From Amphiscolops sp. MND2022 (Eukaryota): DNA of 64,000 bases. The notes below the pieces were generated by a model that saw only the letters and a list, made by a program, of their open reading frames with translations, did not search any database and was not told the origin of the DNA. The DNA lies in assembly GCA_964187785.1 (NCBI GenBank), contig OZ076409.1, positions 51,090,001-51,154,000 on the forward strand, read 5' to 3'. Each line of letters begins with the position of its first letter. Within the stretch, counting starts at the first letter, position 1. A program made the position numbers and the translations under genes. Of the stretch, positions 1 to 64,000 are shown piece by piece.

Positions 1-193
1 TAATTACCGATTATTCACAGGAACTACCCAGTGCTAATTATGTGTTAATTTTCTTTATTTGAAGCTTGAAATTTTCAGTTTTACGTTTAGTAAAGTTTTT
101 TTCGTTATATAATTTCTTGATAGTTAAACTTTTATAGTTTAGAATGTAATATTTCATGATAATTCAGAACTTCATAACAGTACGATCACAGTT

Positions 194-1021
194 CCCTGGT
201 TGAAAAAAAATGCGTTCCTTGCAAGGATCTTGCAAGATTTTCTTTCAAGGTCTTGCAAGATAATGCATTTTTCTGCAAGACATCTTGCAAGAAAAAAATT
301 TCCTTGCAAGATTTTTCCAAGGAGAAAAATTTCGTGGAAAGTTCTCGACAATTTTTTTCATTTTTTATATTCATTGTTTTTGACTTCAAGTTGACTACTG
401 CATCGTGACTATTAGATTCTGTCACAGAACGGGGTTTGTTTACTAGAGGATTCAATCTCCAAAAAGATGCAAACTCTAGAAAATATCTCTAAAAGTGTGA
501 TCTTAGTGAAATTATTTGAAAAGTAGTAGTACATTTCAGTGACGCAACATTTAAAATACAGTCTCAGAGTATTCTGAAAACTTTTTCCAATCAATTGTGT
601 TATGTATCAGTTATTGATTTGAAATTAGACTGTGCATAATTTTTCGATTGAAATTATTTTCCAATTTGTTAAATTACCCTTCTGAGATAATAGTTATTAA
701 CGTTTTTGACATTATTCTCAAATCACGACTACGTTAACATAGTTTCTCAGTATGAAGTACATTGAACTCAAGAATCTTGCAAGGAAAGCATTTCCTTGCA
801 AGATCTTTCAAGGAAAAAATTTCCTTGCAAGATCTTTCAAGGAAAAAATTTCCTTGCAAGATCTTTCAAGGTAAACATTTCCTTGCAAGATCTTTCAAGG
901 AAAACATTTCCTTGCAAGATCTTGCAAGGAACAAATTTCCTTGCAAGATCTTACAAGTAATTGCATTTTTACAAGGATCTTGCAAGATCCTTGCAAGGAA
1001 CGCATTTTTTCTCGACCAGGG
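194..1021. mobile_element. Non-autonomous TIR DNA transposon (CMC/EnSpm-like MITE)
   Basis: ~45-bp TIRs CCCTGGTTGAAAAAAAATGCGTTCCTTGCAAGGATCTTGCAAGA / reverse complement ending at 1021; TT on both flanks (2-bp TSD); subterminal ~30-bp tandem repeats built on CTTGCAAG. Confidence 0.7.
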
Positions 1022-1859
1022 TTGCGATAAGTTTTCCGCCGGAGGATTTTTGGCGAGTTGCATTTCGACGAATCTTCCGCCTAGTATATTCGACCAGTTG
1101 TTTTCGGCTAGTTGTTTTCGACGAGTCTTCCTAGATTCATTTATAGTTTCCAGAAAAAGTGTCAAGACAATACAATGCAGGATCGAATCATATGTTTCCT
1201 TTTATTTTGAATAAAACTTTTATTTTTGAAGTTGACAGGTCATCGTTGGTCCACACTTTGCCACCCCAAAATGAGTCACGGTCACTGTAGTGACCACCGG
1301 TTGGAAATGTGATAGGGGGCACAGTCACAATAAGTTCAGTCGGGACGTTCATTGAAACTATGTAAGAGTTAGTTTTAGACGCCTACTGACTGTTTCCATT
1401 GTAACTTTGAGTTCACATTTTCATAGTCACAATGAATCCCCGGATAATGATCCAAAAATATCCGGATCATCTGTGTCAAAATAGTGTGAAAACGATCACT
1501 AACGAACACAGCAGCTTCATGTTCGACTTGGAATCTTTCTTTAAGCTCAGCTTCCACGAGTCCTTGCAACTTCATTGGTCGGTCAAGCTGAAATAGTAAG
1601 TATTCAAGGAATGAACTCAAAAGAATGAAAAGCTGAACAGTTGAGTATAACAATTGGTTTAAACACTTTTTATAAGTATTGCGCATAATAAGTTTAGTAT
1701 TCGGGCTGCTAGCAGAAGAAAAAGACAACCAGCCTTTTGTAGAAGGAAGCCTTTGTATTTCTTGAATTTGTATTTCTCAAAAGACTTCGTGATAATCAAA
1801 GAACAATAGTTTGTAACGAGATGACGACAATGGTGAGAGCTTGTCGTTACAGTTTACTG

Positions 1860-2658
1860 CCCGGGTTTCCATACCACGCCGATCATAATCTGACCATATG
1901 GCACCATATAAATCATACAAATTTCCTTACTATGATCTTGCCATGATCGGCCGGAATCATATATGGTCCAGAGTATGATCGGCCTGGAATCTTATATGGT
2001 CCAGAGTATGATCGGCCTGGAATCATAAATTTTTCTTCCAAACGCGGATTGACGTGACATGCAACCCAAACAAAAAATTTCAAATATTGGAAACAGCCAG
2101 CTTTATAGGCTAAGGGCAAAAGAGTCTCATTCGACCTTTTGTATCTGCGAACGATACATTGCAGGTCAGAACTCCGTTAAGCTCTAATCGGAGTTAAATA
2201 CAAACTATAGTCGCTCAATTTGTTCTCAGCCATTCCTTAGTTAATAACTAACTCTTTTGTTATAGCAGTACCCACCTTGCAGTGTGATTTTCGATTATTT
2301 CGAGAAAAATTACCAATAATTCACCAAAAGCTGCCAAAAGTTGATGATTGCTACCTTGTTTTCAATTTGGTGATTGTATTGGACCTTTGGTTGAGGAATA
2401 TCTTGTAATTTCATCAGTGTATGCGTTAATTGAGTGCATTATCCTAGTTTTCTTTTTCTGGCTCCAGGCTGGCCATATTCTGGGCCATAAAGGTTTATGG
2501 TTCCAGGTTGATCATAGACTAAACCATATATGGCCAAGAATATGGTCAGGCTGGAACCATAAACCTTTATGGTCCAGAGTATGATCAGCCTGGAATCATA
2601 CTGTGAGCATGATGGCAGAGTATTATTGACCTGATTTTGTATGGGAGGGAAACCCGGG
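1860..2658. mobile_element. Non-autonomous TIR DNA transposon (CMC/EnSpm-like)
   Basis: TIRs CCCGGGTTTCC (1860) / GGAAACCCGGG (2658), TG on both flanks; internal ~33-bp repeats ATATGGTCCAGAGTATGATCGGCCTGGAATC. Confidence 0.65.
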
Positions 2659-4682
2659 TGTTGATAAAAACGATAATGGCCATTCAGTTGTTACAAGATC
2701 TAGAATGAATGCTGTTTTTATTCGGCAAAAGAATTGAATAAAACGCTTCAACAAAATTTCCATTACGAAGAAAATAGCTGTTAATTGTCGGAACAATTTA
2801 GCAAAACGTCTTCAAAAGCAACTAAGAGCAAAATTCATCCTTCAAAAAAGTATCCTTACGTTTCGAGAGTTATGCGAATCCATGTTACAAAAATCGTTAC
2901 GAATATCAAGTAACTTATTTCTCTAGAAAAGTATTTGTTACGGGGAAATCGGCCGTTGAATTTCCAAAAATTGTTGTAAAATTTTTGTGAAAAGCTTTCT
3001 GAGGAAAATTTATCTGCTCTAAAGTATTCCTTGTCACACAATTTCTTCCATTTCATTTATCTCGCGGCCGTTGGTTTTTTTCTGGTGAGCTTTTCAAAGG
3101 TCTTCCGTGCATACAAATATGGGCCAATGTTTAACGCAAGCCTTGCGCAAAGCTCCTGTAGTTTTTACCCCACTTTTGTAAACATGGGAAACATTCGGTT
3201 TATTGCGAGACTCGAAATCACGTATTTACTGCTTCTCAGACCTCGCCACTAGGACAAAAAATTGGCGTTAACCACTTCGCCATGTTGAAGTGAGAAATTT
3301 CTAATTTATAGAAATGCTCATTGAAATCTGTCAGTTCGCTGGTTCTTTTCAAAAAATCAAATTCGGTTACAGTGCTATATTTTGGAACATTCACTTCTTC
3401 TTTAGTAGACGGCAATTTACTTTGAATATAACGTGAAAGGTTTCGGAAATAGCGTGCTGGGTCACGTGGGAGCGCTGTTTTCTTGAACCTCGCGCTTCTC
3501 CCTGTAAAACGCAACATAGTTCTTAAATAACGTCAATAATCGGATATAAAGCATTATTTTTGCGCCCCAGCACCTCCTCTTTGGTGAAACGCAACTTCAT
3601 TTTTAAATACCTTCAAAATGTTGGATATAGCGTGTTGGATATGCCAAATGGTCTATACCGTCTATTTACTCCATCTGTACTCCATCTGTGCGCTGGAACC
3701 CCATTCTTTGGATTTCTTTGCCGACACGCGTGGCAAAGATGTCTCTCAGTACCAGTTGGTACTCATGTTTTTATCCAACAAAGCTTTAAGCGTTTCGGTA
3801 ATGTGCGGCCCCTTTTTTTGAATTTTTACATCACAAAATTGCTACTTGAATTTTGTAAAACTTTCAAGATGCAAACGAAAATAAGGAAGGATTGTTTTTC
3901 AGGAAGTTCTTTTCCAATTTTTCGTCGATAACTCATTCTTGTAATGTTACTAGAGATGGTTTTAACGTTGTTAATTATTCATCATCAACTGACAACGACT
4001 AGAGATGAGATAACATCCATGAGAAGCTAACACCAATGTCTCGAACGTTTTTCACAAAAAGTATCATCTAACTTAGAAACTTGAAAAACGAAAAAAAATG
4101 GAATTTATTTCGATAACATCATACAATAGTACCAATCAAATCAATGTGACCGACACCATGTTTTAGCTTTGCTCGCGGTGACTTAAAACGTGAAACAGGT
4201 TTTTAATCAAGCACTGACAGCGTCAATTGGTTATGAAGCGCACGTCTTAACAAAAACCTTCTACCGTTTTTCTCATGTTTCGCAACATTTCGAGTTTCGG
4301 AAAAAAATGAGCTAGATCATTATTCGCCTCATGTTTACATCAGAAATTTTTTTGTTATTTGTTCGGTTTTCCCTGTTCTAACGATGTCGAACATTTCTCG
4401 AAAATCTCGCTATGAAAATAATTTTGATTTCTTCAACTACCGCAGAATTGGCATTGTCTTGGAAGTACAAAATTTGATAATTTCAGATATGAAAAAACGT
4501 TGTTGAGTGTTTATCACTGTTAATGGTTGATATTTTTTCTAGCAACTAATTGGAAAATGGATTACAGTTGCCCGCTTATGAACTGCAAGAAGCGGAGTAA
4601 TTTTCCAAAAAAAACTTGATACAAAACAAAGCTAGGGGGCATCACGCTGATAAAATGCATAATGGTATTTTTAGTCACCAAC

Positions 4683-7059
4683 CAGCATAAGTTGACAAAG
4701 TCGATTGTGGATTTGATTTCTTATTTTGAGCATGAGTCGTATTTCTGTCAGCATGTGGTCCTTCTTGAAATTACTTCCTTTTATGGTTTTTTTGGTGCTC
4801 ATGTTTTCATCCAACAATCGGTTCAAAATGTCCATGTACCTCTGCTTCACTTGGTCAGCCAGAGACACTTCTCGGAATCCCATTCTCTGGATTTCTTTGT
4901 CGACACGCGTGGCAAAGATGTCTCTCAGATCTGACAAAGTTATTCCTGCAAAAATGGAATGATCAATTCTTTTCCTTAGTCAAGTAGCAATCATCGTGTA
5001 ATTGTTTGCATTATATTGACAAAAAGTATTTTTCCTTAGTAAAGTGCTGCTAATCGAGTAACTGTTTGCTTTAAATTCACAAAAATATAAATTGTATTTA
5101 AAAAATTAAGTATCTGAATTGCAAGAATATCTTTTTCGCCCAGTAATGTGGTTCAAAAAAAACTTGAGATTGAATTTTGAGGCGATTCAAATTTTTCTGA
5201 AATTTCTACTGCGTCGAGATAATAACAAATATTGCTCAGCACTGACAAAAATTATATCCCGCAAAAGTTGCTGACGAGTAACATTTTCGAAACATGTTCC
5301 AATTTCGCTTCGCAATTTCACTTTAATTTGACTAACCCCCAATCCTGACCATTTTAAGCACGTGATAATTTCTGAGACACTCATCGAAAAACGTCTGCAG
5401 CAGTTCGGCCAGAATTTTGTCCCCCTTGCGCATTATGAACTCTCCCCTGAGCAGAGTGACGAACCTCGATCTGATATGCTCGAAGTGGGCCACAGTTAGC
5501 ACACGTTCCATCTTCTCGGCCCCGTCAGTCTGCCGGATGGCGTTGAATGGCATGACCGCGCAGCGGGTTAATAGTACGTGAATGCTGTATCTAAGAAACA
5601 CACCTTGAAGTCCTTAGGGCTATTGTTTCATTTGAGGGATCGGTTGGTAACTAATCGCAGTCCACGGGTGGTTACGGATGCTCCACCGAATTTCCGCCAG
5701 TGGACCACCGAGGTGGCATATCCAGCTTTTGGATGACAAACAAAAGGATTACTAACAAAATCATGTTGACAAGCATGTCTGAATAACTCTTTTAGAAAAT
5801 TTCGAATCCGGTTGTCACCGGAGGAAACGGAATTGACTGCTCGAAAGTGTTTGCACCGGTGGCCACCGGTGGCCACCGGTGGTTTACATTGAAGTGTCAT
5901 TAGGGGCCATTCCTTCGAAATGTTGAAAAATGTATGGAAAACATTTTCTTGAGCTCTTATCTCTATAAAAATTTCATTTTCCTCACTATTCCAAACTCGA
6001 GTGGTGGAAATTCTTGTTGAAAATTTGGTTATCAAAAGGTAATTTTTGTTCATCTATTCTCTTTTCGGGCTATTAAATAGCCTGATTAATCCAAAACCTC
6101 GACCATCTTGGTCGACCTTAATCCAAAATTCGACATCTTGAATATCTTGTCAAGATCTGGCCAAGCTCTTTCCAGATCTTCCAAGATCTTGTAAGTTCTG
6201 GCAAGGTCTTCGAAGAAATCCAAGATAGAATCCAAGATTTTGTCAAGATATCCACGATTTCCAAGATCCAAGATCTTGTCAAGATATCCAAGATGAAACC
6301 CAATTGGATTATGTAATCGTTCAAGAAAAATAAACTTTCAATATCTTACCAAGAAATTCAAGAGTCAAAATAAAATCCAAGATCTTTCCAAGATATTCAA
6401 GAATTCAAGATTTTCCTAAGATCTTACCAAAATATTCAAGATGTCAAACGCTGGGCAAACTTAAAAATTGCTTGCTCAAGTGTTGTCATGTAACGTTTTA
6501 CGGTTATTTGACTGCCATGTCCATACTTTCCGCAATTAGAAGATTTCCGGTCATAATCAAGAAGCGACACAGTGTAACTGCGGTCCTTTTTGTTCTTTTG
6601 GACGAAGGCCGTTCGAGATAAGTTGGTGTTTCCAACGCTTTATTAGTATCATCTATAGATGACGAATGCTCAGTCGTCACTATTATTAATTACTAATTTA
6701 CTACGTCAGACAGTTTTTCGTTTTTCTACTTTGAAAAAAGGAAATAACATTTACCTTTCATGTCTGGAAGCTTCTTGCGATATAATTGAATACGCATTGC
6801 AGAACGATGATTTCTTGCGTATCAATTCTCTGTTCGTTCTCCGCGGAGGCTCTTTCGCACTATTAAGCTGCTTTTCAATAATCTCGTCGTAATTCATATA
6901 CATGTTTTCGCCTTTCGAACTTCCGGCAAAGGTTGCATTGCTTTGTTTTGAACGTGGAACAAATCCTTTTGAGTCGGCAACTGATATACGCCCGTGGATT
7001 TCCATATATGGGGGCTCATTTTCTGCGCAACAGTCATCTTCACTGTCAGAACTCAGCAT
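4683..7059 (-). pseudogene. Putative spliced gene or pseudogene of unknown product (exons 7059-6755, 5590-5337, 4945-4683; decayed continuation possibly to ~3236)
   Basis: ATG-initiated exon with AG|GTAAAT donor; two GT-AG introns join three ORF-track segments in the correct phase (2, then 1); downstream sequence is frameshifted. Confidence 0.4.
6085..6455. repeat. Truncated TIR-element fragment with dense CAAGAT/ATCTTG subterminal repeats
   Basis: Many CAAGAT(C)/(G)ATCTTG units, ends ...AAACGCTGGG; no matching left TIR seen. Confidence 0.45.
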
Positions 7060-7764
7060 TTTAACTTTCGGGATATGGTGCTCTTTTAATAGAAAGAAAT
7101 TTTAAACTGCTACCCAAATACAAGCTGGTCTAAAACTGATCAAAGCTCGTTGATAATTGTGCACATTTCTTGTGGTTAATGCAGCGCACGCGATAGTGGC
7201 GCTTTCAACGTGTTTCAAAAATTATACCAAATTTTATCATGTACCATCAAAATGATCTGATGCACACAATGTTTGAAATCTGCAATGTTTCATTACTAAC
7301 GTGAACTTTTTCGTTGTGATGCATCGAATCGAAAATTAAACAAGTGATTCAACTTTTCTATATTTTTCTATAAGTATATTTAATAAATAAGTGCTTCTAA
7401 TCAATGCGCAGAAATGAAATCTATTTTTTGAAATGATGATACGTTTTATATTTAGTTTCACAAAAATGTTCATGACAAATCAGAATGTCTGAAATTTTTC
7501 GCATCAACTTTGTCAAAACCTTTTTCCCAAGATTCAATACTACAGTAAACATGGTTCAAAAGCGTTACATAATGTAACTTACATTTAAATCAAACGTTCA
7601 ATAGATTTTGATACAAGACGCCCGCTGAGCAGCGAGATATTTTCCGCCCGAAACTGTTCTACAACAACATAAATTTGAGGGTCAAGAATAGCCAATCCAC
7701 TATAAAAACGCTATAAAATAAGAAGTTCGAATAAGAAAAAGCTTTGATTCATTTTAGCCCATTT

Positions 7765-8116
7765 TTAGTCGGCGCCTTTTCCCTTAAAGAAAAAAGCCCG
7801 ACTATTACATTGTAGTTTTTTTCAGCTGACAATTTCACTCTGAATGGTCCATTTTTCCTACAATTTTTATGAATCATGAATTCTTGCTTGCGAAGTACTT
7901 TTACTTTTTCAAAAGCTTGCGAAGTATTTTTACATCATCTAAGAAACTCAACGGGGCCAAAGGGTACTACCTTAGAGTATTTTTGGCATTGTGAGACTTT
8001 TTTTCATTTTTTTTTCATAACAGGGTCCCCAATTCACCAATACTTTGACATTTTGAGATCCTTTTGTTATTTTTGAGCCTTAGATTTGACGCCGACATGG
8101 GTCAATCCGGCTTGTT
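7765..8116 (+). mobile_element. Helentron/HINE-like non-autonomous element
   Basis: 5' TTAGTCGGCGCC, 3' inverted copy GACGCCGAC followed by a degenerate hairpin and CTTGTT; same architecture as other copies in the window. Confidence 0.55.
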
Positions 8117-11100
8117 AAAGGAAACACGTAATTTATTATTTCTGCCATGGCCGGCCGAATGTCGTTACTTCGGCACTATGCTACCTACCGAGTAAAGGGA
8201 AATGTTTCCAGGCCAATGGAAGTTCTATGCTTTAAAAACTATAGCGGTTTGAACAAAAATTGGGATTGATTTGTCAAAAAACGTGCTTTTTTGTAATTTC
8301 ATAGAATTTGGTTTGTTTTTGAGGCCAATTCCAACATAAAATTGCAATTATAACTAGAAAATTGCCTACTAGATACCAGGCGAGTCATTGTTGTGTTTTT
8401 GAAACCATTTTGTGCAACGAAGTAGCTCAAAAGTTGTAAAAAACATTGCCTAAAACTGTAAAAAGCTTGAACATTCTCAGTTTTTGCATAATTTGTGGCA
8501 TTCTGAGGAAACTTTCTTTAACACAAAAAAAAATTCTTATTGAAAAACTTGTTGTGGACATACTTCTATCATTTGGAGCTTTTGGAAGCTTTTATCTGTC
8601 CTAAATGTCTCAATCTCAAACAAAAATTCACCGAAAATGTCAGAAAGTGGCAAAAATTGCGACATTTTTGACTTTTTTGCGGTCAATATCGAGCCATTTT
8701 CCAACCAAAGTCAGCAAATATTTCTTTACAAGCCTACTGGATTATGAGTTCAACCTTTATTGAACTTTTGCCATTATTCTGACTCCAAAGTATTCAAAAA
8801 GTACACAAGTTTCACAAAGATGTTGAAAGTCATTCTCATTTGGAGTCATTCTGAAGTGATTTTGAAGCAAAACGCTGCAACGTTCTCTTCAAAACAATTA
8901 ACGTTCAAATTCCAATCGTCTTTTGTTATCGATTGTATCGGATTTCTTAACGAAATCTCTCAAAACTTGTACAGAAATTGCATCAAAAACGACAAAAACT
9001 ACAAAGTTTTAAACAAATTAAGGGTCAATTTGAAGCATTTTTCTCTTTACAAACTGATTTTGTCTCTTGATGAAAGCTCATTGAAAAAACAAATTCTTCT
9101 ATTTGTTAGGGGTTTAAACATTCTAGTCCACGAAGTCTATCCATAGTTTGACGAAAAATGAACAAAAATGTTGAAAATGAGAAAAGTTTCGAATTTTTGT
9201 CTACCTCGATGTAAATTCCAGATAATTTTTATTTCAAAAACTGCATTCATCTCTTCTCTAAGCAAGTTGAACACCACATTCTTTCCTTGTTGACCCTTTT
9301 CAACATTCCAATTCACGAAGTCTGTCAAAAAAGTGGGAAAAATGCATAACTTTGAAAATTTGAAAACTGGAATTTTTGTCATTTTCAGTGTCAATTCAAG
9401 GCTTTTTTCATTTAAAATCTGCACTTATCTCTTCATAGAAGCGCACTAGGTAACCAAACTTCTCCTTGTTGACCCTTTTAAACATTCCAATCTACGAAGT
9501 CTGTCGAAACTTGAACAAAAAATGTAAAAAAACTTTGAAAATTGAAAACTTTTTGGTTTTTGTCATTTTTGGTGCCAATTTGAGAAATTTTTAAATTAGA
9601 ACACTGCGATAAACTCTTCGGAAAAGCCTACTGGAAAACAAATTTTTTCCTTGTTGACTTTTTTCAACCTTCCAATCTACAAAAACCTTCGAAAATTTGG
9701 GGAAGATGCATAAAATCTTTCAAAATTGGAAAATTTTGGAATTTTGTCGTTTTCGGTGTCAATTTGAGATTTATTTTATTTGGAAAACAGCAATTATCTC
9801 TTCATCGAAGACTATTGGACAACGAATTCGCGCCTTGTTTAACGTTCTCAACATTCGAATCCACAATTTTTATCGAAAAATTAACAAAAAGTGCATTATA
9901 ACGTAAAAAATTGGGAATTTTTGCAACTTTACCCATTTGTGGTTCATTCTGGGGTCCTTGGGGTCAACTAAAAAAGTCCAGAAATCTCCGCAAATACATA
10001 TCGCACGAAGCTAAATTTATGTGAGTTGAATTCTATGGGAAACACCCTTAAAGTTAATATAAGTTTGGTGCTTTATAAAAAAACCGTTTGATTTAAATAT
10101 TTCTTTTCCCATGTGGAATTTGGACGGAAAATAAAAACAAACATGAAAATTTTTGATACTTTATTTTGAGTTTAAGCTTTTAAGAACAGTTTTTTCATGA
10201 AGTATTTTGGACCATGTACACCTTGTTTCGAATTCAGCACCCCTTCCCCAACACTAAAGCACATTTTGTTGTTGAATAAAAACATTTCACTAATAAGAAA
10301 ATGTTAGATGAGTGTAAATACTTGAAGGATTATCGTTACAGCTGTTTTGACACTTCCAGCAAAAACTGACCCTAATTTTTCAATATTTTTGTCCAAAAGA
10401 GCAAGCATTCACACTTTGAACAAGCTAGAATCGTTTAAAAAGGCCCCAATTTCAACCCGAAATTTCTCCGCGATAAAATCTTATGAGCAACTTTCAACTG
10501 GTAGTCAATGTAAAAGGTAGAATTATGTCGACATCAATCACTTTAGTGGACCAAAATCTCAACACAAACGATGTTGACATAATGGTATTCGAACGTTGCT
10601 TGTGTCCTACTTTCCCACTGCAGCCGCTTGGGGGTGATGAGACATATGGTCCAATAATTTGGATAGAGGAATGATTATAAAAAGCTCCAGCTGCTGAATC
10701 TGAAGTTTTTGCAGGTTAGAATAACCACGCGATACTCAAGTAAATCGACTTTTCAACGTGTAAACATTACCGAGAGTTCTGAGAAGTTTTAAAATGAAAA
10801 TTTTAACCTTGCTGGGTGGATGTCATTTTGGCGGAACCCTCGCCTTGCGCATTACAACTAACAAGGCCCTTTGACAATCAGAACGTACCTGTGAAAAATA
10901 CAAAAAGAGCTAAACAAGCTGTGTTCAATAATTATTGTGTTTTCATTAACTGTGGGTTATCTTGAGTATGAGCGGTTTTTGATGTCACCTTGATTTTTTT
11001 ATATCTCAAATTTATTTTTATGAACATTTTGAATTTGTAGGTAAGTTGAATGAACCCAATACTACAAAGCAAGCGATTTCAAAAAGTTGCATCAAAACAA

Positions 11101-14100
11101 TTGAACAGTCATTGTGTATCTAGGTTCACAAAAGATTGAGCCGACGCGTATTTTATAACTGACAAAGCAAGAAAAAACGACCAGAAACTACGTTTAATGA
11201 ATACCGCAGTCGAATACACTAAGTCAAAATTTTTTAAATGTGCTCAGGACCTGTCAGTGGAAAGCGCGTCAAAACTTTTTGAACGATCTCAACGCGGCAT
11301 TATTCAAATTGATTGCCCGTTTCCAGTTCCCATACGGAATAATTCTATGATGAACGTTAAAAACTGCACTCCAAAGAGAAGATAAACCGTGTCGAAGAAA
11401 ATTACAGCAGTTAATTTCATGAGAAAATCCACAGTTGCTTTTTTGGCAAAAAGCAACCATGGCGGTAAAGATGGACTTCAAGGGCGACCCAGAATCATTA
11501 CCCAAGTGCATGATTTGCAGATAAAACGAGAAGTTGCCGGATTGAAGCTACTTGGCGTTTTCTACAAAAACGGCAAGTAGTCAATAATAGTAACGGAAGA
11601 ACAAAAAAGATCGTTAAAAAATATGCATTGACTGTATTCTACTGCAGATCGGTTTGAAAAGAGTTCTTTTTGCTAACAAAAAATACATATTTATCAAAAT
11701 GCTGGGTAATTGTAGAACATACGGCAAGATCAAGTTAGGAAATCTCCGTAGTTTCAGAGGCAAACGACAAGCTGGAGATGGTGATTTGATGTTTCAGGGA
11801 ATGCTTCGTCCCAATTACATGCTTTCCTTGAAAACGGTCTCAAGCCGTGAAAATTCCTTGGAATACCTGTCATTTGTATCGAGAATTCCTGTGCCCTCGA
11901 TTTCAGATATCATTGATTGTGACATTCAGGACAATTGTAGTAATCATATTGCCCGGTCGACAATTGCCCGGTGAAATTTTTTGAAAATACTGGAATTGAT
12001 GTCCTCAATTGGCCCGGTAGAAGCCCTACTTTAACCATCATGGAGAATGTCCGGAATTTGTTGAGCAATTTGGCGTATGACGGCCCGCAATCCCGAAATT
12101 CGAGAGAATTAAAAATCGAGTCGAAAAAGCGGTTATGGACATAAATTTGAGTTGTTCTAATCAATTGGTTAAGTTGTTTGACTCTATGCCGATTCGGTTT
12201 GCTGGTATTATTAAGAATAAACTTTAGAAATTCCTCATTAGACTATTTCTTTATGACCGTCCAAAAAGTTTTGAAGCGTTTAGTGTCGACGAGCTCGATT
12301 CGCATATTTTAAAAAAGTCCAAAAGGTTTTGACACACAACGTATCGAAATGTTAATTGTATTCCTAAGTTTCGAAAAACTTTGTTGAGCTGTGTTTCTCA
12401 TAGTAATAGGCAATCCGTAAGACACAAGAAGTCGAGTGACTGCCGTTGTAGGGTGATCGAGATGTTTAAAGTTGGTGCTGAAGAAAATCGAGGTTGAAGA
12501 AATTTGTGACCTCTGTTAGCTGACTTGTTTTTAGGTCACGTGCCGTGGTAATAGCGAACGCAAAGTGCCTGCTCATTTTCTACTTCAGCGTGCTCAGCGT
12601 ACTCCCACAACCTCAATTTTCGGAGCTCTTGTTTTGTTGTTTGTAGCTGTTTGGCACTTGTTTTCTTGAGATAAAGCTGATATTTTATCTTCGCAGTTGA
12701 AAGTCTTCATAGAGCCAATATTGAAGAGCTTCCACCTGGAAATGAAAATTATCGTTATTCAACGCCGCCGAAGTCAGCTTGTCCTCGACACTTTTTTTCA
12801 CTCGTTCACTTTACTACTTGTCAGTTGTCCGACATGCTCAACAACACGTGCGAGGATACTGGTTTGTTGTTCTGCTGTTACAACTTATTCAAGAATGACG
12901 TTGAGAAAAAAGTAAAAAGTATACAGTAGGGGAATCAGCAATATAGGAAACTATATCGGGCTCTTAGACACACTTTATCAGTGAAACTTCCGACGACTCC
13001 CGCCATCATCATGGCTGCTTCATATAGATTCATTTACAATTATTTCGAACTCCGGCGGCTCGTCGTTTAACCGAACTGATCTACTTTCAGCCCGGATAGT
13101 GGAGTGAACAGAAGTTGTCAAATCCGATAATCTAGCTCTTGATATTTCTGGTTTTTATCACCCGTCATATTGTGTGAATATTTGCCATATCACAAGACCA
13201 AAAATTAGCTATTACATGTTCTTACGGCATGAGCGTGAACACTTCTTCACGCCTTGCCTTGAACAACACCAACCGAAAAATTCTCCAAATAAAGTGTTTT
13301 GTATCCAAACCTATTGGTACTGAAATCCAAAAAAATATAACTCCAAAATTTGAGCAAACTATCAAAAAAAGCATGGAACGTTCTTTCTAAAATGAACATT
13401 TTTTTGGCATTCGATTGGGCATATTATGCAAATTGAAAACATAACGTCAGTTTCCGCATTCTGAAAAATGCTAGATGCAATTATTGTATCTTCAAACGTT
13501 GTAAATCTTTACATTATGATACAAAATTTTCTAAAACGGTTGAAATTGGAGAAATTCAATTGTGGGCTTTTTTGGGCCTGTTCGCGAAAAACTCTAACTT
13601 TCTTTTCTGCAAACGTCCTGGTGACATCATCTGTTCGTTGTTCAGTTCGATGGATTTTGTAAAATACGATAATGCCTAAATGTGTACAAAAATGCCAAAA
13701 AATTTTCAAAAAAAATTCTGGCTGGTCTTGCATTTTCGGGGTTATTTCTCTTGAATTAAATTTCGATCCTGAAAGGATGATACACAAATACTCAATTCCA
13801 TTATGCACACATTGTGTAGTTATAACTATCAAAAACCCAGAAGTTGGACAAAAGAAGTGAATTAAAATGTCGAACAAACGGAACATCTGTTGTTAGTTTT
13901 ATGCGTATCAAGTCATTGAATGCATGTTTAATCTTTAAAGATGCAGGTTTTCATACCAATGAACAGAAAAATTTTTCCTCTATCAGATACCATGGATCTT
14001 CGTATATACAGAAATTGCTTGAAATGTTTGACATTTGAAAAACGAGTATTGACAACACTATGTGTAAAAATACCCACCAACAGACAAAGAAGTTGATGGA

Positions 14101-14312
14101 CAGGTAAACCGAAATGTCGAAGAAAGACATAAAAAGAAATTTTACTTTTTTCGTGCAAATGAAAGTTTTTTTTCCGCCCACATATAATGGGGGAGGAAAA
14201 TCATAATCTGTATTGCGTTTTTTATACAAATTCTGCCAAAACTCCACTTCATTACTCCATTTAATAACACGGCATAATTTAGTAACAAACACTTAGTAAC
14301 TCCATCTAGTCA

Positions 14313-14427
14313 CCATGGCGCAGTCATCATTCAAAGCCTGCCAGGCACGAGGTCGTGGGTTCGAACCCGAGATGATGTGTTACATTCTTAGCGGAAAATA
14401 TTCTGGTGCTTAGCGGGCGTCTTGTTT
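14313..14427 (+). repeat. tRNA-derived (SINE-like) fragment inside a dispersed repeat
   Basis: A-box-like TGGCGCAGT and B-box GGTTCGAACCC without an intact cloverleaf; 3' end GCTTAGCGGGCGTCTTGT also occurs inverted at ~7613-7630. Confidence 0.45.
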
Positions 14428-16781
14428 ATAATAAAACGCTGATTGCTCTATAGTAGTATATGTGCGAGCTGATCAGGTGGGGGGGGTGGAAGACCCACAT
14501 GTTTTAACATAGGCTATAGCGAGCCGAGAGCCGAGAAGGGTCTTCCACCCCCTAACAAGCTTGGGCTAATTTTTGCTCAATTCTGATTGGCTGACGACTC
14601 GTCTTGGGTTTTTCGTGCTCGATTCTGATTGGCTGACGACTCGAGTCGTGTACGATTCTGACGACTCAAAGGTATTGAGCCGAGTGATTGTCAATGTATA
14701 AAGATGTGTTCAATGTATAAAGATAGGGAATAGCTTCGGTAATGTTTTAAGGTAGGGAATAGGGTTTTTCGGCACTGTGCGACATTTTCGGCACTGTGAG
14801 ACTTTGGGTAAAAATTGAAATTTTGTTGGCCACGACCGCCGGCGGGAATAATTTTACCCGCCCCCGCAATATTTTATCCGCCTGCGGAATATTTTATCCG
14901 CCACCGCAAAAATTTATCCGCCACGGGAATAAATAATCCGCAATTCCGACTGGCTTTTCATGCTCGATTCTGATTGGCAGACGACTCGTCTCAATGTATA
15001 AAGGTATGGAAACGAGTGTCTGCTGATATATCAAGATATGCTATAGCTCCGTCAAAGTATAAAGATAGGGAAAAGTGACCAGAAATAAAAACAGCTAATA
15101 AGGTCAGCAATGTAATAAGATTGGTAATAGGGTTTTTCGGCATAGTGGGACATTTTTCGGCACTGTGAGACTTTGGGTAAAATGCAATTTTGTGAGCGCC
15201 AGGGGAATGTTTCCACCCACATTTGCAAATGTTGATCATAGTATGGAAGGTTTTTTCCGCCAGTGGGAAATTTTATCAACAGAATATGTTGAGCTAGATA
15301 CTTGACTGCTCTGTGGTGATAAAAAAATCTTTAATTGGAAAAAATTGCAATTATACTGTATAAATGAATAAATTCCACTGCTATAAAACGTAAAGAAATG
15401 TTGAATGTTGATCAGACGAGAGTGACGTTCATTTTTTAAACAATACATTGTGGTGTGGGTAAATGTAGTAAAAGGACTCTTGTCTGTTCGTACACACCCA
15501 TATTGCCAGGAATAGAACAAAGCACTGACGTCACGTCACTTTCACTTGCAAAATTCTTCCATATTTGGAAATTGGGCAACCAACGCCGCTTTCAATATAT
15601 CTCTTGTTCAATTAGTTGCAGCAAAAATTGAAATGAGTGAATGCGAATCATAACAACACGTCTTGCAGCACCCACACAACAATTCCGTGCAGCGAAATTC
15701 TGCCTTGCAGAGACTAGGTTCGAGCTTGTTATGCTTCTTTTATTTCGCTCAGCAAGTACGGAGAAATAGACAGTGGGCATTTGTCATAAACTCGTCCTTA
15801 CAATGAAAGTATTCACATGGTTAACCACTGTTCTTTCATTTGGGACCGTACAAAGAAGTCAATTATAAATTATTGAACAAGTCGTTCGTTAACAGTAACA
15901 TACAAAACCCAAGCTCAAACAAAAGTGTTTTAGGATTCGTCAACTGAGGATTAAAGAGTGACTGACAACAACCAGAATCCTGATTCCAGTCTAACAAACT
16001 AGTAAAGTGTATGCTTTGCGATGACAAATACGATAGTGCAGTGCAAGTAACAAGGTTCGTAAGAGACTGGGGTGGTGATAAATAATCAGTGTATCTTCTT
16101 TGTCTCCTGGGATGAAAACCTCATGATTGTGAGCAATTAGTCTGGTAGCTTCACGGACAATAAGTGCCAAGCGGTACAACTTGCAATTTTTGTATAGTGT
16201 GGAAAAATGTGGTAGACGTAATTTGGTCTTGACACGTTCAAGTCTCCCGCCTGGAACGATTGTAAGGCACAGTGTGAAAACATGTTGTTTGAACACAGTA
16301 GTTGAATCTGGATTTCCAATTTCCCTCAGCTGATGCTGCAATTGGGTGATGTTTTCGTTTGTACAACGAATAAGGACGCTTTTAACCATAACCACTGAAA
16401 TAAAGTGTACACAGTTAATTTTATGGATTTAAAGCCCAATTCTTGTTGACTCAAAACAGATTTATGCAATTGCATTTCTTGAAAGCATAAGTTGCACAAC
16501 GTATTAATTCTTGAATATCAAAAAATGAAAATGACACATATCGCAACAAAACTGTATCGCTACGGAAGCAACTCGATTGTTAAGCTGCTAACAGAATAAT
16601 AAAAAAAAATGCCGGAACGTTCAGTCATCATTGTCAATCTACCTTTTATGGAAGGTATGAGTCACTTTATCATAAAAGGGAGCGTAAACCTACCATAAAA
16701 GGAAAAAGTAATTACGTACTAGAGTCAGCGTTGCCTCTAAAGTATATGACAATCAATTTTTTCTCTCTGATTGTTGATAAT

Positions 16782-16931
16782 TTAAGGTTGTGACGTTGAG
16801 AAATTGGGACATTTAGAGCAAAATAATGTCCCAACGGAGCATCTCTTTTTGTGTACTGACAGGATTTGCTTAGATACTTTGGTACCACAATTGGCGCAGG
16901 CAACTTTTAGATTTCGATCAAGAGCAGGCAT
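16782..16931 (-). pseudogene. Zn-finger fragment resembling the extreme N-terminus of a Maverick pPolB ORF (left copy)
   Basis: MPALDRNLKVACANCGTKVSKQILSVHKKRCSVGTLFCSKCPNFST: CxxC..H..C / CxxC pattern, truncated. Confidence 0.5.
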
Positions 16932-17373
16932 TATAAGCAGCAAGTGTAACAAGACTCTATCTGAAAGCAAGCAACTAGATTGCAGAAAAGTGAAATGAAT
17001 AATGAATTGAAAGTGGTTGAAAACTCTGTTTATGTAATTGTTCAACCATATACGGAAGATATGAGTCATTGAACCATAAAAGGAATAGTTAGCCTTACAA
17101 AAGGAAAAAGTAATTACGCACTAGCGTCAGTGTTCCCTCTCAAGTACATGTCAATCACTTTTAATCTCCCTGAAAGTTAATTGCTCAAGTGGACCAAGTT
17201 TCCCTCAGGGGACGCCACATTGTCCGAAAAAATCACTCAAGTGGAACAAATTCCCTCAAAAGGACGCCAATACATCTGGGAAAACCTCTCAAGTGGAGTA
17301 GTTATACGACCATAAAAGATTAGTAGCGTGGGTAGCTGACAGCTGGTTACCCTTTCATCTTGCATTCCTTTAA

Positions 17374-18040
17374 TTACATTCCATAAATGGAAATTGAATA
17401 TAGTTCAAGTTTGATTGGTTGACAAAAGTAACACTCACAAGTCCAGCAACGGAATGCGTTGAAGAGCGCTTGAATGTTTGCTACATAGTAATTGTGACTG
17501 TTGTAGCGTAGCAAGCTAACAGTACCGGAATGATTCTGCAGACTCCATCTGACAAGCTCATCCACAAAATATCCGTCCACAGTGTCAACATCGTATAAAA
17601 TATTATTTATCCCTAGAGTTTCTTCCGCTGTCTGTTTATCGTTCAAGCAAACACCTTGAAAGGTTGCGGACTCAACTTTTCTTTTCTCTTTCATATAGAG
17701 ATGGAAAAAGTAACAAGTTCTCTCTTCTGACGCCAAGGATTTGAAAAAAAATTGAAATGTCACAAGTGTTTTGACTACAAGTGAGACAAATAATAAATCG
17801 TTCCTTCAAAAGATGGTCCGGTAAAAGTGCATTCCTACAACCCATTGGAATATTCTTTAGTAAAATTGCACAAACTAACATTTGTCAACTTCCAAAACTG
17901 CCATTTTGTGTTGACCATTCCACGGGGACAAGCTGTTATGTCATTTATTGAAGCAATCATTGCTTTAAAATGTTTCAAGCTGTCCCCTGTAGCCAACAGT
18001 TGCATTGTAACAATGTAACGCAACAAATCTGTATCTCTAC
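17374..18040 (-). pseudogene. Frameshifted fragment of Maverick protein-primed DNA polymerase B N-terminal region (left copy)
   Basis: Three overlapping frames give TKWQFWKLTNV / ILLKNIPMGC..LP / FQGVCL..INNILYD..LLRYNSHNYYV..FRCWTC, motifs I recognise from Maverick pPolB N-termini; no catalytic motifs present. Confidence 0.55.
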
Positions 18041-19077
18041 AGAAGCAACTTGGCAGTGAAACGGTCAACAGAATATTGAAAAAAATGGCGGGAAGTTCAG
18101 TCAAAACCTTCAATCTACCTTTTATGGAAAGTATGAGTCACTGAAGCATAAAAGGAAGTATAAACCTACTTTACCAGGAAAAATTAAATACGCAATAGCA
18201 TCTGCGTTCCCTCTAATGTACCTGTCAATCATTTTTCTTCTCTGTGAAAGTTGATTGCCCAAGTAGAACACGTTCCTTTCAAGTAGCGACGAGTAAGTCC
18301 AGGAAGACCACTCAAATGGAACAACTCCCTCAGTTTGACGTTGCGGAGCCCGAGAAAATAACTCAAGCGTAATAAAACCCCTAGGGAAGACGACACATCG
18401 TCTAGGAAAGCTACTCTTGGTGAATAATACCCATTAAAAGGACGCCGCATTGACTGCGAAAATCACTATCCAGTAAATTATCATTTTTTAACTCTAGATA
18501 GCGTGCGTAACTGACAGATGATTACACTTTTATCTTTTCTCTTCAAATATCAATTTCCAACAAAGGAATTTCTCAGAAATCACAAAATGGAAATGTTCAA
18601 ATGTCACCCCTCACGTAGCATTATCATTGTAAATTGGTAGTGGTACGACTGTTAATGATACTGTTAATAGAAAAGCGTATCATAGTCACACGCTTTCTCA
18701 CACTGATCCATTGTGAGTTGAATCAATTAGGAGTCAATAATAAACTAATTTTTTTAGTTGCATTTTACTTTACTCAAATGTTTCACATTTGTCACTTGGC
18801 TGACAAAATGGAGTATTTTTACGTTACACAATCAAGTGAATGATTGTTTATAGACCAACAAGTTGTACATCTAACGTTCAATATAAATGAGCTTTTCTTT
18901 TGTAGTGTATCAATCATGATTCATGTATCAAACTCATTGTACTTGATCAATCAATGACTATGCAGTGAAAAAAACAGATCCTGCTCACAAAGCACTCATC
19001 CACTGGATTAGCTAAAAATTCTGTTTAAGTAGAAATAATTTATTTTTTCCTTATAAAACAAAACAATAGACAACGAA

Positions 19078-19530
19078 TCACCGATTAAATAGTTGCAAAG
19101 TCCATGTACCAAAAATTTGTGCCTTCTTTTCAGCGCAGTGAAGAGTTGTTCGATGTCTGTAGGGATAGCTGGAACACAACCAGTCACAATTGAGTTCTTG
19201 AATCTTTGGACATCCATAGTCATCTAAATTTTCGACCTGCTTGCCCAGTAACGCGCTCAACATTGTGCATTTTTCCAATCCTTTTGCAAAGAATTCGGCT
19301 CTGTACTGCTTGAGACTAGTCAAAATCTTTGTAACGTCATTGTAGTCCAGGGCACCGCTTCTCCAATCAATTTTGTGCAAATTATTTGTGCACCAATGTG
19401 TTTGGAATGTTGGTTGAAAACTTGTTGGTGGTTTGAAGGAATATCCAAACACTTGTCCGTCAATAAAAACGCCCAACTCTTTCACAACATTTTTGTCTGC
19501 AAGCTCAACATCCAGCACAATCAGAGACAT
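19078..19530 (-). CDS. Maverick-type accessory protein, DEDD/DnaQ-exonuclease-like N-terminus and C-terminal Cys/His cluster (left copy)
   Basis: Intact 150 aa: IVLDVE..VKELG..FKPP..LH.IDW.SG..Y..FAKGLEK..NLDDYGCP..C..H..HCA. Confidence 0.65.
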   Translation of the reverse strand: MSLIVLDVELADKNVVKELGVFIDGQVFGYSFKPPTSFQPTFQTHWCTNNLHKIDWRSGALDYNDVTKILTSLKQYRAEFFAKGLEKCTMLSALLGKQVENLDDYGCPKIQELNCDWLCSSYPYRHRTTLHCAEKKAQIFGTWTLQLFNR

Positions 19531-20299
19531 TGTTGGAATTTTACAGAGACAAATTTGATTGGAGCTAACAATCTGGGTCACACTTGGTGTCGATCCAAAC
19601 TTTGTAAGTCAAAATGTAAATCTCTCAGCAAGCAACTTGTTTGTACGTCTATGAAATTTAAAATGAGCTGAAAATTACTACCGAAGAATTTAGTTGTCAT
19701 TCTACCATATCTGGCAATCTTTATTTGACGAAGTCTTCCCAAAAAGGAGAAGCGTCAATCTACCATATATGGAAGCGTAAATCTACCATATATGGAAACT
19801 GTAACCACGCTCTAGCTCAAGTACTCGTGAAAATATTCTCATATTGCTGAGAGATCTCTCCTTCGGGAGACCAAATGCGTACAACTGTATGGTAAAAACT
19901 TCAAAAGACGTTACCTTATATGGGAAAACCTCTCACGTAGAGCGACTGAATTTCTTCCGAGGTTCATTTTTTTTACCTTTCGTACCTCATGTATTACATT
20001 TCAAGTTAACCCATATTAGGTAACCATCAAAACATTCATAGAGCACTGTCAGAGTAATTGTTACACGGAGTCACGCGTTGCTGCCCGCAAAATCCGAACA
20101 TCACCAGGGAAGCAATACGTCCATTGATATACGGTAATATTGATTTTTTTACACTAGTGCCACTTTTTACACTCCCTTTGAGGTCTTGCGCAGAATTTTA
20201 TGCAATGAAAATTGACTACACATAAAAATTTTGTTTTTATATATGACGGTACTTACACTATTTGCATTTAAATCTGACATGGCGTAAAAGTTTTACTTT

Positions 20300-20680
20300 T
20301 AAATCTGACACGTTGCAAAAATTTCAAGTTAAAATCAGACGCGTTGTAAAATTTTCCCAAAAAAATACGACACGTTGTAAAATTTTCCCAAAAAAATACG
20401 ACACGTTGTAAAAATTCTACTTTAAAATCAGACAAGAAGTAGAAATTTTTGCTTCAAAATCTGTCTTTTTAAAACTGTATTGCAAGTGCAAAATTTGTCG
20501 TTTTTACGGAGTAAAATGGGTAAAAACTTGTCTTTTTAAAAATAAAAACGCCTTCCAAATCTGTCTTTTTAATTTTTTCATCTCGTGTAAAATGAAACAC
20601 GTTGTAAAATTTTCCCAAAAAAATACGACACGTTGTAAAATTTTTCCAAAAAAATAAGACACGTTGTAAAATTTTACTTG
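20300..20680. repeat. 31-bp-period repeats (GACACGTTGTAAAATTTT...) in the Maverick arm; mirrored at ~23040-23420
   Basis: About 7 copies of AC(A/G)CGTTG(T/C)AAAA at ~20306, 20338, 20369, 20400, 20597, 20627, 20658. Confidence 0.8.
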
Positions 20681-20710
20681 TAAAAGTGTGCATTTTAAGT
20701 TCAGTCAAAA

Positions 20711-20893
20711 ATGAGCAAGTGTTCCGACGACTTTTGTGACTTAGTAACGTGGACGATTTATACTATTGGAGCATTCTTGTTGTTCCTACTAGCCGTTGCT
20801 GCAATTGCTGCTCTCATTGGTCTATTTATTGTCATGTTGAGACTTCCTATCAACCTCTACAAGTCTCATTTCGTTGAAGAAAACATTGGTTAG
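20711..20893 (+). CDS. Small single-pass membrane protein, 60 aa (left copy)
   Basis: ATG start, long hydrophobic stretch IYTIGAFLLFLLAVAAIAALIGLFIVML; ends 1 bp from the convergent ORF. Confidence 0.5.
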   Translation: MSKCSDDFCDLVTWTIYTIGAFLLFLLAVAAIAALIGLFIVMLRLPINLYKSHFVEENIG

Positions 20894-20894
20894 T

Positions 20895-21494
20895 TTACAA
20901 AGATTTAATTTTAAAAGATACTAAATTACTATCATAATTACCGTAACCATCTAAAAAACAATCTACAATTTTTATTAGTTCTACTTCAAATTTTGTCTTT
21001 TTAACTTGTTTAATCCTGTCTGCGAAAACTGATCCACTCGTCTGTGTTGAAATTGTCTTTTGCAACGAACTCAGTAAATGTCTCTTGTATTTTTTACGCA
21101 ACAATCTCTTTTTTGCTATACTCGGCATCCTTTCAACCGTCTTGTGGTGTTGATTGAATCGTACAGCTCGTTCAACAATGTCAAACACTTGTCCACTTTT
21201 GGTAACAACCTTGCCATCGAAACGATACTTGAATAATGTATAAAGACAGTCGACCAATTGATATGTAAAACAAAAAGTGTCCAATTTTTCCATCAAGACA
21301 TTGATATCCTTCTCTGCAATGAGTAAAATGTGATATTTACAATTGGGAACGCTACACATGGAGTCATTGTGCTGAGCAACGCAATAGTCTTTGCTGACAA
21401 GATACTTTTCATAGGTGGTTGCACAAATGTATACACTTTTTCTAGAGTATAGAGAGTAAAAATTTGGAATAACTTGCATCATTACAGCAGCCAT
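20895..21494 (-). CDS. Hypothetical ~199-aa basic protein (left copy)
   Basis: Open ORF from ATG 21494; H..C....C..H cluster and KKRLLRKKYKR NLS-like patch. Confidence 0.5.
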   Translation of the reverse strand: MAAVMMQVIPNFYSLYSRKSVYICATTYEKYLVSKDYCVAQHNDSMCSVPNCKYHILLIAEKDINVLMEKLDTFCFTYQLVDCLYTLFKYRFDGKVVTKSGQVFDIVERAVRFNQHHKTVERMPSIAKKRLLRKKYKRHLLSSLQKTISTQTSGSVFADRIKQVKKTKFEVELIKIVDCFLDGYGNYDSNLVSFKIKSL

Positions 21495-21762
21495 CTGAAC
21501 GTTGTGTCTTTGTTGTACAAATTGAATCTGAAAAGATGGAATTGTTACCTTGAAAGGAATAATCACAAGACTATTCCATTTTAGGAAATGTTTACGCCTC
21601 GTTTTCCATAAAAGGAAGTCATTTCCTTTTAAGGTATTCCATTTTAGAAATGTTTACGCATCGTTTTCCCATAAAAGGAAGTCATTTCCTTCTAAGGTAA
21701 TGTTCATTCTGTCATTCAAAATTATTGCGTCATTTTTCCTTTTTAGGTAATGAGTGCACTTC

Positions 21763-21962
21763 NNNNNNNNNNNNNNNNNNNNNNNNNNNNNNNNNNNNNN
21801 NNNNNNNNNNNNNNNNNNNNNNNNNNNNNNNNNNNNNNNNNNNNNNNNNNNNNNNNNNNNNNNNNNNNNNNNNNNNNNNNNNNNNNNNNNNNNNNNNNNN
21901 NNNNNNNNNNNNNNNNNNNNNNNNNNNNNNNNNNNNNNNNNNNNNNNNNNNNNNNNNNNNNN
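21763..21962. other. Assembly gap (200 N), probably a negative gap
   Basis: 21586-21762 is repeated almost exactly at 21963-22139, i.e. overlapping contig ends; the true spacer is probably ~210 bp. Confidence 0.8.
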
Positions 21963-22227
21963 AAATGTTTACGCCTCGTTTTCCATAAAAGGAAGTCATT
22001 TCCTTTTAAGGTATTCCATTTTAGGAAATGTTTACGCATCGTTTTCCATAAAAGGAAGTCATTTCCTTCTAAGGTAATGTTCATTCTGTCATTCAAAATT
22101 ATTGCGTCATTTTTCCTTTTTAGGTAATGAGTGCACTTCCTTTTATGGAAGTCACGTGATTATTCCTTTCAAGGTAACAATTCCATCTTTTCAGATTCAT
22201 TTTGTACAACAAAGACACAACGTTCAG

Positions 22228-22827
22228 ATGGCTGCTGTAATGATGCAAGTTATTCCAAATTTTTACTCTCTATACTCTAGAAAAAGTGTATACATTTGTG
22301 CAACCACCTATGAAAAGTATCTTGTCAGCAAAGACTATTGCGTTGCTCAGCACAATGACTCCATGTGTAGCGTTCCCAATTGTAAATATCACATTTTACT
22401 CATTGCAGAGAAGGATATCAATGTCTTGATGGAAAAATTGGACACTTTTTGTTTTACATATCAATTGGTCGACTGTCTTTATACATTATTCAAGTATCGT
22501 TTCGATGGCAAGGTTGTTACCAAAAGTGGACAAGTGTTTGACATTGTTGAACGAGCTGTACGATTCAATCAACACCACAAGACGGTTGAAAGGATGCCGA
22601 GTATAGCAAAAAAGAGATTGTTGCGTAAAAAATACAAGAGACATTTACTGAGTTCGTTGCAAAAGACAATTTCAACACAGACGAGTGGATCAGTTTTCGC
22701 AGACAGGATTAAACAAGTTAAAAAGACAAAATTTGAAGTAGAACTAATAAAAATTGTAGATTGTTTTTTAGATGGTTACGGTAATTATGATAGTAATTTA
22801 GTATCTTTTAAAATTAAATCTTTGTAA
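22228..22827 (+). CDS. Hypothetical ~199-aa basic protein (right copy)
   Basis: Mirror of 20895-21494; frame open further upstream into the spacer. Confidence 0.5.
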   Translation: MAAVMMQVIPNFYSLYSRKSVYICATTYEKYLVSKDYCVAQHNDSMCSVPNCKYHILLIAEKDINVLMEKLDTFCFTYQLVDCLYTLFKYRFDGKVVTKSGQVFDIVERAVRFNQHHKTVERMPSIAKKRLLRKKYKRHLLSSLQKTISTQTSGSVFADRIKQVKKTKFEVELIKIVDCFLDGYGNYDSNLVSFKIKSL

Positions 22828-22828
22828 A

Positions 22829-23011
22829 CTAACCAATGTTTTCTTCAACGAAATGAGACTTGTAGAGGTTGATAGGAAGTCTCAACATGACAATAAATAG
22901 ACCAATGAGAGCAGCAATTGCAGCAACGGCTAGTAGGAACAACAAGAATGCTCCAATAGTATAAATCGTCCACGTTACTAAGTCACAAAAGTCGTCGGAA
23001 CACTTGCTCAT
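22829..23011 (-). CDS. Small membrane protein, 60 aa (right copy)
   Basis: Identical translation to 20711-20893. Confidence 0.5.
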   Translation of the reverse strand: MSKCSDDFCDLVTWTIYTIGAFLLFLLAVAAIAALIGLFIVMLRLPINLYKSHFVEENIG

Positions 23012-24190
23012 TTTTGACTGAACTTAAAATGCACACTTTTACAAGTAAAATTTTACAACGTGTCTTATTTTTTTGGAAAAATTTTACAACGTGTCGTATT
23101 TTTTTGGGAAAATTTTACAACGTGTTTCATTTTACACGAGATGAAAAATTAAAAAGACAGATTTGGAAGGCGTTTTTATTTTTAAAAAGACAAGTTTTTA
23201 CCCATTTTACTCCGTAAAAACGACAAATTTTGCACTTGCAATACAGTTTTAAAAAGACAGATTTTGAAGCAAAAATTTTTACTTCTTGTCTGATTTTAAA
23301 GTAGAATTTTTACAACGTGTCGTATTTTTTTGGGAAAATTTTACAACGTGTCGTATTTTTTTGGGAAAATTTTACAACGCGTCTGATTTTAACTTGAAAT
23401 TTTTGCAACGTGTCAGATTTAAAAGTAAAACTTTTACGCCATGTCAGATTTAAATGCAAATAGTGTAAGTACCGTCATATATAAAAACAAAATTTTTATG
23501 TGTAGTCAATTTTCATTGCATAAAATTCTGCGCAAGACCTCAAAGGGAGTGTAAAAAGTGGCACTAGTGTAAAAAAATCAATATTACCGTATATCAATGG
23601 ACGTATTGCTTCCCTGGTGATGTTCGGATTTTGCGGGCAGCAACGCGTGACTCCGTGTAACAATTACTCTGACAGTGCTCTATGAATGTTTTGATGGTTA
23701 CCTAATATGGGTTAACTTGAAATGTAATACATGAGGTACGAAAGGTAAAAAAAATGAACCTCGGAAGAAATTCAGTCGCTCTACGTGAGAGGTTTTCCCA
23801 TATAAGGTAACGTCTTTTGAAGTTTTTACCATACAGTTGTACGCATTTGGTCTCCCGAAGGAGAGATCTCTCAGCAATATGAGAATATTTTCACGAGTAC
23901 TTGAGCTAGAGCGTGGTTACAGTTTCCATATATGGTAGATTTACGCTTCCATATATGGTAGATTGACGCTTCTCCTTTTTGGAAAGACTTCGTCAAATAA
24001 AGATTGCCAGATATGGTAGAATGACAACTAAATTCTTCGGTAGTAATTTTCAGCTCATTTTAAATTTCATAGACGTACAAACAAGTTGCTTGCTGAGAGA
24101 TTTACATTTTGACTTACAAAGTTTGGATCGACACCAAGTGTGACCCAGATTGTTAGCTCCAATCAAATTTGTCTCTGTAAAATTCCAACA

Positions 24191-24643
24191 ATGTCTCTGA
24201 TTGTGCTGGATGTTGAGCTTGCAGACAAAAATGTTGTGAAAGAGTTGGGCGTTTTTATTGACGGACAAGTGTTTGGATATTCCTTCAAACCACCAACAAG
24301 TTTTCAACCAACATTCCAAACACATTGGTGCACAAATAATTTGCACAAAATTGATTGGAGAAGCGGTGCCCTGGACTACAATGACGTTACAAAGATTTTG
24401 ACTAGTCTCAAGCAGTACAGAGCCGAATTCTTTGCAAAAGGATTGGAAAAATGCACAATGTTGAGCGCGTTACTGGGCAAGCAGGTCGAAAATTTAGATG
24501 ACTATGGATGTCCAAAGATTCAAGAACTCAATTGTGACTGGTTGTGTTCCAGCTATCCCTACAGACATCGAACAACTCTTCACTGCGCTGAAAAGAAGGC
24601 ACAAATTTTTGGTACATGGACTTTGCAACTATTTAATCGGTGA
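24191..24643 (+). CDS. Maverick-type DEDD-like accessory protein (right copy)
   Basis: Identical translation to 19078-19530. Confidence 0.65.
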   Translation: MSLIVLDVELADKNVVKELGVFIDGQVFGYSFKPPTSFQPTFQTHWCTNNLHKIDWRSGALDYNDVTKILTSLKQYRAEFFAKGLEKCTMLSALLGKQVENLDDYGCPKIQELNCDWLCSSYPYRHRTTLHCAEKKAQIFGTWTLQLFNR

Positions 24644-25679
24644 TTCGTTGTCTATTGTTTTGTTTTATAAGGAAAAAATAAATTATTTCTACTTAAACAG
24701 AATTTTTAGCTAATCCAGTGGATGAGTGCTTTGTGAGCAGGATCTGTTTTTTTTACTGCATAGTCATTGATTGATCAAGTACAATGAGTTTGATACATGA
24801 ATCATGATTGATACACTACAAAAGAAAAGCTCATTTATATTGAACGTTAGATGTACAACTTGTTGGTCTATAAACAATCATTCACTTGATTGTGTAACGT
24901 AAAAATACTCCATTTTGTCAGCCAAGTGACAAATGTGAAACATTTGAGTAAAGTAAAATGCAACTAAAAAAATTAGTTTATTATTGACTCCTAATTGATT
25001 CAACTCACAATGGATCAGTGTGAGAAAGCGTGTGACTATGATACGCTTTTCTATTAACAGTATCATTAACACTCGTACCACTACCAATTTACAATGATAA
25101 TGCTACGTGAGGGGTGACATTTGAACATTTCCATTTTGTGATTTCTGAGAAATTCCTTTGTTGGAAATTGATATTTGAAGAGAAAAGATAAAAGTGTAAT
25201 CATCTGTCAGTTACGCACGCTATCTAGCGTTAAAAAAATGATAATTTACTGGATAGTGATTTTCGCAGTCAATGCGGCGTCTTTTTAATGGGTATTATTC
25301 ACCAAGAGTAGCTTTCCTAGACGATGTGTCGTCTTCCCTAGGGGTTTTATTACGCTTGAGTTATTTTCTCGGGCTCCGCAACGTCAAACTGAGGGAGTTG
25401 TTCCACTTGAGTGGTCTTCCTGGACTTACTCGTCGCTACTTGAAAGGAACGTGTTCTACTTGGGCAATCAACTTTCACAGAGAAGAAAAATGATTGACAG
25501 GTACATTAGAGGGAACGCAGATGCTATTGCGTATTTAATTTTTCCTGGTAAAGTAGGTTTATACTTCTTTTTATGGTTCAGTGACTCATACTTTCCATAA
25601 AAGGTAGATTGAAGGTTTTGACTGAACTTCCCGCCATTTTTTTCAATATTCTGTTGACCGTTTCACTGCCAAGTTGCTT

Positions 25680-26348
25680 CTGTAGAGATACAGATTTGTT
25701 GCGTTACATTGTTACAATGCAACTGTTGGCTACAGGGGACAGCTTGAAACATTTTAAAGCAATGATTGCTTCAATAAATGACATAACAGCTTGTCCCCGT
25801 GGAATGGTCAACACAAAATGGCAGTTTTGGAAGTTGACAAATGTTAGTTTGTGCAATTTTACTAAAGAATATTCCAATGGGTTGTAGGAATGCACTTTTA
25901 CCGGACCATCTTTTGAAGGAACGATTTATTATTTGTCTCACTTGTAGTCAAAACACTTGTGACATTTCAATTTTTTTTCAAATCCTTGGCGTCAGAAGAG
26001 AGAACTTGTTACTTTTTCCATCTCTATATGAAAGAGAAAAGAAAAGTTGAGTCCGCAACCTTTCAAGGTGTTTGCTTGAACGATAAACAGACAGCGGAAG
26101 AAACTCTAGGGATAAATAATATTTTATACGATGTTGACACTGTGGACGGATATTTTGTGGATGAGCTTGTCAGATGGAGTCTGCAGAATCATTCCGGTAC
26201 TGTTAGCTTGCTACGCTACAACAGTCACAATTACTATGTAGCAAACATTCAAGCGCTCTTCAACGCATTCCGTTGCTGGACTTGTGAGTGTTACTTTTGT
26301 CAACCAATCAAACTTGAACTATATTCAATTTCCATTTATGGAATGTAA
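25680..26348 (+). pseudogene. pPolB N-terminal fragment (right copy)
   Basis: Mirror of 17374-18040 with the same frameshifts. Confidence 0.55.
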
Positions 26349-26790
26349 TTAAAGGAATGCAAGATGAAAGGGTAACCAGCTGTCAGCTACCCACGCTACT
26401 AATCTTTTATGGTCGTATAACTACTCCACTTGAGAGGTTTTCCCAGATGTATTGGCGTCCTTTTGAGGGAATTTGTTCCATTTGAGTGATTTTTTCGGAC
26501 AATGTGGCGTCCCCTGAGGGAAACTTGGTCCACTTGAGCAATTAACTTTCAGGGAGATTAAAAGTGATTGACATGTACTTGAGAGGGAACACTGACGCTA
26601 GTGCGTAATTACTTTTTCCTTTTGTAAGGCTAACTATTCCTTTTATGGTTCAATGACTCATATCTTCCGTATAAGGTTGAACAATTACATAAACAGAGTT
26701 TTCAACCACTTTCAATTCATTATTCATTTCACTTTTCTGCAATCTAGTTGCTTGCTTTCAGATAGAGTCTTGTTACACTTGCTGCTTATA

Positions 26791-26940
26791 ATGCCTGCTC
26801 TTGATCGAAATCTAAAAGTTGCCTGCGTCAATTGTGGTACCAAAGTATCTAAGCAAATCCTGTCAGTACACAAAAAGAGATGCTCCGTTGGGACATTATT
26901 TTGCTCTAAATGTCCCAATTTCTCAACGTCACAACCTTAA
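26791..26940 (+). pseudogene. pPolB-type N-terminal Zn-finger fragment (right copy)
   Basis: Mirror of 16782-16931. Confidence 0.5.
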
Positions 26941-29759
26941 ATTATCAACATTCAGAGAGAAAAAATTGATTGTCATATACTTTAGAGGCAACGCTGACTC
27001 TAGTACGTAATTACTTTTTCCTTTTAAGGTAGGTTTACGCTCCCTTTTATGATAAAGTGACTCATACCTTCCATAAAAGGTAGATTGACAATGATGACTG
27101 AACGTTCCGGCATTTTTTTTTATTATTCTGTTAGCAGCTTAACAATCGAGTTGCTTCCGTAGCGATACAGTTTTGTTGCGATATGTGTCATTTTCATTTT
27201 TTGATATTCAAGAATTAATACGTTGTGCAACTTATGCTTTCAAGAAATGCAATTGCATAAATCTGTTTTGAGTCAACAAGAATTGGGCTTTAAATCCATA
27301 AAATTAACTGTGTACACTTTATTTCAGTGGTTACGGTTAAAAGCGTCCTTATTCGTTGTACAAACGAAAACATCACCCAATTGCAGCATCAGCTGAGGGA
27401 AATTGGAAATCCAGATTCAACTACTGTGTTCAAACAACATGTTTTCACACTGTGCCTTACAATCGTTCCAGGCGGGAGACTTGAACGTGTCAAGACCAAA
27501 TTACGTCTACCACATTTTTCCACACTATACAAAAATTGCAAGTTGTACCGCTTGGCACTTATTGTCCGTGAAGCTACCAGACTAATTGCTCACAATCATG
27601 AGGTTTTCATCCCAGGAGACAAAGAAGATACACTGATTATTTATCACCACCCCAGTCTCTTACGAACCTTGTTACTTGCACTGCACTATCGTATTTGTCA
27701 TCGCAAAGCATACACTTTACTAGTTTGTTAGACTGGAATCAGGATTCTGGTTGTTGTCAGTCACTCTTTAATCCTCAGTTGACGAATCCTAAAACACTTT
27801 TGTTTGAGCTTGGGTTTTGTATGTTACTGTTAACGAACGACTTGTTCAATAATTTATAATTGACTTCTTTGTACGGCGTTTTGGTGTCGGTGACTGACGA
27901 GAAACGAAAAATCGATGCGACTACAGACTAGAGTGTTGTAGCTGAGACAACAATCTTGCTGGTCAACAGATCGTACATTAATAATTTATGGATGGGAGCA
28001 GGCAAGTGACTGAAAGTTTTTCAGTGTGCAACTGTACAAGAGTTAACACTGCGAACACATGCAGTATGCTGAATTGAGAACTATTACTACATTTCCGTCA
28101 ACTATTGTGGTGTTTGTATATTAAAAAAAATCTTGAAACGGACACCAATTCACTATATATTGCCTAAACCGAGAGAGAATTGTGTGATTGTACATGATCC
28201 CAAATGAAAGAACAGTGGTTAACCATGTGAATACTTTCATTGTAAGGACGAGTTTATGACAAATGCCCACTGTCTATTTCTCCGTACTTGCTGAGCGAAA
28301 TAAAAGAAGCATAACAAGCTCGAACCTAGTCTCTGCAAGGCAGAATTTCGCTGCACGGAATTGTTGTGTGGGTGCTGCAAGACGTGTTGTTATGATTCGC
28401 ATTCACTCATTTCAATTTTTGCTGCAACTAATTGAACAAGAGATATATTGAAAGCGGCGGTGGTTGCCCAATTTCCAAATATGGAAGAATTTTGCAAGTG
28501 AAAGTGACGTGACGTCAGTGCTTTGCTCTATTCCTGGCAATATGGGTGTGTACGAACAGACAAGAGTCCTTTTACTACATTTACCCACACCACAATGTAT
28601 TGTTTAAAAAATGAACGTCACTCTCGTCTGATCAACATTCAACATTTCTTTACGTTTTATAGCAGTGGAATTTATTCATTTATACAGTATAATTGCAATT
28701 TTTTCCAATTAAAGATTTTTTTATCACCACAGAGCAGTCAAGTATCTAGCTCAACATATTCTGTTGATAAAATTTCCCACTGGCGGAAAAAACCTTCCAT
28801 ACTATGATCAACATTTGCAAATGTGGGTGGAAACATTCCCCTGGCGCTCACAAAATTGCATTTTACCCAAAGTCTCACAGTGCCGAAAAATGTCCCACTA
28901 TGCCGAAAAACCCTATTACCAATCTTATTACATTGCTGACCTTATTAGCTGTTTTTATTTCTGGTCACTTTTCCCTATCTTTATACTTTGACGGAGCTAT
29001 AGCATATCTTGATATATCAGCAGACACTCGTTTCCATACCTTTATACATTGAGACGAGTCGTCTGCCAATCAGAATCGAGCATGAAAAGCCAGTCGGAAT
29101 TGCGGATTATTTATTCCCGTGGCGGATAAATTTTTGCGGTGGCGGATAAAATATTCCGCAGGCGGATAAAATATTGCGGGGGCGGGTAAAATTATTCCCG
29201 CCGGCGGTCGTGGCCAACAAAATTTCAATTTTTACCCAAAGTCTCACAGTGCCGAAAATGTCGCACAGTGCCGAAAAACCCTATTCCCTACCTTAAAACA
29301 TTACCGAAGCTATTCCCTATCTTTATACATTGAACACATCTTTATACATTGACAATCACTCGGCTCAATACCTTTGAGTCGTCAGAATCGTACACGACTC
29401 GAGTCGTCAGCCAATCAGAATCGAGCACGAAAAACCCAAGACGAGTCGTCAGCCAATCAGAATTGAGCAAAAATTAGCCCAAGCTTGTTAGGGGGTGGAA
29501 GACCCTTCTCGGCTCTCGGCTCGCTATAGCCTATGTTAAAACATGTGGGTCTTCCACCCCCCCCCCCCCCACCTGATCAGCTCGCACATATACTACTCTC
29601 TATTAACAGATATCGCCAGTCATTGAACAAAAAATTATGAAAAACGTTGAAAATGTTTTGGTTTTTTGGCAGTCATCATTACACTTGCAATAAGCAAGTG
29701 TTATGGGAAAGTGCAGGTGCTTTTTTTCCGCGCGACAACTCTCTCGTTTCAGACCGCAA

Positions 29760-30740
29760 GTCGCATAGTCTGAAATTGTGGCCGTGGCAACTTCTGGCAG
29801 TTGGCAACTTCCAGCACTTGTCGCAACTTCTGGCACTTGGCATAGAGGTTAATTAGGATTATTTGAGGTCTGCCAAGCAGAAGGACGTGGGTTCGAGTCT
29901 CGCCCTTGACCAAAATTTTTTGTGCATGTTATTTCGGCTTTATGACTTTTTTTCGCAATTTTTTTTTCATGTCACCAAAGATTCTTCCCTTCATTTTGTT
30001 TTGTATTTTGCAACAGAACGAATGTTAAAAAATCCCAAAGGGTCCCTTCTTTCTGATTTTTTGGCACTATGAGACTGTTGAAAACTCTCATGTTTTGTTT
30101 TTGCAAAATTTTTCAAGTCTCGCTTCAATTTTTTGAAATTTTGCAACAGAATGGATGTTTAAAAAATCTCAAAGTGCCCCCCTTTTACAGTTTTCGGCAT
30201 TGTGAGATTTTTCAAATCGAATAATTTTTGTCTTAAAATTAGGTTTTCTCAGGCCCAGCACGCTAAATCCGATTTTTGTTTTTTTTTAAAGACCGCTGTT
30301 TTTTCTATGCGACTTTTTTTCTAATTTGTTTTCGTCGAAGCCCCCTCAATTTTTACTAGAAACGAAATGTTTTGCGAGCATTAAGCACTGCTCAAGGTTT
30401 TCGGCACTATGCGACTTGCCGGAGACCTTCATCAAAAAAATTTTCGGAAAATTTTGAAAAATTTTTTCCTCAATTTTCTGTTTTTTTTTAAAGGTTTACG
30501 GCTGAGAAAGATGGGTTTTCTGTTGTTTCTAGTTGAAGAATTGTTTTCGAGATTTATGGGTATCCCTATGGGATTTTTTGGCGCTGTAAAATTGATGAAA
30601 TTTTAACAATAATGTCCTTTTACCCTTGACTCTCCGTATAATTTTGCTTATTTGGGTTTCTTCAAAAGTTCGCAACTTTCTTCGCAAGTGTTTGCGAAGC
30701 ACGGCTTCGCCTCTGTGTTGTATTTTCTCAACTAAAAACA
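29760..30740 (+). mobile_element. Dispersed repeat (HINE-like family) with internal tRNA-like B-box
   Basis: GGACGTGGGTTCGAGTCTCGCCCTTGACCAAA (also inverted at ~55641-55700); family motifs TTTTGCAACAGAA and TTTCGGCACTATG; ends not resolved. Confidence 0.5.
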
Positions 30741-31254
30741 AAATTTGTCTGAAAACTTGTTGGATAATGTAGCTTCAATGGATAAGGTAGCTCTTGAAAA
30801 CCTTTCAAAACTACGAAAATAGGGACCGTTTGATCAAGAATAGTCAGTTTGTGTCGTTTTTGGAGCCATTTTAGAGTTTTTATTCAATAAACTTGAGCTT
30901 GCTCGCCAGAAAGCTTTCCAGATAGTTTTTATGCTTCATTTTCGAAATCGGTAACCAGGGTGTTTGATTATCTCGAAACGTTGAAAAAGAATACAGAAAA
31001 TGCCTAAAAACGTGCTAGTTTAGATGTTTTTTTTAGACTAGTTCAGAGTTGACTAGTTGTATGAGCACACTGGATGACTACTTGATACTTTGTGGATTTT
31101 TTTGGATGATCTAATTTCTAAGAGTCCAAAATTTTCACAAAAACAGTCCAAAAACTAAAAACGATCTGAAAATGGAAAAACTCTAAAACTTTCAAATGTT
31201 TTGATTCTTTTTTGAAACTTTCTTCAACAAATCTTCTCACATATTTCTTTAACG

Positions 31255-31660
31255 TCCAAAGTCGGCGCTATACCTAAAGCTCAAAAAACGCGAAGTTCAC
31301 AAAATTGTAAAAAGGGGGACCCTTTCGACTTTTTGAAAATCCAGTTTGTTGCAAAGTATCAAAAAATTTGAAGGGAGAGCCTTTGGCGACAAAAAATCGA
31401 AAAACAAATTCGAACAGTGCCGAAAACAATTCAAAGGGGGACCCTGTAGTCCTGTCCGGTTTTGTATCTTTCGTTAAAAATTGAGTACACGAAAGCGGGA
31501 CCCTTTGCAATAACTTAGATTAATTTCCTCTAGCCGGTCCAGTAGTTTAGTAGTTCTGTAAAAAAAAGTGTCCACTACGCATATATTCTGTTGTCTGACG
31601 AAAAAAAAACTTGCCACTGTAATAGTTGGGCTCATTTTGATAAAATGCGCTGACTAAAAC
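31255..31660 (-). mobile_element. HINE-like element (duplicated at ~35127-35530)
   Basis: AAGTCGGCGCTATACCTAAAGCTC at one end and GCGCTGACTAA at the other, matching family termini. Confidence 0.5.
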
Positions 31661-31929
31661 AGAACTCTGGTTAGTTCATTTCTTCTTCGTGGAACTTTCT
31701 GGACTGAAGTAGAGAGGAAGGCAACAGAACTGTTCGTGGATATTGAGCAACTTAGTTACAACATCTTGATCAAGGCAGAATTTGTTTTTTTTTCAACGTT
31801 TAAACCAGTTTTCTCTAAGTGATGTCTAGGTTGAAATTTGATGCTACCTTTTTGTGGATGACACGCGGTTTTGTTTGTACTGAATTGATTTGTCCATTTT
31901 CGTTATCAATTGTTGTTTTTCAAAACAAC

Positions 31930-34620
31930 TGTAACGGCAAGCAGTCGCCGTTGCTTCTTCGTCCGTGAAGACGGTGGAACCTATGACATGGATATTTGCC
32001 GTGACAGGCGCCCAATAGCTACAAGTCCATTTTGTCTCCCGAAGTTAAACGTGTCCTGTAAAACTCAGAGTCTGAATCTTTAGAGTTTTGAGGGTTGATT
32101 GTTTGCTTTGCAGTTGAGGCTACTAACTTTAACATCCTTTTCTGGTTTTCAGTTAATATTTTCTCCAGGTCTGACATCATTTCCTCATTTCCTGCCTAAG
32201 TGACGTTCTGATCTCATTTAGATTTCCGGTGTGAAGTAGATCTGCTAGATATTTCTGGTGAAGTAGATATTTCCGGTGAAGAAGATATTCTGTATCGGGA
32301 ACTGGATTTTCGAAAGTGTTGTTTCCAAATGGAGAAGTTTCAAATTCACCAGAAGCTGGTTGTTCAACAGCTTTCCTTTTCTGACTTCGGTTTATCATTT
32401 GGTTAGAAAACAGAGCGTTTTCAAAGACTTTTGAATTTTTCGACGGAATCGGTATGATCTGACAACAGAGCAGAAACAACTGAACTTCTATTTTTTTAAA
32501 AAAAAACCTTTTTGTACTTTCCTATCACCATTTGTTTCTCACCTGAAAATTCCTAGATATCGAATTATCAAACTTGTTCCAGACAATTACCGATTGACTC
32601 ATATTATCATATTATTTCAGTCCGACGTCGATAAATCCGCTATGAAAGTTCCTAGTGGCGTCAGCCATTCGTCATACTTGTTGAGAAGATTTCCAATCAG
32701 CTGAGTATACTTCCTGTCTCAGCGTCAGAAGGGCGGCCAAACTGAAAGTGGTTAAAAAATCAACGATGAAAGTACACTAGGCGTGAGAAATTACCCAGCG
32801 AAATACTTAGAAAGCTAGATGGCTTGCAAAACTGATTGCATGACTAACGTGGAGGACAATTGTTTCAAAAAAAAGGCATAATGAACTCTTAGAGGAAAGA
32901 CGACACTAAAAAAAGGGTTACAGAATTAACAATAACTTCACTTAAATTTATCAGTTTAGAAGTTAATTAAATATTCACTTTCATATTTTTTGCGTAAAGC
33001 ATCAACTGCATTTTCTTTCGTAAAAACCACAACAATAATTCACATTGAATAGAAACGAAAATTTTCACGTCCGGTAATACTTTGAATCATCAAATCCTAG
33101 AACAACACCTTAGAACGATAACTAACACAACGACAATCCATGTTTCCGATATACAGCATTAGCGTTATCAGTAATAAAAAGCTTCCAATCTATGGATAGT
33201 GATAACAGTACATTTCAGTTAAATTGATCAATGTTGACCTTCACTGTTCGCTACATATTAATACTAAGGTAGCATGCAGTAAATTATTGGCCAGGATGCG
33301 AGATTTTAGGCTAGAGCTATGTTTAGCTTTTAATTCTGCTTCCCATGATTCACATGGTGTTGTTACTGGCCTAATTAGGTCATCTATCGAAAGTTATTGT
33401 AGGCAGTGCGAAAACTTCAACGGAACAACTCTCAAATACCTTATGAATTGGTTGGAAGAAAAGGCAAATGGAACATTGATGGAAACTTTTAGAAAATGGA
33501 AATCAATTTCATTCTTTGTCTTACAACACAGTCACCTAAAATATTTTGAAAACAAGCAGAACCATTGTACATTTCTCATGAACCTAACTAGAAAAAATAA
33601 GGGAACTTCCAGTTTTTGAAAGTAGCACTCAGGTGGAGCCAAGCCTCCAAATTCGATATAGCGTTGAGGTGTAAGTTAAGATTAGCTGTAGGTAAACACA
33701 GCTTGAGAGAGACCTTCTGTCAAGCCTTGGAAATCATCCCAATGCTCTAACTAGTGTTGTCACCAAAGCCGTTTCTTTTGGTTTGAGCGCAGGTGCATCT
33801 TTCTAATTATGACGTCAGTAGTTTGATTAGCAAGCGAAGGATAGTATTGGATTTGTTATAATTCGCGACAAGAATGTTACAAATATTTGTTTAGATTGAA
33901 TACTTGCAATCATATTAATTTCAATAGTCATCCCACTCAGTCCTATTATGCTATAATTTTACCGTTTGTTTGATTATTTCAGGTCAAATGTTGCCCGCGA
34001 AATTGTGGATGAAGTTGGTTCAGTGTTGCAGGTTGGAAAATATACAGTTGTGTTTTCCTTCCGAACATGTTTTTGTAATGTAATCTTTGGATTTATTTGA
34101 ATGTTAACCTAGAAGAGGACGGGAAAGTTGGATGATTTACGCCGGAAAGTTGATGAAACGATTCACTAAGCAACGTTTTATGTCAAGCTTACAAAAATCT
34201 TTATCGTTTTGAAAAAATGTTCCTCCGGTCTATTTAGCTGGGTTGTAAAACACTTAGCGCTGAGTTAAAATTTTCCGAGTTTGCCTTGCCCGAGCCCTGC
34301 TACTCTTGGATGTATTCTGTGTTGGCAGTATGTACACAAGTCGGGAGCGGACTGTGGCATCAGGCAATTACAACAATCAGTCTTTGCGAGACTAGCTTTT
34401 AACTAATTGGATCTTCGCACGAACTTCACGTTTTTGCCAACTGATTTTTCGTGTTCTGCTCCGTAATGATAGCGATTCTTGTCCTCTACGATTCGCGGAA
34501 CAGGTCTTTGAGCACTCTTTGCGGAGTATGACCAATACTTGTAGTTCCTCTGATTCGATTTATTTTTTGAGTCATGTCTCAAATTTTGATGACTTGATGA
34601 TGTGACAGGGGATTGTTACA
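31930..34620 (-). mobile_element. LTR (probably 3' LTR) of a gypsy family related to the 40189-55476 element
   Basis: TGTAAC...GTTACA ends; purine tract GGGGAGGAG just upstream on the minus strand; contains the homologous gag start MINRSQKRKAV..SGEFETS and the shared motif CTAGGAATTTT(C/T)AGGTGAG. Confidence 0.6.
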
Positions 34621-34808
34621 AACTCCTCCCCGAGGTCTTTGCTGTCTGTCTTTGACCAATTATACCAAATATTATTAAAAACCATTATACTGCAATTGTT
34701 TCCGTTCTTTCTTGAGCGGGGTAAAATAAAACCTCTTTCCGGTCTCCTGACACGTTTTGAGACCGGAGGCGGTCGTGATTTTGAAACTGTGATTAGGTAA
34801 AAGTTCGT

Positions 34809-37490
34809 CCAGGGTGTTTGATTATCTCGAAACGTTGAAAAAGATTACAGAGAATGCCTAAAAACGTACTTTCTAGTTTTTTTGTGCTGGTTTAGATGTT
34901 TTTTTTAGACTAGTTCAGAGTTGACTAGTTGTATGAGCACACTGGATGACTACTTGATATTTTGTGGATTTTTTTGGATGATCTAATTTCTAAGAGTCCA
35001 AAATTTTCACAAAAACAGTCCAAAAACTAAAAACGATCTGAAAATGGAAAAACTCTAAAACTTTCAAATGTTTTGATTCTTTTTTGAAACTTTCTTCAAC
35101 AAATCTTCTCACATATTTCTTTAACGTCCAAAGTCGGCGCTATACCTAAAGCTCAAAAAACGCGAAGTTTACAAAATTGTAAAAAGGGGGACCCTTTCGA
35201 CTTTTTGAAAATCCAGTTTGTTGCAAAGTATCAAAAAATTTGAAGGGAGAGCCTTTGGCGACAAAAAATCGAAAAACAAATTCGAACAGTGCCGAAAACA
35301 ATTCAAAGGGGGACCCTGTAGTCCTGTCCGGTTTTGTATCTTTCGTTAAAAATTGAGTACACGAAAGCGGGACCCTTTGCAATAACTTAGATTAATTTCC
35401 TCTAGCCGGTCCAGTAGTTTAGTAGTTCTGTAAAAAAAAGTGTCCACTACGCATATATTCTGTTGTCTGACGAAAAAAAAACTTGCCACTGTAATAGTTG
35501 GGCTCATTTTGATAAAATGCGCTGACTAAAACAGAACTCTGGTTAGTTCATTTCTTCTTCGTGGAACTTTCTGGACTGAAGTAGAGAGGAAGGTAACAGA
35601 ACTGTTCGTGGATATTGAGCAACTTAGTTACAACATCTTGATCAAGGCAGAATTTGTTTTTTTTCAACGTTTACACCAGTTTTCTCTAAGTGATGTCTAG
35701 GTTGAAATTTGATGCTACCTTTTTGTGGATGACACGCGGTTTTGTTTGTACTGAATTGATTTGTCCATTTTCGTTATCAATTGTTGTTTTTCAAAACAAC
35801 TGTAACGGCAAGCAGTCGCCGTTGCTTCTTCGTCCGTGAAGACGGTGGAACCTATGACATGGATATTTGCCGTGACAGGCGCCCAATAGCTACAAGTCCA
35901 TTTTGTCTCCCGCAGTTAAACGTGTCCTGTAAAACTCAGAGTCTGAATCTTTAGAGTTTTGAGGGTTGATTGTTTGCTTTGCAGTTGAGGCTACTAACTT
36001 TAACATCCTTTTCTGGTTTTCAGTTAGTATTTTCTCCAGGTCTGACATCATTTCCTCATTTCCTGCCTAAGTGACGTTCTGATCTCATTTAGATTTCCGG
36101 TGTGAAGTAGATCTGCTAGATATTTCTGGTGAAGTAGATATTTCCGGTGAAGAAGATATTCTGTATCGGGAACTGGATTTTCGAAAGTGTTGTTTCCAAA
36201 TGGAGAAGTTTCAAATTCACCAGAAGCTGGTTGTTCAACAGCTTTCCTTTTCTGACTTCGGTTTATCATTTGGTTAGAAAACAGAGCGTTTTCAAAGACT
36301 TTTGAAGTTTTCGACGGAATCGGGATGATCTGACAACAGAGCAGAAACAACTGAACTTCTATTTTTTATTAAAAAAAACTTTTTGTACATTCCTATCACC
36401 ATTTGTTTCTCACCTGAAAATTCCTAGATATCGAATTATCAAACTTGTTCCAAACAATTACCGATTGACTCATATTATCATCTTATTTCAGTCCGACGTC
36501 GATAAATCCGCTATGAAAGCTATGAAAGCTAGGTAAACACAGCTTGAGAGAGACCTTCTGTCAAGCTTTGGAAATCATCCCAATGCTCTAACTAGTGTTG
36601 TCACCAAAGCCGTTTCTTTTGGTTTGAGCGCAGGTGCATCTTTCTAATTATGACGTCAGTAGTTTGATTAGCAAGCGAAGGATAGTATTGGATTTGTTAT
36701 AATTCGCGACAAGAATGTTACAAATATTTGTTTAGATTGAATACTTGCAATCATATTAATTTCAATAGTCATCCCACTCAGTCCTATTATGCTATAATTT
36801 TACCGTTTGTTTGATTATTTCAGGTCAAATGTTGCCCGCGAAATTGTGGATGAAGTTGGTTCAGTGTTGCAGGTTGGAAAATATACAGTTGTGTTTTCCT
36901 TCCGAACATGTTTTTGTAATGTAATCTGTGGATTTATTTGAATGTTAACCTAGAAGAGGACGGGAAAGTTGGATGATTTACGCCGGAAAGTTGATGAAAC
37001 GTTTCACTAAGCAACGTTTTATGTCAAGCTTACAACAATCGTTTATCGTTTTGAAAAAATGTTCCTCCGGTCTATTTAGCTGGGTTGTAAAAAACTTGGC
37101 GCTGAGTTAAAATTTTCCGAGTTTGCCTTGCCCGAGTCCTGCTACTCTTGGATGTATTCTGTGTTGGCAGTATGTACATAAGTCGGGAGCGGACTGTGGC
37201 ATCAGGCAATTACAACAATCAGTCTTTGCGAGACTAGCTTTTAACTAATTGGATCTTCGCACGAACTTCACGTTTTTGCCGACTGATTTTTCGTGTTCTC
37301 CTCCGTAATGATAGCGATTCTTGTCCTCTACGATTCGCGGAACAGGTCTTTGAGCACACTTTGCGGAGTATGACCAATGTTTGTAGTTCCTCTGATTCGA
37401 TTGATTTTTTTAGTCATGTCTCAAATTTTGATGACTTGATGATGTGACAGGGGATTGTTACAAACTCCTCCCCGAGGTCTTTGCAGTCTG
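34809..37490. repeat. Tandem segmental duplication, copy B (lacks ~1.04 kb equivalent to ~32650-33687)
   Basis: Direct alignment by eye; deletion junction at ~36511-36531. Confidence 0.92.
35801..37462 (-). mobile_element. Duplicated, internally deleted copy of the same LTR
   Basis: Same termini within duplication copy B. Confidence 0.6.
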
Positions 37491-37547
37491 GTTTTTGCTG
37501 TCTGGTCTTTGCTGTCTTTGCCGAGGTCTTTGCTGTGTCATATATCA

Positions 37548-40188
37548 TCTTCGGATATATTGTTGAATAAAAAACAACTCTAAAAATTGAGAATTGTAGT
37601 GGGCGCCTACTTATGTAACTTTAAAAGTAGACCGATTTTTCAAATGAATACGGTTGTTACATCCGCCTAATTCGTATCGCTATGAACCAAATAAAAGTAC
37701 AAATATTGAGAAATACGAATTAACGGGAAGATTTTACATTGGTCGTCGCAAAATGGGGCTTTCAAATACATACGAATAAACTAAAATCCAAATGCGATTT
37801 AACCGGAGTTGACAGTAGTGACCCTTAGCAAGAAATTGGCGAATTTAGCATTGAAAAATACCAAAACCAGAGCCGCATTAGGCCGGTAAAGGTAGTCCAT
37901 TAGGTAAAGGAGTCGGATTAGGCCATCTTCCTTCTGATTTGCAGAGAATCCCAGTCATACGAGTTTGATGAAATTGTACATATTAGGCACTTATATGTTG
38001 TAGAAAGACTCCATAAAAGTTCTTTCAAACCGCAAAGAGTATGAGAAAATGGAACAAATCCATCACTGGCTATATTTAGGCTGTTTCTCGGATCCCAGTT
38101 ATACGATTTTGATGTCATTGCGCACGCAGGAGCATCTTTGGGTGTAGAATGACTGCAAAATTTTGAAAATTTATGAAAATCGTAAGGACACGTTTTCAGA
38201 AATTTTAAATTTTCATTGAAAGGTCGGGAGATTGAAATTTCTTCCGACTCCTAAAAATTATCCCAAAATGGCATCGCAGACATATATCTATCATTCCGTG
38301 TTTTAGCTCCAGGGTACGTATATATAGCTTCCAATCTACCAGTCCAACTGAGTTAGAATAGAAGATCATAAGAGAGCTTATAACTTTGGAGCAGCAGATA
38401 GCCGACCTCGTCAACTCATACCAGGAGGAGTGTAAGAAGAACACAAAATACGAGCGCTACTTCTTGTACGAAATTTCAGATTCGGGGGAAGACGGCAGTA
38501 CTTCCACTGAAAGTTCGTCTGTGGGCATGGGAGAAGAAGAAACTCGGAAAATTCTCAAAAACCATGTTAGAGATAATGAAGAATTCAGCGACTTGGACGA
38601 AAAGCTGCGTTTGACGCAAAATTCAATAGCAGAAAAAAGTAAGGAGATTGAAGCTATTAGATCTCATTTTGAGAATAAAGACAGCGATGATGCCACGAAT
38701 CAAAAAGAATTTCCTCTGGAAAAGTATATGGATGCCAAAGATTTGAAAGCACGCTTGTTTAAGCAAAGAGACCGCTTAGAAGGTACAAGTCGCGAAATAC
38801 CCCCTCACAGAAATGTTACAACAGTGCAAAGCTTGAACGTAGTGACCGTAACGGAGGAACACTACTCACCAAATAGCTCAGAAGGGACAACAATGTATTT
38901 AACGACAAGTCCGAGCAGCAAAGGCAGTCGAAGTAGCTGGAGGATGGACCTTATAAACGGACGAAATTGAAACGAAGAAAAAATCATGAAATAATGTGTA
39001 TTGAAATTCAATGTATAAACAAATTGTAATATGTTGTGCATAATAAATTCTGATCTTTAAAAATCATGATAACTTCCTATTCGATAACCAATTTGATAAT
39101 CAAGTATTCCTTCTCAATCATCAAAATGTATTGCATTTCTTTTCAGACAGTTGTTAAAATTGCCATTAGTTTTTTCTTTCAGGGGAGGCCCAAGAGAGGT
39201 TTGAAAAAAATTCATCAAAAAGACACTGTGGTATAATGATTTGACATAACATCTTTTGGGTGAGTGTTTCAACTTAGCTGTTGTATGCACACTCGCCCTC
39301 GCCGTTAAAAGTCCAACTCACACTCGATCGTCCCTCCCGGTAATAGTTTTCTTCTGTTCGAACACGCTTGAATATATGGCAGTTTTACAAGACCAGAATT
39401 TTTATTTGTGTATTACAAATCGTTGGATCTTAGCCGTTATATAATGCGCATTACTACTAAAAGACTGAATTAATTGTAGTCAACACAAAAATACTAAAAG
39501 ACTGAATTAATTGTAGTCAACACAAAATTACTTGAGGATACTTCGCTCGGTACTATGCCTGAGAGGATGTTGCGCCCTTAAGCGTCAAATAGACCATGTT
39601 GAGTCTTCCATTGCGGCAACAGTGCACGAGGGAAGGCTGTCGTGAATTATGACAATCCCAAATGGGTGCATATCTTGAACGTCAGTTTTTTGACCTTACC
39701 AATGAATTTTGGCGTAAATCGGTCCTTCACTTGATGAGGTTTTCACTATTTATGTATACGGGGACCGCTACTGACACTGCAAGGAGGCTCTGCAGCATGC
39801 AGCGATCCGGCACTATCTCATCTTTCAGTTATAAAATTGCCCCTCTGAACTTTGGGCCATCATTACCGTTACAGACCAACATAGTTTTGCCTCGCACGGT
39901 CCCCATGAAAAAAGAGAAAAAGCGGAATAAAATCCATCAAAGGACAATCTTAAGACCTCTTTCTTTCTTAGTCTCTGGTATTATCTTCTGCCCATATTTC
40001 CATAGGTAGTTGGAGACTCAATTCCCATTAAAACAAGAAAAGCCGGGAACGGCCCAAGTCGGCGCCATAGCTAAGGCTCGAAAATAGCAAAAGGACTTCA
40101 AAGTGTCAAGTATTCTCTTCTACAGTACCCGCATTAGGAAAAAATTCAAAAAGTTTCCGAAATGTCTTTCGAAATGCTTTTTGGTCTC
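37548..40188. repeat. Inverted segmental duplication, left copy (continues at 55477-55608 after the LTR insertion)
   Basis: Reverse complement of 57131-59869. Confidence 0.92.
38386..38970 (+). CDS. Hypothetical acidic/coiled-coil protein (start uncertain, may be spliced)
   Basis: 194-codon open frame in AT-rich DNA, also open in the inverted copy with mainly synonymous differences. Confidence 0.5.
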   Translation: MEQQIADLVNSYQEECKKNTKYERYFLYEISDSGEDGSTSTESSSVGMGEEETRKILKNHVRDNEEFSDLDEKLRLTQNSIAEKSKEIEAIRSHFENKDSDDATNQKEFPLEKYMDAKDLKARLFKQRDRLEGTSREIPPHRNVTTVQSLNVVTVTEEHYSPNSSEGTTMYLTTSPSSKGSRSSWRMDLINGRN

Positions 40189-42371
40189 TGTCACAGTCCG
40201 CTCCCTGCTGGTGTACGTACTGCTAGCATGGCATTCGTAAACAGTCAAAAGGAATGGGACATGGCTACTCCCAGGCGCAGTAATTTGTTAGTAAAATCTT
40301 ACTTACGGTGCAGTCTAACAGCTAAGTGGTAAAATTAAGTAAGAAGGTCGACGTACGCGCAACGTAAACTAGCAAAAATGATTCTTAGATAAAATGAAAC
40401 TTCCGGTTTAGAGTTTTCATACACAACGAGTTCATCATTGATTTCCAGTTTCTTCTGTTAAAGATTTCATACCGATCTAAATATCAAAGTGAAAACATTC
40501 CTCATTCTGGGATCATTTTCTTTCCTCTCCACACTGAAATGAAAACACCAAGAACATTATTTAATTCCGCAACCCCAACGAAATACATACGATCTAAAAT
40601 GAAAAGGACATAAAATTATTACAAAGGATTCGTTTTCAGTATTTGAAATAGCTACAAAAGCCCACTCAATTTACTGTGAAGTAACTTGAGTGAGCTCTTT
40701 TAGCGCTATGGCAACGTCACTCAAGCCAACAAAATACTGGTGATTCTAATTTATGGACCAATAGGATCACAGTAATAACCAGCTTATTTGCGCTCAAGCT
40801 AGTGAGAATCGTTTTAGTGACGTCATTAAGAATGAATGTAAGAATGGTGGTTGCTCCGCTCTAACTCTACCAAACAGCTAGCTTGCTATAGCTAATCTTA
40901 ATACGTACGTCAACACTACGTCACACTTTAAGGTTTAAGGAATCAAAGAGATGATTTCTAATGATACGCTTCGTAATTTTTATTTAAGAATAGATATCCA
41001 ATACGTTGATTTTTAACTTTCAACAATAAAAAAACGAGACTGTGCCGTAAGCGAAAGATTTTAAAAGTCAAAACTCCAATTGGATTTACATTGTGTTTGG
41101 CCAAAGCCTATTTTCGTTGTAATCTTGAAATAGCGTAGACAGAACGTCAAGTGTAACTTACATTTCACATAGATCAATCACAGTACAGTTTCTTTTACAC
41201 TCACATAATAATGACGTTAGGTCAACGCTATTCTAGATAACCCCATGTATTGTTTTAGCTACTATAATTGTATGATATGCTTAAATCTGGAGTACCAGAG
41301 AAGAATTTATGTTTTGATTTTTGGTTTTGTTGAATTATAGAATTGCCGAGTTTGATGTATTGAGTGATGTTAATTCTACATTTGTTATTTGTCGAAATAT
41401 GTACGATTTTGGATGCTTGTTAAAGTTGTAGATTGGAAACCGATCAATCGGAAGTCTTAGCATCATTTCGTTCCTCCATAATAGCCAAAATCAGTATAGT
41501 TGACAGCGTCTCAGTTGCGTCGTCATATTCGTTAGTCATTTATTTCACCGCGTTTTCCAGTAGGTTTTCGCCTAGGTTCTGACTAATTGTTCATGCCGGC
41601 GTACCTTTGTCGATAGAATATTCAAGCAGACTTTTATTTTGCCGCCTTTTGAAAGCAAAACAGGAAGTAGTTGTGAATGAACAAAAATGTTTTCAACAAT
41701 TGTGACGATCATGTGACGCTGTTAGGAATTTCAAATCCTGATTTATTGACATTGGGCTGAAACAATTTGAATCATATAGGATTTCTTATGAACAAACCCG
41801 ATTTTTGCGATTCCTAGGAATTTTTAGGTGAGGAACAAATGATGCTAGGAAGGTATATATAGTTGATGCAATTCTAAATATTCAGTTTGATAACTTGTAT
41901 TGTTTTGAAATTGATAACGACAAAGTTCCGTGAATCTTTCTTTACTAAATTCACTGTTCTTCAAAAATCCAATATTTTCCTTCTTCCCGAAAATGATAAC
42001 GAGAAGCCAGAAAAGAAAGGCCGTAAATGAGTTGGTGTCAGGAGAGTTTGAGACTTCTTTAACTGAGGATAACCTAGCTGAAAACTTAGTTCCCAGCTGT
42101 AGCAAAACCACTAGAACTGAGCCTGAAGATCTGAACGAGCTAAAAGCGTCCTAGAGAAAGGAGATTTTGTCTGATCTATCAAAAATACTAGCTGAAAACC
42201 AGAAGGAAATGTTCAAGTTAATAGCACCACTGAGTAAGAAACGAGCAGTTTCGTTGGAAAACCAGGATTCTGACTCCGAAGTTGAAAATACCCCCGTTGC
42301 TCGAACGTCAACTCCTGTTGAAACAGTAACTGCGACTAATACCAAAACAACTCCGGTCAATAGTCGTAACA
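40189..42371 (+). repeat. 5' LTR (2183 bp)
   Basis: TGTCACAG...CGTAACA; direct repeat of 53607-55476. Confidence 0.93.
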
Positions 42372-43406
42372 TGGTGACAGGAGTCCTCCATGACTCCACC
42401 AATCAACCCACTGAAAGACCGAAACGCATGCAAAGCGAACACTCAAAGGACCGTCCCTCCACATCGAAAATCCTGTTCGCACCACAACCGCAATTATTCT
42501 CACTTACAAATCCAAAATTCATTTCCGATGCCAAAAGCACTCACCGCTTCGCTTCCAGTCTTCGACGGTAAGTCCGAAAAGTTTGAACTTTTTGAGGACC
42601 TATTCCGAAACAATATTAAAATGTATCCCCACCTAACTGAGATACAAAAAACCAATTATTTCCACTCATTACTCCGAGGAAACGCGCTACAAGCGTACTC
42701 TGCAACCTAGACGACACTAAAAAAGATAACCTGGAAGAAGTTATAACGGCCTTCAAACGTCGTTTTGGCGACTTCCAATCAGCAGCCAAAGTCAGATGTT
42801 AGTGGGACGCGTTGCATTTTGACCCCACCAAACAGAAAGTTCATGAATTTCTCGACATGTTGCAAAAAACTGCAAAAGAGGCGTTTGGACTAGAAGCGCA
42901 AAAATTCATCGACAAAGCCATATACGCTAAAATGCCGGATCACGTCAAAAAGATCCTCAATAGCGTCTACTTAGAAGATAAACCCTATAATGACATAGTT
43001 CTGCATCTTGAATGAGAGATGCGATTAAATGGACTAGGAGCGCCCGATGAAACAACCCTAGTCCCCCTCAACACAGTAGACGCAGTCGTGACGGACGATA
43101 AAAAAAGAACAACAACCAAGAGGTTTTTGTTTCCACTGCGGCAAATACGGCCACTACAAAGCACAATGCAGGAAATTTCGAAGAGAGATATACTACGCAA
43201 CCAGATCGGGCAACTCAGACACGAATCAAGGAGAGGTGTCGAAACCCAAATGCGACACCTGCGGGAAAACACATAAAACTGAAAACTGCTCGGATGGGGC
43301 CAATGCCGCCAACGACCCACGGAAGAAAAGACGCGAATTCACCAACCCAACCAACAAAATCAACGAACAACCAGTACCTACCCCAGCACCTCAGTCAAAA
43401 AACTAA
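41993..43406 (+). pseudogene. gag: gag (stops and frameshifts), starting inside the 5' LTR
   Basis: MITRSQKRK start; capsid-like LPVFDGKSEKFELFEDLF; zinc knuckles CFHCGKYGHYKAQC (~43128) and CDTCGKTHKTENC (~43251). Confidence 0.85.
42372..42384 (+). other. Primer binding site (tRNA-Leu-like)
   Basis: TGGTGACAGGAGT immediately after the LTR CA; resembles the complement of tRNA-Leu 3' ends. Confidence 0.7.
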
Positions 43407-43445
43407 GATCGCCGCGCCTACGCTTTGGGGAAACGGTAGACGCGA
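43397..43445 (+). other. -1 programmed ribosomal frameshift signal (gag-pol)
   Basis: In-frame A AAA AAC immediately before the gag TAA, followed by stem CGCGCCTAC...GTAGACGCG; the -1 frame is open downstream. Confidence 0.7.
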
Positions 43446-46400
43446 GGGCATACACATTCGAAGACCCTCCAAACAGATACGAAGAAGATTTCACGACTGA
43501 GTGCAACGAAGAGCCCACACAAGACTGGCAACGACGATGGAACGTCGGAATGATCCTCACACATAATGCTCGACACCCAGAAAATCCAACACCACTACCC
43601 CAATGGATAACAGAGTCGCCCGACAACTATGCGACACTCAAGAGACCACTGCCAGAATCAAAAACGTAACGAATTTACATAGATGACAGAGACTACAGAT
43701 GTGACCCTTGGGATGAATCAACCATCTACGACACAAGTAAACTCTCTTTCAAAATACAGGTTCCAAACCCCCAAGCCCAATCCACAGAGATCACAAATTT
43801 ACCATCACCACCGTCTCCAATCCTAACAAGGACAACGCCGTCCCCGACAGTACCCGTCACTATCACGTCCACGCCAATAGACGCCGAAAACATCATTTGC
43901 ATCGAAGATAAAACCATATGGTCACGACAAACGAGACAACAACAAGAAAACACCACCTCGCCCTCACCACCAACACAAACTCCACCAGCCACAGCAATGA
44001 CCGTTGAGGACGAAGGAACAACGGAATGCCCCCTAACATTACCTGAAGACTTAGACGTCATCAAAGAATTCATCCAGCACGACGAGGAACATGACTACAT
44101 CCCATTAATGTCTGCAGTCGCACTCGAAAAGAAAAAGAGAATGCTTTTCCTACCAGTTGACTTCAACTCTGTCAAAATCGATGCGTTAGTTGACTCCGAC
44201 GCATATATCAACGCTATCAGCGAAAGAGACGCTGAACGTCTCCAACAAAATGCTAACCAATGCATAATCAACAAAGCACCCTCGCCACCCTTCAAAGTAC
44301 AATTTGCTAATGCTGACCTAGAACAACCACGTGCGACGTACACACTACGCTTCAAAATCGGAGACTACGCTTTCGAAGAAACGTTCATAGTCATGAACCA
44401 AACGTCATTCCCTTTCATCGGACTAGCTTTCGTACGCAAACATGCCGCAATAATCGACACTGCTCAAGGAACAAAAGACTTCCCAAAAATCCAAATCACA
44501 ATGGCCCTCACCGATGAAAAACAAAAATGCAATCCCAAACCAATCACAGCCAAAACGGAAGCCAAACACACGATCCCAGCACAATCCACCCGTTTCATTT
44601 ACGCATCCATACCGGTGAGCAACGAAAACCCAATAACCGAAACCATTCAACCTCTGCGTCAATTTGATGAATCTTCAAAACTAATGGTAGCCCCGGCGAT
44701 AACTACGGCCAGAGGAAAGAAAGTAGCAATAAAAGTTGCCAACACAACAGATTTCCCATACACAATAGCTACCGACACTAAAATAGCCGAACTACAAATA
44801 CTTAAACCAGAAGAAACAAAAACGATACGTCCTGTCGACATAGCCGCACTCAACCTCCTAACAGAACATGACGATGTCGTGACTTACATCAATGCACTTA
44901 TGCAAGTAGAGCGCCCTGACGACAATGAAGAAAAATTCTGGTTCCCCACGCCCGAGAACCCAGGAAATGAATCAGAACACTCGCCAATGCAACGTAGAAT
45001 CCTCAAAGAACTCCGAGAACTAGCTGAGCTCAAAAAACTAGACCCTACTGAAAACGAACAATCTCGAACCAAATTCCTGTCAATGTTCAAATGGACGGAT
45101 TCACTAATTACAGGAAAAGACCGTGAAAACCTCGAGGCCACAATTGTCGAGTTCCACGACATATTTGTACGCCACAGACTTGACATCGGAATGAACACGC
45201 AATTCAAAGTTAGCCTCACCCCGAAAGATGACAAACCAGTGTACACTCAGAGCCTACCTGTCCCCATCAACCTTAAAGAAAATCTCACAGTGGAATTGGC
45301 CCTCATGCACAAATACGGCATAATAACAACGCTCCCGTTCTCCAAATATGCCAGCCCAATATTTGCGCAACGAAAACCCAACGGCAAACTAAGACTCCTA
45401 GTGGACCTACGGAAGATCAACGCCCTCATTGCTGACGACTACATCAACAACAACCACCCAGTCAGCACCCTCTCCGATGCAGCACAACACCTAGCAGGGA
45501 AGAAACTTTTCTGCAAACTTGACTGCTCCCAGGCGTACCACTGCCTCCAGATGGCAGATCAAAAGTCAGTAGAATTACTTGCTTTTAACTTTGCTAGTAG
45601 GACGTTTGCCTACCGACGCCTGGCCCACGGACTAAGCAGAGCCCTGTCCGCCTTTTCAAGTTTCATGCGGGAAAATCTCGACGCGGTCATCAAAGCAGAC
45701 CAGTGCGCACAGTACGTAGACGACATCGGAATCGCCGCGCTACAACGGAACAACTTATCAAAAATACCAGAGCAGTCTTCAAGTGCATTAGGAAGGCAGG
45801 ATTAAAACTGACCACCGAAAAATGCCACTTCGGCGTCACACAAGTTGAATTCCTCGGAAGAACCATCACTCCTGACGGAATAGCGCTGCAAGACCAAAAG
45901 ATCAAAAATTTCCTAGCAAAAGTTCGCTATCCGAAATCCAAAAAACAAGTTCAAAAATACCTGGGCTTTGTCAATTACTACCGAAACTACATACCACGAC
46001 TATCAGAAACACTCATTGGCATGTACGAACTCCTAAAAGCTGATTCCAAGATTAGGATATCAGAAGATTTTGTGGAAAATTTCAAAGACGTCAACGCTAG
46101 CCTAGCGGAGGCCTGCGGGTTTGCCCTTAGACAACCCATTGAAGGCAAACAATACGTCCTAATGACGGATGCGAGTTTCCGCGCGTCAGGTTATGCCCTC
46201 ATGATTGAAGAGAATGATGAATGCAAGCTACTATCAAAAAGGAAAACTTTTGCACCTGTAGCGTTTGGATCACGGGTCTTCTCCCCCGCTCAACTCAAGA
46301 TGTCAATCTACTGTAAAGAATTTTTGGCCATATATCATGCATTCCTTGAATACAGCCATATTTTATGGGAAACAACGACACCAACCCTCGTCCCAAATGA

Positions 46401-48597
46401 CAACAGGTCAGTGACAAGATTCTTCCAAACCAAAACCATACCACCAGCTCTTTGGGACGCCTGCGATTACGTCCTCCAATTCAAATTCCGTGTCATGCAC
46501 GTAGCAGGATCGCAAAACACAGCCGCAGACTTCCTCTCAAGACTAGAACTTACCCCTAAAGAAAAAGTCCAATTAAAACTACGCGACGACATACTAACGT
46601 CACCAGTGGAAGTCAACCTACAATCATCGGACGTTGCCGACGAAGAACAACTCTTCTTCCTACCGGACGACGAAGAAGAATCTGAACAGGAAATCTTCGC
46701 CCGAAAAGCACTCAGCAAACAACGCGCAATCAACGAAAATGAAAAAGACATCTCACCTAAAGTGTCCGAAGTCACCAAAATACCCCTCAATTCGACAGTC
46801 TACACTTTCGAGGCGATCAAAGAAAGCGCACGAATTAGAAACGAACAAGACGCAGACCCAATCCTCAAAGCGCTCAAACTACGCATACTACACAAAGGAT
46901 ATGACAAACACCTCTCAAAAACAGAACCAAGAGAAAAAAACCTACTCCGCCACGAAGAACGACTTATCATGAAAGACGGAGTACTCATGCGCAAATACTA
47001 GAGTGAAGATGGGACAATCACCCACAATCAAATCATCATTCCGAAACATCTTATCCCAGAACTCCTCTCCACTTTACATGGCAAAACAAGCAAACACCCA
47101 GGAATAACGAAAATGATCCAGGAATGCAGAGCCAAATACTATTTTTCAGGCCTTGCACGGAAAATCAGAGCATGGGTAACCAATTGTCCGGACTGCATAG
47201 CCAATAAAAGAATAGATACGAGACAAATACGACCACAAATGCTAAGCCTAGATGGCAGATTGCCTAGAAGTCGACATACTGCCAAACCTACCGTCGTCCA
47301 GTGGATACCAACACATCATCACGATGATGGACGTCTTTTCACGTTACCTTTTCGCATACCCGACACAGGATATGACAGCGAAAACAGTAACACGATGCAT
47401 CATCGACGTAATGACAATACACTGTTACCTACCATCCGTCATCCTAACAGACAAAGGATCACAGTTCAGATCAGAAGTAATCAACCAAATAGCCCAAACG
47501 TTAAACATACGGATCAGCCATGCCTCAACAAAGCATGCCCAAACAATAGGCATCTTAGAACGGACTCACGCCTCACTAAAGACAGCATTAAAGATATCAA
47601 CGGGAGAACGCCGCTCCATGTGGCACAAATATGTACAAATCGCAAACATGAATTACAACACAAGCAAACACGAAAGTTTAGGCTGTGAACCAACCACAGT
47701 ATTTCACGGTCGCATCCCGTACAATATACTGGATATCAAACTGGGACTCAAGCCAGAATGGAAAAAGGACGCCAACGAAGACCTAACGGATGAATTACAG
47801 AAACAAATAGCAGAAATACACCAAGCCGCAAAACCCAATCTCATGCAATCCTATCTTAAATACAAGAGATACTACGACAAGAAAGCGTCCGCCACACCGC
47901 TCAAAATTAACGACTACTGCTACGTTCTTAACCCGAAAGCAGACAACCAGTCTATGAAATTCGCGTTCAAGGATTGTATTTGGACTGGCCCCTATATAGT
48001 AGTTAAAGTGCTTTCCAACAACAACTACGTCGTACGCCGCACTGGAACACGATATACACAAACCCTCCATAGAATTCGCCTATGGCGATATGTGCCCAAT
48101 CAACGTGTACCTGACGTAACCGTCAGAGGGGAATATTATCTTCCAGACCCAGAGGTTAAAACAACCCATAATGATTGGTACGCGCAAGCTTGGGAACCGA
48201 ATTCGGAGAAGTTCTGTTCGGATCACCCACCGAAACTTCCGCTGAAGAAACTACAATCACAGAAATCAGGAATCTGGATGATGACGACGCAACTAACACG
48301 CAAAACGAATTGGTTAAAACAACCGCTGACACAAATATCGAAGAGGATAAAACATGCTTCGACAGTGCTACGTCATTCAATTTGGACGTCAGTGACAACC
48401 CTTACATCATAAACCCACCGCCCATAACCAGCCCCCCCCCAAAAAAAACTCCGGAATTGCCGCCTATAGTTGTTGGATATAATCCACGAAAAGTCGGACG
48501 ATACAACTTACGACCTAACCCAAAGCCTAACGTGAAACCAGACTTTCGAATGCTTGACTCAGTTACTACGGAGGACTCTCGCCAAACTCAAAACTAG
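43400..48597 (+). pseudogene. pol: pol polyprotein (protease, RT, RNase H, integrase) with stops and frameshifts
   Basis: ALVDSDA (mutated DSG), YASP..LRLLVDLRKIN, KLDCSQAY, YVDD (~45713), LMTDAS, H..H..CPDC, EVDIL / TDKGSQF / GILER; lesions at ~43667, ~45735, 47001, ~47250, ~48195. Confidence 0.95.
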
Positions 48598-48771
48598 TAC
48601 AAAAACAATCAATTGGTCAAACCGAACTGGAGTGGCAACGTAAATTTTGGTTTTTTTCACAAACTACCCTCAAGGCAGCACAATAAATCAATACAACGAA
48701 ACGCATTAGAGCAAAAATAAACTAACTACAACAAATACAACAATCAAACAGCTCAAAAGTCCATCAGTAGT

Positions 48772-51700
48772 TTAGCCTATATGGTGGTAAACTGGAGGAT
48801 CAGGGGTCTTCGACAACTTCTTCAAAATGGGATTTCCAACGGTTGGCCGACGACTGCCTCTACTAGTTGTTGTACCACTACTTGAAGCCCCCTGATTTTG
48901 AACCGGCTTCTTTTTCCCTCCAGACTTCTTACTCGTCGCACTACTTTCCGACAGAACACTTCCACCTGACGTCACAGCCTTCATACTGCGAATCGCAGAT
49001 CCCAAATTGCTCGTAGACTCTCCACGTTTCTCCTGGACACGTCGATTCGCCTTACTACACTCCGCATAAGACACCTCACTTGACTTCTGGCGATCTCCCA
49101 GATAGGAAGAATACAATTTTCTGAAGCGCGACAAAAAAACGTCATATCCTGACCCACAGAAATCATTCCATAGACTGAATCCAGGAGCCACAAATGAAAT
49201 GCCTGCGTCACTAATAGCAGCCCGCACCGCATCCAAGGTTGAATCTGTGAAGAACGACTGATGACTATACCCAGGACTCAACACATAAGATTGCACCAAC
49301 TCCATACACCTGCGAAAGTCCGTCGGACTAATTACGCTGCCACTAAGGTCAATGGTGACTGGAGGACATTTCTTCACCGGCATGCCAACAACCAAACAAC
49401 AGAGCTTGAAAACGCGATACACATGACGCCGGGCCTGGAAACTTTAGTCACGTAGCAGGAAATCAACCACATTGTTCACATCGCTGCCAGATCGCCCAGA
49501 ATGGACGTGTTGACGACGTTTCTCCACGACATAACTACTATACTCTTCCACAGCAGCCTTTGATTCGTCTTTACTCACCAGACCACATACTACGAAAAGG
49601 TGACACAACCCAGCAAACAGACTGAACGCATCATAATCGTCACCTTCCAAAAACAACTCAGGGCAGAAGCTATACAATCCCCTTGAAACATCTGAAGTGG
49701 AACTGACCTTCTCCACAATAACAACAATCAGCTCGTCCAAGAAGTCCTTGCAGCGAACACGAAACGCTTCCACATCGCTTGTCTTCCCTTCCGCCAATTC
49801 TCGTCCAAATTCGTAATTCATGAGGAAGTCACTCATTGCAATGGAAGGAAACTGCCGTACCTTCTCTACACTCATGTATTCTTCCCAAGATTCGATCACT
49901 GGAAGACTCGACAGTTCTTTCGTCTTCAATAGGAGACAGTAGATGAAATTACACAGTTCTCCATATCCATGGAATCCGTAATCGGCACGATTCTGGCGAA
50001 GCTTCGTAAAATTGATGTGGACTACAACACAACGATACCATCACGTCAACGGATGAGAACAAGCAAATTTAACCCCAAAAATTCACTACAATCTACTGCA
50101 ACATGCCAAACATATCCCATTATACTTACACGTGTCAAGAATTAGCCGGAGCAGTCCAAAGCGGAAAACCACCACAGAATCAGTCACCAGGTGCCAATCA
50201 GTCCCACGCATCTAAAACAATAGCACACAACATGACGAGTGACCAATGATGAGACCAATACAAATCTTTATGCAACACCACTAACGCTATCTGCTTTCTC
50301 CTTTGCTTCGAGGAACCCAGTGCTGCGCACGAAAGATCGTATAGTTGGCCATAAATCAATCAGGTCAGTCAGAAGCTCGCGCATGTCCGCAAATCTGACG
50401 GAGCCTTGACGAATGCATTTCCTCAGCAAGGGCTTTCCCTCAGTCCAGACTTCATAAAGAGCGCTCCTCAAGCGCTGCACCACATACTCAACGATTGTAG
50501 TCACTTCCACCATGCCGAAAATGCTCTCATGTGCTCGTCGGACACACTGTAGAAAGGTCTCTTCACCAAACTCGCAAATGACGACAAACTGACGACTATC
50601 GCTGCGATTGTCACTCACCACAAGAAGCAGAGAAGGACTACACCCACGAATACACATGGGGAGCTGAGGAACACCCATACTGCAAATAAAACGCGCTAAT
50701 GGAATAAGCTCAGCATCATGAACCGCCTGATCCAGAGATTGGCAATCGATGCAAATATTCTTCAAATGCTGCTCTTCCCAGTATACGATGTAACAACGCT
50801 CCACATCTATCTCCTTCTCGAAATGTATGCAGTATTCTTTGAAAACAGCGACACTGCCCAGCACAAGACGTAATACACGTGGTGCCATGCCACGACACAA
50901 GAGAGCCTAGAACAAACAAACTACTTCAAACTAGACCACAAGAAAACAGAACTTCAAAATCATACACATTACAGACAACTTACAACAGTCTCAGTCCGAC
51001 TCCACTTGACATTGTATATTGGGTCGCGTTCATCCAGCGTCGCACGGAAATGACCCCATAGACGTCGTAGAAGACAGAAATCGCCACCACTCCGCAACAG
51101 ATCGCCCACACACGACACAAGAGTACTAAAGGGAATGCGTGACTCCACACGAGCATGTTTAGGAGCCAAATTCTCAGGGAATGGGAAGCCCTCAGCTAAC
51201 TCCACGAACGGCCGAGAACCATATTTCACACGCTGTGCATCCGTCAAAGTCATGGGTTCAAGCAACCGATTGTAAATTGGCAAGCTCATATGGACTCGAT
51301 AGGTCACGTCTTTGAACCAGTGACCATCAGAACGGAAATGACGCCAAAATTCGCCGGAACCTCGAGTTACCATCTTCACATCGCGATGGCACACTTTGCA
51401 ATAAAAATGGGTACCAGCACCGGTTGAAGATCCTGACACAAAATCAGGAAATACAGGATTTAACGTCAGCATCTCGCGTCGTAGGGCATTTTGGCTACTG
51501 TATTTCCGAACTCGCTTCTTCGGCTGTAATTGGCTCTCCATTTTCTCGGACAGCTCATTGAAACCTACGACAACAAAGGACTGATGCAGAAACTCTCATC
51601 AACAAAAGAGTAACCCCCCCACCGAAGTCAAAATATGACGTTTACATACCGGCTTGAATTGTCTCTGTTGTCCGGCTTCCCAGTTCATTCACGAGTTGTC

Positions 51701-52566
51701 GGCTCAATTGACTTACGAACACTGGACTCACAGCCACCTTGTCAGACGCTCGCGGCATTCCATCGTCACCTACAAAGTACCACAGTCTCAAAGATCAACC
51801 AAAACGAAAGGAAAACTGAAAATACCACAAAACTAACTACTCCAAGCGCTCAATACGCATTCCTGAAGATTATCGAAAGACCAATCTCCGCCGCGCTTGG
51901 GTGGTGTCCTAAATTTCACAGAATGCTTCCTAAGGGGAAACACAGAGAGACCTAAAACAACAACGGGAACACCACGTCACATACCCACGAAAATGCAAAC
52001 CAACGTTAAATAACAATTCCAACCTTTCCCAGTCGACGTGGTGGGCGCGTCCACCCCATCTTCAATTGGTACTTCTTCTTCTTCACTTGTGGGGGGACTA
52101 ATCTCGCCTCCGCGAGAAATGACAGCAGGTTCAAGAATAGTGCAGCTAGTTGCAACTAGCTCAGGACTGACAGTTTTGAGGGCAGCAGAAACATCTTGCA
52201 GTGACGGAGCTACTTCAAGACTCTCTTCAATCTGCTAGGGCAGAATGGTAGACACAGCTGGCAACGAAGCATTGACGGTATGTCCAGTAACAGACTCCTC
52301 TTGAGGAGGGAATAAAAGAGCAGGTTGAGCTACTGAAAATCAAGATCTGGTTCAGACGCGTCAGAGTTACGGGTAAGACTAAATTGGCTGATCACCAAAA
52401 AGAACAAGTCTAACTGCCCATGGTAGTCAGAAAGATTTTACCAAACTGAAGAAGGACGGACAAACACCGTCTCCGTTTGAATATCGCAACCAGAATGATT
52501 GTACACTGTCTCATTTCCACTGATAAACCCAGCCCCAGAAGGAACAACAGCATCATCAGCGTCCAT
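48772..52566 (-). pseudogene. Antisense 8-exon gene inside the retrotransposon (~1080 aa; BED-like Zn finger; possibly hAT-transposase-derived)
   Basis: Exons 52566-52442, 52387-52024, 51951-51838, 51769-51650, 51564-50984, 50906-50286, 50211-50130, 50021-48772; GT-AG introns of 54-108 bp keep phase; FYCKVC..FWRHFRSDGH motif; premature stop at 49444, stop and frameshift in exon 2. Confidence 0.75.
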
Positions 52567-52714
52567 TGAGAAGTGCTGAGGAAATTTGCAAGGAAATCTA
52601 AAAAAGAGAGAATCAATTACAAAAACAACACAAAAGGAACTTGCAACCCGGAGAAAAACAATCAAACTACGCATCAATAAAAGGAAAAAAGAAAAAAGTA
52701 GAGTGTTACTAAAA

Positions 52715-52900
52715 GAAATATGACGTCATTATTCCGTGACTTGTAAAAGAAAACTCGATGACGTCATGACGTCATCGATGAAGGAAGAGATGAAATTTAT
52801 TTTCCTATTCGCCTAGCCAATCACAGCGCTGATGGAAACAGATCGTTTCCAATACTCTTAGGCGAACCGGAATGAAGACGAAAGTTGACCAATAGGAGAA
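52715..52900. promoter_or_regulatory. Putative bidirectional internal promoter (3x CRE/ATF, 2x CCAAT)
   Basis: TGACGTCA at 52721, 52759, 52767; CCAAT at ~52817 and ~52889; lies between divergent ORFs. Confidence 0.55.
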
Positions 52901-52999
52901 AGACAAAATACGAAGGAATTGAAACTGACCTTTTTCATTTGACACTCAATCAATCGTACGATCAAATCGATTTAGAACCGTCAAGTTTCAGCAAATAAA

Positions 53000-53701
53000 A
53001 TGAACAAACTTTCGCTTGTTATCGACATTTCTTCTGATGAAGAAAACAACCGTTACAGCACGCCCATAAAGACCCTCCCGCTAAATATGGTCGGCAGACT
53101 GGACCTAAGCGACTCTTCTACGGAAGTAATGAGGGGCAGCGAGGCGGATCCCAACTCTTCTACCTTCTCCATCTTTACATTTGAGTCTGACATTTCTCCG
53201 AAGAAACTTAAAATAGGCCCCATCAAGGAGTCTCAGCACGCCAGGGTTACGATTGAACTAGACGTTAATTCAGAAGACGACTACTATGAAGAAGCGGACA
53301 CGCCTAGTCCTCCTTCAGCTGTACAACCTGCTCCTATCTTAAAAGACGTGACTCAAACGTATGGCTACAACAAACAAACTGATGACCCTGTGGAGAAATT
53401 GAACGACCTCTCCGAACCAGAGATTGAACAAATACAAAAGGACTATGGAATAAGCCTCGACAACCCGACGATGAGATGCAATTTTGGCGGGAGAGGCATA
53501 CACTACACATCAAAGAGAATAACGCGTAACAGGAGACAGCCGATTCTTATCGCCAAAGAGTTGCCCCATTGCGGTGGAGTTGTCGCAACCAGATCAAGAG
53601 GCGCCCTGTCACAGCCCGCTCCCGGCTGGTGTACGTACTGCCAGCATGGCATTCATAGACAATCAAAAGGAATGGGACAAGGCTACTCCCAGGCGCAGTA
53701 A
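53000..53701 (+). CDS. Extra 233-aa acidic Ser/Pro-rich ORF overlapping the 3' LTR
   Basis: AAAATG start, uninterrupted; the last ~95 nt lie in the 3' LTR. Confidence 0.6.
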   Translation: MNKLSLVIDISSDEENNRYSTPIKTLPLNMVGRLDLSDSSTEVMRGSEADPNSSTFSIFTFESDISPKKLKIGPIKESQHARVTIELDVNSEDDYYEEADTPSPPSAVQPAPILKDVTQTYGYNKQTDDPVEKLNDLSEPEIEQIQKDYGISLDNPTMRCNFGGRGIHYTSKRITRNRRQPILIAKELPHCGGVVATRSRGALSQPAPGWCTYCQHGIHRQSKGMGQGYSQAQ

Positions 53702-55476
53702 TTTGTTAGTAAAATCTTACTTACGGTGCAGTCTAACAGCTAAGTGGTAAATTTAAGTAAGAAGGTCGACGTACGCGCAACGTAAACTAGCCAAAAATGA
53801 TTCTTAGATAAAATGAAACTTCCGGTTTAGAGTTTTCATACACAACGAGTTCATCATTGATTTCCGGTTTCTTCTATTAAAGATTCCATACCGATCTAAA
53901 TATCAAAGTGAAAACATTCCAAATTCTGGGATCATTTTCTTTCCTCTCCACACTGAAATGAAAACACCAAAAACATTATTTAATTCCGCAACCCCAACGA
54001 AATACATACGATCTAAAATGAAAAGGACATAAAATTATTACAAAGGATTCGTTTTCAGTATTTGAAATAGCTACAAAAGCCCACTCAATTTACTGCGAAG
54101 TAACTTGAGTGAGCTCTTTTAGCGTTATGGCAACGTCACTCAAGCCAACAAAATACTGGTGATTCTAATTTATGGACCAATAGGATCACAGTAATAACCA
54201 GCTTATTTGCGCTCAAGCTAGTGAGAATCGTTTTAGTGACGTCATTAAGAATGAATTTAAGAATGGTGGTTGCTCCGCTCTAACTCTACCAAACAGCTAG
54301 AAGTTCTTTTAAACTCACAACATAATGACGTTAGGTCAACGCTATTCTAGATAATCCCATGTATTGTTTTAGCTACTATAGTTGTATGATATGCTTAAAC
54401 CAGAGAAGAATTTGTGTTTTGATTTTTGGTTTTGTTGAATTATAGAATTGCCGAGTTTGGTGTATTGAGTGATGTTAATTCTACATTTGTTATTTGTCGA
54501 AATATGTACGATTTTGGATGCTTGTTAAAGTTGTAGATTGGAACCCGATCAATCGGAAGTCTTAGCATCATTTCGTTCCTCCATAATAGCCAATATCAGT
54601 ATAGTTGACAGCGTCTCAGTTGCGTCGTCATATTCGTTAGTCATTTATTTCACCGCGTTTTCCAGTAGGTTTTTGCTTAGGTTCTGACTAATTGTTCATG
54701 CCGGCGTACCTTTGTCGATAGAATATTCAAGCAGACTTTTATTTTGCCGCCTTTTGAAAGCAAAACAGGAAGTAGTTGTGAATGAACAAAAATGTTTTCA
54801 ACAATTGTGACGATCATGTGACGCTGTTAGGAATTTAAAATCCTGATTTATTGACATTGGGCTGAAACAATTTGAATCATATAGGATTTCTTATGAACAA
54901 ACCCGATTTTTGCGCTTCCAAGGAATTTTTAGGTGAGGAACAAATGACGCTAGGAAGGTATATATAGTTGATGCAATTCTAAATAATCAGTTTGATAACT
55001 TGTATTGTTCTGAAATTGATAACGACAAAGTTCCGTGAATCTTTCTTTACTAAATTCACTGTTCTTCAAAAATCCAATATTTTCCTCCTTCCCGAAAATG
55101 ACAACGAGAAGCCAGAAAAGAAAGGCCGTAAATGAGTTGGTGTCAGGAGAGTTTGAGACTTCTTTAACTGAGGATAACCCAGCTGAAAACTTAGTTCCCA
55201 GCTGTAGCAAAACCACTAGAACTGAGCCTGAAGATCTGAACGAGCTAAAAGAGTCCTTGAGAAAGGAGATTTTGTCTGATCTATCAAAAATACTAGCTGA
55301 AAACCAGAAGGAAATGTTCAAGTTAATAGCACCACTGAGTAAGAAACGAGCAGTTTCGCTGGAAAACCAGGATTCTGACTCCGAAGTTGAAGATACTCCC
55401 GTTGCTCGAACGTCAACTCCTGTTAAAACGGTAGCTGCGACTAATACCAAAACAACTCCGGTCAATAGTCGTAACA
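53607..55476 (+). repeat. 3' LTR (1870 bp; lacks ~305 bp of 5' LTR 40882-41186)
   Basis: TGTCACAG...CGTAACA followed by TSD GTCTC. Confidence 0.93.
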
Positions 55477-56499
55477 GTCTCCGGTCACATAGTGCCAAAA
55501 AATGTAAAAAGGGGCCCTTTGGCAGTTTTTGAACATCCATTTTTTTGCAAAATAGAAAGAAAATGAAGGAGACCTTTTGGAGACATTAAAAAAATTTGCG
55601 GAAAAAAGTCTCACAGAGCCGAAATAACCTGCACAAAAAACTTTGGTCAAGGGCGGGAATCGAACCCACGTCCTTTTGCGTGGCAGATCTCAAAAAAACC
55701 TAATTAACTATTACAAGTTGCTGCTGTTGTTGTAGTGCCAGTAGAAGTAGTTTGTGGCAGTTTAGTGTTAGTGCAAGTCAGCTTATAAAATCTGGCATTC
55801 GCTGGTCTTTAAAAAAAACAAAAGTCACTGCTATGGTCTGCCTTTTCTACGAAAGGCGCCGACTAATAAGTAGTCAAGCTTCATTCATCGTTTGCAAAAT
55901 TAAAGCACAGCTACATCACGCACGACAAAAAGCACAAAAACACTTATGAAAAAATTCCTTGTAGGAAGAAAACTTCAGCGTTTTTTTTCTGAAATTTGCA
56001 ATGGTTCACTTTTGTACTCAAATTGAAAGGAAAAATAACGTGCGATGAGTAATTGCAGTTTTTTGGACTTAAATCTCTCAGTGACAGATTGTCGTTATTA
56101 GTTTAGTGCCGTTTAAATTCTCTGGGTTCCATCGATAGGACTCTCCTGTCGTTCATAACAACCAGCCATTCCAAGCACTCTTGTGAACCAAAAATCTTCG
56201 GTAGTTTCCGAGAAAATAGTCGTAAGAAAGTCACTCGCACCGAAAGCCGAGACCAAGAAGAAAGCAGGAAGTGCTAAAATGATGTTTTGGAACTTCAGTT
56301 TTTTTCCTCAGATGACATGGGTTGTCATTAATCTGCTGCGATGTAAGGGGGGCACACACCCTGGTCTGCAAACAGAAGGAAACTAAAATAGGGGCACGAA
56401 TAATGTCTAAAAGAACCGCTATCCCAGTCGACCGGTCAAAAAATTAGCACTGATATACATGTTTGAAAAATAACTACATGTAACAAATTTCTTCAAACG

Positions 56500-56690
56500 C
56501 ATCTCTGTCGCTCACAGTTCTAGAACACACGCCGTATTGCCGACCTGAACAGCCATTGAGATTCGTTGCTCCAAAAAACTGCTAGCTCGTTGATCTTCGT
56601 GCGAACGACAGAGCATTTTACAGAGACGCCTAATGAAAATTTCACTCCTCTCCCCTAAAGAACCCTGAAACTCAACACTGCTTATAGCAA
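56500..56690 (-). mobile_element. 3' fragment of an RLE-type (CRE-like) non-LTR retrotransposon
   Basis: VEFQGSLGERSE...FLEQRISMAVQVGNTACVL matches the conserved C-terminus of restriction-like-endonuclease LINEs. Confidence 0.6.
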
Positions 56691-56930
56691 TTGTCCGGGG
56701 ACCGGCGTTTTTTATTCGCTTAAGCCGAAAATCGTTATAGGCGAAAATCGTTATATACCAGCATCGTGGCCGGGACCGTGAAACTCGTGACCGGAATATC
56801 GTTATAAACGGAGTTGAGTGTACTTCCACTGCCACCTGCCCAGGGCTGGGTGGGCGGAAATAGGTCGAAGGAACGGGATTGAAACTTATAAAAACCAACC
56901 TATACCCAACTTTTTATGACGACTCAGATG

Positions 56931-57130
56931 NNNNNNNNNNNNNNNNNNNNNNNNNNNNNNNNNNNNNNNNNNNNNNNNNNNNNNNNNNNNNNNNNNNNNN
57001 NNNNNNNNNNNNNNNNNNNNNNNNNNNNNNNNNNNNNNNNNNNNNNNNNNNNNNNNNNNNNNNNNNNNNNNNNNNNNNNNNNNNNNNNNNNNNNNNNNNN
57101 NNNNNNNNNNNNNNNNNNNNNNNNNNNNNN
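56931..57130. other. Assembly gap (200 N)
   Basis: Run of N. Confidence 1.
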
Positions 57131-59869
57131 TTTTTTCCGCAAATTTTTTTAATGTATCCAAAGGGTCTCCTTCATTTTTTTTCTATTTTGCAAAAGAATG
57201 GATGTTCAAAAATTCCCAAAGGGCCCCCTTTTACATTTTTCGGCACTATGTGACCGGAGACCAAAAAGAATTTCGAAAAAATATTTCGGAAATTTTTTGA
57301 ATTTTTTCCTAATTCGGGTACTGTAGAAGAGAATACTTGACACTTTGAAGTCCTTTTGCTATTTTTGAGCCTTAGATATGGCGCCGACTTGGGCCGTTTC
57401 CCGGCTTTTCTTGTTTTAATGGGAATTGAGTCTCCACCTACCTATGGAAATATGGGCAGAAGATAATACCAGAGACTAAGAAAGAAATGTCTTAAGATTG
57501 TCCTTTGATGGTTTTTTTTCGCTTTTTCTCTTTTTTTTATGGGGACCGTGCGAGGCAAAACTATGTTGGTCTGTAACGGTAATGATGGCCCAAAGTTCAA
57601 AGGGGCAATTTTATAACTGAAAGATGAGATAGTGCCGGATCGCTGTATGCTGCAGAGCCTCCTTGCAGTGTCAGTAGCGGTCCCCGTATATATAAATAGT
57701 GAAAACCTCATCAAGTGGAGGACCGATTTACAAAGCAAAACGCCAAAATTTATTGGCAAGGTCAAAAAACTGACGTTCAAGATATGCACCCATTTGGGAT
57801 TGTCATAATTCACGACAGCCTTCCCTCGTGCACTGTTGCCGCAATGAAAGACTCAACATGGTCTATTTGACGCTTAAGGGCGCAACATCCTCTCAGGCAT
57901 AGTACCGAGCGAAATATCCTCAAGTATTTTTGTGTTGACTACAATTAATTCAGTCTTTTAGTATTTTTGTGTTGACTACAATTAATTCAGTCTTTTAGTA
58001 GTAATGCGCATTATATAACGGCTAAGATCCAACGATTTGTAATACACAAATAAAAATTCTGGTCTAGTAAAACTGCCATATATTCAAGCGTGTTCGAACA
58101 GAAGAAAACCATTAGCGGGAGGGACGATCAAGTGTGAGTTGGACTTTTAACGGCGAGGACGAGTGTGCATACAACAGCTAAGTTGATACATTCACCCAAA
58201 AGATGTTATGTCAAATCATTATACCACAGTGTCTTTTTGATGAATTTTTTTCAAACCTCTCTTGGGCCTCCCCTGAAAGAAAAAACTAATAGCAATTTTA
58301 ACAACTGTCTGAAAAGAAATGCAATACATTTTGATGATTGAGAAGGAATACTTGATTATCAAATTGATTATCGAATAGGAAGTTATCATGATTTTATAAA
58401 GATCAAAATTTATTATGCACAACATATTACATTTTGTTTATACATTGAATTTCAATATACATTGTTTCATGATTTTTTCTTCGTTTCAATTTCGTCCGTT
58501 TATAAGGTCCATCCTCCAGCTACTTCGACTGCCTTTGCTGCTCGGACTTGTCGTTAAATACATTGTTGTCCCTTCTGAGCTATTTGGTGAGTAGTGTTCC
58601 TCCGTTACAGTCACTACGTTCAAGCTTTGCACTGTTGTAACATTTCTGTGAGGGGGTATTTCGCGACTTGTACCTTCTAAGCGATCTCTTTGCTTAAACA
58701 AGCGTGCTTTCAAATCTTTGGCATCCATATACTTTTCCAGAGGAAATTCTTTTTGATTCGTGGCATCATCGCTGTCTTTATTCTCAAAATGAGATCTAAT
58801 AGCTTCAATCTCCTTACTTTTTTCTGCTATTGAATTTTGCGTCAAACGCAGCTTTTCGTCCAAGTCGCTGAATTCTTCATTATCTCTAACATGGTTTTTG
58901 AGAATTTTCCGAGTTTCTTCTTCTCCCATGCCCACAGACGAACTTTCAGTGGAAGTACTGCCGTCTTCCCCCGAATCTGAAATTTCGTACAAGAAGTAGC
59001 GCTCGTATTTTGTGTTCTTCTTACACTCCTTCTGGTATGAGTTGACGAGGTCGGCTATCTGCTGCTCCAAAGTTATAAGCTCTCTTTTGATCTTCAATTC
59101 TAATTCAGTTGGACTGGTAGATTGGTAGCTATATATACGTACCCTGGAGCTAAAACACGGAATGATAGATATATGTCTGCGATGCCATTTTTGAATAATT
59201 TTTAGGAGTCGGATGAAATTTCGAATCTCCCGACCTTTCAATGAAAATTTAAAATTTCTGAAAACGTGTCCTTACGATTTTCATAAATTTTCAAAATTTT
59301 GCTGTCATTCTACACCCAAAGATGCTCCTGCATGCGCAATGGCATCAAAATCGTATAACTGAGAAACAGCCAGTGATGGATTTTTTTTCGATTTTCTCAT
59401 ACTCTTTGCGGTTTGAAAGAACTTTTATGGAGTCTTTCTACAACATATAAGTGCCTAATATGTACAATTTCATCAAAATCGTATGACTGGGATTCTCTGC
59501 GAATCAGAAGGAAGATGACCTAATCCGACTCCTTTACTGCACATGCGGCTCTGGTTTTGGTATTTTTCAATGCTAAATTCGCCAATTTCTTGCTAAGGGT
59601 CACTACTGTCAACTCCGGTTAAATCGTATTTGGATTTTAGTTTATTCGTATGTATTTGAAAGCCCCATTTTGAGACGACCAAAGTAAAATCTTCCCGTTA
59701 ATTCGTATTTCTCATTATTCGTACTTTTTATTCGGTTCATAGCGATACGAATTAGGCGGATTTAACCACCGTATTCATTTGAAAAATCGGTCTACTTTCA
59801 AAGTTACATAAGTAGGCGCCCACTACAATTCCCATTTTTAGAGTTATTTTTCAACAATATATCCGAAGA
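57131..59869. repeat. Inverted segmental duplication, right copy, with empty gypsy target site
   Basis: Contains a single GAGAC (GTCTC on minus) at ~57257-57261 joining the two flanks of the LTR element. Confidence 0.92.
58486..59241 (-). CDS. Paralog of 38386-38970 hypothetical protein (frame open further upstream)
   Basis: Near-identical translation; TTG here versus TAG in the left copy upstream of the shared part. Confidence 0.5.
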   Translation of the reverse strand: MKGREIRNFIRLLKIIQKWHRRHISIIPCFSSRVRIYSYQSTSPTELELKIKRELITLEQQIADLVNSYQKECKKNTKYERYFLYEISDSGEDGSTSTESSSVGMGEEETRKILKNHVRDNEEFSDLDEKLRLTQNSIAEKSKEIEAIRSHFENKDSDDATNQKEFPLEKYMDAKDLKARLFKQRDRLEGTSREIPPHRNVTTVQSLNVVTVTEEHYSPNSSEGTTMYLTTSPSSKGSRSSWRMDLINGRN

Positions 59870-60167
59870 AGCGCTCTTTGGGCTAGGAAAATGGTCGAAA
59901 AACTCAGATCTTCATTTTTTTCCAAAAGTCACTACATAAAAACTCGAAGGGGAAGGGGTAGCCTTTTAAGCTCGAAAAATGTCTTTTTTAAAACTGAAAC
60001 AGGGAAATCGAAGGAAGGGGGCTTCGGTGAAGTAATAGAGATAACTTTTTCGGAAAGTCGCCCAGTGCTGAAACACAAAGTTTCAGATTTTTTTGAAAGC
60101 GTAATGATTGATTGGTTAAGTATAGACCAAATTCCGAAAGTAAAGTGTCGGTCGGCGTCACTTATTT

Positions 60168-60530
60168 TTAGTCGGCGCTTTTATTAATAAAAGAGCCCGA
60201 CTATTACAGTCACTCGTTTTTTAAGACAGACTCGAAGCGACGAACGTTAAAATTAACGTTCAACTACTAATTACAGTACTACTAAAATACTGGCAGCGCA
60301 TAGTGCAAAGGGTCCCCCTTTCAGTTAGTCCATTTTTATCGTAACCTACAAAACCGGACGAGGCTAAAGGGTCCCCCCTTTTGATTTTTTTCGGCACTGC
60401 GACTTTTCGAAAAAATTTTTGATTCCCCGCTTTTGTTATTTTGCAACAGAATGCATGTTTATAAATCAAAAAGGGTCCCCCTTTTACATTTTTCGGCACT
60501 GTGCGACATTTTCCGAAAGCGAAAAATTTT
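60168..60530 (+). mobile_element. HINE-like element (3' truncated)
   Basis: TTAGTCGGCGC..AGCCCGACTATTAC start as at 7765; family motifs AAGGGTCCCCC and TTTCGGCACTG. Confidence 0.5.
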
Positions 60531-61448
60531 CCGAGTGCCTACTGAAAAATTCAGATATTTTGTTCGGCAGTGAGTATATGTGTGAGAATTAAATTTCTCA
60601 AGCTGCCGACTACAACTCGTTTCTCGTGCGATGAAACGAGCGAGTGATAATTATGCCTCCGTACGCCGAGTTATTGAGATAAAGCAAACGATTGTTAATA
60701 ATTCGTGCGCCGAGAGCTTCGCCTGCATTCAAATGCGAATGCGAAACTTCGTCTTCGCTTAGTAGTTGTATTTTCTTTAGTCCGAGAAGAATTTAAGGCG
60801 GTGTAAACTGTCAGTGGTTAATTGTGCGCTATATAAATGATTAAGATATGCTTCTATTTTTGAACATGAAAGCCTAAAAGCAGAAATAATACTGTGCAAG
60901 GGGCTATTTTTAAACGCAATTTTCACAGGCGTTCACTCAATGAATTATTGCCACGCTTGAGCATTCAGTGAATTATTGTCATCCTTGAGTATCGATAATG
61001 TCGGATCTCGAATAGTTTTCTGTGTTTATTCAATTTGCATCAATAGCAGATTTTTCGATGGCGATTCTATAAAATGCGATTCTCTTTCAAACAAAATGGC
61101 ACCAGAAAATGCGAGTGGCTACAAATCTGCAATGTGACTACTGTTCCTTAGTTTGATGATGAATATTTCAGTGGTTCTTTTTCAGATGGTATCATGAAGA
61201 TGGCGCCATCATTTTATGCTCAGAACTTTTTTGGATGGAGAAAGTGGACTGTTTAATGGATATTTCAAAGATTGATCAGTGTTTCAAGAACGATTTCATA
61301 TAACTTTCTCAGTTTATGTGACAAAGATCGGAAACGTTTATTACTTTGAGGAATCGTCCTTGAAAAATGTATGCTAATAAATGTCTCAACAGTTCGTGTT
61401 TTCTTTGATCATTTCTGTAGTTTTATATTGATTTCTTAGAAAACTTAC

Positions 61449-63190
61449 CTGAGCCGTTGCAATGAAAGCCTTTGATTGTTCAACCGCTGTTTCAATTCTT
61501 TTCGCTCTTTCTCAACTTCGATTCTCTCGTCATTTAATTGCATATTCTTTTGGAACAATTCTTCTTTCAGCTTTTCCCTTTCACTGAACAATTTTGTATT
61601 CACTGCAAACAAGTGCGTGTTTTCTTGAGCCAGTTGCTTTTCAATGATGTCTCGAGCTGGTGGTCTGTACAGAACAATCTCACGAGTTTCGCTGCTTGGG
61701 TCTATAATGCTTTTATCTTCTCTCTTGCCTTTTTTGGAAAATGAACCTGGTAAGTTGAAGTGAACTCTTTTCCCAGATCCAGAAGCTTTACCGGAAGTTA
61801 TTGTTGGTATTTCTACATCACTCGTTGATTGATGGCTCACAAGTTCCAATTGTTCTTCTAGTTGTTCTTCTAATTGCTCTTTTTCTGCATTAACAGAACT
61901 GATTTCTTCCAACAAAACCTCGTTCTCGACATTCAATTCATTGTTTTGCTTCAAAAGTTCCTTTGTTGCTTGTTGCAGTTGTATTACAGTGTCGCTATCC
62001 ACGCTGTCAGCTAGTTGGTCGGAAAGAGACTTGTTTTTCTCAATCAGGTTTTTCACCTGATCTTTCAATTCTTGACTTTTTTGCTCCAGACTTTCCGATA
62101 CTGCGTTTTGTCGTGCCAAAAAGTCACTTTCTAATTTTGCCTTTGAATCAGTCAGTGTTTCCAACTGATCAATCAGAAACATGTTCTCGTCTTTCAGACC
62201 TGCAAAAACATTGTATTGTAATGAGTACTCGATGTCCGATTAACCTGTTTTGTTTTGACGCAGCCAGACAAGGAAACATGGCTGGCAGAAATTGGAGGAA
62301 AATGTATTTTTGGTAAGCTTTGTTGTACTAGCTCGAGATATATTTGTGCTTTTTCATGTTTTTCATGAAATATTCATTCAAACAATGTTTTTGATTTCTC
62401 TATAATGCTACTTCAACATCCTCATTTACTGCTTGTAACATTTTGGCCCTCGTAACTAAGAAAAATTTGGCCTGAGCTTCCAATGTCATAATGCATAATA
62501 ATTGTAATCTACAGCCCCATTTTATTAGTACAGTGTATCCCGGATATAAGGAACCCACTGGTATGAAATACCCGCTAATAGTCAATGCGTATCTTGGCCC
62601 CGGGTGCTGATTTGATTCCTTTTCAAACCCGCATATAAAGTTCAGTCATAAGAAACAGAACTAGTTCTGTTGACGTTGACTATATCCGGGATCCACAGTA
62701 CAAACACTATTAGTTATTCAATCACAATACCTACTGTTTTCAGTACTTGTGCAAATAGGGACATTCAGCTTCTGAAACTATGGCTTTGATGGAATCTACA
62801 TTGATCAACTTTTTTGTGAATATCCGATATCATTTGAACGATTAAAAGAACAAGAAAGTTCGAAGCCAAATGCTTACTAGCTATTAGATCAACGTTTTCT
62901 TGATTTTCTTTCGTTGTTTGCAGCAGCTGCTCTTGAATCGATTCGTAATCTTCAGTCTTCGTCTGATGTTCTTTTAGCAGAGTCAATTCCAAGTTGAGTT
63001 TGTTCAGTTGCTGCTCTTGTGATAACTTATCTTCTAGTAGCTGTAAGTTTTCTGATCTCAGAGCGTCGAATATGCTCTTTTCATCCGCACTGCTGGTCAA
63101 TACATTGGGACTATTGGCCGGCACTACTTGCGTTTTCTCAGAAGAGTCTCGTTTCTTCATTGTCTGAAATTTTTTGTATTTTGTGAACAT
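61449..63190 (-). CDS. Spliced coiled-coil protein gene (exons 63190-62878, 62199-61449; probable further exon from ~61358)
   Basis: ATG exon with A|GTAAGC donor, TTTTTGCAG acceptor in matching phase 1, AG|GTAAGT donor at 61448; E/K/Q/L heptad-rich translation. Confidence 0.7.
62531..62698. mobile_element. Tc1/mariner-type MITE in intron
   Basis: TIRs CAGTGTATCCCGGATATA / TATATCCGGGATCCACAG flanked by TA. Confidence 0.7.
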
Positions 63191-64000
63191 TTCATAATAG
63201 TGGACATTGAACTCTGCCTAGTTTTTTTTTAGTTACACTCTTCGATTTTCGAATCATAATAAATTTTTAATACCTAGTGTAAAATGCCTTGAATATTCTG
63301 ATGGTAGTCTAAACGAATAATCGTGTTACTTAATAAAACGATAAGAACTCGCACTCATTAACTTTTGCGCTTAACTTCTCAACACAAATTATTGGGTACC
63401 AAAGTTATAGAAGCTCAAAAAAGTGATCTTATGAACGATAGGCCCCCATCATATCCTTATGACGCACACGCCACCCGAGTTGCACCTGAGAACAGACACC
63501 TATAAAATTAACCTGACAATTGTCTAATTGTGCAAGATGCTACTGGCAAATATTTGTATTTCTCATTGTCCGTCCAAATATTCACGTTCTAACTATACAT
63601 ATTACAGTATTTGTCCAAGAATAACTGAAAATTGAGTATTATCAAGCATTTTTAGTTCCTTCTCAATCTCATCTTACCTGGGGGCACGACAATTCGTACA
63701 CTCGACATCTCGTGCAAAAAACGAAACCAGACATTTCGTACAAAAATGAAACCCGACATTTCGTGCAATTTATATTTTACAACTTATTATTATAACGTAG
63801 TCAGCTATGTTCACATACCCCTGGTGCCCTAAATGCAGGAGCGAAGCGGAGCGACGTGCCATTTGGCCATGCCTCAATGTTGCTACTTGGCGAAGGGAGC
63901 GAAGCGACCGAGCCATACAACATATATGCTAACCTCTTCAATTGAATCAAGTTCCATACATATTGGCTGTAACAGCACTGAAAGCTAGTAATTCTGTTGT

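Follow-up and report, generated by a model that had tools for sequence, protein, structure and literature searches.

A non-autonomous, palindromic Maverick/Polinton lineage that resembles copy-back defective viral genomes

Our analysis points to a non-autonomous lineage of palindromic Maverick/Polinton elements in Amphiscolops sp. MND2022 that probably behaves like a copy-back defective viral genome, the evidence coming from one assembly (GCA_964187785.1). One member lies in the window, by which we mean the whole 64,000-nucleotide stretch that was analysed (contig OZ076409.1, 51,090,001 to 51,154,000, forward strand).

Table 1. Features of the fold-back element, in window coordinates
Feature	Position	Strand	Remarks
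Left 6-bp target site duplication (TSD) CTCTAT	14446..14451	+	
Left arm	14452..21566		mirrors right arm minus 311-321 bp at 15845/15846
Left terminal stretch	14452..14944	+	begins (AGT)2; 85-94% identity to ordinary Maverick ends
Decayed pPolB C-terminal remnant, left copy	15546..15845	-	truncated by left-arm deletion
Two pPolB N-terminal remnants, left copies	16773..18002	-	shuffled, frameshifted
ORF with DEDD/DnaQ-like exonuclease fold, left copy	19078..19530	-	intact, 150 aa
Central ORF, left copy	20895..21494	-	intact, 199 aa, conserved Maverick ORF
Fold-back junction J1	21556..21577		at first of two self-complementary GTCACGTGAC motifs of ordinary centre; derived AA variant here
Loop (unique spacer)	21567..21762	+	contains 63-bp duplication at 21572-21699
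Scaffold gap, 200 N	21763..21962		contig ends on both sides overlap
Second reading of loop bases 21586-21762	21963..22139	+	contig overlap
Loop end and second self-complementary motif	22140..22160	+	GTCACGTGA at 22151
Right arm	22156..29597		
Central ORF, right copy	22228..22827	+	protein identical to left copy
DEDD-fold ORF, right copy	24191..24643	+	protein identical to left copy
pPolB N-terminal remnants, right copy	25720..26949	+	two pieces, order shuffled, several frames
145-codon open frame	27294..27731	+	97-99.5% conserved among fold-back arms
Decayed pPolB C-terminal remnant, right copy	27887..28497	+	8 stops in main frame
Right terminal stretch	29103..29597	-	terminates in (ACT)2
Right 6-bp TSD CTCTAT	29598..29603	+	

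Structure of the window element

The element starts with AGTAGT at 14452 and finishes with ACTACT at 29597, ends of the Maverick/Polinton type ((AGT)2//(ACT)2 or (AG)3//(CT)3), and the CTCTAT duplication proposed by an earlier sequence-only reading is present at both boundaries. The 7.1 kb of inverted identity that this reading described is borne out by 25 substitutions in 7,144 aligned bases, an arm difference of 0.3%, with inverted identity of 99.2% between 14452-15853 and 29597-28188 and of 99.5% between 15846-21590 and 27876-22134; the arms do end at 21566 and 22156, and the left and right flanks (550-600 bases each) have no match to each other, as it had stated. Arms of 7.1 kb exceed the tens of bases to ~1.5 kb of Maverick terminal inverted repeats (TIRs). 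The window copy is among the youngest of the fold-back elements. Its right arm is the longer by 311-321 bases (27877-28187), and since the other fold-back copies compared have this stretch in each arm that extends that far, the difference reflects a deletion in the left arm; an insertion in the right arm was rejected on the same observation.

The stretches on either side of the scaffold gap are identical in direct orientation (178 columns, two single-base indels), and because the contig ends thus share 177-178 bases the gap most likely hides nothing. Arithmetic after merging the overlap gives an element of ~14,769 bp with a 212-bp loop, the 63-bp duplication of which is confined to the window copy among the fold-back copies listed. 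Kilobases of core genes within the gap, which the sequence-only reading had named as the finding that would speak against it, are rejected: the overlap leaves a loop of ~0.2 kb and nine gap-free copies are without a core gene.

Gene content of the arms

Each arm retains two intact accessory genes, the DEDD-fold ORF and the central ORF, both directed outwards from the centre. The central protein of the window has no Pfam family, no Atlas match and no relative in viral contigs, and an HUH-like role guessed from a motif is unsupported, the AlphaFold model being unusable (pLDDT 38.5). The 145-codon open frame has no match in ordinary copies, in Pfam or in the Atlas and may not be a gene.

The protein-primed DNA polymerase (pPolB) persists as dead remnants only, in agreement with the claim that a working polymerase is absent: about 740 residues, which we take to hold the exonuclease II and polymerase A motifs, are unmatched in the window element, and no intact polymerase of this kind is found there. 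In each of the 39 listed arm copies the C-terminal remnant has 6-10 stops, and it was therefore dead before the elements spread. The loss of core genes suggested previously is likewise upheld, as none of 10 ordinary-copy proteins matches the window element or the nine gap-free fold-back copies. A retroviral-like integrase gave no tblastn match at E 1e-3 in any of these, and no protein of the left half of ordinary copies, with the ATPase, protease and capsid-side proteins, matches the fold-back elements.

The fold-back family and its ordinary relatives

A fold-back junction is visible at no fewer than 30 loci in the genome (10 of 30 gap-free), with 15 pattern matches for J1, 13 for J3 and four for J5, while J2 occurs at two loci. 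The sequence-only reading had proposed to look for additional copies that have this central junction but another TSD, and had regarded the lack of any junction-sharing copy as favouring a one-off rearrangement; such copies exist, and a one-off rearrangement is rejected since many loci share the junctions. Of 14 complete fold-back elements, 10 have an exact TSD, each a different hexamer. The other four have mismatched TSDs, which counts against a copy-back reading, and three of them have discordant arms with no shared private sites; discordant-arm copies with mismatched TSDs are products of later recombination or mis-assembly. The nine gap-free copies with both ends measure 14.5-15.6 kb. The family is thus multicopy, with its own TSDs and no transposition genes, and its ends and sequence derive from coding Mavericks of the same genome, as expected of a non-autonomous derivative. 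Copies that have no core genes and share one dead polymerase remnant must therefore have moved in trans, which supports the earlier proposal of integration in trans as a unit, given insertions at many sites with 6-bp TSDs and neither integrase nor polymerase.

The genome is rich in ordinary Mavericks that share these ends, about four times as numerous as the fold-back copies; their centre gave 132 pattern matches, four of which are the J5 loci. They encode an integrase (rve), an A32-like ATPase, a protein with a weak adenoviral-protease match and a pPolB with PF03175-carrying relatives; a 477-aa ORF is taken as capsid-like from its position and size only, no library having confirmed a capsid identity. 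Their TIRs are 582-613 bp and their length is 13.5-21.5 kb (n = 11). The fold-back ends are 85-94% and the central 1.3 kb 88-96% identical to these copies (n = 11), most of the arm is <80% identical to, or missing from, the 11 copies compared, and the DEDD-fold exonuclease gene of the arm is located in the opposite half of ordinary copies. Both central haplotypes are found in fold-back and ordinary copies alike. The fold-back arm forms a separate, rearranged lineage, a pPolB-side half with a long-dead polymerase; no polymerase-intact parent sharing the arm layout was found among the loci retrieved, which were the best-scoring candidates only, and this too counts against a copy-back reading. 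The suggestion that one end of a Maverick had been copied back on itself thus holds for the Maverick origin and the fold-back structure, but the arm is no plain copy of an ordinary end.

The ordinary centre holds short inverted repeats, including two self-complementary GTCACGTGAC motifs ~150 bp apart. J1 sits at one of these motifs and J2 at an inverted repeat of 15-16 bp that is native to the ordinary centre, whereas the homology is a few bases at J3 and about 6 at J5, which counts against a copy-back reading. The derived AA at J1 recurs at seven other places, all of them fold-back loci, and the junctions are therefore inherited; centres with this variant are placed on several branches of the arm tree. 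Fold-back arose at least four times, mostly at short inverted repeats in the ordinary Maverick centre. The reciprocal product, a fold-back of the capsid-side half, gave no match at J1 motifs with up to two mismatches allowed, an absence from an assembly that carries little weight. Contigs from four sequencing runs yielded only relatives of ~89% identity with the ordinary centre, and nothing that crosses a fold-back junction, an outcome that is uninformative.

A copy-back model and its alternatives

One end duplicated in inverted orientation and junctions with homologies are the hallmarks of copy-back genomes, from which we infer a template switch. Copy-back genomes were probably formed, and their arms re-templated, during protein-primed replication. 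A rearranged, polymerase-dead pPolB-side half turned palindromic at four junctions in the Maverick centre. A helper polymerase would drive protein-primed strand-displacement replication of the element, and the new or displaced strand, once past the centre, could re-anneal through a short inverted repeat and be extended back along its own arm, yielding a product of near-normal length in which both origins work. A switch of this kind inside an existing palindrome would keep the loop and recopy one arm from the other. Helper integrase would then insert the linear duplex, after which the arms would diverge, as the two LTRs of a retroelement do.

Comparison of the arms shows that those of single elements were made alike after the element lineages had split. 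In 9 of 10 TSD-intact copies each arm is most closely related to the other arm of its own element, and as many as 55 private substitutions are common to the two arms of one element. Such shared private substitutions are distributed across most of the arm. Two TSD-intact copies count against copy-back: in C11:15029587-15044246 the arms are 2.65% apart and nearer to another element's arm, and C13:30695673-30711236 has 0-1 shared private sites. The number of shared private sites does not follow the divergence between the arms (Spearman 0.23, p 0.52, n 10), in a test that has little power and depends on the sisters sampled.

Alternatively, repair of breaks by the host, through fold-back inversion at short inverted repeats, may have produced the palindromes in chromosomal copies; helper proteins would then have moved them as units, and gene conversion following insertion would keep the arms alike, as in Y-chromosome palindromes. 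This we consider unlikely. The short inverted repeats at the junctions are equally compatible with host fold-back repair, and chimeric copies, together with three hybrids between fold-back arms and ordinary copies, attest to recombination among copies; however, an element folded back where it stood would either mirror the host flank or be without its TSD, yet unique flanks and a TSD are seen in 10 of 14 complete copies, and arms that differ more do not share more private changes (16 at 0.12% in one copy, 2 at 2.65% in another).

It is improbable that the host retains the elements because they supply long hairpin RNA for silencing of the Maverick family. RNA transcribed across the centre would form a strong hairpin (z = -21 for 301 bases of a gap-free centre, computed as DNA), and identity to ordinary copies is 85-97% at the ends and over the central 1.3 kb. 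Both intact genes, however, are directed outwards, so that their own transcripts would not fold back and a hairpin would need read-through over the centre; moreover, most of the arm diverges from the 11 ordinary copies as described above, and the copies are scattered and of unequal ages, with ordinary copies still in roughly fourfold excess.

An artefact of assembly or library (mirrored reads, amplification chimeras, mis-joined contigs) is very improbable. A gap or contig end does occur at 20 of 30 visible-junction loci against 0 of 11 ordinary copies, and four of 14 complete copies have mismatched TSDs, but five gap-free copies have exact, mutually different TSDs, arms are 0.6-2.7% apart with private indels, and junctions are common to several chromosomes, with a derived variant. 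In one case the halves even lie on separate contigs (C6:310581-318225 and C493:11-7532), 0.19% apart and with one common TSD. The least credible explanation is that the gap conceals the core genes of an ordinary Maverick with TIRs of unusual length, for although the gap sits at the element centre, the overlap of the contig ends runs through unique loop sequence and the nine gap-free copies have no core genes.

A further-reaching form of the copy-back model, which we offer tentatively as a possibility, is that the elements are endogenised defective-interfering polintovirus genomes, that is, free palindromic satellites of ~15 kb suited to helper capsids, with ends and a central control region refreshed by recombination with current helpers, the satellites themselves being regenerated repeatedly at short inverted repeats of the helper's central divergent promoter. 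Only the near-normal fold-back length hints at packaging, and arm homogenisation is an indirect sign of replication as a free molecule by a helper polymerase. If true, the elements would be fossil evidence of a free, strand-displacing, size-selected phase in animal Mavericks.

Implications

What is known of Maverick replication has been deduced from gene content, and no Maverick particles have been seen, according to PMC8097293. A copy-back family that has arisen several times, whose junctions are mapped, whose relatives share its genome and whose arms are reset before insertion leads to testable predictions, namely free palindromic or hairpin DNA carrying the fold-back junctions and selection on length, and its arm-to-arm divergence is a possible clock for individual insertions. 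Such elements are probably under-counted, because they break assemblies (20 of 30 loci) and elude searches that require pPolB plus integrase or limit TIRs to 2.5 kb, as in PMC11131425.

Comparison with known systems

The fold-back elements descend directly in sequence from the integrase-, ATPase- and pPolB-bearing Mavericks of this genome, and share with Mavericks/Polintons the (AGT)2//(ACT)2 ends, the 6-bp TSD and a length inside the 12.7-24.6 kb range given in parts of PMC8097293 and PMC6431247. Intact vertebrate Mavericks have inverted repeats of 46-1,447 bp, as stated in sections of the same sources (Barreat and Katzourakis 2021, PMC8097293; Arkhipova and Yushenova 2019, PMC6431247). In contrast, the elements described here have 7.1-kb repeats, dead polymerase remnants, no integrase, ATPase, protease or capsid-side gene, and a multicopy spread in trans.

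Foldback transposons (FB of Drosophila) are similarly non-autonomous and rearrangement-prone, with very long inverted arms; they are named in PMC6431247. They differ in their ends and TSD length, and FB arms consist of short tandem repeats, whereas the arms here are decayed viral genes.

The non-autonomous Polintons reportedly described by Kapitonov and Jurka in 2006, said to include a zebrafish family with TIRs of several kb, are alike in being non-autonomous and in having Polinton ends and TSD. If so, the long-TIR non-autonomous architecture is already on record, and Repbase may already list such elements; to our knowledge, and as far as we searched, their parents, junction sites, repeated origin and arm homogenisation have not been described.

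Copy-back or snap-back genomes carry one end as an inverted duplication around a short unique centre, have two origins and depend on a helper. Mini-adenovirus genomes derived from inverted repeats were reportedly obtained by Lieber in 1999, and Kikuchi is said to have described in 1985 palindromes and hairpins derived from pGKL1, a linear plasmid of yeast; adenovirus and pGKL1 both use protein-primed replication. The present elements share with all of these the inverted end duplication, the short unique centre, the two origins and the helper dependence. Whereas those are laboratory or episomal products, the fold-back Mavericks are integrated in the germ line, heritable and of several ages and origins.

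The window element and its family

Self-alignment of the window and comparison of the element's flanks bear out the giant palindromic Maverick proposed in the sequence-only reading: the termini are AGTAGT and ACTACT, the target-site duplication (TSD) CTCTAT adjoins both, and the flanks are mutually unlike. The arms differ by 25 substitutions per 7,144 bases and by small indels, and the left arm lacks a 311–321 bp stretch present in the right. The contigs on either side of the central 200-N gap overlap, since the 177 bases before the gap recur in direct orientation as the first 177 after it, through unique loop sequence; allowing for this overlap, the element is ∼14.8 kb long with a loop of 212 bp.

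The window corresponds to C1:51090001–51154000 of a 1.07 Gb assembly, which was searched using the element's centre, its end and two pieces of its arm as queries (best 40 candidates scored per query); 50 loci reached in this way were fetched and mapped, 51 including the window. A fold-back junction, where arm meets loop, was seen at 30 of them, window included, and five further loci hold arms that stop at a gap or contig end short of the junction; the rest comprise 11 ordinary (non-palindromic, gene-bearing) Mavericks, three hybrids, one truncated copy and one stretch, beyond a gap on C11, without any match. Both ends lie at a single locus in 14 fold-back elements, the compound C3 locus being left out; the TSD is exact in 10 of these, each different, and not exact in four. 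Given the common TSD and low divergence of the C6 and C493 halves (Table), C493 is probably the contig missing at the gap between them, and the compound locus is either nested or mis-joined.

Positions of features in the window (w) and in the assembly, with labels of fetched stretches in parentheses
Feature	Position	Details
Arms of window element	w 14452–21590; w 22134–29597	Inverted identity >99%
Array	w 769–986	29-bp unit, partly self-complementary
Direct duplications	w 30955–37490	1.7 kb and 0.96 kb, 98%
Putative Gypsy-like LTR retrotransposon	w 40188–54300	Strong base skew
Its direct repeats	w 40188–40881; w 53606–54300	∼695 bp, 97%
Its frames	w 43670–48412	Presumably protease, RT, RNase H, integrase-like, from motifs
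Its long opposite-strand frames	w 48772–51595	
Inverted repeat pair	w 37548–40195; w 57249–59869	2.6 kb, 95%, around/inside Gypsy-like element; acidic frame of 200–260 codons in each arm
Inverted repeat pair	w 41190–42371; w 54304–55476	1.2 kb, 97%, around/inside Gypsy-like element
Second 200-N gap	w 56931–57130	
264-codon frame	w 61445–62239, minus strand	Coiled-coil-like by eye
Gap-free, TSD-exact fold-back copy	C6:5637760–5652782	
Gap-free, TSD-exact fold-back copy	C11:32288935–32304034	
Gap-free, TSD-exact fold-back copy	C785:80468–95488 (L063/L064)	Both flanks alike, as if inserted into older inverted repeat
Gap-free, TSD-exact fold-back copy	C11:15029587–15044246	
Gap-free, TSD-exact fold-back copy	C13:30695673–30711236	
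Two halves of one element	C6:310581–318225; C493:11–7532	Chromosome and unplaced contig; common TSD, 0.19% apart
Gap in one of the 51 loci	C11:11263700	No match for half beyond gap
Compound locus	G000:C3:52625552–52652996 (L096, L097, L103, L104)	Matching TSD AACGTC; J3 fold-back ends, ordinary right half, internal gap
Non-palindromic hybrid	G000:C7:4672195–4688397 (L106, L098, L107)	Exact TSD GATGAT; one side fold-back arm, other ordinary core-gene half
Ordinary copies with polymerase end swapped for outer 2.7–3.3 kb of fold-back arm	C2:97347637–97362786 (L072, L073); C2:87069115 onward (L108, L095, L109)	TSD of first, CCCCTA
Ordinary pPolB frame	L019:3294–7124	Weak endonuclease match, residues 788–846
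Internal tandem duplications	L013–L017, L030–L031	1.3–4 kb, in three ordinary copies

Gene content of ordinary and fold-back copies

The ordinary copies are 13.5–21.5 kb long, their terminal inverted repeats (TIRs) measure 582–613 bp, and all but one of the 11 have an exact TSD; they share ends, TSD and size with Mavericks as described in PMC8097293, which gives TIRs of 46–1,447 bp. Their left half carries an integrase (rve, E 3e-9), an A32-like ATPase (E 1e-6), a weak adenoviral-protease match, a small exonuclease-like gene and an ORF called capsid-like by position and size only, and their right half the central ORF, two other ORFs and the protein-primed polymerase (pPolB). PF03175 is present in many relatives of this pPolB, whose closest named relative (for L019) is a Convolutriloba macropyga protein (65% over 45% of the region), and its weak endonuclease match recalls the VSR-bearing pPolB2 of PMC10748475.

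None of 10 ordinary-copy proteins (eight left-half, two right-half) matches the window element or nine gap-free fold-back copies, while all 10 were matched in a control copy by the same search, in agreement with the proposed loss of core genes. The absence of a catalytic pPolB likewise stands: the window arm retains two N-terminal pieces in shuffled order plus a C-terminal remnant that contains eight stops, and the ∼740 residues between them have no match in the arm. Every one of the 39 listed arm copies has 6–10 stops in this C-terminal remnant, so the polymerase was already dead when the family spread.

Two ORFs remain intact in each window arm. The 150-aa protein (345 homologues) has a confident predicted fold (pLDDT 83) resembling DEDD/DnaQ exonucleases (best PDB E 5.6e-4), and its viral matches include an adintovirus protein (E 6.5e-6); it is a putative DEDD/DnaQ-like exonuclease. 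It is ∼70% identical to its ordinary counterpart, whose gene sits in the other half; among fold-back arms the gene has few, roughly neutral changes, and between fold-back and ordinary copies the uncorrected ratio is ∼0.2. The 199-aa central ORF has 1,784 homologues, no assigned family and an unusable predicted model. The dead, shuffled pPolB, the relocated 150-aa gene and the closeness to ordinary copies of only the ends and the central 1.3 kb indicate that, by its sequence, the arm is a separate, rearranged lineage. The suggestion that it is a copied-back Maverick end therefore holds for its Maverick derivation but has to be amended, in that the arm is no plain copy of one end of the common Maverick.

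Fold-back junctions

In ordinary copies the centre is flanked by ORFs of divergent orientation; it contains two self-complementary GTCACGTGAC motifs, an E-box-type site, ∼150 bp apart, together with a 15–16 bp inverted repeat. In J1, the window's junction type, the mirrored arm is joined at the first GTCACGTGAC motif; J2 lies at the 15–16 bp inverted repeat, J5 ∼35 bp farther out with ∼6 bases of homology, and in J3 the loop meets the end of the central ORF, which one arm consequently lacks. Genome-wide, pattern counts in which some elements matched twice and variant junctions escape gave 15 matches for J1, all on the decayed arm, 13 for J3 and four for J5; the ordinary-centre pattern gave 132, four of these being the J5 loci. 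Further copies with the window's junction and other TSDs exist, as the sequence-only reading anticipated, which rules out a one-off rearrangement. The reciprocal, capsid-side fold-back product, sought at the J1 motifs with up to two mismatches, gave no matches, a weak negative.

The window shares a derived AA variant of J1 with seven other places, all seven of them fold-back loci, so junctions are inherited and not created anew every time. In the arm tree, J2 arms form one clade (support 0.999) and J3 arms another (0.96), and J1 centres with AA fall on several branches, intermixed with J5; both central haplotypes are found in fold-back and ordinary copies alike. Fold-back copies have exchanged parts with ordinary copies, and the C7 hybrid is either a parent type or a recombinant.

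Origin and spread

Our results show that the palindromes derive from Mavericks, with repeated fold-back at central inverted repeats and homogenisation of the arms, and that they spread with TSDs and without enzymes of their own. The palindromic family is very probably real and mobilised in trans. A copy-back route to the palindromes is likely, and its steps follow from the model of Polinton replication cited in PMC4046053, which is protein-primed with single-stranded intermediates. A strand crossing the centre would pair through a short inverted repeat and be extended back along its own arm, and the palindromic product would be replicated by a helper polymerase and inserted by a helper integrase.

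In nine of the 10 TSD-exact copies the element's own arms (0.12–2.05% apart) resemble one another more than either resembles a foreign arm; in the remaining copy they are 2.65% apart. As many as 55 substitutions are shared by, and private to, the two arms of a single element. In three of the four TSD-mismatched copies the arms are discordant and share no private substitutions, suggesting recombination at a later stage or mis-joins. Host fold-back repair with conversion afterwards is an unlikely source of the palindromes: the changes shared by an element's arms occur along most of the arm's length, and their number shows no clear relation to how far the arms have diverged (Spearman 0.23, p 0.52, n = 10). 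On this weak test, resetting of the arms before insertion fits better than steady conversion afterwards. Retention by the host as a source of hairpin RNA is more doubtful still. An assembly artefact could be suspected from the gap or contig end found in 20 of the 30 junction loci (10 being gap-free) versus none of the 11 ordinary copies, but is very improbable given five copies both gap-free and TSD-exact. Core genes hidden in the gap are scarcely credible, with contigs that overlap through unique loop sequence and nine gap-free copies without the 10 ordinary proteins.

Relation to known systems

The window element is not an autonomous Maverick but a non-autonomous Maverick derivative. It would work in the manner of copy-back defective genomes, inverted-repeat-derived mini-adenoviruses and palindromic derivatives of the pGKL1 plasmid. 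Kapitonov and Jurka reportedly described, in 2006, a non-autonomous Polinton of zebrafish whose TIRs are several kb long. No description of palindromic, fold-back or long-TIR non-autonomous Polintons was found among titles and abstract openings, subscription literature and Repbase lying outside this scope, or in passages of PMC8097293, PMC6431247, PMC11131425, PMC10748475, PMC11414722, PMC3014272, PMC4028283, PMC4046053 and PMC1864894. The palindromic architecture is probably recurrent and perhaps already on record; the mapped junctions, the several origins and the resetting of the arms appear to be new.

Follow-up and report, generated by a model that had tools for sequence, protein, structure and literature searches.

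An intron-containing antisense gene of probable hAT transposase ancestry carried by a gypsy retrotransposon lineage in Amphiscolops

The window analysed here, a stretch of 64,000 nucleotides from Amphiscolops sp. MND2022, contains a gypsy-type LTR retrotransposon of 15.3 kb at positions 40188-55476, flanked by a 5-bp target-site duplication (TSD) (Table 1). It has the features of the Ty3/gypsy class: a pair of LTRs with TG..CA ends, a short TSD, and gag followed by PR-RT-RH-IN. Pfam searches place a DUF1759 gag, a zinc knuckle, protease, reverse transcriptase (RT), RNase H and an integrase with a p58 C-terminus in this order. In intact copies pol is one frame of 1741 codons; in the window copy the frames are broken and pol ends at about 48412. 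The 5' LTR includes about 310 bases (40882-41189) that have no counterpart in the 3' LTR, which starts at 53606. The window belongs to a eukaryotic genome assembly of 1.07 Gb.

Table 1 Positions of the retrotransposon features and of the antisense gene in the window
Feature	Position	Strand	Remarks
5' LTR	40188..42371	+	TG...CA; TSD GTCTC flanks the element on both sides
PBS-like sequence TGGTGACAGGAGT	42372..42386	+	common to all three clades
gag + pol	42378..48412	+	fragmented in window copy
Exon 1	52446..52566	-	121 nt; ATG at 52566; conserved SG.ET motif
Intron 1	52333..52445	-	113 nt; donor broken in window copy
Exon 2	52024..52332	-	low-complexity Ser/Pro/acidic; premature stop at 52237 in window copy
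Intron 2	52023-51952	-	72 nt, GT-AG
Exon 3	51838..51951	-	basic FPxRK..V.F.TP patch
Intron 3	51837-51770	-	68 nt, GT-AG
Exon 4	51650..51769	-	helical
Intron 4	51649-51565	-	85 nt, GT-AG
Exon 5	50984..51564	-	basic patch, C2H2 (BED-like) finger, helical DNA-binding region (predicted)
Intron 5	50983-50907	-	77 nt, GT-AG
Exon 6	50286..50906	-	predicted RNase-H-like strands, no conserved catalytic Asp
Intron 6	50285-50212	-	74 nt, GT-AG
Exon 7	50130..50211	-	82 nt
Intron 7	50129-50022	-	108 nt, GT-AG
Exon 8	48772..50021	-	helical insertion domain, hAT C-terminal region without conserved Glu, basic disordered tail; stop at 49446 in window copy
Likely bidirectional promoter	52598..52999	.	three TGACGTCA (52721, 52759, 52767) and CCAAT-type boxes
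Second accessory ORF	53000..53701	+	~233 aa, sense, extends into 3' LTR; divergent
3' LTR	53606..55476	+	~97% identical to 5' LTR

The minus strand carries a gene of eight exons that lies wholly between the end of pol and the 3' LTR. A preliminary description of this DNA had already placed an antisense gene there, inside a gypsy element, and the LTR pair, the TSD, the gag-pol domains and the boundaries of the interval agree with it. It had also proposed seven GT-AG introns. Six of them (72, 68, 85, 77, 74 and 108 nt) are present at the lengths given and their junctions are in phase, but the first is 113 nt long, at 52445-52333, and not 54 nt; its GT donor is found in 28 and its AG acceptor in 29 of 29 aligned copies. 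With this intron 1 the frame comprises 3198 nt, or 1065 codons plus a stop, with zero frameshifts, so that the frameshift once placed in exon 2 was an artefact and the former length of ~1080 aa is superseded. The window copy itself is decayed, with a non-GT donor at intron 1 and the two premature stops. None of these lesions occurs in the seven closest full copies (0/7), and within the subfamily of the window copy seven of seven rows bear some lesion. The preliminary description did not cover these lesions, nor four features treated below: the exchange of the gene as a cassette, the intronless state of a sister clade, a conserved element in intron 1 and the divergent sense ORF.

Thirty related elements were chosen by matches to exon 8 and to window DNA; two truncated ones were omitted and the other 28 were aligned with the window copy, giving 29 rows. 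GT..AG is retained in 27 rows at intron 4, 29 at intron 5, 28 at intron 6 (plus one GC) and 29 at intron 7, and the lengths of these introns vary up to 2.6-fold (84-161, 76-200, 72-139 and 107-171 nt, respectively). For comparison, conservation in at least 27 of the 29 rows is seen at 22 of 336 other GT dinucleotides and at 17 of 239 AG dinucleotides, counts that contain the splice sites themselves. Exon 6 measures 621 nt in 26 rows and exon 7 measures 82 nt in 27, and exons 5-8 are entirely open in 16. Introns 2 and 3 are kept only within closer copies, in a region that aligns poorly, and intron 3 is absent from several subfamilies. The cross-copy comparison suggests that the antisense gene is spliced.

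The exon joins can be checked independently in relatives in which exons 5-8 form one unbroken frame. A profile search of 1.84 billion representatives returned 755 matches, including P0147, a single frame of 890 residues spanning exons 5-8. A sister clade in this genome has these exons as one frame of 862-918 codons (51 matches). In all ten fetched copies of this clade the gene sits in a gypsy element, downstream of pol and antisense to it; pol in these elements has 49-58% identity to that of the window clade. Introns 5-7 are absent and 5' introns are present. A third clade, with pol 62-71% identical, keeps introns 5-7 in the junctions of ten copies, with one donor disturbed. The introns may have been either gained or lost: the trees are unrooted, and the tree of E8 is a quick version with long-branch warnings. 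P0147 is at most 53% identical to anything in this genome, and with the queries used the P0093 and P0116 types gave no match in it; the gene family therefore probably reaches other genomes. A search for longer homologs of exon 8 returned none.

The gene is a constant component of its carriers. In 51 of 51 stretches selected by the gene, drawn from three clades, the integrase lies on the opposite strand, upstream of exon 8. An LTR pair is found in 45 of these stretches, with LTRs at least 98.5% identical in 37, an exact 5-bp TSD in 36 and an unbroken pol of at least 1700 codons in 14. Since these stretches had been picked by the gene, we performed the reverse search by integrase alone. Among the best 30 integrase matches the gene is antisense in all 30, three of which were already among the fetched copies, one being the query. 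One 20-mer of intron 1 occurs exactly 375 times in the genome (control, 0). The gypsy lineage bearing the gene is thus large and young.

Selection was assessed among nine copies (36 pairs). In exons 5, 6 and 8 mean pS between subfamilies is 0.77-0.80 compared to a pN of 0.25-0.31, with synonymous sites saturated. The dN/dS ratio is 0.11-0.17 for these exons, with only 4-5 pairs per exon giving an estimable dS, 0.30 for exon 7 and 0.03 for pol, and alternative frames of the same DNA are rich in stops. A shared position of the gene in all family copies and a dN/dS below 1 are what the preliminary description had suggested looking for. We are virtually certain that the antisense gene is a real gene under selection. 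The purifying selection also speaks for the earlier suggestion that its product may serve as an accessory factor of the retroelement.

The structure model was built on the intronless relative P0214 (64 rows), which is 24-36% identical to the window exons, and not on the window's own protein; it has a pLDDT of 86.3 and a pTM of 0.76. The ten best Foldseek matches of this model are all the Hermes hAT transposase (best E 5e-4; next unrelated, 0.053). A VIA fold search likewise gives Hermes, with a Z of 12.4 that is close to the tool's caution line for helical proteins and an rmsd of 5.5 over 404 residues; the next match has a Z of 6.2, and ISCth4, Tn5 and RAG1 rank lower. HHalign connects exon 6 of the window gene to the intronless family at 99.6%, and tblastn aligns window exons with this family at 24-34% identity. 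The layout of the model is Hermes-like, with an RNase H core, a helical insertion and a C-terminal region, and the segment FQARRHVYRVFKLCC of the window gene, previously proposed to be hAT-like, falls where the model aligns with the C-terminal end of Hermes. A model of exon 8 alone is poor (pLDDT 47.5) and matched nothing in the fold search. Pfam and PDB sequence searches gave no hAT match above threshold; DBD_Tnp_Hermes appears below threshold among the window ORFs (E 0.021), at an ill-fitting place. On the strength of the P0214 model, an origin of the antisense protein from a hAT transposase, as first proposed from the primary sequence, is highly probable.

The finger ligands C24, C27, H44 and H50 (Cx2C...Hx5H) are invariant, and so are the basic patches. 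Pfam zf-BED has no match in the window exons and the ESM lead for a BED-type finger stays below 0.9; ESM leads at 0.85-0.87, all sub-threshold, name zf-C2H2_12, zf-BED, FAM200/GTF2IRD2 and Dimer_Tnp_hAT. At the inferred DDE sites, located with the help of secondary structure and the residue numbering of Hermes (strand 189-195, strand 249-251 and helix 628-642), no column has at least 70% D/E in both clades, and conserved acidic columns lie elsewhere (E230, D263 and more). The alignment of both clades shows no conserved CxxH or RW motif of hAT transposases. The model thus indicates that the hAT-type catalytic residues have likely been lost and that the product is a predicted transposase-derived DNA-binding protein, outside the class of active hATs. 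Exon profiles were compared with Ac-type hATs of the host (PF05699: 150 matches, 30 fetched, 443 ORFs) and gave no real match (best E 0.018), so no donor was identified among the hATs compared. A search for host hATs with PF18658 gave no match, and its controls were likewise blank.

The hAT fold raises the question of whether the gene is a nested hAT insertion or a neutral passenger, the divergence of its alleles marking old lineages with homogenised pol. Blocks too divergent for internal recombination would mimic cassettes even without balancing selection. We nevertheless consider this explanation highly improbable. Terminal inverted repeats (TIRs) bounding the gene were absent from the six elements scanned, with at most one chance 9-mer per element, and the only TSD is of 5 bp, at the LTR ends, with none of 8 bp around the gene, as already noted in the preliminary description. 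Furthermore, the gene has the same insertion position in clades whose pol is 49-71% identical and is under strong purifying selection. Passenger status of the gene is refuted by this selection, by the fixed position and by the lack of TIRs and an 8-bp TSD.

The alleles of the gene differ far more than the elements that carry them: elements 94-99% identical elsewhere bear gene alleles only ~50% identical. For example, elements L065 and L077 share 93-96% identity in the part from the 5' LTR up to 10283 and in the part beginning at 14638, and between these points only intron 1 aligns. Among four such elements pol dS is 0.07-0.19, compared to a saturated gene dS between three of their alleles. Eighteen near-identical RT rows are scattered over six separate E8 clades, and 30 elements with 97-100% identical integrase comprise 11 with the query's allele and 19 with alleles 48-71% like any of 13 references. 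No co-variation is seen between the variable LTR segment and the cassette allele. The gene behaves as an exchangeable cassette. Template switching may exchange it as a block, and balancing selection may maintain its alleles, although the allele number may also have a neutral explanation.

Conservation within the gene is highest in intron 1, with a column identity of 87% compared to 57-62% for the core exons 5-8. This intron contains TGATCA and GACGCGTC, the latter in intron 1 of 43 of the 51 stretches, in all clades, with 11 matches elsewhere. An Rfam search of 52200-53100 returned five matches, all at chance level (best E 1.1), and the folding z of intron 1 ranges from +1.3 to -2.2. Across 14 rows, eleven stem pairs comprise 135 Watson-Crick cells, and the G-U cells number 7 versus 6 by strand, which implies no strand preference and little covariation in the stems. 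Any RNA structure in intron 1, such as a kissing loop, would be hypothetical.

Upstream of exon 1, the arrangement of boxes makes a bidirectional promoter, shared by the antisense gene and the sense ORF, likely. An acceptor AG at 52599-52598, conserved in 28 of 29 rows, suggests a 5'-UTR intron; an upstream donor shared among 12 elements was not found. The sense ORF is under purifying selection (median dN/dS 0.18; 41/55 pairs). It opens with the motif LVIDISSDEE, which we take to resemble a SUMO-interacting motif (SIM). Such a SIM-like motif is seen in 26 of 31 stretches of clade A and 8 of 10 of clade B, and is not convincing in clade C.

What the protein does can be approached from these properties. 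Our preferred reading, to which we give slightly less than an even chance, is that a spliced, selected antisense gene in a young gypsy lineage encodes a DDE-dead hAT protein acting as the element's own DNA-binding activator or anti-silencer. It starts from the arrangement seen in every element examined, with the gene between pol and the 3' LTR, splice sites fixed and frames open in young copies. The antisense polarity of the introns hides them from splicing of the genomic RNA and thereby lets them survive reverse transcription, being copied with the element. An ancestral hAT may have inserted antisense into the ancestor of the lineage, its ends and DDE residues then being lost and DNA binding kept; the predicted fold would retain the finger, the DNA-binding helices, the RNase-H core with its helical insertion and the C-terminal region. 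Alleles ~50% identical would be swapped in one piece that reaches from the stop codon of pol to the promoter, probably through template switches within the conserved flanking sequence. The internal CRE/CCAAT promoter, which also serves the sense ORF, would drive transcription of the gene; its protein would enter the nucleus, bind element DNA and keep copies transcribed. With host silencing giving rare alleles an advantage, many alleles would be maintained.

The activator or anti-silencer role is suggested by a DNA-binding scaffold kept while catalysis is lost, by allele diversity and by precedent in plant DNA transposons. According to the available parts of the sources, cognate copies are activated by transposases and TnpA is itself transposase-derived (bioRxiv 10.64898/2026.08.24.746577), and VANC anti-silencers diverge in target (PMC5735166). 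Three results weigh against this role, one being the lack of co-variation between LTR segment and cassette allele noted above. In 12 elements we found no allele-specific tandem motif arrays of the VANC-target type, the top 8-mers reaching only 4-6 copies and being for the most part CRE or AT-rich words. Over 36 elements and their flanks the observed/expected ratio of CpG is 0.8-1.3, which leaves no trace of methylation-driven decay to counter and counts against an anti-silencer.

The same anatomy and cassette polymorphism would fit a self-limiting repressor or exclusion factor that would bind its own type of element and dampen it or shut out rival alleles, the alleles being incompatibility types. 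Dead transposases often repress. Antisense regulators of retroviruses, HBZ and APH-2, are cited as regulatory in the accessible part of PMC11963269. The carrier families are, however, abundant and young, as the exact intron-1 20-mers and the 37 of 51 near-identical LTR pairs indicate, and an allele-matched target motif was not found in the 12 elements, so a repressor is unlikely in our judgement. Conservation of the entire scaffold beyond the finger (exons 5-8), the deep divergence of the alleles and a partner sense ORF that shows the SIM-like motif in 34 of the 41 stretches from clades A and B would agree with a decoy, by which the protein antagonises a host defence protein (a transposase-derived or chromatin repressor) through protein contact, allele diversity reflecting a protein arms race and DNA binding being secondary. 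The invariance of the finger ligands and basic patches argues against it, no candidate partner protein was identified, and we regard it as decidedly unlikely. A tether that brings the integration complex to chosen chromatin, or a protector of cDNA ends, could draw on a transposase scaffold that binds DNA ends and on nuclear-type basic patches. Yet all 36 TSDs differ (36/36), there is no strong base preference near the sites and the flanks share common repeats only, which makes this role quite improbable.

Returning to the activator or anti-silencer, a wider scheme would treat the dead hAT alleles as a specificity cassette on near-identical gag-pol under frequency-dependent selection, forming with the SUMO-binding partner ORF a two-gene counter-silencing module, with introns gained and lost in a reverse-transcribed genome and a cis-signal in intron 1. 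We put this forward tentatively, as less likely than not.

Extra ORFs in antisense have been described in the plant elements Retand, Tat, Grande and RIRE2 and in fungal Boty, their origin and function being unknown according to the accessible parts of PMC7264820 and PMC11963269. As in these aORF-3R elements, an antisense extra ORF is present here in 30/30 integrase-selected and 51/51 gene-selected cases. The plant elements Retand, Tat, Grande and RIRE2 carry the domain PF04195 (TRP28), whose origin is unknown and which is described as confined to plants in the accessible parts of both sources; no Pfam match to TRP28 was found in the window exons or homologs. The available text of PMC11963269 makes no mention of introns in antisense extra ORFs, whereas the gene here has up to seven. 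Extra ORFs are described as lacking similarity to other transposable elements in the available text of PMC7264820, in contrast to the full predicted hAT fold and swappable alleles here. The gypsy-borne plant mobile domain PMD-A is likewise shared by gypsy extra ORFs and DNA transposons and is linked to silencing, but has no transposase fold and is plant-restricted, as far as the accessible part of PMC5418596 goes. Among the other accessory domains in the available parts of PMC5418596, PMC6431247, PMC8220671, PMC13547354 and PMC11728184, none is a spliced transposase-derived antisense gene, and in the openly accessible articles searched we found no description of an LTR element bearing a spliced hAT gene that has lost its DDE.

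The antisense extra ORF described here can be traced to a probable source, a class II transposase that a class I element has retained. It exists in hundreds of young copies, as natural alleles on backbones that are nearly isogenic, and in both intron-rich and intron-poor versions. Direct tests thereby become possible of retrotransposon self-regulation or silencing evasion, and of how introns come and go in a genome copied through RNA. VANC of VANDAL and TnpA of Spm are accessory DNA-binding factors with diverging versions, much as the present protein would be, TnpA being of transposase origin (PMC5735166; bioRxiv 10.64898/2026.08.24.746577, both in their accessible parts). They belong to DNA transposons and come from the transposons' own transposase lineage, and the tandem target arrays are absent from the 12 elements here. 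Hermes and other hATs and the DDE-dead derivatives ZBED, GTF2IRD2 and FAM200 are alike in predicted fold (~400 residues) and in an N-terminal C2H2 finger. Compared to Hermes and hATs the identity is 9-11%, there are no TIRs or 8-bp TSD, and the carrier is a retroelement rather than a DNA transposon or the host. HBZ of HTLV-1 and APH-2 of HTLV-2 are spliced; they are short bZIP proteins driven by the LTR, whereas the protein here has ~1065 aa, is probably transposase-derived and is likely expressed from an internal promoter. Like them, as described in the available part of PMC11963269, it would be an antisense-encoded nuclear regulator of a reverse-transcribing element.

The first intron of the antisense gene contains a conserved element. 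In intron 1 of the window element and the homologous introns of the related stretches L061–L210, the sequence GACGCGTC occurs in 43 of the 51 stretches. Before it lies a clade-specific 6-nt palindrome (TGATCA in 27/27, AGGCCT in 7/7 and TGGCCA in 9/9), which falls in a predicted hairpin loop. The palindrome and GACGCGTC could serve as a dimerization signal or be bound by a protein; palindromes of 6 nt often arise by chance.

A second accessory ORF, on the sense strand, lies beyond the antisense gene and runs into the 3′ LTR. In clades A and B it has a SIM-like N-terminus, an STP motif, a Cys cluster and an RG-rich end; in clade C the equivalent position holds a different ORF, acidic and Ser/Pro-containing. 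Among the predicted relatives of the antisense protein, P0093, P0104, P0116, P0120, P0143 and P0150 form a further lineage, which two queries did not find in this genome. The proteins predicted for it begin at the boundary of exon 8, and similarity is lost near residue 203, which hints at an additional intron.

Between protease and RT, residues 335–374 of window 43670–45805 weakly match PF04797 (dUTPase-like; E 0.079). About 310 bases are found in the 5′ LTR only, and since the LTRs of other copies are ~2.1 kb long, this may reflect a deletion from the 3′ LTR. Stretches L119–L120 have a tandem layout, with a second gag-pol directly after the 3′ LTR.

The gypsy element is located inside one arm of an inverted repeat, each arm of which carries a coiled-coil ORF of 202–261 aa. 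A longer palindrome, possibly an assembly artefact, contains duplicated ORFs: one of 176 aa, which by eye resembles an exonuclease, and one of ~250 aa.

Features of the element and its surroundings (window coordinates)
Feature	Position	Strand	Description
Palindrome	14452–29597		15 kb, near-perfect (>99%), centred on N gap 21763–21962
Direct duplications	30955–37497		two, recent, 1.7 kb and 1 kb, 98%
Inverted repeat	37548–40187 and 57131–59869		2.7 kb, 95%, around second N gap 56931–57130
5′-LTR-only segment	40882–41189		
Intron 1	52333–52445	−	
Second accessory ORF	53000–53701	+	SIM-like N-terminus, STP motif, Cys cluster, RG-rich end
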